Shown: in pieces, positions 1 to 64,000 of the stretch | Layout of the letters: every line of letters starts with the position of its first letter | Position numbering within the stretch: the stretch's first letter is position 1 | The notes under the pieces: model-generated | What the model was told of the DNA's origin: nothing | Database searches by the model: none | The model's input: the letters and a program-made list of their open reading frames with translations, nothing else | Made by a program: the position numbers and the translations under genes | From: Candidatus Nomurabacteria bacterium | Lineage (GTDB): Bacteria; Patescibacteriota; Minisyncoccia; Phycocordibacterales; UBA2100 | Length of the DNA: 64,000 nt | NCBI GenBank assembly: GCA_943356775.1 | Contig: CALRFU010000001.1 | Span: 7,203 to 71,202, forward strand | Reading direction: 5' to 3'

Positions 1-80
1 TGCAATCAATGCGGCAGAATATCGACGTACTCACCGAAGCGCAACAAAAGTATCTCGCAAGCTGGCAAGAGGGGACGTAA
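1..80 (+). CDS. ahcY: Adenosylhomocysteinase, C-terminal end (partial)
   Basis: Frame from nt 3 reads QSMRQNIDVLTEAQQKYLASWQEGT*, the characteristic IDxLTxxQxxYLxSWxEGT C-terminus of AhcY. Confidence 0.8.
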   Translation, partial: QSMRQNIDVLTEAQQKYLASWQEGT

Positions 81-81
81 T

Positions 82-798
82 ATGGATGGGATACGTAATG
101 GCTCTGAAGTACCAGACCGTCGGAGAGAAATTCTCGAAGCGCTTACCAAGAGAATTACGATAGAGAAAAAAAATGGTGCGCCCTACGTCATCGCGATAGA
201 TGGTAAGACGGGCGTAGGGAAGACGGAGATCGCAAACGATCTCGCCGCAACACTCATAACGCATGGTAAAAAAGTTCAGATTATTCACATGGATGATTAT
301 CTGAACCCTTCGTCGATTCGCTATGGTATTGACGAGTCCACGGACTTTTATACGAGAAGCTTCAATTTTCGAAAGTTACTGAGTGTGTTATCGGAGATTA
401 GGAAAAATGGTTGTTTACAGCGGGTGATGCCGTTGTTTGATACGCGCGCGGATACTGACTCCAAACCAGTACCATACGACATAGACAAAGATACCGTTGT
501 CATTGTTGAAGGCGTGTTTCTTCACAAAGATATATTTGAAAACTGTTTTAATTTGAGTGTATTTCTTACTGCCCCTTCGCCGGCGGCCTTGCGGCGTGCA
601 CAGGATAGAAACGCTGCCGACCCTCTCGATAGAAACGTGCTTTCTCCCGAGGAAATGGAACGTCGATACTGGGAGAAATACGATCCGGGTTTCAATATGT
701 ATGCGGAACGCGCGAACCCGGTAGGTAATTCAACGGTGCTCTTGGATTTCGAAGATCCTAAGCATCCTCGAGTATTGGCCGCTCGCCAGAAAATATGA
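82..798 (+). CDS. Uridine kinase-like P-loop kinase
   Basis: IAIDGKTGVGKT Walker A, IHMDDY, IVEGVFL motifs of the uridine kinase/PRK family. Confidence 0.75.
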   Translation: MDGIRNGSEVPDRRREILEALTKRITIEKKNGAPYVIAIDGKTGVGKTEIANDLAATLITHGKKVQIIHMDDYLNPSSIRYGIDESTDFYTRSFNFRKLLSVLSEIRKNGCLQRVMPLFDTRADTDSKPVPYDIDKDTVVIVEGVFLHKDIFENCFNLSVFLTAPSPAALRRAQDRNAADPLDRNVLSPEEMERRYWEKYDPGFNMYAERANPVGNSTVLLDFEDPKHPRVLAARQKI

Positions 799-1766
799 AC
801 ATCGATAATACACATCCCAACCTGACACAGCTTGCGGACCAAAATGGGCAAATGCGGATCCTCGCCATCGATCACGTCAACGGGCTTCGAAAGCAACTCA
901 ACATGCTGCGCAACAATTCAGATGTTACGAATGATGAGATACTCATGGTCAAGTCTATGATAATTCGCACGTTAAAAGAAAGTGTAACCGGGATTTTAAT
1001 TGACCCCTTTACGTACACTCATTCAGCAAGAGAAATGTATGGAGCGTGCGGTGTACTGATAAAGCTCGACGATGGCTTTGATTCGTCGCCGTGGAATTCA
1101 AAAGAACGCATTACGAAGATTGCAGACGTGGATTATGCGGAGTTGAAGACGCTCGGTATTGCAGGTGTAAAATTGATGCTCTATTATCGACACGACATGT
1201 CTCCGGCAACAAAAAGAGCACAGGAAGATATTGTTCTTCAGATTGCCAAAAAAACGGCGGCACACGGCCTCTTGCTTTGCTTGGAACCGTGGTGGTATGC
1301 GTGTAAAGACGATGAAACGGACACCCTTGAGGGTAAGCGAATAATCGCAGAACGTCGACCCGCAATGGTTATTGAGCCATTGAGAGAATTTGCCAAAAAA
1401 GAGTACGGTGTAGGCTTGTTTAAACTTGAGGTGCCCGTCGATAGCACATTTTATAGATTTACGCATCGCAGCAGCGAGGGAGATGCGACTTTTCTGTATG
1501 GCGAAGACGATGCACGAAAAATGTTTGTCGCAATAGACGATATAGTTTCGGTGCCCTGGGTGATAATGAGCAGCGGCGTAACGGCGCGAGAATTCGCGGA
1601 GTACGTGTCTTTAGCGACTCGAGCGGGGTCGAGTGGATACATATGCGGGCAGGCGATATGGCAGGAGGGGGTGCGCAGTTTCCCCGACGCGAAAAAAATG
1701 GAGGCGGTGCTCGCAAGCACATGCCGAGACAACGCAGCCATTATTAATGCTGCATTTACCGTTTGA
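795..1766 (+). CDS. Tagatose-1,6-bisphosphate aldolase (LacD/YihT-like class I aldolase)
   Basis: LAIDH, GILIDP, VKLMLYY, FKLEVPV (Schiff-base Lys), PWVIMSSGV, GYICGQAIW. Confidence 0.8.
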   Translation: MNIDNTHPNLTQLADQNGQMRILAIDHVNGLRKQLNMLRNNSDVTNDEILMVKSMIIRTLKESVTGILIDPFTYTHSAREMYGACGVLIKLDDGFDSSPWNSKERITKIADVDYAELKTLGIAGVKLMLYYRHDMSPATKRAQEDIVLQIAKKTAAHGLLLCLEPWWYACKDDETDTLEGKRIIAERRPAMVIEPLREFAKKEYGVGLFKLEVPVDSTFYRFTHRSSEGDATFLYGEDDARKMFVAIDDIVSVPWVIMSSGVTAREFAEYVSLATRAGSSGYICGQAIWQEGVRSFPDAKKMEAVLASTCRDNAAIINAAFTV

Positions 1767-1768
1767 GT

Positions 1769-2266
1769 ATGACTATATATCTAGCAGCAGATCATGCGGG
1801 GTTTGAGTTGAAAAGTAATTTAGTGGATTTTTTGCAGAAGTTGGGTTACGACGTGCTCGATTGCGGAGCGTACACGTATAAAAAAGATGACGATTATCCG
1901 CGGATATTAAAACAAGCGGCGATACTGCTTTTGGAAGATGTAAAAAATCACGTCGAAAGTTATGCGATTGTGATCGGTGGATCGGCGCAAGGGGAGGCTG
2001 TTGCGATGAACCGGTTTCGTGGAATTCGTTGTGGCGTTTTGTACGCGCCTGACATGCAGCTTAAGACAGATTCGAGCGGCCGTGATTTAAGTGTCGTCGA
2101 GAGTATGAAAGTGCACGACAACACAAACGCGCTTGCACTTGCGAGCCGCGCGCTCAACGTCGAGGACGCGCAGACGGCAGTCTCGCGGTGGCTTCGGTCG
2201 AACTTTACACACGAAGAGCGGCATGTACGAAGAATTAAACAGATTGACGACCTACCCCTTTCATAA
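1769..2266 (+). CDS. rpiB: RpiB/LacA/LacB family sugar-phosphate isomerase
   Basis: AADHAGFELK, DDDYP, GGSAQGE, HDNTNAL, RHVRRI. Confidence 0.85.
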   Translation: MTIYLAADHAGFELKSNLVDFLQKLGYDVLDCGAYTYKKDDDYPRILKQAAILLLEDVKNHVESYAIVIGGSAQGEAVAMNRFRGIRCGVLYAPDMQLKTDSSGRDLSVVESMKVHDNTNALALASRALNVEDAQTAVSRWLRSNFTHEERHVRRIKQIDDLPLS

Positions 2267-2267
2267 T

Positions 2268-2939
2268 ATGAAAGCTGTTATTTTCGACATGGACGGAGTG
2301 TTGGTTGACACTGAAGACATTTACTATTCTTTTTTACGCAATCATCTTCATGATATGGGGATTTCAACCGGTCAGGAGTTTGATTCGTTTCGTGACGAAT
2401 TTCGAGGAAGTTCAACATTTGATCTCTGGGATAAAATAAAAGAGACGTACGATCTGTCGCATTCGGTCCGGGATGATCTTGTGCCGACCGCGAGAAAAGC
2501 CTACCTCGAGCATATCCACGCGCTACCTTCCCTTGATGCTATCCCTGGCGTCCAGTCGCTACTAGAAAGAGTTGTTGCAGCAGGTTTTCCCCTCGCCGTC
2601 GTCTCATCGAGTAGTCGAGCGCGGATGCCGGTCATGCTACAAAAGATAGGACTGCTTAAATTTTTTTGCCACATAGTGAGTAGTGACGATGTAAAAAAGG
2701 GGAAGCCAGATCCGGAATGTTACTTATTGGCTGCCAACAAATTGGGTGTCAATCCTACCGAATGCGTGGTAATCGAAGACGCTATACACGGTGTTTCTGC
2801 AGCTAAAGGCGCACGAATGAAAACTGTTGCATTTAATGGACTAAAGATTGACGAGTCACAATACGCTCGAGGGGACATAGATGTGATGAGTTTTGACGAA
2901 GTGACAATAGAGAAATTAAAAAAACTTTTTGACGAGTAG
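2268..2939 (+). CDS. HAD family phosphatase (beta-PGM-like)
   Basis: FDMDGVLVDT motif I, GKPDP, VIEDA; ATG at 2268. Confidence 0.9.
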   Translation: MKAVIFDMDGVLVDTEDIYYSFLRNHLHDMGISTGQEFDSFRDEFRGSSTFDLWDKIKETYDLSHSVRDDLVPTARKAYLEHIHALPSLDAIPGVQSLLERVVAAGFPLAVVSSSSRARMPVMLQKIGLLKFFCHIVSSDDVKKGKPDPECYLLAANKLGVNPTECVVIEDAIHGVSAAKGARMKTVAFNGLKIDESQYARGDIDVMSFDEVTIEKLKKLFDE

Positions 2940-2955
2940 CGTCAATACACAGCGT

Positions 2956-3807
2956 ATGAATTCTGCGGTGGTCACTATTCAAACTCCACGTAATGTACTT
3001 CTCAATGGGATACTTCTTGGTCCGAGCAAACCGAATACTGTAATTGTGTGGGTTCATGGTCTTGGGAGCTCGCTTTTTAGCAAGCGTGCGATTGCTGAAT
3101 TGCTTGTCGATGAAACTACCGCAGTACTGCTGTTCAATAACCGTGGGCACGACGTTGTCGCACGAGTGGGGCACGTTACTAGGGAAAAAGGTCTGATGGC
3201 GGGCGCGGCGCATGAGGTGTTTACTGATTGTGTTGACGATATTGAGGGAGCAGTAAATTTTGCCCGGAAGATGGGAGTAAAAAGGGTATATATTGCAGGG
3301 CATTCGACAGGGTGCCAAAAAAGTATCTATTGGGCTGCAAAAAAAAGACGAGGGGTGAAGGGGATTATTCTTCTAGCGCCAGTTTCCGATTGGGCTGCTG
3401 AGACGTATCTTAAAGGAAAAAAGAAACTGGTGCGCGTCGAAAAAGTCGCGAGGTCGTACGTTGCACAGGGTCAGAGACACCGATTATTACCTCCCGAAGT
3501 GTGGCCTGATATTCTTGATGCGCAGCGGTTCTTAAGTTTGTGTACACCTACGAGCGTGGAAGAGATTTTCACCTACGCTCAGCCAGGGAAAAATCCTCGC
3601 ATCCTGGGATCTATAAAAATCCCCGTTCTGGTCTTGTGGGCCCAGAAAGACGAGTTTGCAGATCGTCCTGCCAAAGAAATCGCACATTGGTTTGATACGA
3701 ATATTCGTGCACTGCATTCTGTGATTGTTATCCCGAAGGTTGGGCACAGTTTCAAAGGCGGGGAAAAGGCGGTAGTCACACACATCCGGCGCTTCATTGC
3801 AGCCTGA
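2956..3807 (+). CDS. Alpha/beta hydrolase (DUF1749-like)
   Basis: VHGLGS, GHSTGCQ nucleophile elbow, GHSF catalytic His. Confidence 0.8.
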   Translation: MNSAVVTIQTPRNVLLNGILLGPSKPNTVIVWVHGLGSSLFSKRAIAELLVDETTAVLLFNNRGHDVVARVGHVTREKGLMAGAAHEVFTDCVDDIEGAVNFARKMGVKRVYIAGHSTGCQKSIYWAAKKRRGVKGIILLAPVSDWAAETYLKGKKKLVRVEKVARSYVAQGQRHRLLPPEVWPDILDAQRFLSLCTPTSVEEIFTYAQPGKNPRILGSIKIPVLVLWAQKDEFADRPAKEIAHWFDTNIRALHSVIVIPKVGHSFKGGEKAVVTHIRRFIAA

Positions 3808-3830
3808 GGTGTGTTACTATATCGGCACTT

Positions 3831-4625
3831 ATGGCTGTCGAAGAAGCTGTGCAGCATGCGGGAGAAGCGGTGGAGCATGCCGCTCCGGCCATTCACGTCG
3901 CTCTTGCTCCCGAGCAGATCGCAGCTCTCTGGGGGTTTCCTATCACCAACACCCTCCTCACGAGCTGGGTTGTAATGCTGCTTTTGGCCGTGCTCACTTT
4001 CTACGTGCGACGCAATCTGAGCATGATACCGGGCAAGTTCCAGACATTCATCGAGCTTCTTTTCGGATACGTTCACGACTTTATCGAGACGACACTTGAG
4101 AACGCGGTATGGGCGCGGCGTATGTTCCCGCTTCTCCTCACGCTTTTCCTCTTTATCGCTACCGCCAACCTTATTGAATTTACACCCGGTATCGGATCGA
4201 TTTTGGTGCACTACGGAGGCGAGACCGTTCCGCTTCTCCGGAGCATGAATACGGACTTGAACGTAACGCTCGCGCTGACCGTGATTGCGGTGCTTGCGAT
4301 TGAGATTGCGGGCATCGTTGCGCTCGGCTTTTGGCGCTATGCGGGTAAATTCTTCAACTTCTCTTCACCGCTCAATTTTGTCGTCGGAATCATCGAATTC
4401 ATTTCAGAGCTTTCGCGTTTCGTCTCGTTCTCCTTCCGTCTCTTCGGCAACATTTTCGCGGGCGAAGTACTCATCGCGGTGGTCGCTTTCTTCGTACCGT
4501 ACTTCCTCCCGGTCCCGCTTATGGCCTTTGAGCTCTTTGTCGGAGTGGTGCAAGGAGCGGTTTTTGCGCTTCTCACGCTCTTCTTCGTGAAGATGGCCAT
4601 TATGGAACCGCACGGGAGCCACTAA
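3831..4625 (+). CDS. atpB: F0F1 ATP synthase subunit a
   Basis: SFSFRLFGNIFAGE, VQGAVFALLT. Confidence 0.97.
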   Translation: MAVEEAVQHAGEAVEHAAPAIHVALAPEQIAALWGFPITNTLLTSWVVMLLLAVLTFYVRRNLSMIPGKFQTFIELLFGYVHDFIETTLENAVWARRMFPLLLTLFLFIATANLIEFTPGIGSILVHYGGETVPLLRSMNTDLNVTLALTVIAVLAIEIAGIVALGFWRYAGKFFNFSSPLNFVVGIIEFISELSRFVSFSFRLFGNIFAGEVLIAVVAFFVPYFLPVPLMAFELFVGVVQGAVFALLTLFFVKMAIMEPHGSH

Positions 4626-4698
4626 GAAGTGGCTTCGGTGCGGCTCTGTGATACAGTAGAGCCAATAATTAACAAGTAATAGTAGAAATCATCACGTT

Positions 4699-4926
4699 AT
4701 GGATATCGAATCAGCACGACTCATCGGTATGGCAATCGCAGCCGGTGTTGGGGTAATCGGGCCGGGCATCGGCGTAGGTCTTATCGGCGGGCGCGCAATG
4801 GATGCAATCGGACGAAATCCAGATGCGGCAGGTAAAATTGTTTCAAACATGATCCTCCCGATCGTGTTCACGGAAGCGCTCGGCATTCTCGCGCTTGTGG
4901 TCGCTTTCATTATCAAATTCGTTTAG
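4699..4926 (+). CDS. atpE: F0F1 ATP synthase subunit c
   Basis: GPGIGVG, GRNPDA loop, ion-binding Glu in FTEAL. Confidence 0.97.
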   Translation: MDIESARLIGMAIAAGVGVIGPGIGVGLIGGRAMDAIGRNPDAAGKIVSNMILPIVFTEALGILALVVAFIIKFV

Positions 4927-4941
4927 TCCTACGAGAGCTTC

Positions 4942-5391
4942 ATGGATGGACTGATTAGTGCGTTCGGAATTGATTGGAGACTCCTCGTCATACAGGGCGT
5001 CAATTTCGCCGCGCTTTTGGCGGGCCTTACGTACTTCTTGTATACGCCCGTCATGAAACTTATCGACGAGCGGCGTGAACGTGTCGCCGAGGGCGTACGC
5101 TCTGCCGCAGAAGCCGACAGGAAACTCGCGGATGCCAAGACCACAGGTGAAGGTATTGTAGGTACCGCAGCACGCGAAGCGGAGGTCTTGGTCGCGACGG
5201 CGCGAAGCCGCGCAGACGAGAAGGGAAATGAAATTCTAAAAGCGGCAGAGGTCCGCGCAGCCGGTGTGCTCGCGGAGGCGGCCGTTAATGCCGAAGAGGC
5301 AAAACGTAAGGCGCTCGCGGAGAGTTCAAAGGAAATCGCGCGGACTGCAGTCTTGGCAGCGGAGAAAATATTGAGGGAGAAATCAGCATAG
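4942..5391 (+). CDS. atpF: F0F1 ATP synthase subunit b
   Basis: GIDW..QGVNF TM helix then coiled coil; operon position. Confidence 0.93.
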   Translation: MDGLISAFGIDWRLLVIQGVNFAALLAGLTYFLYTPVMKLIDERRERVAEGVRSAAEADRKLADAKTTGEGIVGTAAREAEVLVATARSRADEKGNEILKAAEVRAAGVLAEAAVNAEEAKRKALAESSKEIARTAVLAAEKILREKSA

Positions 5392-5392
5392 T

Positions 5393-5779
5393 ATGGAAAC
5401 GGCATACGCACAGGCATTGTGGAAGATGGTGGAGGGCGGCATGACTCCCTCAAAAGCAGTGCATGCGCTTCACGGCGTTCTCAAAGCAAATGGTCGCGAG
5501 GTGCTCCTGCCCCGTATTGCCAAAGCTTTTGCGCGAATCGCAGAGCGTGAGACCAAACGCACCGACGTAGTGCTCACGGTCGCGCGCGAGAAAGATGAGC
5601 GATACGCACACAAAGAAGTGAAAGAGATTCTCGCAGGTATGGGAGTCGAGACAAAGGACCTCAAGACGGAAGTCGACGATACGCTTATCGGCGGCTGGCG
5701 CCTCGAGGGCAGAGAGCGGTTGGTAGACGCAAGTTACAAAAATCAATTATTGGAATTATTTAACCGCGCGACCGCATAG
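5393..5779 (+). CDS. atpH: F0F1 ATP synthase subunit delta (short form)
   Basis: YAQAL N-terminus, VDDTLIGG..VDASYK C-terminus; position between atpF and atpA. Confidence 0.85.
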   Translation: METAYAQALWKMVEGGMTPSKAVHALHGVLKANGREVLLPRIAKAFARIAERETKRTDVVLTVAREKDERYAHKEVKEILAGMGVETKDLKTEVDDTLIGGWRLEGRERLVDASYKNQLLELFNRATA

Positions 5780-5782
5780 CAT

Positions 5783-7354
5783 ATGGATTCATCAACGATA
5801 GAGAAAATCATCAAGGAGATAGGGAACATCGCTCCCGCACACGAGGGCGAACATGTCGGACGCGTGGTAGCGGTCGGCGACGGAGTTGTAGCTATCGACG
5901 GTCTTTCAAAGGCGGTCATGAGCGAAGTCCTCATTTTTGAAGAAGGTAAAGGAAAAAAGCTTGCGGGTGCAATGGAAGACCAAGCCGAACTTTTGGGTCT
6001 TGTCCTCAACCTCGAAGAAGACGGTGTACGTGCGACGATTCTCGGGGACACATCCCGTGTGAGCGAGGGAATGACCGTCAAATCGACCGGCAAAATTCTT
6101 TCGGTCCCATCAAGCGAAGAGTTCCTCGGTCGCGTGGTGAATGCACTCGGTGAGCCAATCGACGGCAAGGGCCCTTTCAAGAAAACTACCCTCATGCCAA
6201 TTGAGCGACAGGCGGCCGGCGTCATCGACCGTAAATCAGTATCGGTACCGCTCGCGACGGGTACCAAAGCAATTGACGCCATGATTCCAATCGGTCGCGG
6301 TCAGCGCGAACTCATCATCGGAGACCGCGGTACCGGCAAGACGACCGTCGCCATCGACGCCATCATCAACCAAAAGTACGAACCCGAAGAGACGCGCCCT
6401 ATTTGTATTTACGTCGCTATCGGCCAGAAGGAATCTAAGACCGCGCGCATCTCACAGCAGCTCCGCGAGCAGGGAGCGATGGAGTACACAATCATTGTCG
6501 ACGCTCCCGCATCTGCTCCGGCCGCACTCCAGTACTTGGCCCCGTTCGCCGGTGTCGCCATCGGAGAATATTTCATGGACAAGGGGCGCGATGTCCTCAT
6601 CGTCTACGACGACCTTTCGAAGCAGGCGGTCGCATACCGCCAGCTCTCGCTTCTCCTGCGACGTCCGCCGGGCCGCGAAGCATATCCGGGCGACGTCTTC
6701 TATTTACACTCACGACTTCTCGAGCGCGCATGTCGCCTCAGTGAGGAGAAGGGCGGCGGCTCTATCACGGCGCTTCCTATCATCGAGACACAGGAGGGCG
6801 ACGTCTCCGGCTACATTCCGACCAACGTTATTTCCATCACAGACGGTCAGATGTTCCTCGTGACCGACCTCTTCAACAAAGGCATCAAACCGGCTATTGA
6901 TGTGGGTATCTCAGTCTCCCGCGTCGGCTCCGCCGCGCAGACCAAGGCGATGAAAGGCGTTGCCGGCGGTATCAAACTCGAGCTCGCGCAATTCCGCGAA
7001 CTCGAAGCCTTTATGCAATTCGCATCCGACCTTGATAAGGCCACTGCCGACCGCATCGAATCCGGCCGTCGCATGGTGGAAGTCTTGAAGCAGAAGAACG
7101 GTGCGCCGATACCTCTGGAGAAGCAAGTCGCCGCGTTGTACGCTGCAGGCAAAGCGTTCTTCATCAATGCTCCGGTCAACAAAGTCACTGAAGTTGAAAA
7201 ACAGTACATTGATTTTCTCGACGGTCAGTATTCGAAGACGCTTGCCGCGATTAAGAAGACAGGACAGCTCTCTGATGACACCAAAGCGGAACTAAACAAG
7301 GCAATGGAGGAATTCAAACTGGCACACGCGGAGCTCTTTAGTGTGGGAAAGTAG
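5783..7354 (+). CDS. atpA: F0F1 ATP synthase subunit alpha
   Basis: [37 protein letters not shown]. Confidence 0.99.
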
Positions 7355-7357
7355 ACA

Positions 7358-7378
7358 ACCCTTCGACAAGCTCAGGGT
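7358..7378. repeat. REP-like short palindromic element ACCCTTCGACAAGCTCAGGGT (intergenic copy)
   Basis: ACCCT/AGGGT arms; 20 of 21 nt identical to 24195-24215 inside leuS. Confidence 0.75.
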
Positions 7379-7419
7379 ACAAGAGCTTGTAGTTCGTAAA
7401 ACTCACAACAATCTCTCGT

Positions 7420-8334
7420 ATGGCAAACCTGAAAAGCATAAAATCAAAAATATTCTCGTATAAAAAGACGGGGACGGTGACGCATGCGATGGAAGCGGTC
7501 TCTGCGGTCAAGATGCGTAAGGGCCAAGAGCGCGCGCTTTCCGCCCGCGCGTATGCGGCCGCGGCACTTTCGGTACTTGAGCGCCTCTCCGGTACTGCCG
7601 ACATTGCCCGGCATCCGCTTATGCAAGAGAGGGAGGGGAAAACCGCCGTCATCGTCGTCACGAGCGACAAGGGACTCGCCGGCGCACTCAACAGCGGCGT
7701 TATCCGCAAAGTAGAGGCGGAGCTTCGTGAAAGGAATTTAAGAATCGAAGATGTTGTGGTCTACGCATTTGGGCGGCGTGGTGGTGAATATTTCACATCC
7801 CGCGGATATACGGTAGACAGCATTCAGACAAACGTAAGCGACGCAATTTCGGAAAGTGAAATGTCCGAAATGACCAAGGCGGTGCTCGGTCGCTCTGACG
7901 TCGCTTCCGTCATTGTCGGGTATCAGAATTTCGTTTCAACGTTCGAGCAGGCTCCCACGGTGCGGCAAATTGTGCCGATTCGCCCCGAGACGATGAAAGA
8001 AATTGTCGCAGGTATCCGCCCGGCAAAGGGTAAGTACGCTCCCGCCGCCGCAGAGGCTTCGGCTGAAGCAAAGCCCGTTGCCTACACCATCGAACCGGAC
8101 GCGGATTCTGTACTCTCCGTACTCTTGCCGAAACTCCTCAGCATCGCCGTATTCCATGCGCTGCTCGAAACAAAAGCTTCCGAACACTCAGCCCGCATGG
8201 TCGCGATGAAGAGCGCGACAGACAAAGCACGCGACATGGCCAAAGGCCTCACGCGAACATTCAACAAAGTCCGTCAGGCGGCAATCACACGCGAAGTTTC
8301 GGAGATAACATCCGGTATTGAAGCGATGAAATGA
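7420..8334 (+). CDS. atpG: F0F1 ATP synthase subunit gamma
   Basis: SDKGLAGALNS, SEHSARMVAMKSAT, RQAAITREVSEI. Confidence 0.98.
   Translation: MANLKSIKSKIFSYKKTGTVTHAMEAVSAVKMRKGQERALSARAYAAAALSVLERLSGTADIARHPLMQEREGKTAVIVVTSDKGLAGALNSGVIRKVEAELRERNLRIEDVVVYAFGRRGGEYFTSRGYTVDSIQTNVSDAISESEMSEMTKAVLGRSDVASVIVGYQNFVSTFEQAPTVRQIVPIRPETMKEIVAGIRPAKGKYAPAAAEASAEAKPVAYTIEPDADSVLSVLLPKLLSIAVFHALLETKASEHSARMVAMKSATDKARDMAKGLTRTFNKVRQAAITREVSEITSGIEAMK
8284..8330 (+). repeat. 47-bp direct repeat, copy 1 (3' end of atpG)
   Basis: Identical to 9280-9326. Confidence 0.95.
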
Positions 8335-8337
8335 TGT

Positions 8338-8772
8338 ATGAAAGAAGAACCTGAAAACCCGAATGTTCGTCAGCTAGACGACAGACGGACTGTAAACCGT
8401 CTCGTTACTCTTGGAGAAGTCAGTGAAATCGCGGAACTTCTTAATTCAGCAGTTGTATCTGTTCTGGAAAAAGAAAAAAGAGAAGCTGAAATAAAAGAAA
8501 TCGTTGCACGGATCGGTGAAATGGGCGTCGGTGCCGAAAATAAGTCAATTTTTGAAACACTCGAGAATATAAACCTTATTACGTCCACTATTGCTGCACG
8601 CGAAAATGCCTCGATACCGGAAAAACGTGTTGCCGTTGGTCTTAAAGAGCTTGTTGCGGCGTTGGCGGTAACGCCCAAAGATCAGACTACCCAAGATACC
8701 GTTGAATTTTTACGCGCTCGTCTCGAGACGATTCAATGGTATGCGACGCGTAAAGACGGGCATACAAAATAA
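8338..8772 (+). CDS. Hypothetical protein (helical, orphan-like) inside atp operon
   Basis: 144-aa ORF starting 3 nt after the atpG stop; no recognised motif. Confidence 0.6.
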   Translation: MKEEPENPNVRQLDDRRTVNRLVTLGEVSEIAELLNSAVVSVLEKEKREAEIKEIVARIGEMGVGAENKSIFETLENINLITSTIAARENASIPEKRVAVGLKELVAALAVTPKDQTTQDTVEFLRARLETIQWYATRKDGHTK

Positions 8773-8773
8773 C

Positions 8774-9226
8774 ATGAAGGAAGCTGTAGAGAAGATTGGT
8801 GCCAAGTATGAGCAGGCTATCAATGCCGCAACTGCGTCGCTGCTCGTTGAACTCTCCGAATCTCTTAATGTAATTATGGACACACTTCGGAAAACGCTGA
8901 ATCCACCGCCTGACGAAGTCTTTGTATCGCAGTTTGAGGAGCAGGTATTAGGTGTCATCGCACAAGCCTTTCAGGCGGCGTTGACGGACTGTGTCTCGAG
9001 CTTGAAACCACCAAAAATTAGACGGAGCAATGATGCCTTTTCGACCGCGGAAAAGAACCTCATCGAGGTAACGGTGGGACGTTTTCAGTCATGGAAATCA
9101 GATAATTTGAAGGAGGAAACAGGCGGGATCGCTGTGGTACTCAAAAAACCAGAATATCGAGACGAGGTTACGGCAATTCTCGCTCGCCATTTGAATGATG
9201 CTAGAAAGACTCTCCAAAGTTTGTAG
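8774..9226 (+). CDS. Hypothetical protein inside atp operon
   Basis: ATG 1 nt after the previous stop, 150 aa; no recognised motif. Confidence 0.6.
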   Translation: MKEAVEKIGAKYEQAINAATASLLVELSESLNVIMDTLRKTLNPPPDEVFVSQFEEQVLGVIAQAFQAALTDCVSSLKPPKIRRSNDAFSTAEKNLIEVTVGRFQSWKSDNLKEETGGIAVVLKKPEYRDEVTAILARHLNDARKTLQSL

Positions 9227-9267
9227 ACATTGAAAATCTCCACATTACACGATAAAGTAGTGCACAT

Positions 9268-9330
9268 ATGAAAGGCACCATCACACGCGAAGTTTCGGAG
9301 ATAACATCCGGTATTGAAGCGATGAAGTAG
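9268..9330 (+). pseudogene. Chimeric atpD-5'/atpG-3' remnant (MKGTITREVSEITSGIEAMK*), contains copy 2 of the 47-bp repeat
   Basis: 9271-9284 equals atpD 9970-9983; 9280-9326 equals atpG 8284-8330; the two overlap at ATCAC. Confidence 0.85.
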
Positions 9331-9335
9331 CTCGT

Positions 9336-11408
<2,073 letters not shown>

Positions 11409-11409
11409 T

Positions 11410-11670
11410 ATGAATACCTTCCATCTCACGATAGCGAGCGTTGGAGAAACGCGCTTTGACGGTGCTGCCGTTTCCGCCACACTTCCGGGTACCGCCGGAG
11501 AATTTACGATTCTCCCGCATCACGAACCCATCGTCACGACCCTAAAGCCGGGGACAATCACGGTGCGCCTGCCTGCGCAGGCAGGCGAAAGTGAAGGGGA
11601 ACAAAAGACATTTGAGATAGAAAGTGGCGTGCTTGAGTGTTCGGGCAGCCGCGTGGTCGTGTTGCTCTAG
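11410..11670 (+). CDS. atpC: F0F1 ATP synthase subunit epsilon (N-terminal beta-sandwich only)
   Basis: PGTAGEFTILPHHEPIVT, IESGVLE; follows atpD; no C-terminal helices. Confidence 0.9.
   Translation: MNTFHLTIASVGETRFDGAAVSATLPGTAGEFTILPHHEPIVTTLKPGTITVRLPAQAGESEGEQKTFEIESGVLECSGSRVVVLL
11566..11587. repeat. Perfect 22-bp palindrome CGCCTGCCTGCGCAGGCAGGCG in frame within atpC
   Basis: Self-complementary; absent from the second atpC copy at 13040-13186. Confidence 0.85.
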
Positions 11671-11727
11671 AGGAGTGTTTTCAACACAGATGCCGATTTC
11701 TGTCATCGCAGGCCGTATACTGGCCAG

Positions 11728-12918
11728 ATGTCAGCGATGCATAAAGTAGAGGCAACTGCTTTGATTGTGAGCGTTCTACTCGCGCCATTCGTGCTTTCGG
11801 CTGCACAAGCCATTGATGCCGGATGCCGGGCGGCTACTCCGTCTGACCAGGCCCAACGCGCTGCCCGAGGAATACCGGAGACGTTTCAAGTCTGCCCAGG
11901 CGATGTACAAGCGCTCGGTATTGGGCAAAATTTCGAGCAGTGGTACGACCGGCTCAAGACCCAATCGCCTTGTAACAGAAATACGTGCACTCTGTCGTGT
12001 CGGACTCGCAATACAGGAGCACAAGTGTGTGGTCCGACGGCGACACGATGGAATTCGATCGGGTGTCATCCCAACAATAGAACCGCGATCTTCCCGACCG
12101 TTTCTCATGGATTCGCTGCGCACATTGAGCTGCTTCGCCGCTACTGCGGTGAGCGTGGACGCTGTACTATTGGAAGTGTTGTCCAACAGTGGACCGCAAC
12201 GGTTGGTGACCGACCGGCCTATGCTAACTTCGTTTCCAGAAACGCTGGCATTCCGGCGAATCAGGTGTATGACCCAAACGATATTGATCTGGTCGGAAGA
12301 CTTGCTCTCGCGATGTCGTGTTTCGAGGCAGGTTCCATGCCGTACAGCGCCGCCGAACTCAAGCAAGGCCTCGCTATGGCTGCGGGCGGAGCCAGAGTAC
12401 CCGTTCCTGCCAACGTCGGACAGTTGCTGGAAGAAAGTCTACAGGGAGGCTACGCCTCCAATCCGGGCTATTCGCCGAACTCTAGTCCGGGGAGCTGGGC
12501 GTATCCTCCCTCTAGTGCCAGTCAGAGCAATTACAGACCTCCACCTCCGCCGCCGATGCAACCGCTGATTCAATCACCATCTCGGCCGGAGCCCAAACCA
12601 GACCTGCCACTGACGCTTCCGCCGACTAATAATCTAGGCGCATCAGGAACGAACGTCCCATCTGCGTTACTCATCATCGCCCAGTCTCCACGGATTTCTC
12701 GTGGCGGCACAGCCCTTATCTCGTGGGTCTCGGTGGGGATGAAGCCCGATTCGTGTTCCGTCACACAAAACGGCTCCTTATTTGCGCGGGGGAATCAGGG
12801 CAGCAAAATATTTTCTTCGGCACTTACGGGTAGCCCAGGGTCAGCACGTGTCGTTCTGAGTTGCGTTTCGATCTCGGGTTCCACTCTTGAAAGAGACATC
12901 ACGATAACAGTTTTATGA
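11728..12918 (+). CDS. Secreted Cys-rich protein: phage virion/lysozyme-like domain, Pro/Ser linker, C-terminal Ig-like domain
   Basis: Signal peptide; FPTVSHGFAAHIELLRRY..TIGSVVQQW..YANFVSRNAG..MSCFEAG; paralog of 13244-15058. Confidence 0.65.
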   Translation: MSAMHKVEATALIVSVLLAPFVLSAAQAIDAGCRAATPSDQAQRAARGIPETFQVCPGDVQALGIGQNFEQWYDRLKTQSPCNRNTCTLSCRTRNTGAQVCGPTATRWNSIGCHPNNRTAIFPTVSHGFAAHIELLRRYCGERGRCTIGSVVQQWTATVGDRPAYANFVSRNAGIPANQVYDPNDIDLVGRLALAMSCFEAGSMPYSAAELKQGLAMAAGGARVPVPANVGQLLEESLQGGYASNPGYSPNSSPGSWAYPPSSASQSNYRPPPPPPMQPLIQSPSRPEPKPDLPLTLPPTNNLGASGTNVPSALLIIAQSPRISRGGTALISWVSVGMKPDSCSVTQNGSLFARGNQGSKIFSSALTGSPGSARVVLSCVSISGSTLERDITITVL

Positions 12919-13039
12919 GCGTTATTCGACATACTGCGCGTACGCGAGGGTCTACTGATACTGATAGGGGTTGCCCTTATTTTTCCTGCAGTTGCGCTGG
13001 GTGCAATGCAGAAAGTGGTGTGCAATCCGGGGACAACTC

Positions 13040-13186
13040 ACGATTCTCCCGCATCACGAACCCATCGTCACGACCCTGAAGCCGGGGACAATCACGGTGC
13101 GCCAGGCAGAAGCTGAACCGACCGAGTTTAAAATAGAAAATGGCGTGCTTGAGTGTTCGGGCAGCCGTGTCGTTGTGTTGCTCTAG
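13040..13186 (+). pseudogene. Duplicated 3' part of atpC (divergent allele)
   Basis: TILPHHEPIVTTLKPGTITVR..GVLECSGSRVVVLL* near-identical to 11506-11670 but lacking the atpC 5' end. Confidence 0.9.
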
Positions 13187-13243
13187 ACATTGTTTTCAAC
13201 AGCAAGGGAAAAGTACGAGCTCAAGAAGGGTACAATGAACGCA

Positions 13244-15058
13244 ATGCGATTGGCGGCTCTATTTTTTGTTGCGCTCCTTTGTATCCTGCCCGCGGCACTA
13301 TTTGCAGCGGAGAAATTTGATCCGAAGGCGTATAACGGAAGTGACGACCAATGTCTGGATGAGAAGATTGTTATCACTAACGGGAAGGTGGGCACTCAAA
13401 AAGGTCGCACAGACACCGAACGATACAAAACCTGCAAAAATATCTCTGGTGGCTGTTCGCTCGCAAAGGAGAAGCTACAACCACCGGAATGCATTTGTGG
13501 AAAATTATACTACCCTCGCGAGGGAAAGAGTCCCGTCCCACTCGATAAATGCGATCCAGACATAAAAAAGAAGCTAGCGAAAGCGATGGCGGGAGGTATC
13601 GAGGGCATGGCCGCTTTTGCGACGCAGGAAAGGATAGCGGAGCGAATCGGGGAAATAGATGCATCGACGGCGGACGGCAGAGGTAAGCTCTCCCAGATAC
13701 TTCAGAGCTATGGAGTGACTAAAGCCGAGGCTGACGCGAAAGTGAACGACACAGATAAGGCCGCCGACGTACAGGCCCAGCTGCAAAAATTCGTCGGCAC
13801 ATCCGATACTGCTGAGGCAAAAAAAGTCGCGGACGACCTTGGACTCAAACTCAACGAAAACCTTACAGACGCGGTGCGCCTCGATCCAAAAAAGTACGAA
13901 GCAATTTTTTCCAAAGAAGAACTCGAGCGTGAGCAAATCGTCGTGCCGACGACCTTCCAAGAAGTCGTGCGGGGAGTAGTTGCTGGTACCCTCGCTCCTC
14001 TCTGCGGCAACTTGGGGGGATGTAGCGATGTTGCCTGTCAGAGCAATCCCGGCTCACTCACGTGTCGCACCAACAATCCCGGCGCCCTCACGTGGGCACC
14101 GTGGGAAGCAAAGTATGGCGGGCAGCCGTGTGGTGAGCGGAACAACACGGCTTGTTTTCCTAGTCTTGAGCATGGCCTTGCCGCAAAGATTGACCTCATT
14201 ACCGGCTCCAAATATCTCGGCGGTAGCAACAATACGATTCTCTCAATGCTGTGTAATGGATATGCTCCGAATTCGGACGGCAACAATTGCGGTTCTTATG
14301 CCACGTTCGTCCAGAATCAAACAGGCATCCCTATGAACCAAACCATCGACCCAAAGAATCCGGAACAAATAGGGAAGATAGCGATGGCGATGGCGCGTAT
14401 GGAAAACGGAAAATTCGTGCCGTTTACTCCCCAGCAGCTCGAAAATGCGATGGCCATGGTCTATGGCGGGACATTGCCCAATGGCACCCCGGGGTTCATA
14501 CCGCAAACAGCTTACGGCACGAATAATGGCAACGGATTCAACTCACCATTCAATTTTAGTTCTCCACCTTCGCCCACCAATGTAGGCTACGGCAGCCCGT
14601 TTGCAGGCACTTCTCAGGCTCCTGTCGCTCAAGCTTCGTACTCACAGCCACAGCCAACGCAGGCGGCGACACCTGTCTCGCAAACTATCGCGCAGCCAAC
14701 GTCTATTACTCAAACGCAAACGACCACCTCCGGCACGTCGAGCGTCGCCCAAAAGCTTCAACTAGCGCTCCAAGACGGGACGGGAACCACTGGTCAATCT
14801 CCGGCGACCGTCATCGCAGAGCCCAAAGATGTGACGAGAGGCAATCCGATTACTGTTGCTTGGACCAGCGTCGGCATGAGTGCAGACACTCCTTGTACGC
14901 TCCGAGCCAACTCGACCTTTATCGCCGAGGGTAATCAGGGCTCCAGGGTGGTGCCAACTACTGCGGCAACGCGAGTCGGCTCGCTCATCTTTACGCTCTC
15001 GTGCACCACCGCCTCAGGTACGAAATACCAAAGAACGGCGGCTGTTATGGTACGCTAG
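13244..15058 (+). CDS. Secreted Cys-rich protein: phage virion/lysozyme-like (NNPG) domain, S/T/Q/P linker, C-terminal Ig-like domain
   Basis: Signal peptide MRLAALFFVALLCILPAALFA; RTNNPGAL..FPSLEHGLAA..YAPNSDGNN..YATFV..MARMENG. Confidence 0.7.
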   Translation: MRLAALFFVALLCILPAALFAAEKFDPKAYNGSDDQCLDEKIVITNGKVGTQKGRTDTERYKTCKNISGGCSLAKEKLQPPECICGKLYYPREGKSPVPLDKCDPDIKKKLAKAMAGGIEGMAAFATQERIAERIGEIDASTADGRGKLSQILQSYGVTKAEADAKVNDTDKAADVQAQLQKFVGTSDTAEAKKVADDLGLKLNENLTDAVRLDPKKYEAIFSKEELEREQIVVPTTFQEVVRGVVAGTLAPLCGNLGGCSDVACQSNPGSLTCRTNNPGALTWAPWEAKYGGQPCGERNNTACFPSLEHGLAAKIDLITGSKYLGGSNNTILSMLCNGYAPNSDGNNCGSYATFVQNQTGIPMNQTIDPKNPEQIGKIAMAMARMENGKFVPFTPQQLENAMAMVYGGTLPNGTPGFIPQTAYGTNNGNGFNSPFNFSSPPSPTNVGYGSPFAGTSQAPVAQASYSQPQPTQAATPVSQTIAQPTSITQTQTTTSGTSSVAQKLQLALQDGTGTTGQSPATVIAEPKDVTRGNPITVAWTSVGMSADTPCTLRANSTFIAEGNQGSRVVPTTAATRVGSLIFTLSCTTASGTKYQRTAAVMVR

Positions 15059-15073
15059 CGCGGCAGGACGAAC

Positions 15074-15364
15074 ATGGCCTTCAAGAGAACAATAGAGGAT
15101 TTTGTTTGTGAGCATTGCGGCACTTCCGTGAAAGGCGATGGGTACACCAATCATTGCCCGCAATGCCTGTGGAGCAAGCATGTGGATGTAGAGCCAGGAG
15201 ATAGGGCGGCTACGTGCGGGGGGATGATGGAACCAATCGCGCTCGAAGGCGGGACCGGCAAGTATCGCATCATCCAAAGGTGTGAACGGTGCGAAATCTC
15301 GCGCCCCATAGCGGTAGGGAAGAACGATGATATGAAGGCAGTATTGGCTCTTGCGGGAAATTGA
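15074..15364 (+). CDS. RNHCP domain zinc-binding protein
   Basis: CEHCG, NHCPQCLWSKHVD..PGDRA..CGGMM. Confidence 0.85.
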   Translation: MAFKRTIEDFVCEHCGTSVKGDGYTNHCPQCLWSKHVDVEPGDRAATCGGMMEPIALEGGTGKYRIIQRCERCEISRPIAVGKNDDMKAVLALAGN

Positions 15365-15384
15365 TAGCGTGTCATCATACTGAT

Positions 15385-15963
15385 ATGTCAGACGGCGGAG
15401 ATGGAGACGGCGGAAGCGGTGGTGGAGACGGCGGATTAGTCGACTTTTTTTGGGGTCCACTAAGCGGAGGTCCTCGCTCCATCCCTCATTACTACGGAGA
15501 TTACGTGCGCCAGCTCTTGTTGGGGGCTGCGGCACTCATGATGATATTTTCACCGCTGTACAGTGATGTGTTGCGCCAACAATTTCCTTTCATTATCATA
15601 GGTGCGGTTTTAGCCGTGTCGTTTGCCGCTTTGATGAACCCTCGTGATAAGTGGGTCGTCATCGGCAGTGCCGTCGTATCAGGAGGAGGTCTCGTTATCT
15701 ATGCGATGTGGGGTATGTTCGGATACGAAAACATAAGCCCTGTGGCGTTTATGCTGCGACTTGCCGTCGCGGTGATATTTCTCTTCGCATTCTATTTCAG
15801 CATGAAGACTCTTCGCGCATTTATGATGCGCCAGATAGGAAAGCGGGAGACGATTGATGAGTTTGAAGAGCCGGACGTAAAAATAGAGCAGGAAATGATT
15901 GAGCGTGAGGAAGTGCTCCGGGCGAAGGACGGTTCAGACGGATCACGTGGGCACAAGAAGTAA
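15385..15963 (+). CDS. Hypothetical 4-TM membrane protein
   Basis: Four hydrophobic segments after HYYGDYVRQL. Confidence 0.7.
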   Translation: MSDGGDGDGGSGGGDGGLVDFFWGPLSGGPRSIPHYYGDYVRQLLLGAAALMMIFSPLYSDVLRQQFPFIIIGAVLAVSFAALMNPRDKWVVIGSAVVSGGGLVIYAMWGMFGYENISPVAFMLRLAVAVIFLFAFYFSMKTLRAFMMRQIGKRETIDEFEEPDVKIEQEMIEREEVLRAKDGSDGSRGHKK

Positions 15964-16057
15964 GAAGATATCCGTGCTTCTCGGGCACCCGGATAAGAAT
16001 GTTTTTTGCGGGGAGATGGCCAATGCCTACCGCGCGAGCGCAGTTGCTGCGGGGCAC
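15959..16057 (+). pseudogene. N-terminal remnant of a flavodoxin-fold NAD(P)H-dependent oxidoreductase
   Basis: KKISVLLGHPDKNVFCGEMANAYRASAVAAGH, after which similarity stops. Confidence 0.6.
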
Positions 16058-16167
16058 ACCCACTCCTCGTCCGCCTCTTGCCGGGCAACGTCAATGCGCA
16101 GCTCAAGTGGGGAATACTGTGATTTGCGGATTTCCGACGCTGTTCGGGCGTATGGTACCATCGTACG

Positions 16168-18843
16168 GTGACCAAATCTTGGTACAAAGAAGAGTTGCCC
16201 GCGGTCTTTGAAGCGCTTCATTCGAATGAAGACGGACTCACGGTCGCGGACGCCGCACGGCGGTTGAAAGAAGATGGTCCCAATGCATTGCCGGAGGCAA
16301 AAGCTCCGGGTCTCGTCGTTACGTTCTTCCGGCAATTCCAGAGTCCGCTCATCTACATTCTGCTCGCCGCAAGCGGAATTGTATTTCTCTTGGGTGAAGT
16401 TGTGGATGCCGCCATCATTCTCTCGGTACTTCTCTTTAATGCGATTGTGGGCACTGTTCAGGAGGGAAGAGCGCAGAACACCCTCCTTGCGCTCAAGAAA
16501 TTTGTGGAGACTACCGCCACCGTGGTGCGAGACGGGCAAGAATTTATTATTCCGGACCGTGAAGTGGTGCGGGGCGATGTACTTCTATTGCAGGAGGGCG
16601 AAAAGATACCCGCGGATGCACGCGTGACCGCTTCGAGCGGTCTGAAGGTCGACGAGGCGTCTCTTACGGGGGAGTCCGAGCCGGTGAACAAAATACCGGA
16701 AGTTATAGAGGCAGAGATGCTCTCTACCCCCGAGCAACGCAATATGGTATTCAAGGGCTCAAACATTGTTGCCGGCAGCGGCAGAGCGGTTGTGGTGGGG
16801 ATTGGTCAGAATACGGTTATCGGCACCATCGCCACAGAAATATCCGCAATGGATTCCGAGATACCTCTGAAGGCGAGTATCCGGCATCTTTCCCGCGCCA
16901 TTATCATGGTCGTGGCGGTCATAAGCGTCATTCTTTTTATACTCGGACTTTGGAGGGGAGAGGAGATTGTCACCATCTTTACCACAGTGGTCTCTCTCGC
17001 AGTATCGGTAATCCCCGAAGGACTTCCTATCGTAATTACCCTCGTACTTGCGACAGGGGTCTGGCGCATGTCCAAGCGCAACGTTCTTGTAAAGAAGCTG
17101 CAGGCCGTCGAAGCTTTGGGGCAGGCGCGTGTCATTGCCGTCGACAAGACGGGTACGATTACTAAAAACGAACTCGTTATCCGCGAAGTGTGGACCGAGG
17201 GGAAGTCATTCAAAATCGGAGGCATCGGGTACGAACCGAAAGGAAGCATAGAATTTGGTGGTTCAGTAGTGGATGCCGCCAATCACCCGGAGTTACTCTA
17301 CGCCGGTAAAATGGGCGTTTTCTCCGCCAATGCGCGCGTGTCATTCTCAGAGGCGGAAGAACGGTGGCGTGTTGCGGGCGACCCGACTGAGGCGGCGATG
17401 CGCGTCTTTGGGGAGAAGGTTGGATTTTTTAAAGATGATTTAGTGCGTGAATGTCCGCTGGTATCCGAAATTCCTTTCGACTACCGTCTTAAATATCACG
17501 CTACCACGCACAACATTGAGGGAAAGAATTTCCTTACTGTGGAGGGCGCGCCCGAGGCGGTTCTTGCTCTGTGTACGCACATCCGCCGCGACGGAGGAAG
17601 ACATCCGTTGACCAAGAAAGACCGCGAAGAGCTTGAGGAGGTTCTCGTGCAGATGTCTGAGCGGGGTCTGCGCGTCGTAGCGGGAGCAATGCACGAGCAT
17701 ATCCCGGCATCTCTTACTCCGGAATCTCTGCGAGACCTCACCTTCGTAAGTCTTTTTGCTATGCAGGATGTACTGCGGCCTGAGGTGGCTGAGGCCATGA
17801 AGCGTGCGGCTTCTGCAGGCATCAAAGTGGTCATGATTACCGGCGACCACCGAATTACCGCGCGTGCTATCGCACAAGAGGCAGGCATCTGGAAGGAAGG
17901 AGATGAGGTACTCACCGCGACGGAAATAGACGCCATGTCCGATCTGCAGCTTGCGGAAAAGTTGACGACCGTCTCCGTCTTCGCGCGAGTGACGCCCGAA
18001 CACAAAATGCGCATTATTAATGCGTATAAGAAACGCGGAGAAATCGTCGCCATGACGGGCGATGGCGTAAACGATGCACCGCCCCTGGTCGCTGCCGACC
18101 TTGGTGTCGCCATGGGTAAAATCGGCACGGAGGTCGCCAAAGAGGCCGCGGACATTGTGCTTCTGGATGATAATTTCGGCAGTATTATTTCGGCCGTTGA
18201 GGAGGGGAGAAGTATCTACAAGACCATAAAGAAGGTGATTCTGTACCTATTTTCGACCAGTCTCGGGGAAGTGCTGGTAATTACGGGAGCGCTTGTGCTC
18301 GGGTATCCGCTGCCGGTCCTCGCGGCACAAATTATCTGGCTGAATTTCGTTACCGACGGATTTCTCGATGTATCGCTCGCGATGGAGCCCAGGGAGGAGG
18401 GTTTGCTTTCGGGCACGTTCAAGCATCCGAACAAATACATCGTGGACAAACTTATGGTGCAGCGCATGATTGTGATGGCGCTTCCGATGATGGTGGGAAC
18501 ACTCTTCATGTTCCAGGCATACTATGAGACCGACCTTACAAAAGCGTGGACGATATCCCTTACGACACTCGCAATCTTCCAGTGGTTTAACGCATGGAAT
18601 TGTCGCTCCGAGAGTAAGTCTATATTTCAGATGAATTTCTTCTCCAATATGTACCTCATCGGGGCAACGGCGCTCGTCATCTTCTTTCAAATACTCGCGG
18701 TGTACAACCCTTTCCTGCAGAGTATTCTCCGCACCGTTCCGCTCGAACTTTCAGAGTGGCTTATAATCGCGCTCATCGCCACCTCTATTATTGCGGCGGA
18801 AGAGACCCGCAAATATTTCTACCGTAAAACCCTGAACACTTGA
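16168..18843 (+). CDS. P-type cation-transporting ATPase (type IIA, Ca2+-like)
   Basis: TGES, PEGL, DKTGT, GDGVND. Confidence 0.95.
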   Translation: MTKSWYKEELPAVFEALHSNEDGLTVADAARRLKEDGPNALPEAKAPGLVVTFFRQFQSPLIYILLAASGIVFLLGEVVDAAIILSVLLFNAIVGTVQEGRAQNTLLALKKFVETTATVVRDGQEFIIPDREVVRGDVLLLQEGEKIPADARVTASSGLKVDEASLTGESEPVNKIPEVIEAEMLSTPEQRNMVFKGSNIVAGSGRAVVVGIGQNTVIGTIATEISAMDSEIPLKASIRHLSRAIIMVVAVISVILFILGLWRGEEIVTIFTTVVSLAVSVIPEGLPIVITLVLATGVWRMSKRNVLVKKLQAVEALGQARVIAVDKTGTITKNELVIREVWTEGKSFKIGGIGYEPKGSIEFGGSVVDAANHPELLYAGKMGVFSANARVSFSEAEERWRVAGDPTEAAMRVFGEKVGFFKDDLVRECPLVSEIPFDYRLKYHATTHNIEGKNFLTVEGAPEAVLALCTHIRRDGGRHPLTKKDREELEEVLVQMSERGLRVVAGAMHEHIPASLTPESLRDLTFVSLFAMQDVLRPEVAEAMKRAASAGIKVVMITGDHRITARAIAQEAGIWKEGDEVLTATEIDAMSDLQLAEKLTTVSVFARVTPEHKMRIINAYKKRGEIVAMTGDGVNDAPPLVAADLGVAMGKIGTEVAKEAADIVLLDDNFGSIISAVEEGRSIYKTIKKVILYLFSTSLGEVLVITGALVLGYPLPVLAAQIIWLNFVTDGFLDVSLAMEPREEGLLSGTFKHPNKYIVDKLMVQRMIVMALPMMVGTLFMFQAYYETDLTKAWTISLTTLAIFQWFNAWNCRSESKSIFQMNFFSNMYLIGATALVIFFQILAVYNPFLQSILRTVPLELSEWLIIALIATSIIAAEETRKYFYRKTLNT

Positions 18844-18876
18844 ATTTTGGAGCAAAACAAGCGATAGTCAGGCATC

Positions 18877-19977
18877 ATGGGACTTTCAATAGGCATCGTC
18901 GGTCTTCCCAACGTCGGTAAATCGACGCTTTTTAATGCATTGACCAAGAAGGGCGTACCCGCCGAGAATTATCCTTTTTGTACGATTGACCCGTCCGTAG
19001 GCGTCGTGGCGGTTCCGGATTTCCGGCTCGATAAATTGGCCGTTATGTCCAACACGCAAAAAGTCGTATCCGCGATTGTTGAATTCGTGGATATTGCGGG
19101 TTTGGTGAAAGGAGCGTCGCAGGGTGAGGGATTGGGTAATCAATTTCTCACGCATATTCGCGAGGTGGATGCGATAGCGGAAGTAGTACGCATGTTTGAT
19201 GACGACGACGTCCATCACGTACAGGGTGAGACCGACCCGCTGCGCGACATTGAAACGATTGATTTGGAGCTTGTGCTTGCGGACATGCAGAGTGTCGAGA
19301 AGCGTCTTGAGCGTGCCGAGCGCGACTCAAAGGGTGGAGACAAGGAAATTATTGCCGAGCGTGACGTCCTGCAAAAAATACTTCCCGTGTTGAAGGTGGG
19401 GAAGGCGGCTCGCACGGTCGAGTTTACTGAAAAGGAAAAGCCGGTGGCAAAAGGCCTGCAGCTCCTTACCATGAAGCCGATTTTGTATGTGCTCAACAGA
19501 AAGAGCGGGACCGTGAATGTCGATGCGGAAAACGGAGAACGCTGGAGAGTTTTGCGGGAATTTCTCGAACGCGAGAAGGCACAGTATGTAGTGGTAGACG
19601 CCGGGGTCGAGAACGACCTCTCGGACGTGCATGACGACGAGCGCGCGGATTTCCGTCGTGAACTCGGCGTCGCCAATGACGGCCTCGATGATCTCATCAA
19701 GGGCGGATACAGCCTCCTCGACCTCATCTCATTCTTTACGACAGGAGAAAAGGAAACCCGTGCCTGGACGATAAAAAGAGGTTCGACTGCCCCCGAAGCA
19801 GGCGCCGCCATCCACACAGATTTCTTGAATAAGTTCATACGCGCGGAAGTCGTTCGCTGGGACGTGTTGCTTGAGGCTACCTCGTGGTCAAAAGCGCGTG
19901 AAAAGGGCACGCTTCGCACAGAAGGGAAAGAATATATCGTGCAAGATGGCGACGTAATGGAGTTTTTGCATAGCTAA
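18877..19977 (+). CDS. ychF: Redox-regulated ATPase YchF
   Basis: GLPNVGKST, NYPFCTIDP, DIAGLVKGAS, GKEYIVQDGD. Confidence 0.97.
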   Translation: MGLSIGIVGLPNVGKSTLFNALTKKGVPAENYPFCTIDPSVGVVAVPDFRLDKLAVMSNTQKVVSAIVEFVDIAGLVKGASQGEGLGNQFLTHIREVDAIAEVVRMFDDDDVHHVQGETDPLRDIETIDLELVLADMQSVEKRLERAERDSKGGDKEIIAERDVLQKILPVLKVGKAARTVEFTEKEKPVAKGLQLLTMKPILYVLNRKSGTVNVDAENGERWRVLREFLEREKAQYVVVDAGVENDLSDVHDDERADFRRELGVANDGLDDLIKGGYSLLDLISFFTTGEKETRAWTIKRGSTAPEAGAAIHTDFLNKFIRAEVVRWDVLLEATSWSKAREKGTLRTEGKEYIVQDGDVMEFLHS

Positions 19978-20024
19978 ACCTGTCTCGCTTGCGGTATCTA
20001 CCCCAAGTGCCATACTTTGGTCAT

Positions 20025-20990
20025 ATGGAGAAAGCAAAGGTAACGCCCAAGGACTTCGTTCTCTGGCTCGGTGCTATGGCCGCGCTGTATGCGGGAGTCG
20101 TGGCTTTTATTACGCTCGTGTTTGAGTATATTAATCACGCGTTTCCGAATCCCGTCACGAATTTGTATTATTACGATGCGTATTCAAATAGCAGCAGCAT
20201 CAGCTACGAGACAGCATCGCTCATCGTACTCACGCCCGTCTTCCTCGTCCTCATGCGATTGATACGGCGCGGTATTGCCGCTGACCCGTCACGCAATGAG
20301 ATTTGGGTTCGCCGTTGGGCGCTCTTCCTCACGCTCTTCTTGGCCGGCGCAACGATGGTCATCGATCTCATCATTCTTCTTAATACCTTTTTGCAGGGCG
20401 AGGACCTTACTACCGGATTCCTCCTCAAGGTGCTGACGGTGCTTCTCGTGATGGGGTTGGGCTTCATGCACTTCATGGCAGACCTCTGGGGATACTGGGA
20501 ACGCGAGAAAACACGTGCCCGCATGGTCAATTGGGCCGCGGGCGTACTCGTCCTCATCACGATAATCGCCGGATTCTTCATCATCGGCACTCCTCAGCAG
20601 ATGCGCGCTCAGAAACAAGACGCTATCCGCTTGCAGGATCTGCAAAACATTCAGTGGCAGATTGTGAATTATTGGCAGCAGAAAGAATCGCTTCCCGTAT
20701 CTCTCAATGATGTATTGGATCCGATTTCGGGCATCACAATCCCTGTTGACCCTGCAACGGGTGCGCCTTACGCGTACAAGCGCAACAGCCCGCTTGATTT
20801 TGTTCTCTGTGCGACTTTCGCGACCGAGGGGGGTACGAATGCGGGATACAACCTCCCTATGCCGGGGAAGACAGACCCTACGATGGGAGGCGAGCCGATT
20901 GAGGACAATTGGCTGCATGGCAAAGGAGAAGTCTGTTTTGACCGCTCCATTGACCCGCAACGTTACCCACCATACAGCAAGACGCAGTAG
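20025..20990 (+). CDS. DUF5671-like membrane protein
   Basis: TPKDFVLWLG start, about 5 TM helices, then RLQDLQNIQ..DPATG..Y [11 protein letters not shown] domain. Confidence 0.65.
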   Translation: MEKAKVTPKDFVLWLGAMAALYAGVVAFITLVFEYINHAFPNPVTNLYYYDAYSNSSSISYETASLIVLTPVFLVLMRLIRRGIAADPSRNEIWVRRWALFLTLFLAGATMVIDLIILLNTFLQGEDLTTGFLLKVLTVLLVMGLGFMHFMADLWGYWEREKTRARMVNWAAGVLVLITIIAGFFIIGTPQQMRAQKQDAIRLQDLQNIQWQIVNYWQQKESLPVSLNDVLDPISGITIPVDPATGAPYAYKRNSPLDFVLCATFATEGGTNAGYNLPMPGKTDPTMGGEPIEDNWLHGKGEVCFDRSIDPQRYPPYSKTQ

Positions 20991-20999
20991 CGTCTTGCT

Positions 21000-21095
21000 C
21001 TGAGAACCCTCGGTTCTCAGCGGGTTTCACCCTGCTCTCCGACACGGGAAAACTACAGTTTTCCCGATCCCTTTCGCACGGCGCGTTCCGCGCCG
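21000..21095. repeat. Four-hairpin intergenic element (MITE/REP-like or ncRNA)
   Basis: ctgagaacc-ctc-ggttctcag; gggt-ttc-accc; cgggaaaact-ac-agttttcccg; cggcgcg-ttc-cgcgccg. Confidence 0.55.
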
Positions 21096-21152
21096 CAAAG
21101 CCATGCACTTTTGGTGACTTTCATTCAATTCGGTCTGTGTTAGTCTATTCCA

Positions 21153-24100
21153 ATGAAGTCCTACGAACACAAATCGATAGAAAAGAAGTGGGCAAAACGC
21201 TGGGAAAAAGACGGCCTCTACAAGACTAAGGATGTGGTAAAAGGCAAAGAGAATTTCAATCTTCTCGTCGAATTCCCGTATCCCTCAGGCAATCTTCACG
21301 TCGGACACTGGTACGCTTTTGCGGTGCCCGATATCCTCGCGCGGTTCCAGCGTATGCGGGGCAAAAACGTCCTGTATCCGATAGGTTTCGATGCCTTCGG
21401 TCTTCCGGCTGAAAACGCGGCCATCAAAAACAAACTTAACCCGCGCACGTGGACGCTGAGCAACATCGAGTACATGAAGAAGCAGATTCGCTCAATGGGT
21501 ACTTCATTTGATTGGTCGCGTGAAGTCGTGACCTGCGACCCTGCGTACTACAAGTGGACACAATGGCTCTTCCTTCAATTCTTCAAGGCAGGACTCGTCT
21601 ACCGCAAAGAGACGGCGGTGAATTGGTGTCTTTCCTGTAAGACGGTACTCGCCAATGAACAAGTTGTAAACGGAACATGTGAACGCTGTGACAGCGAAGT
21701 GGAGCAGAGGCAAATGCTCCAGTGGAATATCAAGATTACCGATTACGCGGACCGTCTTGTCGACGACCTCGATGCGCTTGATTGGCCGAAGGAGATAAAA
21801 GAATCGCAGAAAAATTGGATAGGCCGCTCCGAAGGTGCGGAGATAGATTTTCCGCTCGACCTCGGTATCAAATACAAGTATGTGCTTTTGCACGGCTTCG
21901 AAGGTGCCCCCGATATGCCCCGTTTCCATTTCTGGAAAGAAGAACTCGAAAAACTCGGCCATGAAGTAATCATCCCCGCTCTACCAGACACAAAGAATCC
22001 TTCCGAGGAAGAACAAGTCGCGGCCGCGCTCGCGGCTACCGAGTACGACGAACGCACCGTGCTCTTCGGGCACAGTCTGGGAGCCGTTGTCGCGCTCAAG
22101 GTCCTGGAGCGTCTCCAGAAGCCCATCGGACGCCTTGTTGTGGCGGGCGGATTTATAGACCCTGAGTTCAAGGATAAGCGGAGGAATTTCGAAAAGCGAT
22201 TTTCCTGGAAGTTTGACGTCAAGAAAATAAAATCGAACACCCCCGTGATTCACGTGTTGCATGAGACAAAAGACTACGGGGTGAGCGACAAGCAATTGCA
22301 ACGTCTGGAGGATTTCCTCGGTGTCAAAGCAACGCACATAGAAGGCGAAGCGCCTCACTTCACGGGACAGAAAGAGCGCTCAGTACTCATGTGGCTTCGT
22401 GCGACCATCCGGGTCTTTACGACGCGTCCCGACACCCTCTATGGCGCCACGTATCTCGTACTTGCTCCGGAGCATCCTCTCCTTCGCCAAGGCTTCGAAG
22501 GGCAAGCGTGGCTGAGCACTCTTCAAAATAAAGACGAGGTTAAGAAATATATCGAGTCATCGAAGAAGAAAACGGAAATGGAGCGTCTCGCGCTGAAGAA
22601 GAAGACGGGTGTTCAGTTGAAAGCAATTACGGCGATTAACCCCGCAACGGGCAAAGCAATTCCCGTATACATTGCCGATTATGTGCTCGGACACTATGGT
22701 ACGGGCGCCGTCATGGGCGTGCCCGCGCACGACGAGCGGGACAACGAATTTGCAAAGAAGTACGAACTCCCGATTATTGAGGTGATAGAACCTGCAGTGA
22801 CGCAGAGAGCGGGGCTCGATGCCGTCCGCGAAGAAGAGCCGTTCACAGAGCGTCCCGCGATTCTCGCCGTCGTCAAACACTGGTCCGAAGATACCTACCT
22901 GTGCCTTGCGTATAAAGCCAATGACGCCCGTGGATTTATTTCGGGCGGCGTAGATGCGGGGGAAGACTTCCTGGTTGCAGCTCAGAGGGAAATCCGCGAA
23001 GAAAGCGGATACAAGAATGTCGTTTTGGTTAAAAGCCTCGGAAGCGTTATCCATAGTAAATTTTATAGCCCGACCAAGCAGAAGAATCTTTCCGCGCACT
23101 TCACACCGTTTTTGTTTGAATTAAAAGACGGGGAACAGGAGGAAGTATCCGAGAGGGAGAAAAGGATTCAAGAGATGTGTTGGATGAAGAAAGAAGAAGT
23201 TGCCAATTTTGTAAACCGCGACGACTCCAGGATTGCATGGCGACGTGCCATGGGCATGGATGTATATGACGGCGAAGGTACGTTAGTGAATTCGGGTGAC
23301 TTCAACGGACAGTCGACTGAGAGTGCGCGGGAGGCAATCACGGAGAAACTTGGTACGGTAAAGACCACCTACAAACTACGTGATTGGATAGTTTCGCGCC
23401 AACGGTACTGGGGAGTTCCGATACCAATCGTTCACTGCGCGTCCTGCGGTCCTGTCGCGGTCAAAGACAGCGAGCTTCCGGTAAAGCTCCCGGAGGTGAA
23501 AGATTATCTCCCCGAGGGCAGCGGGAAATCGCCGCTCGCCAAGGCAAAGAAGTGGGTGCAAGTGAAATGCCCGAAGTGCAAAGGAAAAGCCGAGCGCGAG
23601 ACCGACACCCTCGACACGTTCGTCGATTCTTCCTGGTACTACCTGCGCTATACGGATCCGAAGAACAAAAAGAAATTCGCCGACGCAAAGAAACTGCAGA
23701 GCTGGATGCCCGTCGATTTGTACTCGGGTGGGGCTGAGCACACGACCATGCACGTCTTGTATTCGCGTTTCTGGCACAAAGCGCTCTTTGACCTCGGTCT
23801 TACCAAAGAGCCCGAGCCGTACACGCGCCGCATGAATCGCTCTCTCATTCTCGGGCCGGACGGGCAGAAGATGAGCAAATCCAAAGGCAATGTCATCGAT
23901 CCCGATGAGGTGGTGGGGCGCCTGGGAGCGGATACGGTGCGTATGTATCTCGCGTTTATCGGTCCTTATAACGAGATCAATACATATCCGTGGAGTCCTG
24001 ACAGCGTCGTCGGCGTCCGCCGCTTCTTGGAGCGTGTCTGGCGCGCCCAGGAGTATGTAGGGGAGGCAGATAGTCCCGCGCTTGAGAATCTTCTCCATAA

Positions 24101-24560
24101 GACGATTAAGAAAGTCGGGGAAGATATCGCCACAATGAAATTCAACACTGCCATCAGCACCCTTATGATATTCCTCAATGCCTTGGAAAAAGAAACCCTT
24201 CGACAGGCTCAGGGTAAAAAGACACTCGGTAAAGCGCAGTGGGAGAACTTCTTGAGACTCCTTGCGCCGTTTGCTCCGCACATCACGGAAGAATTGTGGG
24301 CTGCGGGAGGGCAAAAAAAATCGGTGCACAAAACAGTCTGGCCCGAATACGATGCATCAAAACTTAAAGAAGAAACGATATCGATAGCCGTACAAATCAA
24401 CGGAAAGACACGCGCAGAAGCTCAGGTGTCCGGTGACGCTGACAAGAAGACACTTGAAAAAGCCGCTCGCGAGGCCGCTGCCACGCGCTTGGAAGGTAAG
24501 AAAATCCTGCGCACGATTATAGTGACCGGCAGACTCGTTAACTTTGTCGTGGAAGAATAG
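21153..24560 (+). CDS. leuS: Leucine--tRNA ligase with inserted alpha/beta-hydrolase and NUDIX domains
   Basis: PYPSG.LHVGH, TTRPDT, KMSKSKGN; 1135 aa with extra GHSLG and GG..REIREESG domains. Confidence 0.97.
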   Translation: MKSYEHKSIEKKWAKRWEKDGLYKTKDVVKGKENFNLLVEFPYPSGNLHVGHWYAFAVPDILARFQRMRGKNVLYPIGFDAFGLPAENAAIKNKLNPRTWTLSNIEYMKKQIRSMGTSFDWSREVVTCDPAYYKWTQWLFLQFFKAGLVYRKETAVNWCLSCKTVLANEQVVNGTCERCDSEVEQRQMLQWNIKITDYADRLVDDLDALDWPKEIKESQKNWIGRSEGAEIDFPLDLGIKYKYVLLHGFEGAPDMPRFHFWKEELEKLGHEVIIPALPDTKNPSEEEQVAAALAATEYDERTVLFGHSLGAVVALKVLERLQKPIGRLVVAGGFIDPEFKDKRRNFEKRFSWKFDVKKIKSNTPVIHVLHETKDYGVSDKQLQRLEDFLGVKATHIEGEAPHFTGQKERSVLMWLRATIRVFTTRPDTLYGATYLVLAPEHPLLRQGFEGQAWLSTLQNKDEVKKYIESSKKKTEMERLALKKKTGVQLKAITAINPATGKAIPVYIADYVLGHYGTGAVMGVPAHDERDNEFAKKYELPIIEVIEPAVTQRAGLDAVREEEPFTERPAILAVVKHWSEDTYLCLAYKANDARGFISGGVDAGEDFLVAAQREIREESGYKNVVLVKSLGSVIHSKFYSPTKQKNLSAHFTPFLFELKDGEQEEVSEREKRIQEMCWMKKEEVANFVNRDDSRIAWRRAMGMDVYDGEGTLVNSGDFNGQSTESAREAITEKLGTVKTTYKLRDWIVSRQRYWGVPIPIVHCASCGPVAVKDSELPVKLPEVKDYLPEGSGKSPLAKAKKWVQVKCPKCKGKAERETDTLDTFVDSSWYYLRYTDPKNKKKFADAKKLQSWMPVDLYSGGAEHTTMHVLYSRFWHKALFDLGLTKEPEPYTRRMNRSLILGPDGQKMSKSKGNVIDPDEVVGRLGADTVRMYLAFIGPYNEINTYPWSPDSVVGVRRFLERVWRAQEYVGEADSPALENLLHKTIKKVGEDIATMKFNTAISTLMIFLNALEKETLRQAQGKKTLGKAQWENFLRLLAPFAPHITEELWAAGGQKKSVHKTVWPEYDASKLKEETISIAVQINGKTRAEAQVSGDADKKTLEKAAREAAATRLEGKKILRTIIVTGRLVNFVVEE
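22479..22503. repeat. REP-like element CTCCTTCGCCAAGGCTTCGAAGGGC in frame in leuS
   Basis: 25 of 25 nt identical to 63055-63079 in ung; CCTTCG/CGAAGG arms. Confidence 0.85.
24195..24215. repeat. REP-like element ACCCTTCGACAGGCTCAGGGT in frame in leuS (TLRQAQG)
   Basis: One mismatch to the intergenic copy at 7358-7378. Confidence 0.8.
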
Positions 24561-24562
24561 CG

Positions 24563-26041
24563 TTATTGTTTGAAGACCCGCGAAGAGCCCCCGCTGTCCT
24601 CCAATGTGTATCCTGCCGCCTCAACCTGAGTGCGAAGTTCATCGGCACGTTGCCAATTTTTCGCGCTACGCGCCTTTTCGCGCTCTCTGAGGAAAGCCTG
24701 AATCTGGGCGGGGATATCATCTTCGGCGACCTCTTCTTGCAGATGCTGGGCAGCGAGTTTGCGGGCCGCTCCGTCCGGTTCCTCGAGTTGGAGTCCGAAT
24801 ACGCTGTCTACATAGAACAGTGTTGCCAAGAGGTCAGCAGGCGAGAGAGAACCGTCTTTGGTCATTTCCCATACGAAAGCAAGAGCGCCCGGAGTATCGA
24901 GGTCGTCGTTGATGCGGTGCATCATCTGGAGTCCCCAATGCCGGGAAACAGTGCCGGGGGTGACATCTGCATGAGAGAGACGGAGCGCCACGAGTTTGCC
25001 GAAAGCGGTCTGAGCAGCGTTCAAGGCTTCCCATGTGAAATTGGAATTCGTGCGGTAGTGCGCTCCGAGGAGAAGATAGCGGAGGGCGAGCGGATGAAAC
25101 CCGCGCTCAAGAATGTCGGACAGGTAGACGGCGTTGCCCCCGGACTTGGCAATCTTGGCGCCTTCCAGCTGCAGGTGCGCGCGATGGAGCCAAAAACGTG
25201 CGAGCGGTTTTTTGCCCGTCGCGGATTCCGACTGCGCTATTTCGTTGTTGTGATGTACGGGAATATGCTCGATGCCGCCTGTGTGTATATCTATCTGTGT
25301 GCCAAGAGTCGCACGTATCATCGCGGAGCACTCAATGTGCCAGCCGGGAAAACCAAGCCCCCAGGGGCTTTCCCACCCAAGTTTCTTGTCTGATTTCCAC
25401 AAGAGGAAATCCGTCGGGCCGCGTTTATCGTCGGCCGCAGCTACACGGGCGCCTTTTCGGAGACCTTCCAGATTGATATCACCCAATTTTCCGTATTCGG
25501 GAAAGCGTGAAGTATCAAAGTACACACCACCTTTTCCTTGATAGGCGTATCCCTTTTCTTCAAGCGCTTGAATCATCGCTATCTGCGCGGGAATGTAATC
25601 GCTTGCGCGGGGGAAGACTATTTTATCGACTTGCACATTGAGGGTGCGGATGTCTTCGAGGAAAAGCTCTGCATATTTCTCACCGAGCGCACGCATATTC
25701 TCGAGCGTCTGCTTGAGTCCTTCACGCTTGAGGCCTGTCGTCATCTTGTCGTCACCGTCGTCACCGTCGGAGGTCAGGTGGCCGAAGTCCGTAAAATTAA
25801 TGACCTGCTTCACCTGGAATTCGTTTACTTGGAGGGTGCGGCGCAGCACATCTGTGAAGACAAACATCGATAAGTTGCCGATGTGTTGACGGCCGTAGAC
25901 GGTAGGGCCGCAGTTGTACATGCGGACGTGGTTTGCTTGCGGCGGCAACAAAAATCGCTGCTTTTCATTTCCCAGAGTGTTGTGGAAATACAAGGGGAGG
26001 GAAGTCTGTTTCATCCGCTTGAATAAAGAGTCGAACCACAT
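24563..26041 (-). CDS. cysS: Cysteine--tRNA ligase
   Basis: CGPTVY..HIGN, GFPGWHIECSAM, KIAKS. Confidence 0.97.
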   Translation of the reverse strand: MWFDSLFKRMKQTSLPLYFHNTLGNEKQRFLLPPQANHVRMYNCGPTVYGRQHIGNLSMFVFTDVLRRTLQVNEFQVKQVINFTDFGHLTSDGDDGDDKMTTGLKREGLKQTLENMRALGEKYAELFLEDIRTLNVQVDKIVFPRASDYIPAQIAMIQALEEKGYAYQGKGGVYFDTSRFPEYGKLGDINLEGLRKGARVAAADDKRGPTDFLLWKSDKKLGWESPWGLGFPGWHIECSAMIRATLGTQIDIHTGGIEHIPVHHNNEIAQSESATGKKPLARFWLHRAHLQLEGAKIAKSGGNAVYLSDILERGFHPLALRYLLLGAHYRTNSNFTWEALNAAQTAFGKLVALRLSHADVTPGTVSRHWGLQMMHRINDDLDTPGALAFVWEMTKDGSLSPADLLATLFYVDSVFGLQLEEPDGAARKLAAQHLQEEVAEDDIPAQIQAFLREREKARSAKNWQRADELRTQVEAAGYTLEDSGGSSRVFKQ

Positions 26042-26100
26042 GTCCAGGTATTATACCTAAATCACGACGCACTACACAGCCGGATTCAGGGAGCGTATAC

Positions 26101-27813
26101 CTACCGTGAATGATTGAGATCCGGGTGTTCCTGGTGCCGAGCAGTCCGCGCCAAAAGGTGCGCGATATGTTTCTCGCGAATTGTCTGGAGCTTCGACGCG
26201 TGCTCGGTGAATTGGTGAACAAGATTTGTTGCGTACGAACCCCCGAGGAAATGCGGGAGGATGACGTAGTCCGCACCCGCTTCATAGAGCTCAAGGGCGT
26301 CGTCGATGCGGTGCGCCACGAGCATAACGACAGGGTCCTTATCGTCCCGCTTCGCTCCTGCAAGTACCATACGGTTGGTTTCGAGCTCCGGGACCGTCGA
26401 GACCACGATGCTTGCCTGCCCGAGATTGAGCTCATCGAGGAAGTCGGGGTCGCCCGCATCCCCGAATTCATGCGGCACTTTGTCGTGTACCAGCTGCGCG
26501 ATTATTTCCGGGTCGTGTTCGATAACGAGGAAGGGAAGTCCTTGCTCTTTGAAGAGCGTGATGAAATCAAATCCGATACGTCCGCCACCAATCAGGATAG
26601 CCGAGTAGGATTTCTTGCGGAGAGAGCGTTCCCTGGCGTCTGTGCGCTCAAAGATACGCAGGTACGGAGCAAGGTATTTATAAATTGTATCGGAATGCAG
26701 AATGAGATAACTCGAAATAAAGATGGTCACGAGACCGACGACCGTGACCATGGTGAGGATGTTGGGCGCGATCTGATTGAGCGAGACGCCGAGCGCCACC
26801 AAGATGAGCGAGAATTCGCTGATTTGTGCGGCCATCATGCCGGTCTGGAAGCCCGTCTTTTTGCGGTAGCCGAGTGCACCCATAACGATGAGTTGGAGGA
26901 GGGGATTGCCGACCAATACGAAGACGGAAAGGATGAGGGCGGGGATGAGGACTTCGCTGAAATTTTCGATGACCATCCGGGCACCGAGCAAGATAAAGAA
27001 GAGGACGATAAAGAAGTCGCGCAAGGGTGCGAGGCGTGCGGCTATCTCGCGCCGGCTCGGAATCGTCGAAAGCGCGACGCCGGCGATGAGCGCTCCTCCT
27101 TCCAGTGAGAAGCCGATGCCCGAAAAGAGCGCCGATATGCCCATACCCCAGGAGACCGCAAAGAGGAAAAGGAGTTCGTGCGAACGCGTAAGGTACGTGT
27201 GGAGGTGCCGCACAACGTAGTGCGAAAAGAGAAAGACGGCAAGCCCCGCGCAGATGCCGAGGGCGAGCATACGGACCAGGTCAAATCCGTTGCCTTGTGC
27301 ACCGGAGACGAAGGGTATCGCGAAAAGAAGAACGATTGCAATAAGGTCCTGTAGCAAGAGGGAGCCAATGGAGAGCTTCACATACAATTTGTCGAGGTCA
27401 CCTTTATCCGAGAGGAGCTTCATCACGATGACCGTGCTGCTGAATGCGAGCGCGACTCCCACATAGAGCGAGGCAATCCAGCCGAATCCGAGGAACATAC
27501 AGAGTGCGACACCGACGCCGCCTGTGAGGATGACCTGCCCGAATCCTGTCGCAATCGAGACCCATCCGTAATCGCGAAAGAGCTTCGGATTCAAGCTCAA
27601 ACCGACAGTGAAGAGCAGGAAGGAAATACCCAGTTGACTAAAAAGCTCGAGGGTTTCCATATCCTGAAAGAGGCCAAGGGCATAGCGGCCGACGAGGAAT
27701 CCCGTAATGATGTGCCCGACGATGAGCGGCTGCCGGAGAAGCCGCATAACGAGGGAGACGACTGTTGCGATTCCTATGAGGATTCCGATTTGCGCGAATG
27801 TGTCGAGCGTCAT
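26101..27813 (-). CDS. Cation:proton antiporter (CPA2/Kef-like) with C-terminal TrkA-N domain
   Basis: About 12 TM helices, SSTVIVMK, QISEFS, GGGRIG Rossmann motif. Confidence 0.9.
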   Translation of the reverse strand: MTLDTFAQIGILIGIATVVSLVMRLLRQPLIVGHIITGFLVGRYALGLFQDMETLELFSQLGISFLLFTVGLSLNPKLFRDYGWVSIATGFGQVILTGGVGVALCMFLGFGWIASLYVGVALAFSSTVIVMKLLSDKGDLDKLYVKLSIGSLLLQDLIAIVLLFAIPFVSGAQGNGFDLVRMLALGICAGLAVFLFSHYVVRHLHTYLTRSHELLFLFAVSWGMGISALFSGIGFSLEGGALIAGVALSTIPSRREIAARLAPLRDFFIVLFFILLGARMVIENFSEVLIPALILSVFVLVGNPLLQLIVMGALGYRKKTGFQTGMMAAQISEFSLILVALGVSLNQIAPNILTMVTVVGLVTIFISSYLILHSDTIYKYLAPYLRIFERTDARERSLRKKSYSAILIGGGRIGFDFITLFKEQGLPFLVIEHDPEIIAQLVHDKVPHEFGDAGDPDFLDELNLGQASIVVSTVPELETNRMVLAGAKRDDKDPVVMLVAHRIDDALELYEAGADYVILPHFLGGSYATNLVHQFTEHASKLQTIREKHIAHLLARTARHQEHPDLNHSR

Positions 27814-27917
27814 GCCACTACTATAACGTATTCCGCAGACCCACACTTGTGATGTCGGGAAAACAATCCACCCGCTCTGATTTTTACCTTCCCCGTTCTT
27901 ATGCGATAATCGTACGA

Positions 27918-29186
27918 ATGTACGGAAATGACGGCAGGTACGCATTTTCACTCACTGCGGTAGTGGCGGGCGGTATCCTCGTTGCGGTACTCGCCTTTGG
28001 CGGGGGACTCTTGGTCGGAGGAGAACGGGCGGGCATGGCGGCGGCTGCAGCGCTTTCGCTCTCCGCAACTCCGCCATCAGATGTGGATTTTTCCGCCGTG
28101 TGGAAAGCGTGGGCTGTCATAGACGAGAAATTCGTCCCCGTGCCGGTAGCAAGCTCTACGCCGATTGTCGCGAGCTCCACTTCAAGCTCACAGGACAACC
28201 AGAAGCGTGTCTGGGGCATGATAAGCGGACTCGCCGCATCCTTGGATGACCCGTACACATTTTTCCTGCCACCGACTGAGAACGAACAGTTTGCCTCCGA
28301 AATGAGCGGCTCCTTCGAGGGGGTGGGTATGGAAATCGCGGTACGAGAAAAAGTACTCACCGTCGTATCGCCGCTGAAGGGTACTCCGGCCGAGCGCGCG
28401 GGAATGCGGAGTGGGGACCGGGTGCTTAAAATCGACGGCGCCTCTACCGAAGGATTGGATGTAGCACAGGCGGTGAAGAAAATTCGCGGACCAAAAGGCA
28501 CTACCGTCACGTTTGAGGTTGCGCGTGAAGGTTGGAGCGAACCCCGTGAAATAAAAGTAACGCGAGAGGTCATCAACGTCCCCGTCGTCACACCGACCGC
28601 GCGCCCGGATGGGATATACGTCATTGCTGTCTCCACATTTACATCTACATCGCCGGATTTGTTCCGCAATGCGCTTCGGAAATTCGTCGAATCAGGCAAT
28701 ACGAAACTCATTCTCGATTTGCGCGGGAATCCCGGCGGATACCTAGGGGCTGCGGTAGACATGGCGAGCTGGTTCTTACCGCTCGGCAAGGTCATCGTGA
28801 CCGAGGATTATGCGGGACATGCGGCCAACGTCGTCCATCGTTCACTCGGATATAATATATTCAACAGTAACCTCAAAATGGTCATACTTGTCGACCGCGG
28901 CTCGGCATCGGCCTCTGAAATACTCGCGGACGCGCTCCACGACCATGGCATTGCGAAAATCGTGGGTACCAATACCTTCGGCAAAGGTTCTGTGCAGGAA
29001 CTCGTCGAGATAACCCCCGGCACGGCGCTCAAGATTACCGTCGCGCGATGGCTTGCTCCCAACGGCGCCCACATTCCGCAAGACGGTATAAAGCCGGACG
29101 TCGAGGTGAAGATAAGCGAAGAAGATATGAAGGCCGGCAAGGACCCTCAAATGGATAAGGCGGTGGAGATGGTGAAAGAGATGTAG
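27918..29186 (+). CDS. ctpA: Carboxyl-terminal processing protease (S41A, PDZ)
   Basis: DLRGNPGG, SASASE, TFGKGSVQ. Confidence 0.93.
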   Translation: MYGNDGRYAFSLTAVVAGGILVAVLAFGGGLLVGGERAGMAAAAALSLSATPPSDVDFSAVWKAWAVIDEKFVPVPVASSTPIVASSTSSSQDNQKRVWGMISGLAASLDDPYTFFLPPTENEQFASEMSGSFEGVGMEIAVREKVLTVVSPLKGTPAERAGMRSGDRVLKIDGASTEGLDVAQAVKKIRGPKGTTVTFEVAREGWSEPREIKVTREVINVPVVTPTARPDGIYVIAVSTFTSTSPDLFRNALRKFVESGNTKLILDLRGNPGGYLGAAVDMASWFLPLGKVIVTEDYAGHAANVVHRSLGYNIFNSNLKMVILVDRGSASASEILADALHDHGIAKIVGTNTFGKGSVQELVEITPGTALKITVARWLAPNGAHIPQDGIKPDVEVKISEEDMKAGKDPQMDKAVEMVKEM

Positions 29187-29238
29187 GTGAAGCTCTTCTC
29201 TGTTTTGCCGAAAATCCTTTTTCATATAGGATAAGGGG

Positions 29239-29685
29239 ATGAAGGTCATATTTCTCAAAGATGTCGCAAAGGTAGGGCAGCACGGGACGATGAAAGAAGT
29301 CTCCGACGGCTACGCGCTCAATTTCTTGATTCCACGCAAGCTTGCGGTGCAGGCTACTCCCGATAAAGTCGCGGCACACATGGCGACCCAAAAGAGGGAA
29401 GGGGAGGCGAAGGAACAACACAATAAGATGATTACAGAAGCGGTTCACGGCCTTAAGGGTGTGCGTATTGAAATTGCCGCAAAAGCTACGAAAAAAGGCG
29501 GACTCTTTAAATCAATTACGGGGGCGGATATTGTGCGGGCGATTCACGAACAAAGAAAGGTGAGCATCCCACTTGAAAGCGTTGCACTTCCGAAGCCGAT
29601 TAAAGAAACAGGGGAGCACGGGATACACATCGCCTTCGGCGCAGCGAAAGTGGAAATGACACTCGCGATTATCGCCAGTGCTTAA
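29239..29685 (+). CDS. rplI: 50S ribosomal protein L9
   Basis: MKVIFLKDV..G..V.DGYALNFLIP. Confidence 0.96.
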   Translation: MKVIFLKDVAKVGQHGTMKEVSDGYALNFLIPRKLAVQATPDKVAAHMATQKREGEAKEQHNKMITEAVHGLKGVRIEIAAKATKKGGLFKSITGADIVRAIHEQRKVSIPLESVALPKPIKETGEHGIHIAFGAAKVEMTLAIIASA

Positions 29686-29691
29686 ATTGAC

Positions 29692-29964
29692 TTACGTTAC
29701 GTCAACGATGCGGCGGGTTACGCTGCGTCCGTCAAAATTTGTCTTGCGCTTGGATCGGAAATGCACGGTACCTGCAGTTTGTGCGTAGAGAGTGTGGTCC
29801 ACACCGACACCGATGTTCTTGCCTGCCATGATTGCAGTGCCTCGTTGGCGGACGATAATCTCGCCGATACCGACTTTCTGACCGTCTGCGCGCTTAACGC
29901 CGAGGTACTTCGGATTTGAAGTTGAAAGGTTAGTGGCGGATCCGCCTGCTTTTGTATGTGCCAT
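29692..29964 (-). CDS. rpmA: 50S ribosomal protein L27
   Basis: MAHTKAGGS, LGVK, IIVRQRGT. Confidence 0.97.
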   Translation of the reverse strand: MAHTKAGGSATNLSTSNPKYLGVKRADGQKVGIGEIIVRQRGTAIMAGKNIGVGVDHTLYAQTAGTVHFRSKRKTNFDGRSVTRRIVDVT

Positions 29965-29991
29965 GGTGCTGCCGTTGTATGATTAACTAAC

Positions 29992-30360
29992 ATGGGGAAT
30001 ATACACGAATGGGGTCAAAAAATCAAGGTCGTGGCCGAAGACTGGGTGGCTGATTGGGGGCTTATAGCCATTGTCTTCTTGGTCGCATTGGCATCGTTTG
30101 GCCTGGGCAGACTCTCGGCCATGGAGGAGGCGCGCCCGCCGGTATCCATCGTGCAGGCTCCTACCGACACGAAAGAGCGCGCTATGGATCCGGGTGGCCT
30201 CCTGGTGGCCGCACGGACGGGAAGTGTCTACTACTATCCCTGGTGTACGGGAGCATCAAAGATTTTGACTCAAAATCAGAAGTGGTTTCAAAGCGAGGCG
30301 GCGGCGAAAAAGGCCGGGTATGCGCCCGCAAAAAACTGCAAAGGTTTGGCGCCGCGGTGA
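29992..30360 (+). CDS. Membrane-anchored protein with C-terminal Ada-like metal-binding domain
   Basis: TM helix; GSVYYYPWC..F.SE..A..AGY..AKNC. Confidence 0.65.
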   Translation: MGNIHEWGQKIKVVAEDWVADWGLIAIVFLVALASFGLGRLSAMEEARPPVSIVQAPTDTKERAMDPGGLLVAARTGSVYYYPWCTGASKILTQNQKWFQSEAAAKKAGYAPAKNCKGLAPR

Positions 30361-30379
30361 TTCAGGCTACAATAGAGCC

Positions 30380-30970
30380 ATGATTGTCCTCGATGTGGAA
30401 GCGAGCGGTGTAGAAGCGAAGATTCACTCCATAGTGAGTATCGGCGCACTCGACATCGCGAACCCTACCAATCGCTTCTATATGGAATGCAAGGTATGGG
30501 ACGGAGCGCATATCATGGATGAAGCGCTCGGCGTGAATGGCTTTACGAGAGAGCAAATCACAGACGCTTCAAAGCCCTCGGAAGCCGACCTCACCCACGC
30601 CTTCTTGGCCTGGAGCGAGAGCGTGGAGGAGCGGACATTCGCGGGACAAAACGTATCCTTCGACCGGGACTTTTTGAAAGAAGCAGCGGAGCGCGCGGGG
30701 CATACCAACTGGCCGTTTGCACACCGCACATTCGATGTGCATACGATGGCCTACATGCATATGGTGCACAAAGGTCTCCAGCCGCCCGTCAAACACCATC
30801 GCTCCGCACTCAATCTGGACGCCGTACTCAATTATTGCGGCATACCCGAAGAGCCGTCGCCGCACAACGCTCTTACGGGAGCTCTGTCACACGCAGAGGT
30901 CATCGCACGTCTACTGTATGGGCGCAAGCTGCTCCCCGAGTTCATGCAGTTCGAGATACCTTGGAAGTAG
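30380..30970 (+). CDS. DEDDh 3'-5' exonuclease
   Basis: LDVEASG, GQNVSFD, PHNAL. Confidence 0.85.
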   Translation: MIVLDVEASGVEAKIHSIVSIGALDIANPTNRFYMECKVWDGAHIMDEALGVNGFTREQITDASKPSEADLTHAFLAWSESVEERTFAGQNVSFDRDFLKEAAERAGHTNWPFAHRTFDVHTMAYMHMVHKGLQPPVKHHRSALNLDAVLNYCGIPEEPSPHNALTGALSHAEVIARLLYGRKLLPEFMQFEIPWK

Positions 30971-30991
30971 ACTGAAGTTCCACATAATCAT

Positions 30992-31486
30992 ATGCATACC
31001 CTCCGGAAAATCGGGATGTATCTTTCGCTCACTCTCATGTCCGTAGTCCACGCGGTGCGCTACTGGACCAATTTCAGCACCAACAGCATCCATGGCGTGC
31101 GCATCATCGTGGTGCAGGACCGCAAGGTAGTACTTGTCTCTCATTGGTATGCCCCATGGACGTGGACGCTTCCTGGCGGAGGGGTAAATAAAAATGAAAC
31201 CCCGGAAGATGCTGCGATACGCGAGACGCGCGAAGAAACAGGACTTATTGTGAAATCACTTGCGGGAGAAATTGGTATTTATAGGGGAACGTGGGGGAAG
31301 GGGGATATGGTAGCGGTGTATTACACGGGCGATTTCGAGGGCTCGCTCACGCTTACCCCGAATATTGAAATCATGGGACGCAGCTGGTTTGATATTGATA
31401 ATCTGCCGGAAGAAATTTCTCCGGCCAACCGCCGCCGCATCGAAGCGTATCGAGGTGGCGTGCGAGGGGAGACAGGGAAGTGGTAA
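30992..31486 (+). CDS. NUDIX hydrolase
   Basis: PGGGV..NETPEDAAIRETREETG Nudix box. Confidence 0.9.
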   Translation: MHTLRKIGMYLSLTLMSVVHAVRYWTNFSTNSIHGVRIIVVQDRKVVLVSHWYAPWTWTLPGGGVNKNETPEDAAIRETREETGLIVKSLAGEIGIYRGTWGKGDMVAVYYTGDFEGSLTLTPNIEIMGRSWFDIDNLPEEISPANRRRIEAYRGGVRGETGKW

Positions 31487-31576
31487 TTTTTCAAACTTGT
31501 GGCGTAGTGTTGTAATACTTTGTTCTTCCTATTGGCACGTCGCACAATGTTTGTTTTGCGACGTATGGCTTAGTAT

Positions 31577-31722
31577 AAAAAAGCGCCTGCCTAGACTCAG
31601 CTTCCGAGCATGAGCAAAGGCCTCGACTCCTGCCACCCCCGTGTCTCCCAGAGGCTTATAAGAGGTCGAAGTAGCCTCCTACTTAGCATTGGCTTGTAGG
31701 CACACGGAGAGGCGGTTAGGCC
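31577..31722 (-). ncRNA. Candidate structured ncRNA (multibranched, possible pseudoknot)
   Basis: Several complementary segments with G-U pairs on the minus strand, upstream TATGGT, terminal U-tract; family not recognised. Confidence 0.45.
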
Positions 31723-31744
31723 TTTTTTACCATATACTCGCAAT

Positions 31745-32392
31745 ATGTACGCCGACAAGCTCAAACAACTATTCTCCCCTACCGAGAAGAAAATTTTTGC
31801 CAAACTCAACACCCCGCAAAAGATTCAAGATTATCTCGACACACTTCCGATAAATTACGAGCACAGCGGAGAGACCTACATGTCTCCGCGACGCATGATA
31901 CGGGCAAAGACCGCGCACTGTTTCGAGGCGGCTCTCTTTGCGGCTGCGGCATTTGCGTACCACGGCAAAAAGCCGTTGCTTATGGATTTGCGCACCGCTA
32001 TCCCCTACGAAGACCACGTGATTACCTTATTCCGTGTGAACGGATTGTGGGGAGCCATCAGCAAAACCAATCATGTAATATTGCGCTACCGCGATGCGGT
32101 ATATCGCTCGCCGCGCGAGCTCGCGATGTCGTACTTTCACGAATACGTCGAATCAGACGGCAAGAAATCATTGCGAGAATATTCGAGCCCGATTGACCTC
32201 GCCCGCTTTAAGCCCGAGCTCTGGGTGGCGGCGCAGGAAGACCTCTACTGGCTTGTCGAGGCGCTCGATACTGCGCGCCACTTCCCTATCGCACCCGACA
32301 AAAGTATGCAGACACTCCGGAAAGCATCAAAAATAGAGATGAAAGCTCTCGACCTCGAGGAGTGGCAATCTAAACAGACAAAAGGGCGCTAA
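31745..32392 (+). CDS. Conserved hypothetical protein, possible transglutaminase-like fold
   Basis: AHCFEAAL Cys, DHVI His, WGAISKTN. Confidence 0.6.
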   Translation: MYADKLKQLFSPTEKKIFAKLNTPQKIQDYLDTLPINYEHSGETYMSPRRMIRAKTAHCFEAALFAAAAFAYHGKKPLLMDLRTAIPYEDHVITLFRVNGLWGAISKTNHVILRYRDAVYRSPRELAMSYFHEYVESDGKKSLREYSSPIDLARFKPELWVAAQEDLYWLVEALDTARHFPIAPDKSMQTLRKASKIEMKALDLEEWQSKQTKGR

Positions 32393-33687
32393 GGCAGGTA
32401 GGGCAAAGGGTTGAGGAAGCCTGCGGGAGGGGTAATCGGAATGAGGGCTCGGGCACAATTGGATACCCGGCCTGTCGCCTCCTGGAAGGTAATAATCTTG
32501 GTCACAGAGGTCACATAGACGCTTATGTGGAGGTGCGGACCTGTGGCATAGCCCGTCGCGCCGACGTTGCCGATTATTTGCCCGGTGGCTACCGCCTGAC
32601 CCGTGCTTACGCTGATTACCGAAAGGTGCCCGTACATCGTGGAGAGACCATTGGCATGCTTTATCATTATCCATTTTCCTGCCGAGTAGCAGCCGCGATA
32701 GGCGTCTGTGTTTCCCGTCCCGATAACGATGCCGGACAGCGCGGCTTTGACGGGCGTACCCGTTGGTGCGCCGAGGTCGATGCCGTTGTGACCTTTTCCG
32801 TTGTATGCCCCGCTCCTTGCAAAATCTGATTGCCCGAAGGTCTGTGTGAGGCGGATTTTTTCGAGCGGCCACTGGAGGATGCCCTTCTTTGCCGAAAGAA
32901 TTTGAGAAGGGTCCACGGCCTGGAGGAACTGCGCTTTTAGATTATTCAGCTCCGCTTCGGAAGCGGCCTTTCCCGCTATCTTTTGTGCGAGTATCTTTTG
33001 GTATGTTGATTCCTGTGATTTGGTCTCGGCAAGGAATTCGCTTTGCGTCTTCTTGGTGGCACTTAGAGAGCCTTGCTCTGCGAGGAGCGTCTTTTGTTGG
33101 GTAATTAATTCAGTCCGTTTTCCCTCGGTCTTTGCTTTGACTTCCGCGAGCGATTGCTTTTCGGCGGACAGTTTACGCATCTGTTCGGCGACCGCTTCCC
33201 GCAAGGTCGCATGCGAATCGAGGTCGCGCCATGCGGCTGCGAGGTCGTCGGAGGCGAGTATTTGCACGGCGAGCGACGATGCGTCGGATTCGTTCATCGT
33301 GCGGAACGATTGGGCAAGGCCGGCTGCATCAATATCAATGGAATCCTGCTTCACCGCTATCCCCTGCGCGAGCTGTTGTATCTGTAATTGTGTTGAGCTG
33401 ACCTTTCTCTTAGATACCGCCACCGAAGCCGTTGTTTTTTTGAGTGACAGATTGATTTCAGAAAGTGTATTTTGAAGTGTTTTCTTTTGAGTCCCTACGG
33501 CATTCAACTGCTTTTCGTATTCGACGATTTCTTTATCCAGTTGGGAAATTTGAGCGTTCTGGGCGTCGATGAGCGCTTGCACTTCCGCCGGTGTGCTCTC
33601 TGCACCGGATATAAGCGGATAGACCGCCAATGTACAAAACATCGCGGTAGCCACCAGGGTGGCTATTTTTTTCGTCGCGGCGTTCAT
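32389..33687 (-). CDS. M23 peptidoglycan DD-endopeptidase with coiled coil (EnvC/CwlO-like)
   Basis: Signal peptide, long coiled coil, HNGID and GPHLH. Confidence 0.9.
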   Translation of the reverse strand: MNAATKKIATLVATAMFCTLAVYPLISGAESTPAEVQALIDAQNAQISQLDKEIVEYEKQLNAVGTQKKTLQNTLSEINLSLKKTTASVAVSKRKVSSTQLQIQQLAQGIAVKQDSIDIDAAGLAQSFRTMNESDASSLAVQILASDDLAAAWRDLDSHATLREAVAEQMRKLSAEKQSLAEVKAKTEGKRTELITQQKTLLAEQGSLSATKKTQSEFLAETKSQESTYQKILAQKIAGKAASEAELNNLKAQFLQAVDPSQILSAKKGILQWPLEKIRLTQTFGQSDFARSGAYNGKGHNGIDLGAPTGTPVKAALSGIVIGTGNTDAYRGCYSAGKWIMIKHANGLSTMYGHLSVISVSTGQAVATGQIIGNVGATGYATGPHLHISVYVTSVTKIITFQEATGRVSNCARALIPITPPAGFLNPLPYLP

Positions 33688-35033
33688 ATTTTTGAAATCG
33701 CCAGGAGAGCGGCATCTATACGCCGGAGAGTCGCCTCTTTGCCGATGAGGTGTGCGACTTCAAAGGGATCCGGGCTGCGCTCGAGCCCTGTCAGAGAGTA
33801 GCGTAGAGGCCACAAAACGGCCCCACGGCCTTCTGTACCCGCGTACTCCCACACAGCAGCCTTTATGCGTTCAGGGTCGTCGTAAGTGTCTAGGGGGGCA
33901 GCGGTAAGGAATTGCTTCACACTTTCAAGATGACGTATGGTATCGGCTGTACTTACCTTGCCTTGCGGGATACGTGAAGAGTCCAGGCGGGGCTCGGCGA
34001 AGAAAAAATCATACTCACCCGCTTGTGCGTGCTCCCGGAGTTCTTCCCACACGGCTATGCGTTCGCGGGTGAGTGGGGCGAGTGAAGTCGCTGCCGCCTC
34101 GTTCCACGCGATGTCCCGCGCCCCCAAAGATGCTTTGAGGATGGCGTTGGATTCCGCCGCGAAGTCAGGGAGGGGCAAAGCCTGCAGATAGTGACGGTTG
34201 TACCAATTGAGCTTTTCTACATCGAAGACCGCGCCGCTTTTGTGAATGTCGGCAAGCTCAAATTCCCCTATCATTTCTTCGAGCGAAAGAATCTCCTTTC
34301 CCGAGGGAGCCGTCCAGCCAAGCGTTGCAAGGTAATTCAGAAGTGCGGGAGCGAGGTAGCCTTTTTCGCGGTAGGAGCGCACGGCGACGTCGCCTTTCCG
34401 TTTGGAGAGCTTGGATCGGTCGGCCGCCAGGTGGAGCGGGTAATGCGCATAGACGGGGCGCGGGAGTCCGAGCGCTTCCTGGATAAGTATCTGTCGCGGA
34501 GTGTTTGATATATGGTCTTCGCCGCGGATGACATGCGTGATGCCCATATCGCCGTCGTCGACGACGACCGCAAGGTGGTAAAGCGGGTCGTTTTCGGCGC
34601 GCGCAATCGCAAAATCCCCGAGCTCCGTCGTATCAAAGGTGATGTCGCCGCGTATCGTGTCGGTAAAGGTAATCTTCGTCCCCGGATTTTTGAGACGGAT
34701 TATTTTTACCATCACACTCGCGTCTTTTTTGCTCTCCTCGTCGGATATGTAGGCCTTGCCTTCCGCGATGAGCTTGTGAATAGCCGCGCGGTATATTTCG
34801 GTGCGCTCCGACTGACGGTAAAATTCATCCCAGGAGAGTCCGAGCCAGGTCAGATTGTCGGTGATATCTTCCTCGAATTCTTTGGTGCTGCGCTCCTTAT
34901 CGGTGTCTTCGCTCCGGAAGATGATGACGCCGCCGTGCTTTCGTGCAAACAGGTAATTCAAAACCGCCATGCGGGCGGTGCCGACGTGGCAAAAGCCCGT
35001 CGGGCTTGGCGGGAATCGTACGCGAATATTCAT
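33684..35033 (-). CDS. gltX: Glutamate--tRNA ligase
   Basis: RFPPSPTG..HVG, IRGEDHISNT, KLSKR. Confidence 0.96.
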   Translation of the reverse strand: MNIRVRFPPSPTGFCHVGTARMAVLNYLFARKHGGVIIFRSEDTDKERSTKEFEEDITDNLTWLGLSWDEFYRQSERTEIYRAAIHKLIAEGKAYISDEESKKDASVMVKIIRLKNPGTKITFTDTIRGDITFDTTELGDFAIARAENDPLYHLAVVVDDGDMGITHVIRGEDHISNTPRQILIQEALGLPRPVYAHYPLHLAADRSKLSKRKGDVAVRSYREKGYLAPALLNYLATLGWTAPSGKEILSLEEMIGEFELADIHKSGAVFDVEKLNWYNRHYLQALPLPDFAAESNAILKASLGARDIAWNEAAATSLAPLTRERIAVWEELREHAQAGEYDFFFAEPRLDSSRIPQGKVSTADTIRHLESVKQFLTAAPLDTYDDPERIKAAVWEYAGTEGRGAVLWPLRYSLTGLERSPDPFEVAHLIGKEATLRRIDAALLAISKI

Positions 35034-36172
35034 ACGGGTTCGTGCGCAATCGCGGTCTCAAGGAGCGTCAAAGCGATTTTCCGTGCGGCATCGGGGCGTG
35101 CGAATGAACGTGCGGCTTCGGACATCTTTGTACGCAAAGCCTCGTCTCCTGCTATGCGTTGAATCTCTGCGACGAGGAGGTGCGGCGAAAGGTTGCGCTG
35201 CTCGATGACGACGGCTGCGCCCGACCGGGCGTATGAGAAGGCGTTTTCTGTCTGGTCGTGAGAGACGTCTTCCGGTATCGGCACGAGTATGGAAGGCAGT
35301 CCCCAATTGGCTATTTCAAAAATGGTGCCCGAACCGGCACGGGCGACGAGCAGAGTTGTGATGCCTGCGGTCATACGCAAGGCGAGTGTATTAAGAAGGC
35401 CGAAGACTTTGTATCGCTCGGCGAAGCGAGAATCCTTGAGAATCACAGAGGCGATACCGGCCGTCTCGGTAAGATTGGCGGTGCCTACCTGGTGTACGAC
35501 ATTGAATTCGGAGAGGAGTGCGGGAAGAGCGTCGAGTATGACCTGATTGATGGACACCGCGCCTTGTGAACCGCCCATGATAAAGACGGTCGGGACAGAG
35601 GCATCGAGTTTCAGGAATTCGTGCCCGCCTTCTTTTGCGGGCTGAATTATTTCTTTGCGTACCGGGTGGCCGACCGCGGCGATTCTGTCGCGGACCTTTG
35701 CGGGAAATTTCGCAGCGGCGGTCGAGTGTGCGACGGCTATCCACTGTGCGAATTTCGACGACCACAGAGACACGCGTCCCGGGGAGGCGTCGGCATCGTA
35801 AATGATGACGGGTATGCTCAAAATCCGCGCGGCAAAGAGTGTCGGGAATGCGGCGTATCCGCCGGTAGAGAAAACCACATCGGGATACAAGCGGAAGAGC
35901 TGCGTTGTGGAGCGTACGATGCCCACGGCATTGCTGAATACACTCAACACATTGAGGATACTGCGGTACCGGCGGACCTTTCCTGCGGTACCGGGCAGGT
36001 ACGTGATGTCGTGCTCGAGCAGGGCTTCGGCATCGAAGGCTGGCGGGCCGATGTAAAAGAGTTCGGGCTCGATGAGCGTGCGTTCAAGGCACACATCCTC
36101 TATGGCTTCCGCGACCGCGATGAGCGGATAAAAGTGTCCGCCCGTTCCTCCCCCGACTAACACAATACGCAT
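35030..36172 (-). CDS. murG: Lipid II GlcNAc transferase MurG
   Basis: GGGTGGH, GGSQG, DQTENA. Confidence 0.95.
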   Translation of the reverse strand: MRIVLVGGGTGGHFYPLIAVAEAIEDVCLERTLIEPELFYIGPPAFDAEALLEHDITYLPGTAGKVRRYRSILNVLSVFSNAVGIVRSTTQLFRLYPDVVFSTGGYAAFPTLFAARILSIPVIIYDADASPGRVSLWSSKFAQWIAVAHSTAAAKFPAKVRDRIAAVGHPVRKEIIQPAKEGGHEFLKLDASVPTVFIMGGSQGAVSINQVILDALPALLSEFNVVHQVGTANLTETAGIASVILKDSRFAERYKVFGLLNTLALRMTAGITTLLVARAGSGTIFEIANWGLPSILVPIPEDVSHDQTENAFSYARSGAAVVIEQRNLSPHLLVAEIQRIAGDEALRTKMSEAARSFARPDAARKIALTLLETAIAHEPV

Positions 36173-36211
36173 CGCTCTATTCTATCGTTCTCTCACACAA
36201 TCACAAACGGG

Positions 36212-37306
36212 CTATGTGCGACGGGACTTTGAAATGTTGAGCAAAATTCCCGCGCTTGCGAGCGATATAAGCATCGCGCTCCCCCCCTGGCTGACAAATG
36301 TAAGTGGTACTCCCGTGAGAGGTGCCAAGCCCATTGCAGCCGCGATGTTAATGAAGGCCTCCCCCGCTAGGTAGGTCGAAATGCCCACAGCGAGTAACCC
36401 CCCAAACATATCGGTCGTACGGGCCGCGACGACGTATCCCCGCAGCGCAAGACTCAAAAATAAAAGGACAATGACTGTCGAGCCGATGAACCCGAGTTCT
36501 TCTCCCGCTACCGCGAATATAGAATCTCCCATCGGTTCCGGGAGGTACGTGAACTTCTGCACGCTTTGTCCGTAGCCGCGTCCGAAGAATTGTCCCGAAC
36601 CTATCGCCATGAGTGACTGAGATATCTGATACCCTTCGGCAAGTTGATTTTCGGCGGGATAAAAGAAGGTCACGATGCGCTCTTTTACGTGCGGCTTGGT
36701 ATACGCGAGCGCGCCGAGAGAGAGAAGCGCGATGCAGATAATGATGGCAATGTCGCGGGCCCGCGCGCCCGCTGCGAAGAAAACGCCGAGTACGCTCATA
36801 CAAATGATACCGAGGGTGCCGATATCAGGTTGTATGACGAGGAGAATAATAGGTGCCGCGAGTATCGCGACGAGGCCGCCCACACCCCAGGTGAAAGTCT
36901 CGGATTTTGCACGAATGGTCGAGTAATATGCAGCTGCAATCATGATAGCGGCGATCTTGAGGAATTCAGACGGTTGGAAGGAAACCCCGAAGATGACTAT
37001 CCACCTTTGTCCCCCGCCGTGGGCGAATCCCAGATTCGGCACAAAGACGAGAAGCATTCCCACAATCGCTAATCCGAAAATATACGGCGCGAATTTCCGC
37101 CAATGCCGGTAATTACTATTGAGAGTAATGAGGAGGAGAACAACCCCGCCGCCGACACCCAATACCAAGTGACTGAAAGCTACAGAGGTGATACCGGAAA
37201 ACCCGCGGCCAAGGATGCCGAACGCGGCCGAGACGAATATCATGCAGCCTCCTAAAACAAGCGATGCGATGAGAAAAGCGAGCGGTTTGTCGATGTGCTG
37301 TTTCAT
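36212..37306 (-). CDS. ftsW: SEDS peptidoglycan polymerase FtsW
   Basis: QPSEFLK, QPDIGT, TGVPLTFVSQGGS; lies between mraY and murG. Confidence 0.92.
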   Translation of the reverse strand: MKQHIDKPLAFLIASLVLGGCMIFVSAAFGILGRGFSGITSVAFSHLVLGVGGGVVLLLITLNSNYRHWRKFAPYIFGLAIVGMLLVFVPNLGFAHGGGQRWIVIFGVSFQPSEFLKIAAIMIAAAYYSTIRAKSETFTWGVGGLVAILAAPIILLVIQPDIGTLGIICMSVLGVFFAAGARARDIAIIICIALLSLGALAYTKPHVKERIVTFFYPAENQLAEGYQISQSLMAIGSGQFFGRGYGQSVQKFTYLPEPMGDSIFAVAGEELGFIGSTVIVLLFLSLALRGYVVAARTTDMFGGLLAVGISTYLAGEAFINIAAAMGLAPLTGVPLTFVSQGGSAMLISLASAGILLNISKSRRT

Positions 37307-38367
37307 CGTACGGGCAATGCGGAGAGCGCAAAGATGACTCCTGCGAACGCAAGGACTATGGAGAGCACCCAGTACCGCATGACCACCTTCTGTCCCGGCC
37401 AGCCGATTGCCTCAAAGTGGTGGTGCAAGGGCGCGATGCGTAAAAGCTTGCGACCGAAGAATTTCTTTGAAATGACCTGCGCCACGTCGGAGAGAACGGT
37501 GATAACGAGGAGTCCTCCGATGAGGGGCAATACCGATATGCCCACTCCTCCTCCGAGATGGTCTGTCATGAATGCGACGGTTCCGATGGTCAGTGTCAGC
37601 CCCATGGTACCGGTGTCGCTCATGTAAAACCGTGCGGGAGGAATATTGAACCACAAGAATGCGAGCAGTCCTCCCACGACACAGGCGGTAAATGCCGCGA
37701 GATCTATCTGATTTTGCGAGAACGCAATGATGGTATACGAGGCGAATATCGAACCGAATACTCCGCCCGAGAGGCCGTCGATGCCGTCGATGACACCCGA
37801 AGCGTAGAGCGCGAGTGACACAAGGACAAAGAGCGGAATAATGAGCCATCCGATTTCCAGCGGACCCGAATGCGGAATGTTGACTGCCGTTATCGCAAGC
37901 TTCTCCCAAAACCACCATCCGATGAAAGAGGACAGGACGATGACAATCGTAATACGGTGACGCAGACGCAAGCCCTCTCCGTTTTCGCGGATTACCATAA
38001 GGTCGTCAATCAGTCCGACGAAAGCTCCGGCGAGCAGTGTCGCAAAAGGAAGCCATGTCTGGTTGCGGCTCAAAAAATTAATGCTTTCAAATACGGGGAA
38101 GAGCTGCGCGAGTCCCGCAAGGCCGAAGATGGTGAGGAGGACGCTTCCCCATATGACGATTCCTCCCATGCGCGGGGCGCGTACTTCATTCAGGTTGTGA
38201 AGCCGGTTAAATTCATGTGCGGTCTCTCCGTCGTAGGCGATTTTGCCCGGCCGCTTTTTCCAGGCTTTGAACTTGTACAGGTAGTGTGTGACGAGCGGAG
38301 TGATTGCCATCCCCACGAGGAATGCGATGGCTGCGGGAAGGAGTATGTGAACGAGAGGCGGGAGCAT
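37303..38367 (-). CDS. mraY: Phospho-N-acetylmuramoyl-pentapeptide transferase
   Basis: PRMGG, DGIDGL, APLHHHFE. Confidence 0.95.
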   Translation of the reverse strand: MLPPLVHILLPAAIAFLVGMAITPLVTHYLYKFKAWKKRPGKIAYDGETAHEFNRLHNLNEVRAPRMGGIVIWGSVLLTIFGLAGLAQLFPVFESINFLSRNQTWLPFATLLAGAFVGLIDDLMVIRENGEGLRLRHRITIVIVLSSFIGWWFWEKLAITAVNIPHSGPLEIGWLIIPLFVLVSLALYASGVIDGIDGLSGGVFGSIFASYTIIAFSQNQIDLAAFTACVVGGLLAFLWFNIPPARFYMSDTGTMGLTLTIGTVAFMTDHLGGGVGISVLPLIGGLLVITVLSDVAQVISKKFFGRKLLRIAPLHHHFEAIGWPGQKVVMRYWVLSIVLAFAGVIFALSALPVR

Positions 38368-38402
38368 ACGATGATTGTACTACGTTGATTTTCCGCCTGT
38401 AT

Positions 38403-39479
38403 CTATTGCCCCGCAGAGATGGCGGCTACTGTGGCGGCCACGATTTTTTTCATGTCTTCAAAACGACCGTCTTTGGTGGAGCGCAATATTACGGCGACGA
38501 TGGGACGCGCGGGCCCCACTTCAAAGACGATGGCGAGGTTGCCTCCCGCGAGCGCCGTGTAGCCGGTTTTTCCCATGATGAGTCCCGGTATCGCGGGCAA
38601 TGCTTCGTCGGTATTCGTCGCGGTCACGGTCTCGCCGGTTGCCGCCCGTATTTTGATGGTATTCCGGGAAGTCTGTCCGAAGGTAGCGGGAGCGGTCTGC
38701 GAAGCGTATGCGAAGAGAGCCGCCACATCATGAGCAGAACCGAAGGCGCCTGCCCGAGTGTCGCTCTGGTCGAGGCCGTGCGTATTGAGGAATACCATGT
38801 CGCTGAGTCCCAGGTTTTTTGCAATATCATTCATACGCCACAAAACGGCGCTCCCCGGCGTTGCGAGTGGGTACTTAATCCGGAGAGCATCTTCGGCCGC
38901 TTCCGCGAGGATGGCAGCTCCTTCGTTTGAAGAAGCGGCAAGGGTGAAGCCGATGAGGTCTTGTGCCGTGAAGCGCAGCCCCGCCGGAAGACGGATTCCG
39001 GCACCGTCGGGCGGTGTATGCGGCGGTATCGTTATGTCCGCACCGGAATCCAGTCCTTCAGAGGCGGCGAGTACGAGCGGCACCTTGGTGAGTGAGGCGA
39101 GGGGTAATTGCGCGCTGGCATTTTTGGAATATAAAACGCGGTTTGTCGTCAGGTCGAGTACGTACGCGCCTTCCGCCAGGAGCGATATCGAATCAAAAAA
39201 GTTTTCGGCCGTTGCAGCGGCGGCTTTCTGAGAGGCCGCGGAGGCTATTTTGCCTCCCGGAGACAGGTATGCGACGGTGAAGGATGCGCTCGCAAAGAAT
39301 AAGAGGGTAAGAGTCGCCACACCGGAAAGGTATTGCAGTGAACTGCGATACCCCTCCGCGTGCTCGGGCAGAAGCAGGAGCGGTGGTGCGGGCTGCGGTT
39401 CCACCGGAACGGCGAGCAGGGGCTCTGATGCATTCGGCGTGTAGGATATTTCGCTTTGTGCAAGAGGTTCACCTGTCAT
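38403..39479 (-). CDS. D-alanyl-D-alanine carboxypeptidase (S11)
   Basis: ASLTK (SxxK), SSN, KTG. Confidence 0.9.
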   Translation of the reverse strand: MTGEPLAQSEISYTPNASEPLLAVPVEPQPAPPLLLLPEHAEGYRSSLQYLSGVATLTLLFFASASFTVAYLSPGGKIASAASQKAAAATAENFFDSISLLAEGAYVLDLTTNRVLYSKNASAQLPLASLTKVPLVLAASEGLDSGADITIPPHTPPDGAGIRLPAGLRFTAQDLIGFTLAASSNEGAAILAEAAEDALRIKYPLATPGSAVLWRMNDIAKNLGLSDMVFLNTHGLDQSDTRAGAFGSAHDVAALFAYASQTAPATFGQTSRNTIKIRAATGETVTATNTDEALPAIPGLIMGKTGYTALAGGNLAIVFEVGPARPIVAVILRSTKDGRFEDMKKIVAATVAAISAGQ

Positions 39480-40033
39480 ACGTGCGTATCGGAAGGAGTT
39501 TCTGTGGGCTGCGCTTCGAAGGCAGTAAGTTCGGCGACGATTTCGGTATGATTCGGGAGCTCTGTTCTGTCGCGTACACCGAGGTGCGAGAGCAGCTCAA
39601 CGGTCGGCCGGTACAAATATTCGCGCCCGTCCTCCGGATTGCCGGTGCGCTCCAGAAGTCCGCGTGCGAGGAGGTTGCGGATGCTTGAGCTGGTGTTTAC
39701 TCCGCGGATGTAATCAATCTGCGCGCGCGTCGAGGGCCCTCGGTAGAGGACGATGGCGAGTACTTCAAGACCCGCATCCCCTATCTCGTGCCCCAGTTCG
39801 CGCTCGTACGCTTTTTGGATAGCGGGAGAGGTTTCTTTTGCGACCGCGAGTGAGACTTCGGCATCTGTCTTGATGAGTGCGAGTCCTGTGCCCTCCAGCC
39901 GTGCGGAGAGTGAGGTGAGCGCTTCCTGCAGTTGCGGCTCCTGTACCTCCAAGAGTTGTGCGAGTTTACGGAGTGTTAATGTCCCTCCCTCGCTAAAGAG
40001 AAATGATTCTGCGCGTGCTGATAGGGTATCCAT
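39476..40033 (-). CDS. scpB: SMC-Scp complex subunit ScpB
   Basis: LEVLAIVLYRGP.TRAQIDYIRGVN. Confidence 0.95.
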   Translation of the reverse strand: MDTLSARAESFLFSEGGTLTLRKLAQLLEVQEPQLQEALTSLSARLEGTGLALIKTDAEVSLAVAKETSPAIQKAYERELGHEIGDAGLEVLAIVLYRGPSTRAQIDYIRGVNTSSSIRNLLARGLLERTGNPEDGREYLYRPTVELLSHLGVRDRTELPNHTEIVAELTAFEAQPTETPSDTHV

Positions 40034-40035
40034 AT

Positions 40036-40764
40036 TTATGTTCCGTAGCGCGGAGCGGCTACGTTTTCCAATTCAATAGTGATATCTTCAAAAAGGCGTT
40101 CCTGGGTGACGCTCGCACTTCCCGAGCGCACGAGCTCGAGCATCGCGAGAAAGTAGACGATTGTCTCGCTTCGGTCACGCGATTTTGTGAGCTCACGGAA
40201 GCTTGCGCGGATTGCGGTCAAGAGGCGGGCACGGACGCTCTGCATCACATCTTCAAGCGCCAGTACGGGGGCTACTGCCGCTTGAGCTATTGCTTCAGGC
40301 TTTGGCAAGATGCTGACGAGGCGCGCCGCGGCAGCCGCAATCGTCGCGAGCGCGGAGTTGGCGGGGCTGAATATAGGTGCGCGCAACGGAGTCCGGTGAG
40401 CAAGCAGGAGCGGGCTCTTGCCCCACGAACCGCGGAGGAGTTTGGCGACTTTACGTATCAAGGCATACCGCGCGAGACGCTGCTCGAGCTCCTGCACGCT
40501 TTCGCGTTCGTCTGTCGAAAGTTCGAGCGTGGGGAGGAGCGCGCGGGATTTAATAAGCAAAAGGGTGGAGGCGACGAGAATAAATTGTGCCGTTTCTCCG
40601 AGCGGGAGCTCTGGCAACTTTTCGACATAGGCGAGGTATGCATCCGTGACTTCGGCGAGAGAGATGTCGGAAATCGACATTTTCCTCTCTTCAATCAGGT
40701 TGAGGAGCGTTTCCAGTGGTCCTTCAAACGCTTCAGTGCTCAACGCGAACCTTTCATTGTCCAT
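40036..40764 (-). CDS. scpA: Segregation and condensation protein A (kleisin)
   Basis: FEGPLETLLNLIE, LIKSRALLP, FLAMLELV. Confidence 0.95.
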   Translation of the reverse strand: MDNERFALSTEAFEGPLETLLNLIEERKMSISDISLAEVTDAYLAYVEKLPELPLGETAQFILVASTLLLIKSRALLPTLELSTDERESVQELEQRLARYALIRKVAKLLRGSWGKSPLLLAHRTPLRAPIFSPANSALATIAAAAARLVSILPKPEAIAQAAVAPVLALEDVMQSVRARLLTAIRASFRELTKSRDRSETIVYFLAMLELVRSGSASVTQERLFEDITIELENVAAPRYGT

Positions 40765-42157
40765 GTTTCTTTTCAGGATTTATCCGGATACCGAGTTCGG
40801 CGAGCTGCTCCGCTGTAAGCTCTTTCGGAGCTTTCATGACGGCGGTCTGTCCGCCGCGCGTCATCGGAAACGCCTGGACTTCGCGCAGCTGCGATTCGCC
40901 CGTGAGATTCATGACGAGGCGCTCTACTCCAAGTGCAATACCCCCGTGCGGCGGTACGCCGAATCCGAAGGCGGTGAGCATGTGTCCGATGCGTCCCTGT
41001 ATTTCCTCTTCGCTGTAGCCCATGACTTCATATGCGGCCTTCAGAATCTCAGGTTTGTGCGCGCGGATGCTGCCTCCTCCGGCTTCGTATCCGTTGCAGA
41101 CCAAGTCGTACTGCGTGGTTAGAATCTCGCCGACGTCTTTCTTCGCGAGGAGTTGTTCTACGTGTTCAGGTACCGGCATTGAAAACGGATTGTGAGTGAA
41201 AGTCCATGCGCCATCGGAGGTCTTCTCGAAGAACGGGAATTTGTGCACCCATGCGTATGCCATGACGCCGTTCTCCTTGTCCTCCGGTGTACGCAAATCG
41301 AATTTGTCCGCGCCAAATTTTTCCGTTGCTTCCGCGTACGTGAAGCGTGGAAATGGTTTTTCTTTTATGGTGAAGCCCATTCCCTCGACGGTAGTCGTAA
41401 TCATCTCTTCGACAGTGCGCATGACGTCTTCTTGTGTCACGAAAGACATCTCGATATCTATCTGTGTGTGTTCAAATCCGCGGTCTGCACGAAGATCTTC
41501 ATCACGCACTGCACGCGCTATCTGGAAATAGCGTTCGAAGCCACCGACCATGAGGAGTTGTTTGTATTGCTGGGGTGATTGCGGGAGTGCATAAAACTTG
41601 CCGGGGTTGAGACGCGAGGGTACGACGAAATCGCGTGAACCCTCGGGAGTCGATTCTGTGAGAAGAGGCGTCTCTATCTCGGTGAAGAGTTTTCCGAAAA
41701 GATATTCTCTGCAGCGTCGTACGAGTTCGCTGCGAAGTCTGATGTTGCGTTGCATACGTTCGCTGCGCAGGTCCAGATAGCGGTGTGCAAGACGGGTCTC
41801 TTCTCCGATGCCCGCGGTATCCTCGTTGACTTCAAACGGTAAGACAGCAGCGGGACTCAAGACCTCTATTGATTCTATGAGCAGTTCAATGCCGCCATTT
41901 ATCTTGTCTGCTTGTGCGTTCTTACTCGGCCGCTCCTGGACGGTCGCAGTGACGGCAACGACGGATTCCCGGGATGTATTCTTCGCTGTTTCCATTGCCG
42001 CACCTCCGGGAATCACAAGACCTTGCACCATGCCCGTCATGTCTCTAAAATCAAAAAAGACCATCTTGCCCTGGTCGCGGCGTACCGATACCCAACCCTT
42101 GATGAGCACCGACTCCCCTTTGTGCTCCTGCAAGTCTTTGATGAATGTTCTTTCCAT
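40754..42157 (-). CDS. aspS: Aspartate--tRNA ligase (short, no GAD domain)
   Basis: OB fold, RYLDLR, TPEGSRDF, LPQSPQQYKQ, PPHGGIALG. Confidence 0.93.
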   Translation of the reverse strand: MERTFIKDLQEHKGESVLIKGWVSVRRDQGKMVFFDFRDMTGMVQGLVIPGGAAMETAKNTSRESVVAVTATVQERPSKNAQADKINGGIELLIESIEVLSPAAVLPFEVNEDTAGIGEETRLAHRYLDLRSERMQRNIRLRSELVRRCREYLFGKLFTEIETPLLTESTPEGSRDFVVPSRLNPGKFYALPQSPQQYKQLLMVGGFERYFQIARAVRDEDLRADRGFEHTQIDIEMSFVTQEDVMRTVEEMITTTVEGMGFTIKEKPFPRFTYAEATEKFGADKFDLRTPEDKENGVMAYAWVHKFPFFEKTSDGAWTFTHNPFSMPVPEHVEQLLAKKDVGEILTTQYDLVCNGYEAGGGSIRAHKPEILKAAYEVMGYSEEEIQGRIGHMLTAFGFGVPPHGGIALGVERLVMNLTGESQLREVQAFPMTRGGQTAVMKAPKELTAEQLAELGIRINPEKKHGQ

Positions 42158-42158
42158 A

Positions 42159-43094
42159 TTAAATACTTACCCCAACTTTCTGCCGCACATCAACCATTTT
42201 CTTTTCCGCCTGCTCGCGCGCACGTGCCGCTCCGTCTCGCAAGATTTCTTTGACATCTGCATCCGAGAGACTCGCACGTTTCTCGCGCATCGGACTGATC
42301 ATGGCTTCGATATCTTCGACGAGTGCATCTTTGAGCGCCTTGTATTTTCCTTTGTGCTCCGTATAGAGTGCATCGAGCTCTTCTTCGCTCTTGAACAGGC
42401 GGTGGATGTTGTAGACATTTTCTGGCCTATCCCCTGTCGAGTCTGTCACAATGCTCATCACGGCTTTCTGAATTTCTTCTTTTGTCCCGAAGAGCGGAAT
42501 GGTGTTTCCGTAGCTCTTGCTCATCTTCTTGCCGTCGGTACCCGGTACGACCGCGACTGATTCCAGGATTTTTTCCTGCGGCGTTTTGAACGTTTCGCCG
42601 AATGCTGTATTGAATTTAGCGGCCGCTTCGCGTGCGTATTCCACGTGCTGACGCTGATCTGCGCCCACGGGCACAATGTCCGTGTCATACAGCAAGATGT
42701 CTGCGGCCATGAGCATCGGATAGGTGAAGAGTCCGGCATTCGCTTCGAGGCCTTTTGCGACTTTGTCTTTATATGCATGTGCCTGCATCAGAAACGGCAC
42801 GGTGACGAGGCAATCAAATATCCAGGCGAGCTCTGCATGCTGTGAGACGGATGATTGCTGAAATATGATCGTCTTCTTTGGGTCCATCCCGACCGCAACA
42901 TAATCACGAACGACCTCGGGGATGTTCTTCCGCAGCTGCTCAGTATCTTTGAGGGTAGTGAGTGCGTGATAATCGGCAATCATGACCAATCCATCAGCGT
43001 CTTTCAGCAATTCCACGGTCTGTTTGAGAGCGCCGAGGTAGTTGCCAATGTGGAGCGATCCAGAGGGCTGAAGACCGGTAAAAAGTCGTTGCAT
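42159..43094 (-). CDS. trpS: Tryptophan--tRNA ligase
   Basis: QPSG.LHIGNYLG, YPMLMAADIL, KMSKSY. Confidence 0.97.
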   Translation of the reverse strand: MQRLFTGLQPSGSLHIGNYLGALKQTVELLKDADGLVMIADYHALTTLKDTEQLRKNIPEVVRDYVAVGMDPKKTIIFQQSSVSQHAELAWIFDCLVTVPFLMQAHAYKDKVAKGLEANAGLFTYPMLMAADILLYDTDIVPVGADQRQHVEYAREAAAKFNTAFGETFKTPQEKILESVAVVPGTDGKKMSKSYGNTIPLFGTKEEIQKAVMSIVTDSTGDRPENVYNIHRLFKSEEELDALYTEHKGKYKALKDALVEDIEAMISPMREKRASLSDADVKEILRDGAARAREQAEKKMVDVRQKVGVSI

Positions 43095-43126
43095 CGGCCT
43101 ATAATACCAGAAAAATGAGCCCCTTT

Positions 43127-44632
43127 TTATAGAGCGGGGAATTCCACGATAAAGCGCGAACCCCTGCCTGCCCCCTCTGATTCCGCCGATATTTTGCCGC
43201 CGTGGGCTTCCACGACCTGCTTGGCGATGAAGAGGCCGTAGCCTGTCGAATGCACGTTGACCTTGATGGAATCTTTGCCGCGGCCGCCTTCGGCGAAGAG
43301 ATTGCTCATGTCTTCTGGGGTGATACCGACACCGCTGTCTTTGACTGAAAAGTGGATTTTTCCATCTCCGTCGGAGAGCTCGACTTGAATTGTGCCGGTG
43401 GGGGTGTATCTGATTGCATTATCGATGAGGTTGCGTATCACATGCTCGCGAATTTTTTCTTCGTCACCGTTTAACTTGTATTCCCCTTCCGCAATATGTA
43501 CTTCGAGCTCAATATTTTTTGCATGCGCTGCTGCTTGTTGCTCGCTCACAATCGTCTGGACCGCAGAACGGAAATCAAATGCGGCTTTGTTGAACGTGAC
43601 CGTACCTTTTTTTAGATTTGAGGCACTTAGAATATTCATGACTGTCGCCACACCTTTGCGCACATCGGTGAGTGCCGCTTTCGACATTGTTTTCAATTCA
43701 TCTGATATTACTCCGTAATCCCCTTCCGCAATTGCGGCGAAGCCCGCCTCGCTCTTCGTGAGGTATCCCTTAATCTCGTGACTAATGAAGTGGAGGAGAT
43801 TATCCTGCTGTTCGTTTGCAATCTCCAGCTCTCTCGAAAGTTTTGCGAGCATCTCCGCACGATGCTTCCAGATTAAAATAAGAGATATTGCCAAGATTGC
43901 AATGATGGCTATCAAACTAGCGATGAATTTCAGGAACGGATAGAGTGTTTGCGTCGTAACCGTGAAAAAGTCGTCGGCTTTAATATCAGTCGCCAAAATT
44001 GCAACGGTGTTTCCGTTGTCGTCTTTGATTGGCGCATAGCCAGTGAGGACTTGCCCATAGGCGTCTTCATAGAGCTCGGCTACAGTCAAAGGTCCGTTGT
44101 ATGCTTCAAACGCTTCTGGTATATGATCAGCGGGGTCGGGATTTGGTTGTCCTGGCCACTGCAATTTATCTGCTCCATCGGGTTCGACAGCACCGTCTTT
44201 ATTTGAATCAACGTTATTCGTCGGGTTGTCATCAGTGTTTGCATACGGATTGATTGACTCTGCGTCCGCCACAAACTCCATTTCTGCCGGATTACTCTTT
44301 ACTTTACGAATGATATACATGAAGACGATGTCCGAATTAGCATCTTTTGCCTTCTTGAGTTGCGTGACGACTTTTGCCCACTCCGGCTTGACCCAATCCT
44401 CCTCGGCTTGCAGTACTTCAAGATCTTTTGCATCTATGTTTGCTGCTTGCGTTATAGAAATAGACAACAGTCTTTCCCGCAGATTTTCTGTGAGAAGATT
44501 AATGGTGTGGTCGTACAAAAACCAAGAGGCTCCAACGGCAATTAAAACCGCAAGGAGCGCGATGATGCTGCCCAACCACACCAAAGCTCTAAACCGTAGG
44601 GTTTTCGTATTCTTTTGGGGACTTGCTCTCAT
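43127..44632 (-). CDS. Membrane sensor histidine kinase
   Basis: 2 TM helices, SHEIK H-box, NLIDNA, DSGVG, GYGL. Confidence 0.92.
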   Translation of the reverse strand: MRASPQKNTKTLRFRALVWLGSIIALLAVLIAVGASWFLYDHTINLLTENLRERLLSISITQAANIDAKDLEVLQAEEDWVKPEWAKVVTQLKKAKDANSDIVFMYIIRKVKSNPAEMEFVADAESINPYANTDDNPTNNVDSNKDGAVEPDGADKLQWPGQPNPDPADHIPEAFEAYNGPLTVAELYEDAYGQVLTGYAPIKDDNGNTVAILATDIKADDFFTVTTQTLYPFLKFIASLIAIIAILAISLILIWKHRAEMLAKLSRELEIANEQQDNLLHFISHEIKGYLTKSEAGFAAIAEGDYGVISDELKTMSKAALTDVRKGVATVMNILSASNLKKGTVTFNKAAFDFRSAVQTIVSEQQAAAHAKNIELEVHIAEGEYKLNGDEEKIREHVIRNLIDNAIRYTPTGTIQVELSDGDGKIHFSVKDSGVGITPEDMSNLFAEGGRGKDSIKVNVHSTGYGLFIAKQVVEAHGGKISAESEGAGRGSRFIVEFPAL

Positions 44633-44665
44633 AACGCTTTCCTCAATATAGTACCCTCATCTGGT

Positions 44666-46531
44666 CTAGACGTCTAATAGCCTCAATACTTTTGTTTTGT
44701 CTATATCCAAGAGGAACTGTGACAGGCGTGGTCCCGTATGCTTTCCCAAGAGTAATTGATACACATTTTCGAAGAATGCCCGTTGGCGGGTTTGGTTTTG
44801 ATGTTCCGTTGCTCCAGGCTTCACGACGAGCGCGTACAGCAACGTTGTAAGTTTTTCCGGAGACATTTTAGAGCGACGACGTACGAGCTTGGAGAGAGCA
44901 CGAATTGATTCCAGAGCTGCGTGACTCAATTCCGTTATATGCTCAACATTTGGCTGTGCCAGCAGATGATGAGTGTGTTTCTCGTCAACTGTCACGTAGC
45001 GTGTCCCCTTCACTTTTTTGAGAGAGTGCATATCCACATAGGTGACGTCCGCAGCAGATGCTTCTCTGTGCTCCTCCGTTCCTCTGGACGTTAACTGTAG
45101 AAGTTTCTCAACGCCCTTTTCCTGCACCCGCGTACATTCGAGCAATTTTTGTATACGCGCTTGAAGTGATTGACCGTGCATGAGCGGTTCTACAATCTCC
45201 TCAAATATATCGCGCTGCGGCAATGTCGGTTTGCAAATAAGTTTTCCATTAATACTTACGCTTGAAGAGTTGCGACCGCACCCCCCGTACGGTTGCGTTC
45301 CTCGTTCTATACCTACATCATGTGGGTTAGCGTTGTGCAGCACGGAGGCTTTATCATGAAGCACCTTTCCGTTGAATAACCGATCCACGAGGCTCTCAAT
45401 GTATGCACTGGCTCCATAGAGCGAGATGTACATCGCGTTCTGTGCATAATGAGGATTCTCGAAATACAGAGCGAGTTCCGAATCGTTCTCATATTTTTGC
45501 ACGAAAATAATTGGAGCAAATATTTCAGCGAAGTTTCCGCCTTCTGTAAGGGGTTTACAAATAATTGTAGGTTCTATGATGGCATCATGGGTTCGAATTA
45601 TCCCTTGGGTAGATTGATCAATCCACGCTTTATGGTGAACGAGAAAATCCTGTACCCGCACGAGATCCTTTGGATCACTATTGGGACCGACCCGACATAA
45701 TTTGTCGGCATATTCTCCGACATGGATTGTACGGATTTGCTCACGCAACAACCGCAGGAAGTCTGAATATACATCCGCATGAACGAGCGTTGCGTTCGGA
45801 GCTGCACAGTCTTGCCCTTGATTATAAAATTGCAGAGAAATAATCGCATCTACTGCTTTTTGCACGTCAGCGTTCTTACTAACAACGAAAGGATTATGCC
45901 CCGATCCATTTGAGATGAAGAGCGTGCGGTGGTCAAAAATGAGTCGCAGCTGATCTGCATGAGCAGAAGTTCCTGTAAAAATTACGACATCCGTACCGGG
46001 CAGAGTTTCTTCAGTTTTTGGATTGATACGTAGGGCAGAGCGCTTACGCAAGAACTCAAGGCGCGTGTCGTGGGAAACCGTTATGTTGGGAAACCGTGTG
46101 TGCACCTCGAGTAGTGCGAGCATTTTGGGGAAAAAATGCCGCATGCCGTGTGGTATCCGGAAGTGCACCTTGCTCGCCATAAGAGATGGTATGACAACGA
46201 AACAGGTAAAGGCATAGAGAGGTTGATTTCTCGGTAGAAATGCAGCGACTTCATTGACTCGTAAACGGAAGTACTCATTGTTGTCCTTAATGTTCTGCAA
46301 GAGATCAAGTGTGCGCTCGGTTTCGTCTTTTACTACTTCATAACTCTCATATTCAAGCAGTATTTCTGTCAGCGCTTCAAATTTACTTTCAATTAATTCT
46401 GCCCATGACCGCGTCTGGTCCTCAATGTAGAAAGTCGAAAGTGGTGTATAGGGAGGATATTTTCCGCTAATCGAAGTAATGTGCGTTGTACGGGTACGTT
46501 TAGGAGTGACGACCGCATTGGCAGTTTTCAT
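44666..46531 (-). CDS. Aldehyde dehydrogenase-family protein fused to a class I LysRS-like anticodon-binding domain
   Basis: LPRNQPL, FTGTS, GSGHNP, NQGQDC, EIFAPI, PYGG; C-terminal FFENVYQLLLGKHTGPRL. Confidence 0.75.
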   Translation of the reverse strand: MKTANAVVTPKRTRTTHITSISGKYPPYTPLSTFYIEDQTRSWAELIESKFEALTEILLEYESYEVVKDETERTLDLLQNIKDNNEYFRLRVNEVAAFLPRNQPLYAFTCFVVIPSLMASKVHFRIPHGMRHFFPKMLALLEVHTRFPNITVSHDTRLEFLRKRSALRINPKTEETLPGTDVVIFTGTSAHADQLRLIFDHRTLFISNGSGHNPFVVSKNADVQKAVDAIISLQFYNQGQDCAAPNATLVHADVYSDFLRLLREQIRTIHVGEYADKLCRVGPNSDPKDLVRVQDFLVHHKAWIDQSTQGIIRTHDAIIEPTIICKPLTEGGNFAEIFAPIIFVQKYENDSELALYFENPHYAQNAMYISLYGASAYIESLVDRLFNGKVLHDKASVLHNANPHDVGIERGTQPYGGCGRNSSSVSINGKLICKPTLPQRDIFEEIVEPLMHGQSLQARIQKLLECTRVQEKGVEKLLQLTSRGTEEHREASAADVTYVDMHSLKKVKGTRYVTVDEKHTHHLLAQPNVEHITELSHAALESIRALSKLVRRRSKMSPEKLTTLLYALVVKPGATEHQNQTRQRAFFENVYQLLLGKHTGPRLSQFLLDIDKTKVLRLLDV

Positions 46532-46535
46532 AGCA

Positions 46536-46901
46536 TCAAACTTCAGTTTTAAGAGAAATTTGCAAAAGTATGATTCCCACGAGCACGAACGCTAATCCGG
46601 CGTATTGGTACATAGAAAGTTTGCTCCACTCCTGAAACAAGACCAACCCCATCATGACAGTACCCAGCGTGAGGAGCGCATCAATCGTTCCCGATCCTAC
46701 CGCCACGCCGATCCGAGAAGTAACAAGCCCGAAGGTGATAAAAACGAATGGAGAGACAATCACAACGGCCAAGAGTAAAAGGGAAAATTTGTTGTCTTTA
46801 CTTGCCCACGTTGCAGCCAGATAATTAGCAAAAAGCGCCACAGCAACAGCGCCAATTACATATAGCCAGATCTCCAGTTTTTCCATCACGGGAGATACCA
46901 T
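46536..46901 (-). CDS. Small 4-TM DMT/SMR-like transporter
   Basis: 121 aa, four TM helices, GLVLFQE..YQYAGLAF..GIILL. Confidence 0.7.
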   Translation of the reverse strand: MVSPVMEKLEIWLYVIGAVAVALFANYLAATWASKDNKFSLLLLAVVIVSPFVFITFGLVTSRIGVAVGSGTIDALLTLGTVMMGLVLFQEWSKLSMYQYAGLAFVLVGIILLQISLKTEV

Positions 46902-47280
46902 ATCACAACATTATTGTTTGCAAAGGGGTAAGAAATGCTCCAGACCAAGCATCCACCCAAGCGTGGCAATCGGTGCAATAAGGAGTTTTTGCGACATATA
47001 CAAGCAGTAAGAATAAGTACACCACAGGTCCAATTTCCTACAAGCACCTGGTGTGCATAAGATACTCATCAACCCGCTTCGCCTTATAATCGAGTGATTA
47101 TATGAAAGACATGCAACATCTTATCCTCTAGCGATTTCTATGTCAGGGATTATCTTTACCGAAGGAAGGACTGCTGCCTTTGAGTAGACGGGGCGGCTAA
47201 TTTTTTGAATCCATGTGTCGTTCTATTTCTAAATACATATCCGCACCCCCTTTGCCAATGAGTGTAAGCGGCACAGCTGA

Positions 47281-47769
47281 TCAACTTCGGACTGCAGCGA
47301 GAACGACGTAAGAGCCTACTAGCCACCAGAAACGGTAGGCCACTCCAAACACGGTGTGTACCTGATCGCCGAAGTGCCATAGTACATCAAGGCTCGGCAC
47401 TTGGAGCCATACGATAAGGAGCACCGCTGTTGCGGCTAATCCCACGACAAGAGCTTGAATGGGTCCGATACCGTTAGAGAATGTGAATATGAGTCGGTGT
47501 GTAGCGATAAACAAGAGGACTGCTACCGCACCGAACATTGCAAGTTGAGCAACGGGAGACGTGAATTGTGCGAATAGACCACCGAGGAAGAATGCCTGTG
47601 GGAGTTGTTGCATTACGAGGAGTGATGCGGGTAAACTGAGCACCAACGCCGTTGCGCGGGCGGGACCAGTACGCATTGCGTCGAGGGAGGTGAGAACCGC
47701 AAAGGCGAAGATGAGTATCCAATCCATTGGCCAATGAGCCAGTATCGAAGAAATCGATGATAGATCCAT
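47281..47769 (-). CDS. Hypothetical membrane protein
   Basis: About 5 hydrophobic helices; TATACT 6 nt upstream of the ATG. Confidence 0.7.
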   Translation of the reverse strand: MDLSSISSILAHWPMDWILIFAFAVLTSLDAMRTGPARATALVLSLPASLLVMQQLPQAFFLGGLFAQFTSPVAQLAMFGAVAVLLFIATHRLIFTFSNGIGPIQALVVGLAATAVLLIVWLQVPSLDVLWHFGDQVHTVFGVAYRFWWLVGSYVVLAAVRS

Positions 47770-47814
47770 CGGTACAGTATACGTGCTCTGGAGACTGTCG
47801 CGGCTGCGAGGTGT

Positions 47815-48882
47815 TTACAGACCTTCTTGTCGCAATTTTTCGATGAGCTCCCGTGCATTCTTCGAGAGTTTCTTGGGGAATTCAATATCTACGCGGACAA
47901 GCAAGTCGCCGCGAGCGCGTCCCGCCGGTACTCCTTTGCCTCGTACGCGAATGACCTCACCGTGCGAAATGCCCGGAGCGACACTCAGGGTCTCTTCACC
48001 ATCAAGAGTCGTGATGCGGTATTCTCCACCCAGAAGTGCGTCTGAGAGTTTGATAGGAAGTGAGGTAAGGAGATTGTTGCCTTCGCGCGAGAATTTTGTA
48101 TCGGCTTTAATATGCAATTTCACGTAGAGGTCGCCTGCGCCGCCGCCTTGCACCGCTTCTCCGCGACCGGGCATACGTATCATTTCTCCGTCTTCTACAC
48201 CCGCGGGTACCACGATGTGTATTTCTTCCTGGCGTTTACGGACACCCGCTCCCTGGCAGGCTTCGCAGAGTGTTTCGGGTATCTGTCCCCGTCCGTGGCA
48301 TCGCGGGCACGGACGTGCCGAGGTAAACGTCCCGAAGAATGAATTACGAGATTCACGGATCTCGCCTTTTCCGTTGCAGCTTGAGCAGGTGATCATTTTC
48401 GAACCTTTCTTCGCCCCTGACCCGTCACAGGTATCGCAGGCGCTCGTCTTGGAAAGTAATACACGACGCTCTGTACCGAATACGGATTCACGGAACGAAA
48501 GTTCTATATCTATTGAAATGTCGCGGCCGCGCTTCGCACGCGCTTGCCCGCCGCCGAATACATCGCCGAAGATGTCGCCGAGGTCGAATTCGACGCTGCC
48601 CCCTTGCCCGCCGAATCCTTGGAAGTTTGAGAAATCGAATCCGCCGAAGCCTCCCTGCTGCGGGCCTCCCCCTCCGGCAAACGTTTTGCCGTAGGTATCG
48701 TATTCCGCACGCTTCTTTTTATCGGAAAGTACCGAGTAAGCCTCACTCACCTCTTTGAATTTAGCCTCGTCACCGCCTTTTTTGTCGGGATGATACTTGT
48801 GCGCCAATTTCCGGAAAGCTTTTTTGATATCCTCGTCAGTCGCCGTCTTTGGAATACCAAGTAAATCGTAATAGTTTTTCAT
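47815..48882 (-). CDS. dnaJ: Chaperone DnaJ
   Basis: HPD, G/F region, four CxxCxGxG repeats. Confidence 0.98.
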
Positions 48883-48920
48883 AACGAGGAATTATAGTAC
48901 TCGCAAAGTGTTTACAAAGC

Positions 48921-48941
48921 AAAAGCCGCTCTGAAGCGGCT
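48921..48941 (-). terminator. Probable intrinsic terminator after dnaK
   Basis: AGCCGCT/AGCGGCT stem followed by a T-run on the minus strand. Confidence 0.6.
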
Positions 48942-48948
48942 CTTGTCT

Positions 48949-50817
48949 TTATTGCTTCGGGGCTTCTTCTGGGGGCGTTTGTTCGTCTTTAGGTGCTTCT
49001 GGAGGCGGTGTCTGTTGATTTTGATTCATGGCCTGACCGATTTTGCTCATCTCTGTGGAAAGCGCTTCGGCCGCAGACTTGATAGCTGCTGCGTCGCTAC
49101 CACCTCGAGCTGCTTTAGCTGCATCTATTTTCTCCTGTACACCTTTCTTGATATCTTCGCTCACCTTATCGCCGTGCTCTTTGAGCGCCTTCTCGGCGGC
49201 GTAGACGACTTGGTCGGCCCCGTTTTGTGCCTCCACGAGCTCGCGCTTCTTTGTGTCGGCATCGGCGTTGACCTCGGCGTCTTTGCGCATCTTTTCTACC
49301 TCAGTATCAGAGAGACCGGATGTCGCTTCAATGCGGATGGATTGTTCTTTGTTTGTTGATTTATCTTTGGCCTTCACCGAGAGAATTCCGTTGGCATCGA
49401 TGTCAAAAGAGACTTCGACTTGTGGCGTACCGCGCGATGCCGGCGGAATGCCGTCGAGGTTGAAGCGGCCGAGCGATTTGTTGTCGGTAGCCATGGGGCG
49501 CTCACCTTGGACGACGTGAATTTCTACAGACGGCTGGTTGTCGGAGGCGGTCGAGAATGTCTGTGAGCGCGAGGTTGGAATCGTGGTATTGCGCTCGATG
49601 AGCTTTGTCGCGACGCCGCCCATGGTCTCGATACCGAGCGAAAGTGGAATGACGTCGAGCAAGAGCACGTCTTTGACGTCTCCCTGCAGAATGCCGCCCT
49701 GAATCGCTGCGCCGATTGCGACGACTTCGTCGGGATTCACGCTGAGATTCGGCTTTTTACTAAAGAAATCTTCCACAGCCTTTTGCATCGCCGGCATGCG
49801 TGTCTGTCCGCCGACGAGCACGACTTCGTTGATGTCCGCTACCTTGAATGGCGACGCTTCCACAGCGCGCTTGGTGATTGCCATTGCGCGGTCTAGAAAC
49901 TCGCGGGAGAGCTCCTCAAGCTTTCCGCGTGTCATCTTAATGAGAAGGTGCTGCGGACCCGCATCGGTCGAGGTGATGAATGGAATGTTTATCTCGGTCT
50001 CAAGTGCTGTCGAGAGTTCAATCTTGGCCTTCTCTGCGGCCTCATCCAAGCGTTGGCGCGCAAGCGGGTCTTTGCTCACATCCACACCTGACTCTTTTTT
50101 GAATTCATCGGCTATCCAGGTCATTATCTTCTGGTCGATATCCTTGCCGCCCAAGTGCGCGTCGCCGTCGGTCGAACGTACCTCTATCACGTCGTCTCCG
50201 ACTTCGAGCACTGAAATATCGAATGTTCCACCGCCGAAATCGAATACCACTATCTTCTCGTCTTTCTTTTTGTTGAATCCGTATGCGAGCGCCGCAGCAG
50301 TCGGCTCGTTGATGATGCGCTTTACGTCGAGACCTGCAATTTTGCCGGCGTCCTTTGTAGCCTGTCGTTGTGAGTCATTGAAATATGCCGGTACGGTGAT
50401 GACCGCCTCGGTGATAGTCTCCCCGAGTCTGGCTTCGGCATCCTGCTTCAGCTTCTGCAATATCATCGCAGAGAGTTCTTCGGGACGGTACCATTTGTCG
50501 GCCATCTTAATCTCAATTCCGCCGTTTGCGGACTTCTGTGTCTCAAACGGAACCGCCGCCCGGTCCTTGGCCGCCGCAGGTTCGTCAAAATTATGCCCGA
50601 TAAAACGCTTGATTTGATATATGGTGTTCTTCGGATTGGTGACGCCCTGACGCTTTGCAAGTAGCCCAACGAGTTTCTCTCCCGTTTTCGATAGTGCAAC
50701 GACCGAGGGGGTCGTGCGTGCACCTTCGGCGTTCTCGATTATCTGAGGTTCCCCTCCTTTTACGATAGCTATTGCTGAATTTGTAGTTCCCAAATCTATT
50801 CCGAGTATTTTTGACAT
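48949..50817 (-). CDS. dnaK: Chaperone DnaK
   Basis: [25 protein letters not shown]. Confidence 0.99.
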
Positions 50818-50900
50818 AGTTGAGTTTAGTGAATGAGTAATTGGGTCTCCGTGCAGATATTTGTATACACCTCCAGGAGGTGTTTGTCAAATCTAGAGGG

Positions 50901-51443
50901 CTACTTTTTGACGATGACTTGCGCCGGTCGTAGTACCTTGCCGTTCATTTTGTATCCTGAACGGAGGATTTTTACGACAGTGCCGGATTCACCGGGAATT
51001 TCTTCGGTCTCTTCGACTGCTTCATGGGTCATGTGGTCGAGCACTTCGCCGACCGTACCGAATCTCTCTACCCCGTGGCGTGAGAGGACATCAATAAGTT
51101 GATTGCGTATGTGTTCGATGCCGCTTCGCCAGCCCGCGTCCATTGTTTGCCATGCGGGTGAGCTTGCCGCCATATCGAAGCCGTCGAGAGCCGGAATGAT
51201 ATCCTCAATGAGGCCTTCTTTTGCGCGTTCCCCCATACGCTGCGCCTCCGCGAGCGTCTCTTTGCGGGAATTCACGCTATCCGCTTTGGAGCGTTGCCAG
51301 CCGTCGAGATATTCTTGTCGTTGCGCTTTTACTTCGGCGAGCTCGTCTTTGAGCTTCTTCACTTTTGCGCCCGCGGACGCAGCGTCACCGAGCTCCTCGT
51401 CGGGTTCGAAATTGATATCTTCGTCGGGAGCTATATCGTTCAT
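50901..51443 (-). CDS. grpE: Nucleotide exchange factor GrpE
   Basis: WQRSKAD..N, HEAV, GY..NGKVLRPAQV. Confidence 0.95.
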   Translation of the reverse strand: MNDIAPDEDINFEPDEELGDAASAGAKVKKLKDELAEVKAQRQEYLDGWQRSKADSVNSRKETLAEAQRMGERAKEGLIEDIIPALDGFDMAASSPAWQTMDAGWRSGIEHIRNQLIDVLSRHGVERFGTVGEVLDHMTHEAVEETEEIPGESGTVVKILRSGYKMNGKVLRPAQVIVKK

Positions 51444-51487
51444 CAGGTGTGCAGTATAGCAAACATCGTCATCTATAAAAAGAAATT

Positions 51488-51531
51488 GCGGCGGCTTGTC
51501 TGTCAGGGGAAATGACAAACGAAGCCGCCGC
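51488..51531 (-). terminator. Strong hairpin, probable terminator upstream of grpE
   Basis: GCGGCGGCTT/AAGCCGCCGC stem followed by a T-rich tract on the minus strand. Confidence 0.5.
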
Positions 51532-51692
51532 TCCTCCGTGCCCTAGGGGGGGTATTTAGGACAGGAGGTATTCAGCAGTGGCAAGTATGCTACTGATTGC
51601 TAGTAATTGCAATAGTACCAAAAGCCGCCCATCGGTCATGATGGGCACCTGTAGACGGCCTGTTTCGCGGCTTTTTGAAGATAGAGGCGTTA

Positions 51693-52091
51693 CTAGCGCT
51701 TGGACCATTGTGGCGCACGACGTGCTGCCTTGAGGCCGAACTTTTTACGTTCCTTGGCTCGTGGGTCACGTTTGAGGAATCCGCGAACCTTGAGGTCCTT
51801 TCGCTGCTCTGGAGTGATTTCAATCATTGCACGTGAGATTCCGAGTCTTACAGCTTCTGCCTGCGCCTTGAGTCCTCCGCCTCGTACATGTGCCGAGACT
51901 GCGTATGTTGCTCCCATGAGCTGAAGCGGAGAGAATGCCATCTTAACCATGACGTCGAGTGGAAAATACTCGTCAGCCATCTTGCCGTTGACCAACATAG
52001 AAGAGGTTTTTGCTTCGGTAAGGCGCACACGTGCGGTTGCCGTCTTGCGTCGTCCTACTGCTTCTGTGTACCGTGCTGTCTCTTTTGCCAT
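51693..52091 (-). CDS. rpsI: 30S ribosomal protein S9
   Basis: GRRKTATARV, ERKKFG..ARRAPQWSKR. Confidence 0.98.
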   Translation of the reverse strand: MAKETARYTEAVGRRKTATARVRLTEAKTSSMLVNGKMADEYFPLDVMVKMAFSPLQLMGATYAVSAHVRGGGLKAQAEAVRLGISRAMIEITPEQRKDLKVRGFLKRDPRAKERKKFGLKAARRAPQWSKR

Positions 52092-52117
52092 AATTACTTG
52101 TGGTGAGTATTATCGAA

Positions 52118-52474
52118 CTATTCGGTAACGGATAAATTCTTCAAGCGAGGTGTGTGCATCGTGTTGCGCGGGAGCATTCGTGCGACAGCGCGGCGGATGA
52201 CCTCGGAATTTCCTTTGCGTGCGGCGAGGGATGCGAGGCTCTCACTCTTGAGTCCTCCCGGATATCCTGAGTACGTCGTGTAGATGATGCGCGAGCGCTT
52301 GCGGTCGCGAATGTAGAGCTTGCCTGCGTTTGCGACGGTAACTTTAATATTTGAATTCTTGTTTGGGGTGTAGTCCGCGCGCATCTTACCCATGAGGGCT
52401 TTTGCGGCTTCAGATGCGACGCGACCGAGTGTGCGTCCTGCAGCGTCTATTTCGTATGTGTTTTTAGCTTCCAT
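52118..52474 (-). CDS. rplM: 50S ribosomal protein L13
   Basis: IDAAGRTLGRVAS, SGYPGGLK, AVARMLP. Confidence 0.96.
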   Translation of the reverse strand: MEAKNTYEIDAAGRTLGRVASEAAKALMGKMRADYTPNKNSNIKVTVANAGKLYIRDRKRSRIIYTTYSGYPGGLKSESLASLAARKGNSEVIRRAVARMLPRNTMHTPRLKNLSVTE

Positions 52475-52478
52475 ATTG

Positions 52479-52853
52479 CTATTTTTTGTCGCCTTCGGCC
52501 TGTACAAATTCAATACGTGCCGCTTCAAGGACCCGCTTCCCAATTCTTCCGAGTAATACAATACGGGTGTAACCGCCTGCACGATTGGCGTAGCGGGGAC
52601 CGTATACTTCATGGAGCTTCTTCACCACCTCCTTGGAGCCGCCCATGCGCGTATCAATGATTCGCCGTGATGCGAGGGTGTTCTTCTTGCTCATAGAAAC
52701 CATGCGCTCCACAAACGGACGCAATTCTTTTGCTTTGGCGACCGTGGTCGTTATCCCCTCCTGGAGAACGAGAGAACGGGCGAGGCTGCGCAAAAGCGCC
52801 ACGCGTTCGCCCCTCTTGCGTCCCAATGCTCTGTTTTTCTTGTGATGCCGCAT
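52479..52853 (-). CDS. rplQ: 50S ribosomal protein L17
   Basis: MRH..R.LGR, TTVAKAKE, RAGGYTRI. Confidence 0.97.
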   Translation of the reverse strand: MRHHKKNRALGRKRGERVALLRSLARSLVLQEGITTTVAKAKELRPFVERMVSMSKKNTLASRRIIDTRMGGSKEVVKKLHEVYGPRYANRAGGYTRIVLLGRIGKRVLEAARIEFVQAEGDKK

Positions 52854-52861
52854 AGAAAGTA

Positions 52862-53839
52862 TTACTTGTCGTTGCGGAGTGTGAGACCCATGTTGGAAAG
52901 AGCGCGCTTGATATCCTGCAATCCTTTCTGGCCGAGACCTTCGATGGCGAGGAGGTCGTCTTCGCGTTTACGGACGAGTCCGCCGACGGTGCGGATGGAT
53001 GCGTTATCAAGAGCCATTTCCACACGTTGCGGCATGCTAAGCTCGGTGATACGTGTCTTCAATACTTCGGAATCAAGAGCTCCGCTCTTGTCTTCGCGCA
53101 TACCTCCAACACCTTCCGGTATGCCCATCAAAGCCTCAGGGACTTCATCTTCCTTGAATCCGACAACAGCCTTGAGCTGATGAATCATGGTCTCGATGGA
53201 GCGCTCCAAAGCTTCACGGGGTGCGAGTGTACCGTCGGTCTCGATAACGATTCGAAGACGGTTGAAATCAGTACGGTCTCCGACGCGCATGTTTTCGACT
53301 TCGTAGTTGACTCGGCGTATCGGAGAAAATATCGCATCGAGTGCGATGGTGCCGATTTCTACGCGCTCCTTCTGGTGCATTTCTTTTGCAATGTAGCCGA
53401 GTCCACGTTCTGCACGCAATTCAATCTCGAGGTTTATTTTTCCGGAGACGTCCGCGATGTGCTGTTCTGGATTTAATATTTCGACTTGCCCGGGAAGCGT
53501 GAGGTCTGCCGCGGTGACTTCTTTTGGACCTTTCACAGAGAGTGTGATGGTCTGCGGTTCGTCGGTGAGAAGCTTCAGGCGGATTTTGCGGACATTGAGG
53601 AGAATCGTGACCACGTCTTCCTTGACACCCTCGATGGTAGAAAACTCGTGGGCGACTCCCGGAAGTTTGACGTGCGTAACAGCGGCTCCGGGAAGAGACG
53701 AGAGGATTATCCGGCGCAATGAGTTGCCCAAAGTGTAGCCGTATCCCGGGTACAGCCCATCAACTTCGTAGGTACCACTTCTCTCAGACTCGGAGACGAC
53801 GCGTGGCTTGCTGGGGAGTGCGATGTGGTAGTCGGACAT
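52862..53839 (-). CDS. rpoA: RNA polymerase subunit alpha
   Basis: GYGYTLGNSLRRIILSS, HEFSTIEGVKED. Confidence 0.98.
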   Translation of the reverse strand: MSDYHIALPSKPRVVSESERSGTYEVDGLYPGYGYTLGNSLRRIILSSLPGAAVTHVKLPGVAHEFSTIEGVKEDVVTILLNVRKIRLKLLTDEPQTITLSVKGPKEVTAADLTLPGQVEILNPEQHIADVSGKINLEIELRAERGLGYIAKEMHQKERVEIGTIALDAIFSPIRRVNYEVENMRVGDRTDFNRLRIVIETDGTLAPREALERSIETMIHQLKAVVGFKEDEVPEALMGIPEGVGGMREDKSGALDSEVLKTRITELSMPQRVEMALDNASIRTVGGLVRKREDDLLAIEGLGQKGLQDIKRALSNMGLTLRNDK

Positions 53840-53929
53840 ATAAATAGCTTGAATCTTTAGCTCTGTTAAGTAGGTTGGCGTCTAATAATTAAAATACCGG
53901 TGAACGTAAAAGTGGACAACAGTATACCA

Positions 53930-54550
53930 TTATCTGCTGTAGAACTCAAACACTGTCGGGTAATCGAGTCCAGTCTCAACCGTGTTGTAGGATGGCTCCC
54001 CTACGACCGCCGCCTGAAGAAGGCTGAGATCAACAGTGAGCCACGAAGGAATGGAGCGGGTGTTTTCCGCTTTGTTCTCGAGAAGACCGGCAAATAGTGG
54101 GCTCTGACGGCTTCCTTCGCGGATGCCGATGACATCTCCTTTGCGGACACGGTATGAGGGGACGGTCGTGCGCTTGCCGTTTATGGTGATATGGCCGTGG
54201 GAGACCGCCTGGCGTGCTGCGCGACGAGTCGGCAAAAGGCCTGCGCGATATGCGGCGCTGTCTGCGCGCATTTCGAGGGACTTGTGAAGGGCTCCTGAAG
54301 GATCGGCTTCTTCGTATGCGAGCTCGGCATAGTTCGACAGCTGCCTCTCCGAGATACCGTAGGTGAAGCGGACGCGCTGCTTCTCCAGGAGCTGACGGCC
54401 GTAATCGCTGCCTCCGCGGCCTCCGCGTGAATTCTTTTTGTTGGCGGATGAGCGTGCCTCGGAAAGCGCAAATTTCTGAGATTGCGTCTTTTCAAAGATG
54501 GCAGCACCAAGTCTCTTTGCGATTTTAAATTTTGATTTAATCAATAGCAT
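53930..54550 (-). CDS. rpsD: 30S ribosomal protein S4
   Basis: SDYGRQLLEKQ, ARQAVSHGH, EFYSR. Confidence 0.97.
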   Translation of the reverse strand: MLLIKSKFKIAKRLGAAIFEKTQSQKFALSEARSSANKKNSRGGRGGSDYGRQLLEKQRVRFTYGISERQLSNYAELAYEEADPSGALHKSLEMRADSAAYRAGLLPTRRAARQAVSHGHITINGKRTTVPSYRVRKGDVIGIREGSRQSPLFAGLLENKAENTRSIPSWLTVDLSLLQAAVVGEPSYNTVETGLDYPTVFEFYSR

Positions 54551-54563
54551 ATTTTATATATGT

Positions 54564-54998
54564 TTATACGCGACGAGGCTTCGGTGGTCGCGGACCATTA
54601 TGTGGGACCGGAGTATCGTCGGCGATGCGGGTGACGTCTATCCCCTTGCCTGCGAATCCGCGAAGTGCTGATTCACGACCGGCACCTACTCCACGGATGA
54701 CAACATCAACCTCTTTGACACCGATGATGATTGCTTTGTCGCCCACGAGCTCGCCTACCTTTGCCGCTGCAAAAGGAGTCCCTTTCTTAGCGCCCGCAAA
54801 GCCAAGCGCTCCCGATGAGGACCATGCTACTGTGTTTCCGTTCTTGTCGGTAAGAAGGACCTTGGTGTTGTTGTAAGTCGCATGTATATGAAGAGTACCC
54901 GCGAGGATATTCTTCTTGGCAATACGTGCGAGTGAACGGGACTTGAGGCCCTGGTCTACGCTGCCGCCACTTTTTCTTATGATTCTCTTTTTTCCCAT
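54564..54998 (-). CDS. rpsK: 30S ribosomal protein S11
   Basis: TYNNT, KKGTPFAA, PHNGPRPPKPRRV. Confidence 0.98.
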   Translation of the reverse strand: MGKKRIIRKSGGSVDQGLKSRSLARIAKKNILAGTLHIHATYNNTKVLLTDKNGNTVAWSSSGALGFAGAKKGTPFAAAKVGELVGDKAIIIGVKEVDVVIRGVGAGRESALRGFAGKGIDVTRIADDTPVPHNGPRPPKPRRV

Positions 54999-55023
54999 AC
55001 TTTTACAAAAATAAATTTTTTGA

Positions 55024-55404
55024 TTATGTTTTCTCCAACTTGCGACGGCCCGAAGTCATCGTCTTCCTAACGTTGCCACGAACAGTGCGTGAATTGGTTT
55101 TAGAACGTTGACCCCGGACCGGGAGGTGTTTGGCATGGCGGCTTCCCCGGTAGGATTTGATGTCTTTCAAACGGCGTATGTTGGCGCTGGTGTCGCGACG
55201 GAGCTCTCCTTCCACGACGAATTTCTCAATCGCTTCGCGGAGTAGCGCTTCTTCCTTGTCGGAGACATCCTTCGGCTTCTTACCTGCGTCGATATTTAAA
55301 GCAGCAAGTGTGCTGAGGGCGCGCGGCCGGCCGACGCCATAAATAGCGGTCAGCCCTATTTCAAGGCGCTTCTCTTCGGGTATGGTGATTCCAGCTATAC
55401 GCAT
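55024..55404 (-). CDS. rpsM: 30S ribosomal protein S13
   Basis: MRIAG, IYGVG, YRGSRH..LPVRGQR. Confidence 0.98.
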   Translation of the reverse strand: MRIAGITIPEEKRLEIGLTAIYGVGRPRALSTLAALNIDAGKKPKDVSDKEEALLREAIEKFVVEGELRRDTSANIRRLKDIKSYRGSRHAKHLPVRGQRSKTNSRTVRGNVRKTMTSGRRKLEKT

Positions 55405-55409
55405 ATAAA

Positions 55410-55523
55410 TTAACCTTGTCTTTGTTTATGTCTTGGATTCTTGCAGATAACCCACAACCGGCCACGACGCTTAACGGAGCGGCAGTGCGTGCAGATTTTT
55501 TTGACTGAAGACTTTACTTTCAT
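55410..55523 (-). CDS. rpmJ: 50S ribosomal protein L36 (not in the ORF track)
   Basis: Manual translation [37 protein letters not shown]. Confidence 0.96.
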
Positions 55524-55598
55524 GTATATAAGTTTCGAAAACGTGAGGGAGAATCCCGTCTCCGGACTCCGGAGTGCGCGACTCTACATTAATTGGCC

Positions 55599-55805
55599 TC
55601 AGGTGCGTCTGACGATGCGCGCTCGTCCTCCGTAAGGGTCGAGTCGCACTTCAACTTTGTCACCGACTAACACTTTGATTCTATGCAGACGCATCTTTCC
55701 GGCGAGATATGCGAGCACCCGCTCGCCACCTTCAATCTTTACCTGAAAGAGGGTGTTCGGAAGCGCCTCATCGACGACCCCATTAACAACCTCTAGTTCA
55801 GACAT
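55599..55805 (-). CDS. infA: Translation initiation factor IF-1
   Basis: GVVDEALPN..F, LAGKMR..IKVLVGDKV. Confidence 0.97.
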   Translation of the reverse strand: MSELEVVNGVVDEALPNTLFQVKIEGGERVLAYLAGKMRLHRIKVLVGDKVEVRLDPYGGRARIVRRT

Positions 55806-55857
55806 ATCTGCGTTGGTGAGAATAGCAGTTCTAAACGAGTTAGTCAAATCCCTGCTG

Positions 55858-57327
55858 CTACTTTGCAGCAGACGGACTGGCTATCTTCACTTTAATGTCG
55901 GAAGCGTCCGTAGGGAAGTTATTTTTCCAGAAGGGCGCTATGCGCGCGTGTGCCTCAAGGATACTTGGAAACCCGTTTACAATTGCTTTGAAAGCCGAGT
56001 CATTCTTGCCTTGAAGTGCTGTTGTGAGGGCGTTTGTGTCGATGTGCCAGATGATGAGTGCTTGTCCGGAGGCTACGAGGTTTATGGTACCCGCTTCTGT
56101 CTGGTCACCCGGGGCGAGGACGTGCACTGAGAAATCGTCCATGGGCTCCATACTGACGGGCGTGTTCTCAAAATCGGTAAAAGCAACTTGTGCCAGAGCT
56201 TGTGCAAAAGCGTCTTTGGGGAAGGCGGGAATCTCCATATGAGCTTTCTCGTGTATTCTCACTGAATTACCGGCCTCGTTGGTAACGGGAAGCGATTGGT
56301 ATGTGATGACCATCAGCTCCGGAAAAACAAAAGTGTCGTCTTTGTTCTGGCCGGCAAGAGCCTCGTGGGCTTTTGTTTCAAGCCTTCCGCGAACCAGCGC
56401 GACTGCGGCTTCAAGGGCTCCGGGTGCGGTCCCCGCCTTCTCTCCAAGGAAGCCGCCGGACATTGCCCCGCTCGATTTTGCGGAAACTCCCGCATACATA
56501 GGAGGTGTCGATTTGAGGCCGGGAACCGTGAATTTTTCCGTGGGCCCGATGTTGTACTCCGCTCCCGGTTGATCGGCAACGACAGCGACGCTTACCGTCC
56601 CTGGCGCGGAGCCTTTTTTGCCAGGCACCACGACGTCGGAGAGCACGCGGAATATCAGGCCGTCGGGCGACTCAAAACGGGTGTTCTTTACGAGTTTTAC
56701 CGCGGAAGCGGAGTAGGCATTGGAAACGGTGACGCTTCCCGAAGCTTTTGTCTCTACGTGAGCTGTCCCCTTGGCTTCAACTACTTCAGAGTCCTCAAGG
56801 TCAAAGGTTTGGAGGGTGTATGAAAGGCTTCCTTCGAGGGCACTTGCTCCCTCTCGTGCGGTGAGGGCGGCGGAAGTGAGGACGGCTGTACGGGACTTAG
56901 GTGTGAGGGTAATGGTCGTTGAGCCGAAGAAGAAGAGCAATGCGGCGGCAATAGAGAAGAGGAAGACCGAGGCCGCTGCCCATATCCAAAGCCGCGAAGA
57001 GGGAGGCGGGGATCGTCGAAGCATCCCGCTCGTTATCGGCGGAGACTCTCGGATATCCATATCCATACGATTCGGTGCCCCTCCTACGCGCACAGGAGGA
57101 CGTGACCGGGCCGGTGCCGATATACTGCGAATACCGCGTATCGTATCCATTTCGTTCGGTGCGTCTGTAGAGACGCTTCCGGCTCGTATCGGGATGTCAC
57201 GTGCATCCGACTGAGAGGGGGTCGTGTCGATGTGCTCATCGGGCTCCAACGGAAGCGGCTTGAACTGCCGGGGAGGATTTGTATCGGGGGTGGGCGGAGT
57301 AATATCTTGAAAATAATCTTTTGCCAT
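55858..57327 (-). CDS. Single-pass membrane protein with baseplate-J-like beta domain
   Basis: Disordered N-terminus, TM helix, KASGSVTVSN..TRF..VVPG..ADQPGAEYNI. Confidence 0.6.
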   Translation of the reverse strand: MAKDYFQDITPPTPDTNPPRQFKPLPLEPDEHIDTTPSQSDARDIPIRAGSVSTDAPNEMDTIRGIRSISAPARSRPPVRVGGAPNRMDMDIRESPPITSGMLRRSPPPSSRLWIWAAASVFLFSIAAALLFFFGSTTITLTPKSRTAVLTSAALTAREGASALEGSLSYTLQTFDLEDSEVVEAKGTAHVETKASGSVTVSNAYSASAVKLVKNTRFESPDGLIFRVLSDVVVPGKKGSAPGTVSVAVVADQPGAEYNIGPTEKFTVPGLKSTPPMYAGVSAKSSGAMSGGFLGEKAGTAPGALEAAVALVRGRLETKAHEALAGQNKDDTFVFPELMVITYQSLPVTNEAGNSVRIHEKAHMEIPAFPKDAFAQALAQVAFTDFENTPVSMEPMDDFSVHVLAPGDQTEAGTINLVASGQALIIWHIDTNALTTALQGKNDSAFKAIVNGFPSILEAHARIAPFWKNNFPTDASDIKVKIASPSAAK

Positions 57328-57407
57328 ATGTAATTTTATGAAATTATTGCGCGTACTGTCCATTAAAACGCGACCTAAGCGCGACTCTAGTATTCTACAT
57401 CACTGAA

Positions 57408-58568
57408 TCACGCCCGCCTTTCTTCGATGTTAACAAGTGCCGCAGCTATCAAGATACCCGTGTCCGTGTGAGTGTCTGTCTCGGGAAGCGCGAGATGTGC
57501 CAAGTCGACGGGCTTCAGCGGCGTTACCACGAATGGTTGGGTGCTGGTGGTGAACTGCGCGAAATCAATGCGTGAGAAGAATGAAGAGAGCCATGGGACG
57601 AGGTCTGCGTGAGTCGCAAGAATCAGTTGATTCGGCAGACGCTGTTGTCCGACGAGTTTTGTTATCGCTTCTCCGAAAGCGCGTACTAATTCGGGCTCGG
57701 CTCTCGCCATTGCGACATTCACCGCTTCACATGCGGGGTCTTGACACTCGCCGCGCGCGATGAGACGCAGCAAGGTCAAAGTCTCCTCGGTCATTCCGTT
57801 GCCGCTAATTCTTCTCAAAATAGAATTCTTGCCTTCGGAGATAGTCGCATGGTCCGTCGTAATGCCGTCGCGTATGACGACGAAATTAGTTCCTTCGCTT
57901 GCCATATCCACGACGAGGAAATTCTTATTGGATGCATCGGCTTTGCTGCGAAGGATGGAGAGTATGGCGTGGACTCCTGAGCGGATAATAACCTTTTGGC
58001 CTCCGAAGAGTTGTTGGAAAGCGCCCGTGAGGTTTGCTTTGAATGCCGGGTCACAACTACTGATGAGTGCCGCTACCGAGAGACGATGTCCGGATGCGCC
58101 TTCCGGCTCGCTCGTCGCGTAGCCATTGATCTTGATTCGTACGACCCCCGCTTCAAGAATGTGTGCCCTTTCGAATTCCGTGTCGCTTGCAAGCGCCTGC
58201 TGGGCGAGGCCGCCTATCATTTTGTCCGTAATTTCGGTGGTTTCCGGGAAAGAAGTCTGCGCCTCCACGGTCTTGGAGCGTGTCCAAGGCGCGCGGACGA
58301 TTGCGTACACGGATTTGGGTGCCGGGCCCCCACTCTTTTGATAAGCGGCGAGCACCCGTTGCCCCACTTCGACAAGGTGCATGCCGAGTGCGGCAGTAAT
58401 AGCTTCAGGTGTCCTCACTTCAAGCGGCAAAAAACGGCGTTCTGCACACAGCACGCGCACCGGGCCTTTTGCGGGCACCGAAACAATCGCAACAGCCGCG
58501 CTCCCGCTTCCAATATCCGCGACGGCGATTATTTTCTCGCGCGCTCGCCCGAGATGCATTCCAAACAT
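57408..58568 (-). CDS. Divergent FtsA/actin-like fold protein
   Basis: VADIGSGSA phosphate-1-like motif, LVVDMASEGT phosphate-2-like motif. Confidence 0.55.
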   Translation of the reverse strand: MFGMHLGRAREKIIAVADIGSGSAAVAIVSVPAKGPVRVLCAERRFLPLEVRTPEAITAALGMHLVEVGQRVLAAYQKSGGPAPKSVYAIVRAPWTRSKTVEAQTSFPETTEITDKMIGGLAQQALASDTEFERAHILEAGVVRIKINGYATSEPEGASGHRLSVAALISSCDPAFKANLTGAFQQLFGGQKVIIRSGVHAILSILRSKADASNKNFLVVDMASEGTNFVVIRDGITTDHATISEGKNSILRRISGNGMTEETLTLLRLIARGECQDPACEAVNVAMARAEPELVRAFGEAITKLVGQQRLPNQLILATHADLVPWLSSFFSRIDFAQFTTSTQPFVVTPLKPVDLAHLALPETDTHTDTGILIAAALVNIEERRA

Positions 58569-58629
58569 TGCGTAAGTATATCGCGCGATACGAGCGACGT
58601 ACGTGACAACTTCAGATATCTGTGAGTAA

Positions 58630-60570
58630 TCAGACGAGTACCGCTTTGATACGGCGGATACCCGCAGCGACCGCTTCTTCTTTTTGAATCTTGAAAGGTC
58701 CAATGTTCGACTTCGTAAGTCGAACATCTAGCTCGGAGGTGTTTGAGACGTGCGGTCCGCCGCAGAATTCTATCGAAAAGGCTTTATCGAATTGCGGGTT
58801 TTCCACCGATGCGTCCTTGGGTCCGAGTGAATACACGGAGACCATATCGGGATACTTCGCGCCGAATTCGTGTTCTGCGCCGAGCTTTTCCGCTTCTTCT
58901 TTCGGAAGCGTGGAGCGGGTCATCGGCAATTCTTCTGCAATCTTTTCATTCACAATGCGCTCGACTTCTTTTTTCTGTTCGTCAGTCATCTTTGCGCCGT
59001 ACGAGAAGTCGATACGAAGACGCTCTTGCGTGATGTTACTTCCGCGTTGCTTCACGGTCGGGCCGAGTACAAGCTGCAACGCTTTCAAGAGTACATGGTG
59101 TGCGGTATGTAGGCGCGTCGTCTTTTCCGAGGTGTCGGCAAGGCCTCCCTTGAACTTTTGTTCACTTCCCGCACGTGAGAGAGCGCGATGTTTGAGCATT
59201 TCTTTTTTAAACCCTTCGGTATCCACGTCGAGCCCGCGTTCTGCGGCCAGCTCAAGCGTCATCTCAAATGGAAAGCCGTGAGTCGTGAAGAGTGTGTAGG
59301 CTTCCTGCGCTTCGATGTGGCCTGTCGCAGCAATCTTTTCAAACTCCTTCATTCCCGCCTCAAGGGTATGTGCGAATTGCATCTCTTCCCTCCAAATCTC
59401 GTCGGTAATCTGCTGGTACACATCCTCGCTCTGTAATTCTGTGTACGCCTGCTTGTATTTTTCGATAAATATCGAGGCGCACTTCACGAGCATGCTGTCC
59501 TTACCTTGCCCGTGCTCAACACCGAGCTTCTGCGCATGCTGCGCTGCGCGGCGGATGAGTCTGCGAAGGACGTACCCGCGTTCGGTGTTGCTCGGGCGCA
59601 CCCCGGCTTCGAGCATAAATGTCGCCGCACGCATGTGGTCGGCGACAATGCGGAAACTTCGCTTGTAGCGACTGTCTTCGTACTCTTTGCCCGAAAAGTG
59701 GATTAAAAGCCCGATAGTGTCTGCAAAAACGTCGATGGCAAACACATCAGGATTCCCTTGGGCTGCTGCAGCAATGCGTTCGAGTCCTCCACCGAAATCC
59801 ACGTTTTGTTTGGGGAGAAGTCCAAACGTGTCATCTTCCTTCTTGATGTATTGCATGAAAACCGAATTACCTATTTCCAAAAACCGTCCGCAATCGCAGT
59901 TCGGGTGGCACTCCTTTCCCCACTTTGGATCATGAAGTGTTGCGAAATCGTAAAATACTTCTGAATCTGGTCCTCCTATTTCGCCAACAGGCATGTTCTC
60001 GGGCACTCCTGCGCGGCTCCACCAATTCTTCCGAGCTTCGTAATAGAAAATGCGTCCCCCTTGCATACCAAGTCGGTATCCGTCTGCCTCCGAACCGATG
60101 GCAACCACCTTGGCATCAATACCTTTCTCGGCAAAAAGCTTGGTCCAGATGGCGGCGGATTCAACATCTTGCGGCACGTTATTTTTCTCATCACCAATAA
60201 AAGCAGTCACATACAAATTCTTTGGATCAAGACCGATCTCTTCGGTCAAGAACTTAAAGAAGAACGGAAGCTGCTCTTGTTTGAAATAATCACCGAGTGA
60301 CCAATTGCCGAGCATTTCGAAAAATGTGGTGTGGCGGTTGTCGCCCACCTCTTCGATGTCCTCTGCACGAAAACTCTTCTGGCTGTTGACCAAACGATTG
60401 CCTTGGGGATGCGGTTCGCCGAGGAGATACGGTACAAGGGGCTGCATGCCGCTTCCGGTGAACAAAGTCGTGGGGTCGTTTTGCGGGACTATCGGTGCGG
60501 ACGGAATTATCGTGTGGCCGTTCGCTTTGAAAAATTCGAGATATTTTGTCCGTATTTCGTTAATCGTCAT
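58630..60570 (-). CDS. alaS: Alanine--tRNA ligase (short, no C-Ala domain)
   Basis: LFTGSGMQP, HTTFFEMLGNWS, HTAHH, EFCGGPHV, GIRRIKA. Confidence 0.97.
   Translation of the reverse strand: MTINEIRTKYLEFFKANGHTIIPSAPIVPQNDPTTLFTGSGMQPLVPYLLGEPHPQGNRLVNSQKSFRAEDIEEVGDNRHTTFFEMLGNWSLGDYFKQEQLPFFFKFLTEEIGLDPKNLYVTAFIGDEKNNVPQDVESAAIWTKLFAEKGIDAKVVAIGSEADGYRLGMQGGRIFYYEARKNWWSRAGVPENMPVGEIGGPDSEVFYDFATLHDPKWGKECHPNCDCGRFLEIGNSVFMQYIKKEDDTFGLLPKQNVDFGGGLERIAAAAQGNPDVFAIDVFADTIGLLIHFSGKEYEDSRYKRSFRIVADHMRAATFMLEAGVRPSNTERGYVLRRLIRRAAQHAQKLGVEHGQGKDSMLVKCASIFIEKYKQAYTELQSEDVYQQITDEIWREEMQFAHTLEAGMKEFEKIAATGHIEAQEAYTLFTTHGFPFEMTLELAAERGLDVDTEGFKKEMLKHRALSRAGSEQKFKGGLADTSEKTTRLHTAHHVLLKALQLVLGPTVKQRGSNITQERLRIDFSYGAKMTDEQKKEVERIVNEKIAEELPMTRSTLPKEEAEKLGAEHEFGAKYPDMVSVYSLGPKDASVENPQFDKAFSIEFCGGPHVSNTSELDVRLTKSNIGPFKIQKEEAVAAGIRRIKAVLV
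58703..58727. repeat. Hairpin ATGTTCGACTT-CGT-AAGTCGAACAT in frame in alaS
   Basis: Perfect 11-bp stem; encodes DVRLTKSNI between GPHVSNTSEL and GPFKI. Confidence 0.75.
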
Positions 60571-60634
60571 TTGAGTAAAAGTAACGTGTCTGAGCCGTTT
60601 GTGCAACAGAGAGAAAGGTACTATGCTCAGAAAA

Positions 60635-61906
60635 ATGAAGTACGATATCCGCTCACTAAAAAATGGTCTCCGCGTCGTACTCGTCCCTATGCCACAGACC
60701 GCGACTGCAACCGTCGTCGTGATGACCGGCACGGGCTCCAGATATGAGAATGAAAAGGAGAATGGTCTGGCGCACTTCCTCGAGCACATGTTTTTCAAGG
60801 GTACAAAGAAGCGTGGGAGCGCACGCGCTATCAGCGAAGAGCTCGACGCGGTCGGTAGTATCTACAACGCTTTCACCGCAAAAGACCGCACTGCGTATTA
60901 TGCCAAGGTGAGCGGTCGTTACGTCGATACCGCACTTGATGTGATAAGCGACATATTTCTCAACTCCACTTTGCCCGGCAAAGAGATAACAAAAGAACGC
61001 GGCGCCATCATTCAAGAGATCGACATGTACGAGGATATGCCCATGCACACGATAGACAACGTTTTCGATGCACTTATCTTTGGGCAAGAACATCCGCTCG
61101 GTCGCACGATACTCGGGCCCAAAGAAAACATCCGCGCATTTTCACGTACGGACTTCTCCGCCTACCTTAAGCGAAATTACGTCCCCGCAAACACAGTCGT
61201 TTGTATCGCTGGTGCTTTCAATTCGTCAAAAGTGTTCGCCAAGATACAAAAAGAGTTCGGGCGAGTGAAAAAGGCGGAAGCACCGGGACTCATTCCCTTT
61301 ACCACGACTCAAGATACTCCTCGTGTCTCTATAAAAGAGAAGGCAACGGACCAGACACAGCTCATGCTTGGCGTGCCTGCCTATCCGTATTTGCATAAAG
61401 ATGAGTATACGCTCTCCGTACTTGCAACTATTCTTGGCGGTGGCATGAGCAGCAGGCTATTTATGGAAGTCCGCGAGAAGCGCGGCCTCGCGTACTCGGT
61501 ACACGCATCGGTAGACAAGTATCCCGACACGGGCTCTTTCGTTGTCCAGGCGGGCGTAGAGCATGGGAAACTCGAAAAAGCGGTGGAGACGATTCTTGCC
61601 GAATTTCGCAAAATAAAGCGTACAAAAGTCTCCAAAACAGAGCTAGAAAAAGCAAAGTCATACATGAAAGGTACAATGACGCTCGCGCTCGAAACGAGCG
61701 ATGCGGTAGCTCAGCATGCGAGCACTTCACTCATAGCCCTCGGCCGCGTACGCCCTCTTGAGGATGTCATCAAGGCGATAGACAAAGTTACTGTGGCTGA
61801 CATTCAGCGAGTGGCAAAAGACATCCTTCAGACCAACAAACTCAATCTAGCCATTATCGGCCCGCATTTGCATAAAGACAAACTGCTACATCTCCTACAT
61901 ATATAA
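60635..61906 (+). CDS. M16 (pitrilysin family) zinc peptidase
   Basis: HFLEH inverted zincin, SSRLF.EVREKRGLAY. Confidence 0.93.
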   Translation: MKYDIRSLKNGLRVVLVPMPQTATATVVVMTGTGSRYENEKENGLAHFLEHMFFKGTKKRGSARAISEELDAVGSIYNAFTAKDRTAYYAKVSGRYVDTALDVISDIFLNSTLPGKEITKERGAIIQEIDMYEDMPMHTIDNVFDALIFGQEHPLGRTILGPKENIRAFSRTDFSAYLKRNYVPANTVVCIAGAFNSSKVFAKIQKEFGRVKKAEAPGLIPFTTTQDTPRVSIKEKATDQTQLMLGVPAYPYLHKDEYTLSVLATILGGGMSSRLFMEVREKRGLAYSVHASVDKYPDTGSFVVQAGVEHGKLEKAVETILAEFRKIKRTKVSKTELEKAKSYMKGTMTLALETSDAVAQHASTSLIALGRVRPLEDVIKAIDKVTVADIQRVAKDILQTNKLNLAIIGPHLHKDKLLHLLHI

Positions 61907-61948
61907 GGGGTTACAACCAACCAATTGTTTTTTGTTGTGCTCTACACC

Positions 61949-61963
61949 GCAGGTTAAACCTAC
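61949..61963. repeat. REP-like palindrome upstream of the transposase (GCAGGTTAAACCTAC)
   Basis: AGGTT-A-AACCT; related copy at 62682-62696. Confidence 0.7.
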
Positions 61964-61990
61964 AGCTGAAAGAGCGCTATAATGCTGGGC

Positions 61991-62668
61991 ATGGCGACAC
62001 GTATTCCCTGTTCAACCGACGAGTGGTACCACTGCTACAACAGAGGAGTGGATAAGCGCAGCGTCTTTCGGCACAAACAAGACTACGAGCGCTTTCTTGC
62101 TTTACTCTACACAAGCAACGGAAGTAACACGGACGCGATATCCAATCGCTTCAACCTCGACTTGCGCTCTATCTTGACCGAAAAGGACGATCGCGGAGAT
62201 GCGCTCGTGGATATTGCTGTCTACTGCCTGATGCCAAGCCACGTACATCTTGTATTGAAGCAGTTGGTCGACGGCGGGATAGCGAAGTTCATGCAAAAAG
62301 TGTTTACCGCATACACGATGTATTTCAACTCACGGAGCGATCGTACAGGAGCGCTCTTCGCTGGTACCTACAAAGCCAAGCACATCGACGACGACAGGTA
62401 TCTCAAATGCGCAATTCCTTACGTTCTGCTCAACCCCATAGAAATATTCCAGCCAAAATGGAAGGAGGGGGTTCGAGACTTTGTCGCCGCAAAAAAACAA
62501 CTTCTCGAATACGAGTTTTCTAGTGCAGCGTCCTTCGCGGGCGGAAAGAGTATGACAACCAAAATTACAGGAACCGCAATCCGAGATTATTACGACAAGC
62601 TACCCACCCTCGATCAGATGCTAAAAGACGCTACTGAATATCATAAGGAATATCGTCCAGATTATTAG
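61991..62668 (+). mobile_element. rayT: REP-associated tyrosine (HUH/Y1) transposase, RAYT
   Basis: WYHCYNRG, YCLMPSHVHL (HUH), YVLLNP (catalytic Tyr), YEFSS; flanked by related palindromes. Confidence 0.88.
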
Positions 62669-62681
62669 CCATATTCCAGCC

Positions 62682-62696
62682 GCAGGTTTAACCTGC
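62682..62696. repeat. REP-like palindrome downstream of the transposase (GCAGGTTTAACCTGC)
   Basis: GCAGGTT-T-AACCTGC. Confidence 0.75.
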
Positions 62697-62712
62697 TGGC
62701 TTACTGCGGGAT

Positions 62713-63399
62713 TCAGAGCCAGTTGATGGGTTTTTTGTTGTGGGCGATGAGATAGGCGTCGGTCTTACTAAAAGGTTTGGAGCCGAAGAAACCGCCGTAG
62801 GCCGAGAATGGTGACGGGTGCGCGGATTCGATGACGAGGTGTTTTGTGCGGTCTATGTAGGCACCTTTGGCTTTGGCATAGTTGCCCCAGAGGATGAATA
62901 CGAGATTTTTGCGCTTTTCGGAGAGCTTACGGATGACCGCGTCGGTGAATTCTTCCCATCCTTTGCCCTGATGTGAGCCAGCTGTTCGCGCTCGCACGGT
63001 GAGTGTTGCGTTGAGAAGTAATACGCCCTGCTTCGCCCAACGTTCCAAATCCCCCTCCTTCGCCAAGGCTTCGAAGGGCGCGCCCGTATCAGCAGAAAGT
63101 TCTTTAAAAATATTTTGAAGGGATGGGGGTAGCGGCACTCCTTCACTCACCGCAAAGCAGAGGCCGTTGGCTTGCCGTGGACCGTGATACGGGTCTTGGC
63201 CTAGGATGACGACTTGTACTTTGCCGAATGGTGTCAGTCCGAAAGCGCGGAAGATATGCTTCGGTGCGGGGTACACGATAGCGTGTTGGTTCTCGCCTTT
63301 TACAAATTTCCGTAGTGCCTTGAAATACTCTAGCCCCAACTCCCCCTTGAGCACCTCTTTCCACGAAGCCTCTATCTTTACATCATCCGGCTCAACCAT
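62713..63399 (-). CDS. ung: Uracil-DNA glycosylase (family 1)
   Basis: GQDPYH, PPSLQNI, GVLLLN, HPSP. Confidence 0.97.
   Translation of the reverse strand: MVEPDDVKIEASWKEVLKGELGLEYFKALRKFVKGENQHAIVYPAPKHIFRAFGLTPFGKVQVVILGQDPYHGPRQANGLCFAVSEGVPLPPSLQNIFKELSADTGAPFEALAKEGDLERWAKQGVLLLNATLTVRARTAGSHQGKGWEEFTDAVIRKLSEKRKNLVFILWGNYAKAKGAYIDRTKHLVIESAHPSPFSAYGGFFGSKPFSKTDAYLIAHNKKPINWL
63055..63079. repeat. REP-like element in frame in ung (APFEALAKEG)
   Basis: Identical to 22479-22503, read on the opposite coding strand. Confidence 0.85.
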
Positions 63400-63849
63400 G
63401 CCGAACAGTATATAATCCTTCAATGAAAGCGTCCTGTTTTGGGACTGATCCCACATAGAGACCGGGAAAGGAGCTTATCGGCTCGCACAAGACTTCGTAT
63501 CTCATCGTTGGCGGAGGCATAGGAGGAACATTCGTCGCCACTTCCTTCTCAAAGCGGGAATAAAAGGCATCACGATAGCCGAGAGATTTTGCGTTTTATC
63601 AAAAAATTCCTGAAGGATACATTCGGGCCTCACTTGCGCATCGAGTACGCTTGGTCTGCCGCCTACGCGCTCTCCAAGCAATTATTGCCCATCGTACATG
63701 TCAGAATGAATGGAGGAGTGGTAGCGGGCGCAGGCACGCAGCTTACTACCATCGCCGGCGCTTTTCTCCTCGTTAGTACGTTGCTCAACAAGCCGCACTA
63801 CCGTAGCCCCCTCTTTGAGGTACGCAAGTAACGTGTTTGACAGTAACGG

Positions 63850-63871
63850 GCCCCGCGCAGCGTCGCGGGGC
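63850..63871. terminator. Hairpin, possible terminator downstream of asd
   Basis: GCCCCGCG/CGCGGGGC stem. Confidence 0.45.
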
Positions 63872-63895
63872 TGGATGTTTTTAAATAATTTCGTT

Positions 63896-64000
<105 letters not shown>

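Follow-up and report, generated by a model that had tools for sequence, protein, structure and literature searches.

Glutamyl-tRNA reductase (HemA/GluTR) attacks an aminoacyl-tRNA with a Cys, forms a thioester and reduces it with NAD(P)H to an aldehyde, having a tRNA-binding domain of its own, and to our knowledge it is the only aminoacyl-tRNA reductase known. The acyl reductases and acylating enzymes of the aldehyde dehydrogenase (ALDH) fold take protein thiols, phosphate or CoA as acyl carriers, and not tRNA. In Vibrio, CqsA/CqsS forms a synthase-exporter-receptor signalling unit. Acylating ALDHs lack the general-base Glu, which is replaced by a small hydrophobic residue, according to the available portion of PMC4762007. 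Among the titles and abstract openings covered by a literature search, no description was found of a family fusing an ALDH to the anticodon-binding domain of lysyl-tRNA synthetase (LysRS). The main text of a study of quorum-sensing genes in CPR/DPANN (PMC7567580) has no occurrence of lysyl, aldehyde dehydrogenase, polyamine, cadaverine, histidine kinase or decarboxylase, and the available portions of PMC13149037 and PMC8658869 describe no such enzyme. Here, a fusion of this kind is described from a window of 64,000 nucleotides, the whole stretch of DNA analysed, of a Candidatus Nomurabacteria bacterium.

An ALDH-fold protein with a LysRS anticodon-binding domain

The protein, P0001, and its main features are located as follows:

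44666..46531, reverse strand: P0001, a 621-aa ALDH-fold protein with a class I LysRS anticodon-binding domain, proposed Lys-tRNA reductase (ORF, profile searches, structure model)
45182..46456, reverse strand: ALDH-fold domain of P0001, residues 26-450 (Pfam and fold comparison)
45908..45910, reverse strand: codon of Asn208, at the site of the general-base Glu of hydrolytic ALDHs (alignments)
45806..45808, reverse strand: codon of Cys242, at the position of the catalytic nucleophile, preceded by the invariant Asp241 (alignments)
44669..44974, reverse strand: helical anticodon-binding domain of class I LysRS type, residues 520-621, with F587, Y591, G600 and P601 invariant (profile searches, model)

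P0001 is an ALDH-fold domain fused to a class I LysRS anticodon-binding domain. All the ALDH motifs quoted for this reading frame in the original prediction are present, and Pfam Aldedh (PF00171) matches it with E 3e-25 (89 bits against a cut-off of 23). In the AlphaFold model (mean pLDDT 88), residues 14-454 have the ALDH fold by structure comparison, with a best Z of 30.6 and an rmsd of 3.0 over 394 residues. The positions typical of the superfamily, N102, G187, C242 and E336, are each kept in 120/120 of the best homologues. The general-base Glu that precedes the GGxxP turn in hydrolytic ALDHs is replaced by Asn208, also in 120/120, and in the wider family of 220 ALDH-domain members this position is N in 205 and E in 1, the equivalent of Cys242 being present in 219. 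The assignment of Asn208 to the general-base site takes the conserved Pro of the alignments as its reference point, and a one-residue gap in HMMER would place Gly209 there; neither is Glu, and the absence of this base, as claimed earlier, holds at the sequence level. The acidic residues E62, E65, D69, E70, D241 and E409 are each present in 120/120 of the best homologues, H404 in 120/120 and H212 in 119/120. The best NCBIfam match is aminobutyraldehyde dehydrogenase (NF010000), with 65 bits against a 615-bit cut-off, and 1wnb shares with P0001 the Asp directly before the catalytic Cys; together with the invariant acidic residues, these matches were counted in favor of an amine substrate.

Two class I LysRS models, NF001968 (E 7e-7) and TIGR00467 (E 1e-5), match the last 144 aa of P0001, with scores far below their cut-offs for whole proteins. 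A profile of residues 520-621 searched against the PDB finds residues 446-517 of 1IRX with E 3e-10, the sole significant match among those listed (the next has E 3.8), and model residues 519-621 superpose on 1IRX 429-521 with a Z of 13.0 and an rmsd of 2.1 over 93 residues, bearing out the resemblance to the class I LysRS anticodon-binding fold that had been noticed from the sequence. F587, Y591, G600 and P601 are each found in 120/120 of the best homologues and position 602 is R in 98/120; these five positions align with F487, Y491, G500, P501 and R502 of 1IRX, which we take to have an anticodon role in class I LysRS. A GluRS-type tail was also considered and was rejected, there being no GluRS among the PDB matches listed for residues 520-621. 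The Rossmann catalytic domain PF01921 has no match in P0001 or in 44 aligned members, so that the protein cannot charge tRNA. The host genome (98% complete) encodes a class II LysRS above cut-off and two tRNA-Lys genes, and contains no PF01921 above cut-off; a split LysRS with its catalytic half elsewhere in this genome was not found there. Both domains occur together in 120/120 of the best homologues, from several sources, and the fusion is therefore not a chimera of a single assembly.

LysRS fusions in the wider family

The architecture of P0001 is one of several found in a wide family, a point that had been overlooked in the earlier reading. A scan of 100 of its 150 representatives shows parts of LysRS joined to the ALDH domain in 16, in both orders and with both LysRS classes; 12/100 carry the class I catalytic domain PF01921 and 4/100 an OB anticodon domain. 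The LysRS portion of the relatives can be a complete, degenerate or anticodon-only class I enzyme at either end, or a class II LysRS-like region, as in P0190, whose best NCBIfam matches are class II LysRS models (E 3e-61). A full class I LysRS is fused at the C-terminus in L036, L039 and L049 and at the N-terminus in L052 (Pseudomonas sp. GM80) and L062, the last two being cases of the long N-terminal region found in gammaproteobacterial and actinobacterial members, and in L045 the ALDH and the class I LysRS are adjacent genes. P0123, P0128 and P0137 have lost recognisable ATP-site motifs and kept the anticodon domain, and the anticodon-only forms are scattered over several places in a FastTree of 220 ALDH domains. 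The earlier proposal of a tRNA-directed oxidoreductase gains independent support from these fusions (16/100, both orders and classes, with an anticodon domain outlasting a decayed catalytic domain), and the catalysis itself stays a prediction from sequence. Other fusion partners include a nucleotidyltransferase (19/100), GNAT, aminotransferase, PLD and further domains, and so not every member need use tRNA. In distant relatives, an adenylate-forming enzyme lies two or three genes away in 3/3 plasmid loci viewed, which was counted, with the missing Glu base, in favor of a non-hydrolytic chemistry.

These data also bear on the reading that P0001 is a normal hydrolytic enzyme, an aminoaldehyde dehydrogenase serving amine catabolism, whose tRNA-binding tail is a relic. 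Its best sequence and fold matches are hydrolytic ALDHs, including aminobutyraldehyde dehydrogenases, and the invariant E336 or E409 could serve as an alternative base; however, Glu stands at position 208 in 1/220 family members, the tail is kept with its invariant residues in 120/120 homologues, and fusion to both LysRS classes is hard to call an accident, which makes this reading very unlikely.

A phage or plasmid origin of P0001 was considered and rejected, with no match in 72,556 plasmids (E 1e-30) or 50,697 phages (E 1e-10). The Xenorhabdus gene region of the family had no blastn match in an E. coli collection.

Gene neighborhood and the associated kinase

The genes around P0001 are the following:

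46536..46901, reverse strand: SMR/DMT-like small membrane protein, 121 aa, whose start may be the Met at 46886, proposed exporter (language-model matches)
43127..44632, reverse strand: proposed receptor, a sensor histidine kinase of 501 aa that has one Cache/PDC domain outside the cytoplasm (profile searches, model)
43943..44509, reverse strand: Cache/PDC sensor region of the kinase, about residues 42-230, with D123, D155, Y188, D190 and D216 invariant (model, alignment)
42159..43094, reverse strand: trpS-like gene, the downstream flank of a variable slot (named from sequence; the same flank in L004, L162 and L163)
47281..48882, reverse strand: upstream flank with a 162-aa membrane protein and a dnaJ-like gene (named from sequence)

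As had been noted, a small transporter-like gene is tightly coupled to P0001, with a 4 nt gap to the upstream 121-aa membrane gene, and the three genes form an AT-richer islet, with a GC of 46-48% against 51.5-53.6% for aspS, trpS, dnaJ and dnaK. The downstream kinase gene, 33 nt from P0001, belongs to the same unit, which the earlier reading had missed. The 121-aa protein has language-model scores of 0.95-0.98 to clusters with PF00893 on 13-39% of their members, and no significant Pfam, NCBIfam or PDB match. SMR transporters (PF00893) have a membrane-embedded Glu in helix 1; the alignment of the SMR-like proteins has no conserved Glu in this helix and a near-invariant D76. Profile searches of the PDB with the sensor and SMR-like alignments gave no matches, and Rfam had no match at E up to 1 over positions 42000-49000 of the window. 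Promoter-like sites (6 against 6.4 expected) and terminator-like sites (8 against 4.4 expected, sd 1.8) were counted, and nothing is drawn from either.

In Patescibacteria, the fusion usually sits between an SMR-like gene and a Cache histidine kinase. In 44 genome loci with the anticodon-only fusion, a set that includes near-duplicates, the kinase is directly downstream in 34 and within the locus in 38, the other 6 having no sensor within the stretch examined; this count is partly circular, since the sensor profile was built from neighbors of the same loci. The reciprocal search covered 53 strong kinase loci with 400 bp or more of upstream sequence; the fusion is directly upstream in 41 and absent from that place in 12. 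As regards synteny with the SMR gene, for which a search had been suggested, an SMR-like gene is directly upstream of the fusion in 21/44 of the anticodon-only loci.

In the model, the sensor of the kinase forms a single domain of about 190 residues, one loop of which has an acidic insert, and the best matches of this domain are the single PDC domains of WalK and CitA (Z 13.7 and 13.3). No Pfam sensor family matched the kinase of L044, and the window's kinase had a weak sCache_3_3 match (E 0.15). The conserved part of the kinase is this outside domain. No response regulator is encoded in the three-gene unit, and the genome has three receiver matches elsewhere, two of them above cut-off. Amine- and amino-acid-binding Cache motifs have in common a final Asp and aromatic residues, the amine motif being without the carboxyl-binding Arg (bioRxiv 2023.04.06.535858, available portion). 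By sequence description, Y188, D190 and D216 of the sensor resemble these shared positions.

Identities of the P0001 family and of the kinases correlate over 55 pairs (r 0.49, Mantel p 0.001). This correlation, though co-inheritance alone gives it, and the tight linkage to one kinase family would fit a cytoplasmic sensor, in which P0001 would read tRNA(Lys) charging or redox state and control the kinase through direct contact, catalysing little or nothing. Such a role is highly improbable, since all catalytic and cofactor positions are invariant, the conservation of the kinase lies in its outside domain, many family members have no such kinase and the transporter travels with the enzyme.

A decarboxylase in the place of the enzyme

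In three loci (L102, L162 and L163), an Orn/Lys/Arg decarboxylase and an EamA transporter stand in the enzyme's place before the same kinase, and in L162 and L163 they occupy the same dnaJ-trpS slot. The sensors of the three loci are 59% identical to the window's sensor and group with the ALDH-linked sensors in a quick tree; in a smaller tree those of L162 and L163 are no longer nested. All three have Phe at positions 199 and 164, and the ALDH-linked sensors have Tyr in 63/63 and 61/63, respectively. The swap has one or two origins (AU p 0.10), and two independent origins are not established by this test. The Lys and Arg models score alike on the swapped decarboxylase, all far below cut-off. 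In G380, the decarboxylase and EamA genes are present with no match to the Cache kinase sensor. More distant sensors adjoin AdoMet decarboxylase, arginase, an arginine-dihydrolase-like enzyme, an N-methyltransferase or a fold-III decarboxylase. A 294-aa protein also adjoins distant kinases.

Decarboxylase-transporter pairs under sensor control are known from acid resistance, which was counted for a reading with the same Lys-tRNA reduction and export, in which the amine would be a host effector, a defence compound or a pH or osmotic solute, and the kinase would sense lysine or environmental amines to control the unit, and not its own product. The gammaproteobacterial and actinobacterial loci, with an MFS gene downstream in 13/21 and the Cache kinase sensor in 0/21, also look like a minimal metabolite cluster. 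Nevertheless, the sensor has several invariant acids (D123, D155, D190 and D216), and its Tyr-to-Phe changes track the enzyme swap, as expected if the product is sensed. The amine Cache motif, which has no carboxyl-binding Arg (bioRxiv 2023.04.06.535858, available portion), may also count against this reading, and such another purpose appears fairly unlikely.

Proposed function

Here it is proposed that P0001 reduces lysyl-tRNA and is the synthase in a unit of three genes that would make, export and sense a product, a reading from sequence that stands about an even chance of being right. The C-terminal domain, of established identity, would bind tRNA(Lys) charged by the host class II LysRS. 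Cys242 would attack the aminoacyl ester, releasing the tRNA and forming a lysyl thioester, by analogy with acylating ALDHs and GluTR; this thioester would not be hydrolysed, because Asn replaces the Glu base, and its reduction with NAD(P)H would give lysinal (2,6-diaminohexanal), an aldehyde that may undergo cyclisation, dimerisation or further reduction. The SMR-like protein would export the cationic product, the acidic Cache domain of the kinase, whose fold and linkage to the enzyme are established, would bind it outside the cell, and the kinase would signal to a response regulator encoded elsewhere. The enzyme step, the reduction of Lys-tRNA, is probable; for the whole circuit, chances are roughly balanced. 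It is suggested more tentatively, and with less than even confidence, that in Patescibacteria the Lys-tRNA-derived amino-aldehyde, or its cyclised, dimerised or reduced form, may be a diffusible signal of the cells' own making, with the Cache kinase as its dedicated receptor. Against the proposal speak the kinase and fusion loci in which the partner is missing, the small number of decarboxylase loci, the lack of a response regulator in the unit, the closer resemblance of the ALDH domain to hydrolytic enzymes and the apparent expense of consuming charged tRNA where lysine has to be scavenged.

Among the three possibilities raised in the original prediction, Lys-tRNA reduction appears to fit best, since the enzyme's place next to the same kinase can be taken by a basic-amino-acid decarboxylase, and tRNA sensing and charging of tRNA from an aldehyde seem to fit less well. 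The last of these is part of a reading by oxidative acyl transfer, in which an aldehyde would pass through a Cys thioester to tRNA or to the amine of Lys-tRNA, giving charged tRNA without ATP or N-acyl-lysine. The missing Glu fits transfer in either direction (PMC4762007, available portion), and engineered amide-forming ALDHs are among the top fold matches of P0001. However, fusions whose LysRS part is intact can supply Lys-tRNA by themselves and would have no need of charging from an aldehyde, no aldehyde-making gene is conserved in the unit and a plain decarboxylase can replace the enzyme, so that acyl transfer is distinctly unlikely.

If Lys-tRNA reduction is true, P0001 would be a second aminoacyl-tRNA reductase, lysine-specific and on the ALDH fold. 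This would be a new enzyme class and a new way of drawing small molecules from the translation pool. If the product is a signal as well, an ultra-small bacterium would have an undescribed way of making a chemical signal, whose output would depend on the pool of charged tRNA, and metabolites that have not been described would be expected from relatives of the enzyme in culturable Pseudomonas, Xenorhabdus, Photorhabdus and actinomycetes. Full LysRS-ALDH fusions occur in culturable bacteria, and the question is testable without culturing Patescibacteria. The make-export-sense unit would offer a concrete way to test how patescibacterial symbionts, which are uncultured, perceive their hosts or one another, and candidate ligands for the sensor follow from the decarboxylase swap.

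Comparison with known systems

Similarly to GluTR, P0001 would use a Cys thioester and NAD(P)H reduction, together with a tRNA-binding domain of its own; unlike GluTR, it has the ALDH fold and a tRNA domain from LysRS, its acyl group would be the alpha-carboxyl of lysine, and its proposed product seems to be exported and not fed to tetrapyrrole synthesis. No GluTR family was found in P0001 by the Pfam scan, residues 14-454 being ALDH and 519-621 LysRS-like. As in LuxC, glutamyl-phosphate reductase, PduP-type enzymes and methylmalonate-semialdehyde dehydrogenase, the ALDH fold and the catalytic Cys are present and the Glu base is absent, and, like the ALDH-fold acyl reductases and acylating ALDHs, the P0001 family is paired with a carboxylate-activating partner. 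By profile as well as by fold, P0001 is closest to hydrolytic ALDHs (Z about 30), with lower fold scores to LuxC (22.8), the PduP type (4c3s, 20.6) and glutamyl-phosphate reductase (19.2), and 1t90 is among its top matches (Z 29.7). The CoA-acylating ALDHs of PduP/AdhE type share the lack of the Glu base, although P0001 has Asn there and not a small hydrophobic residue (PMC4762007, available portion); a further mark of these enzymes is a His conserved next to the catalytic Cys (H387 in Cphy1178), for which the conserved H404 and H212 of P0001 are candidate counterparts.

P0001 has in common with class I LysRS (1IRX, PF01921) the C-terminal helical anticodon-binding domain and its conserved residues; it differs in having no Rossmann catalytic domain, and the host uses a class II enzyme. 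The aminoaldehyde dehydrogenases (NF010000; 1wnb, 6c43, 3iwj) are its best sequence matches and share the Asp beside the catalytic Cys (in 1wnb) and an acidic substrate region, whereas P0001 has no Glu base and has an extra tRNA-binding domain. Like the dCache_1AM amine receptors, the window's kinase has a Cache-type sensor with conserved Tyr and Asp, which may correspond to the amine-motif positions, but as a single, not a double, Cache domain with an acidic loop insert. As with CqsA/CqsS, a candidate synthase gene adjoins that of a dedicated membrane kinase; unlike CqsA-type units, the proposed synthase would draw on aminoacyl-tRNA.

Aldehyde dehydrogenase domain

The host genome (811 kb, 14 contigs, 98% complete), in which the window is G000:C1:7203-71202, encodes P0001, an aldehyde dehydrogenase (ALDH) domain with a C-terminal tail.

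window 44666-46531, minus strand, ORF of P0001, 621 aa

P0001 matches the Pfam family Aldedh (E 3e-25), and residues 14-454 of its AlphaFold model (mean pLDDT 88, input alignment of 44 sequences) are matched by ALDH structures with Z up to 30.6, both bearing out the ALDH fold of the original prediction. The top NCBIfam model, aminobutyraldehyde dehydrogenase, scores 65 bits (cut-off 615), and the automatic source names of homologues are aldehyde dehydrogenase family protein, lysyl-tRNA synthetase class 1 or hypothetical. Named close homologues are mostly from Patescibacteria, to which the host probably belongs as well. N102, G187, N208, D241, C242, E336, F338, H404 and E409 are invariant in the best 120 of 369 homologues. 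N208 falls on the general-base Glu in alignments to 4dng and 3iwj (G209 if HMMER's gap is kept), and at this position 220 wider-family ALDH domains have Asn in 205 cases and Glu in one. At the sequence level, the predicted loss of this Glu thus holds, another acid possibly acting as the base. An ordinary hydrolytic ALDH is very unlikely; P0001 belongs to the superfamily but lacks the Glu of these enzymes. According to PMC4762007, this Glu is absent from acylating ALDHs, in which transfer resolves the thioester; oxidative acyl transfer by P0001 is conceivable, if quite unlikely.

Anticodon-binding tail and LysRS fusions

Residues 520-621 match class I LysRS only (NCBIfam E 7e-7 and 1e-5); their profile matches 1IRX (E 3e-10), with which the tail model aligns at Z 13.0 and rmsd 2.1 over 93 residues, confirming the proposed class I LysRS-type anticodon-binding C-terminus. 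The tail is present in all of the best 120 of 369 homologues, so the fusion is not confined to one assembly. In these, F587, Y591, G600 and P601 never vary and Arg occupies position 602 in 98, aligning with F487, Y491, G500, P501 and R502 of 1IRX, which we take to be the anticodon-contacting patch. Profile searches of the host genome found a class II LysRS above the cut-off and no class I LysRS catalytic domain above it; two tRNA-Lys genes are present. With a tail lacking the class I catalytic domain and a class II LysRS in the host, P0001 is not a LysRS; it is unable to charge tRNA and would depend on Lys-tRNA made by the host. A cytoplasmic tRNA sensor is very unlikely. At G000:C9:8774-8845 in the host genome, ARAGORN called a tRNA-Ile whose TAT anticodon is unusual in bacteria, and a leucyl-tRNA-synthetase-like ORF (window 21153-24560; 1135 aa, longer than usual) has, by eye, apparent hydrolase- and Nudix-like inserted segments.

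A profile search against 50%-identity representatives matched 313 proteins (E up to 1e-30). A domain scan of 100 out of 150 listed matches, picked mainly for extra length so that counts are not family frequencies, found PF01921 in 12, an OB anticodon domain in four, a nucleotidyltransferase domain in 19 and, in a few, other domains, among them GNAT, aminotransferase, PLD and ankyrin. Class I LysRS is fused at the C-terminal side in loci L036, L039 and L049 (the LysRS part of L049 aligns with 1IRX across its entire length, E 8e-86), at the N-terminal side in L052 and L062, and is a separate adjoining gene in L045. P0123, P0128 and P0137 keep the tail without recognisable ATP-site motifs, and the extra region of P0190 has class II LysRS as its top-scoring models. 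In a FastTree of ALDH domains (midpoint root, mixed support), tail-only forms are scattered at several positions among full and degenerate fusions. The best indication that P0001-family fusions would use Lys-tRNA as substrate is retention of the tRNA-binding part while catalysis is lost, together with the involvement of two unrelated LysRS classes.

Bacillus and Streptomyces plasmids carry distant stand-alone members in which the Cys motif is preserved and the Glu is missing. In all three plasmid records examined, the operon also encodes an adenylate-forming enzyme and a thiamine-diphosphate enzyme, an arrangement consistent with a family of activated-carboxylate reductases. Of these clusters (L171:7956-16320, L172:9908-16122, L173:9860-14394), two carry a ketosynthase-like gene. 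Glu-less ALDHs of one branch of the family (P0183, P0189, P0193, P0203 and 15 more) are fused at either end to a minimal nucleotidyltransferase domain, and an N-terminal domain of ~90-110 aa without a Pfam match precedes the ALDH in L039, L042, L045, L047, P0129, P0157 and others.

Gene neighbourhood

The P0001 ORF lies 4 nt downstream of a 121-aa SMR-like membrane gene, and a 501-aa histidine kinase gene begins 33 nt past it. This unit, flanked by dnaJ-like and trpS-like genes, has a GC content of 46-48% vs 51.5-53.6% in four flanking housekeeping genes. The dnaJ-trpS interval (window 43095-47280; also L162, L163 and L165) is a variable slot with differing accessory genes in related genomes. 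Elsewhere in the window, two paralogous secreted-looking proteins rich in low complexity (11728-12918, 396 aa; 13190-15058, 622 aa) have a common internal region and C-terminal domain.

The ALDH ORF was recovered by ORF calling in 78 of 80 genome loci. In tail-only loci (n=44), the kinase is directly downstream in 34 and somewhere in the locus in 38, and the SMR-like gene lies directly upstream in 21. Because the sensor profile was built from kinases beside these same loci, a reverse search was run from the sensor, giving 78 metagenome loci. The fusion is directly upstream in 41 of 53 strong loci (at least 300 bits and at least 400 bp of upstream DNA) and in 0 of 18 weaker ones with at least 400 bp upstream; kinase and ALDH counts include several near-duplicates. 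The unit is rare: neither profile matched any of 300 other genomes in the host's class, and in the host's family the ALDH occurs in four and the sensor in five of 150 genomes, both side by side in two.

Loci with a long N-terminal region (n=21; Pseudomonas, Xenorhabdus, Photorhabdus, Brenneria, actinomycetes and others) have a downstream MFS gene in 13 and the unit's sensor in none. The same enzyme making a product with a non-signalling role would suit such loci and is unlikely overall. LysRS-ALDH fusions (~940-980 aa), frequently accompanied by an MFS gene, occur in L050-L080 (Pseudomonas, Xenorhabdus, Photorhabdus, Brenneria, Saccharothrix and relatives); we know of no product for this two-gene cluster.

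Sensor and decarboxylase swap

The modelled extracytoplasmic domain of the kinase (pLDDT 90) is a single Cache/PDC fold matching WalK (Z 13.7) and CitA (Z 13.3). Its conservation is unusually high (mean identity 58% vs 61% in the linked ALDH, 55 pairs), and D123, D155, Y188, D190 and D216 are invariant across 63 ALDH-linked, three decarboxylase-linked and 16 distant sensors. According to bioRxiv 2023.04.06.535858, a final Asp and aromatic residues are common to amine and amino-acid Cache motifs, and the unit's sensor appears alike, judged by eye and not by superposition. Distant sensors adjoin an AdoMet decarboxylase, arginase, arginine-dihydrolase-like enzyme, NNMT-family methyltransferase or fold-III decarboxylase, the last accompanied by a gene related to the SMR-like one. 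In L136, L137, L138, L139, L143 and L148, such genes come with an unnamed 294-313-aa Cys-bearing protein; these loci are possible further amine-signal units. In proteins of 540-1016 aa, a common unannotated N-terminal region precedes the same Cache sensor, present in one to three copies; that of L138 matched no Pfam or NCBIfam family.

L138:517-2850, Cache-sensor protein
L141:4074-7109, Cache-sensor protein
L143:217-2601, Cache-sensor protein
L145:2781-5093, Cache-sensor protein
L008:3275-6304, Cache-sensor protein
L028:8862-11912, Cache-sensor protein

In three loci, an EamA transporter and an Orn/Lys/Arg decarboxylase (483-485 aa, PF01276, E 9e-54 and 1e-46; wingless type) precede the same kinase.

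L102:859-4860, EamA transporter, decarboxylase, Cache kinase
L162:3842-7749, EamA transporter, decarboxylase, Cache kinase
L163:4187-8088, EamA transporter, decarboxylase, Cache kinase

In G391 (L162) and G421 (L163), of the host's genus, the swap occupies the same dnaJ-trpS slot; a further genome, G380, has the decarboxylase and lacks the unit's sensor. Models for Lys and for Arg decarboxylases give the swapped enzyme similar scores, all far below their cut-offs. Swap-linked sensors share 59% identity with that of the window and cluster with ALDH-linked sensors; in a smaller sensor tree, L162 and L163 fall outside all others, and a single origin of the swap is not rejected (AU p 0.10). They have a loop insert bearing two Cys, as does ALDH-linked L019. 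Sensor positions 199 and 164 are Phe in all three swap loci, and Tyr in 63 and 61 of 63 ALDH-linked sensors, respectively. Lysinal and cadaverine both carry a pair of amines separated by five carbons, and the C1 oxygen is what sets them apart, so product sensing would predict the loss of two hydroxyls. The Tyr to Phe changes may track the sensed product, judging from three related sequences.

Proposed mechanism and comparison with known systems

Alongside the observed domains, residues, linkage and swap, a mechanism is proposed in which the tail would dock tRNA(Lys), Cys242 would accept the lysyl group as a thioester and NAD(P)H reduction would free lysinal, a direction and product that we infer. 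The SMR-like protein may then export lysinal or a derivative, which the kinase may sense. Reduction of Lys-tRNA by P0001 through the Cys242 thioester and NAD(P)H is probable; for the whole make-export-sense circuit, the chances are about even. The fusion and unit are real, conserved and apparently undescribed, the titles, abstract starts and passages searched in mostly open-access literature holding no description of the family. The closest known enzyme in way of working is glutamyl-tRNA reductase, to which the proposed action of P0001 would be analogous, although the fold is different.
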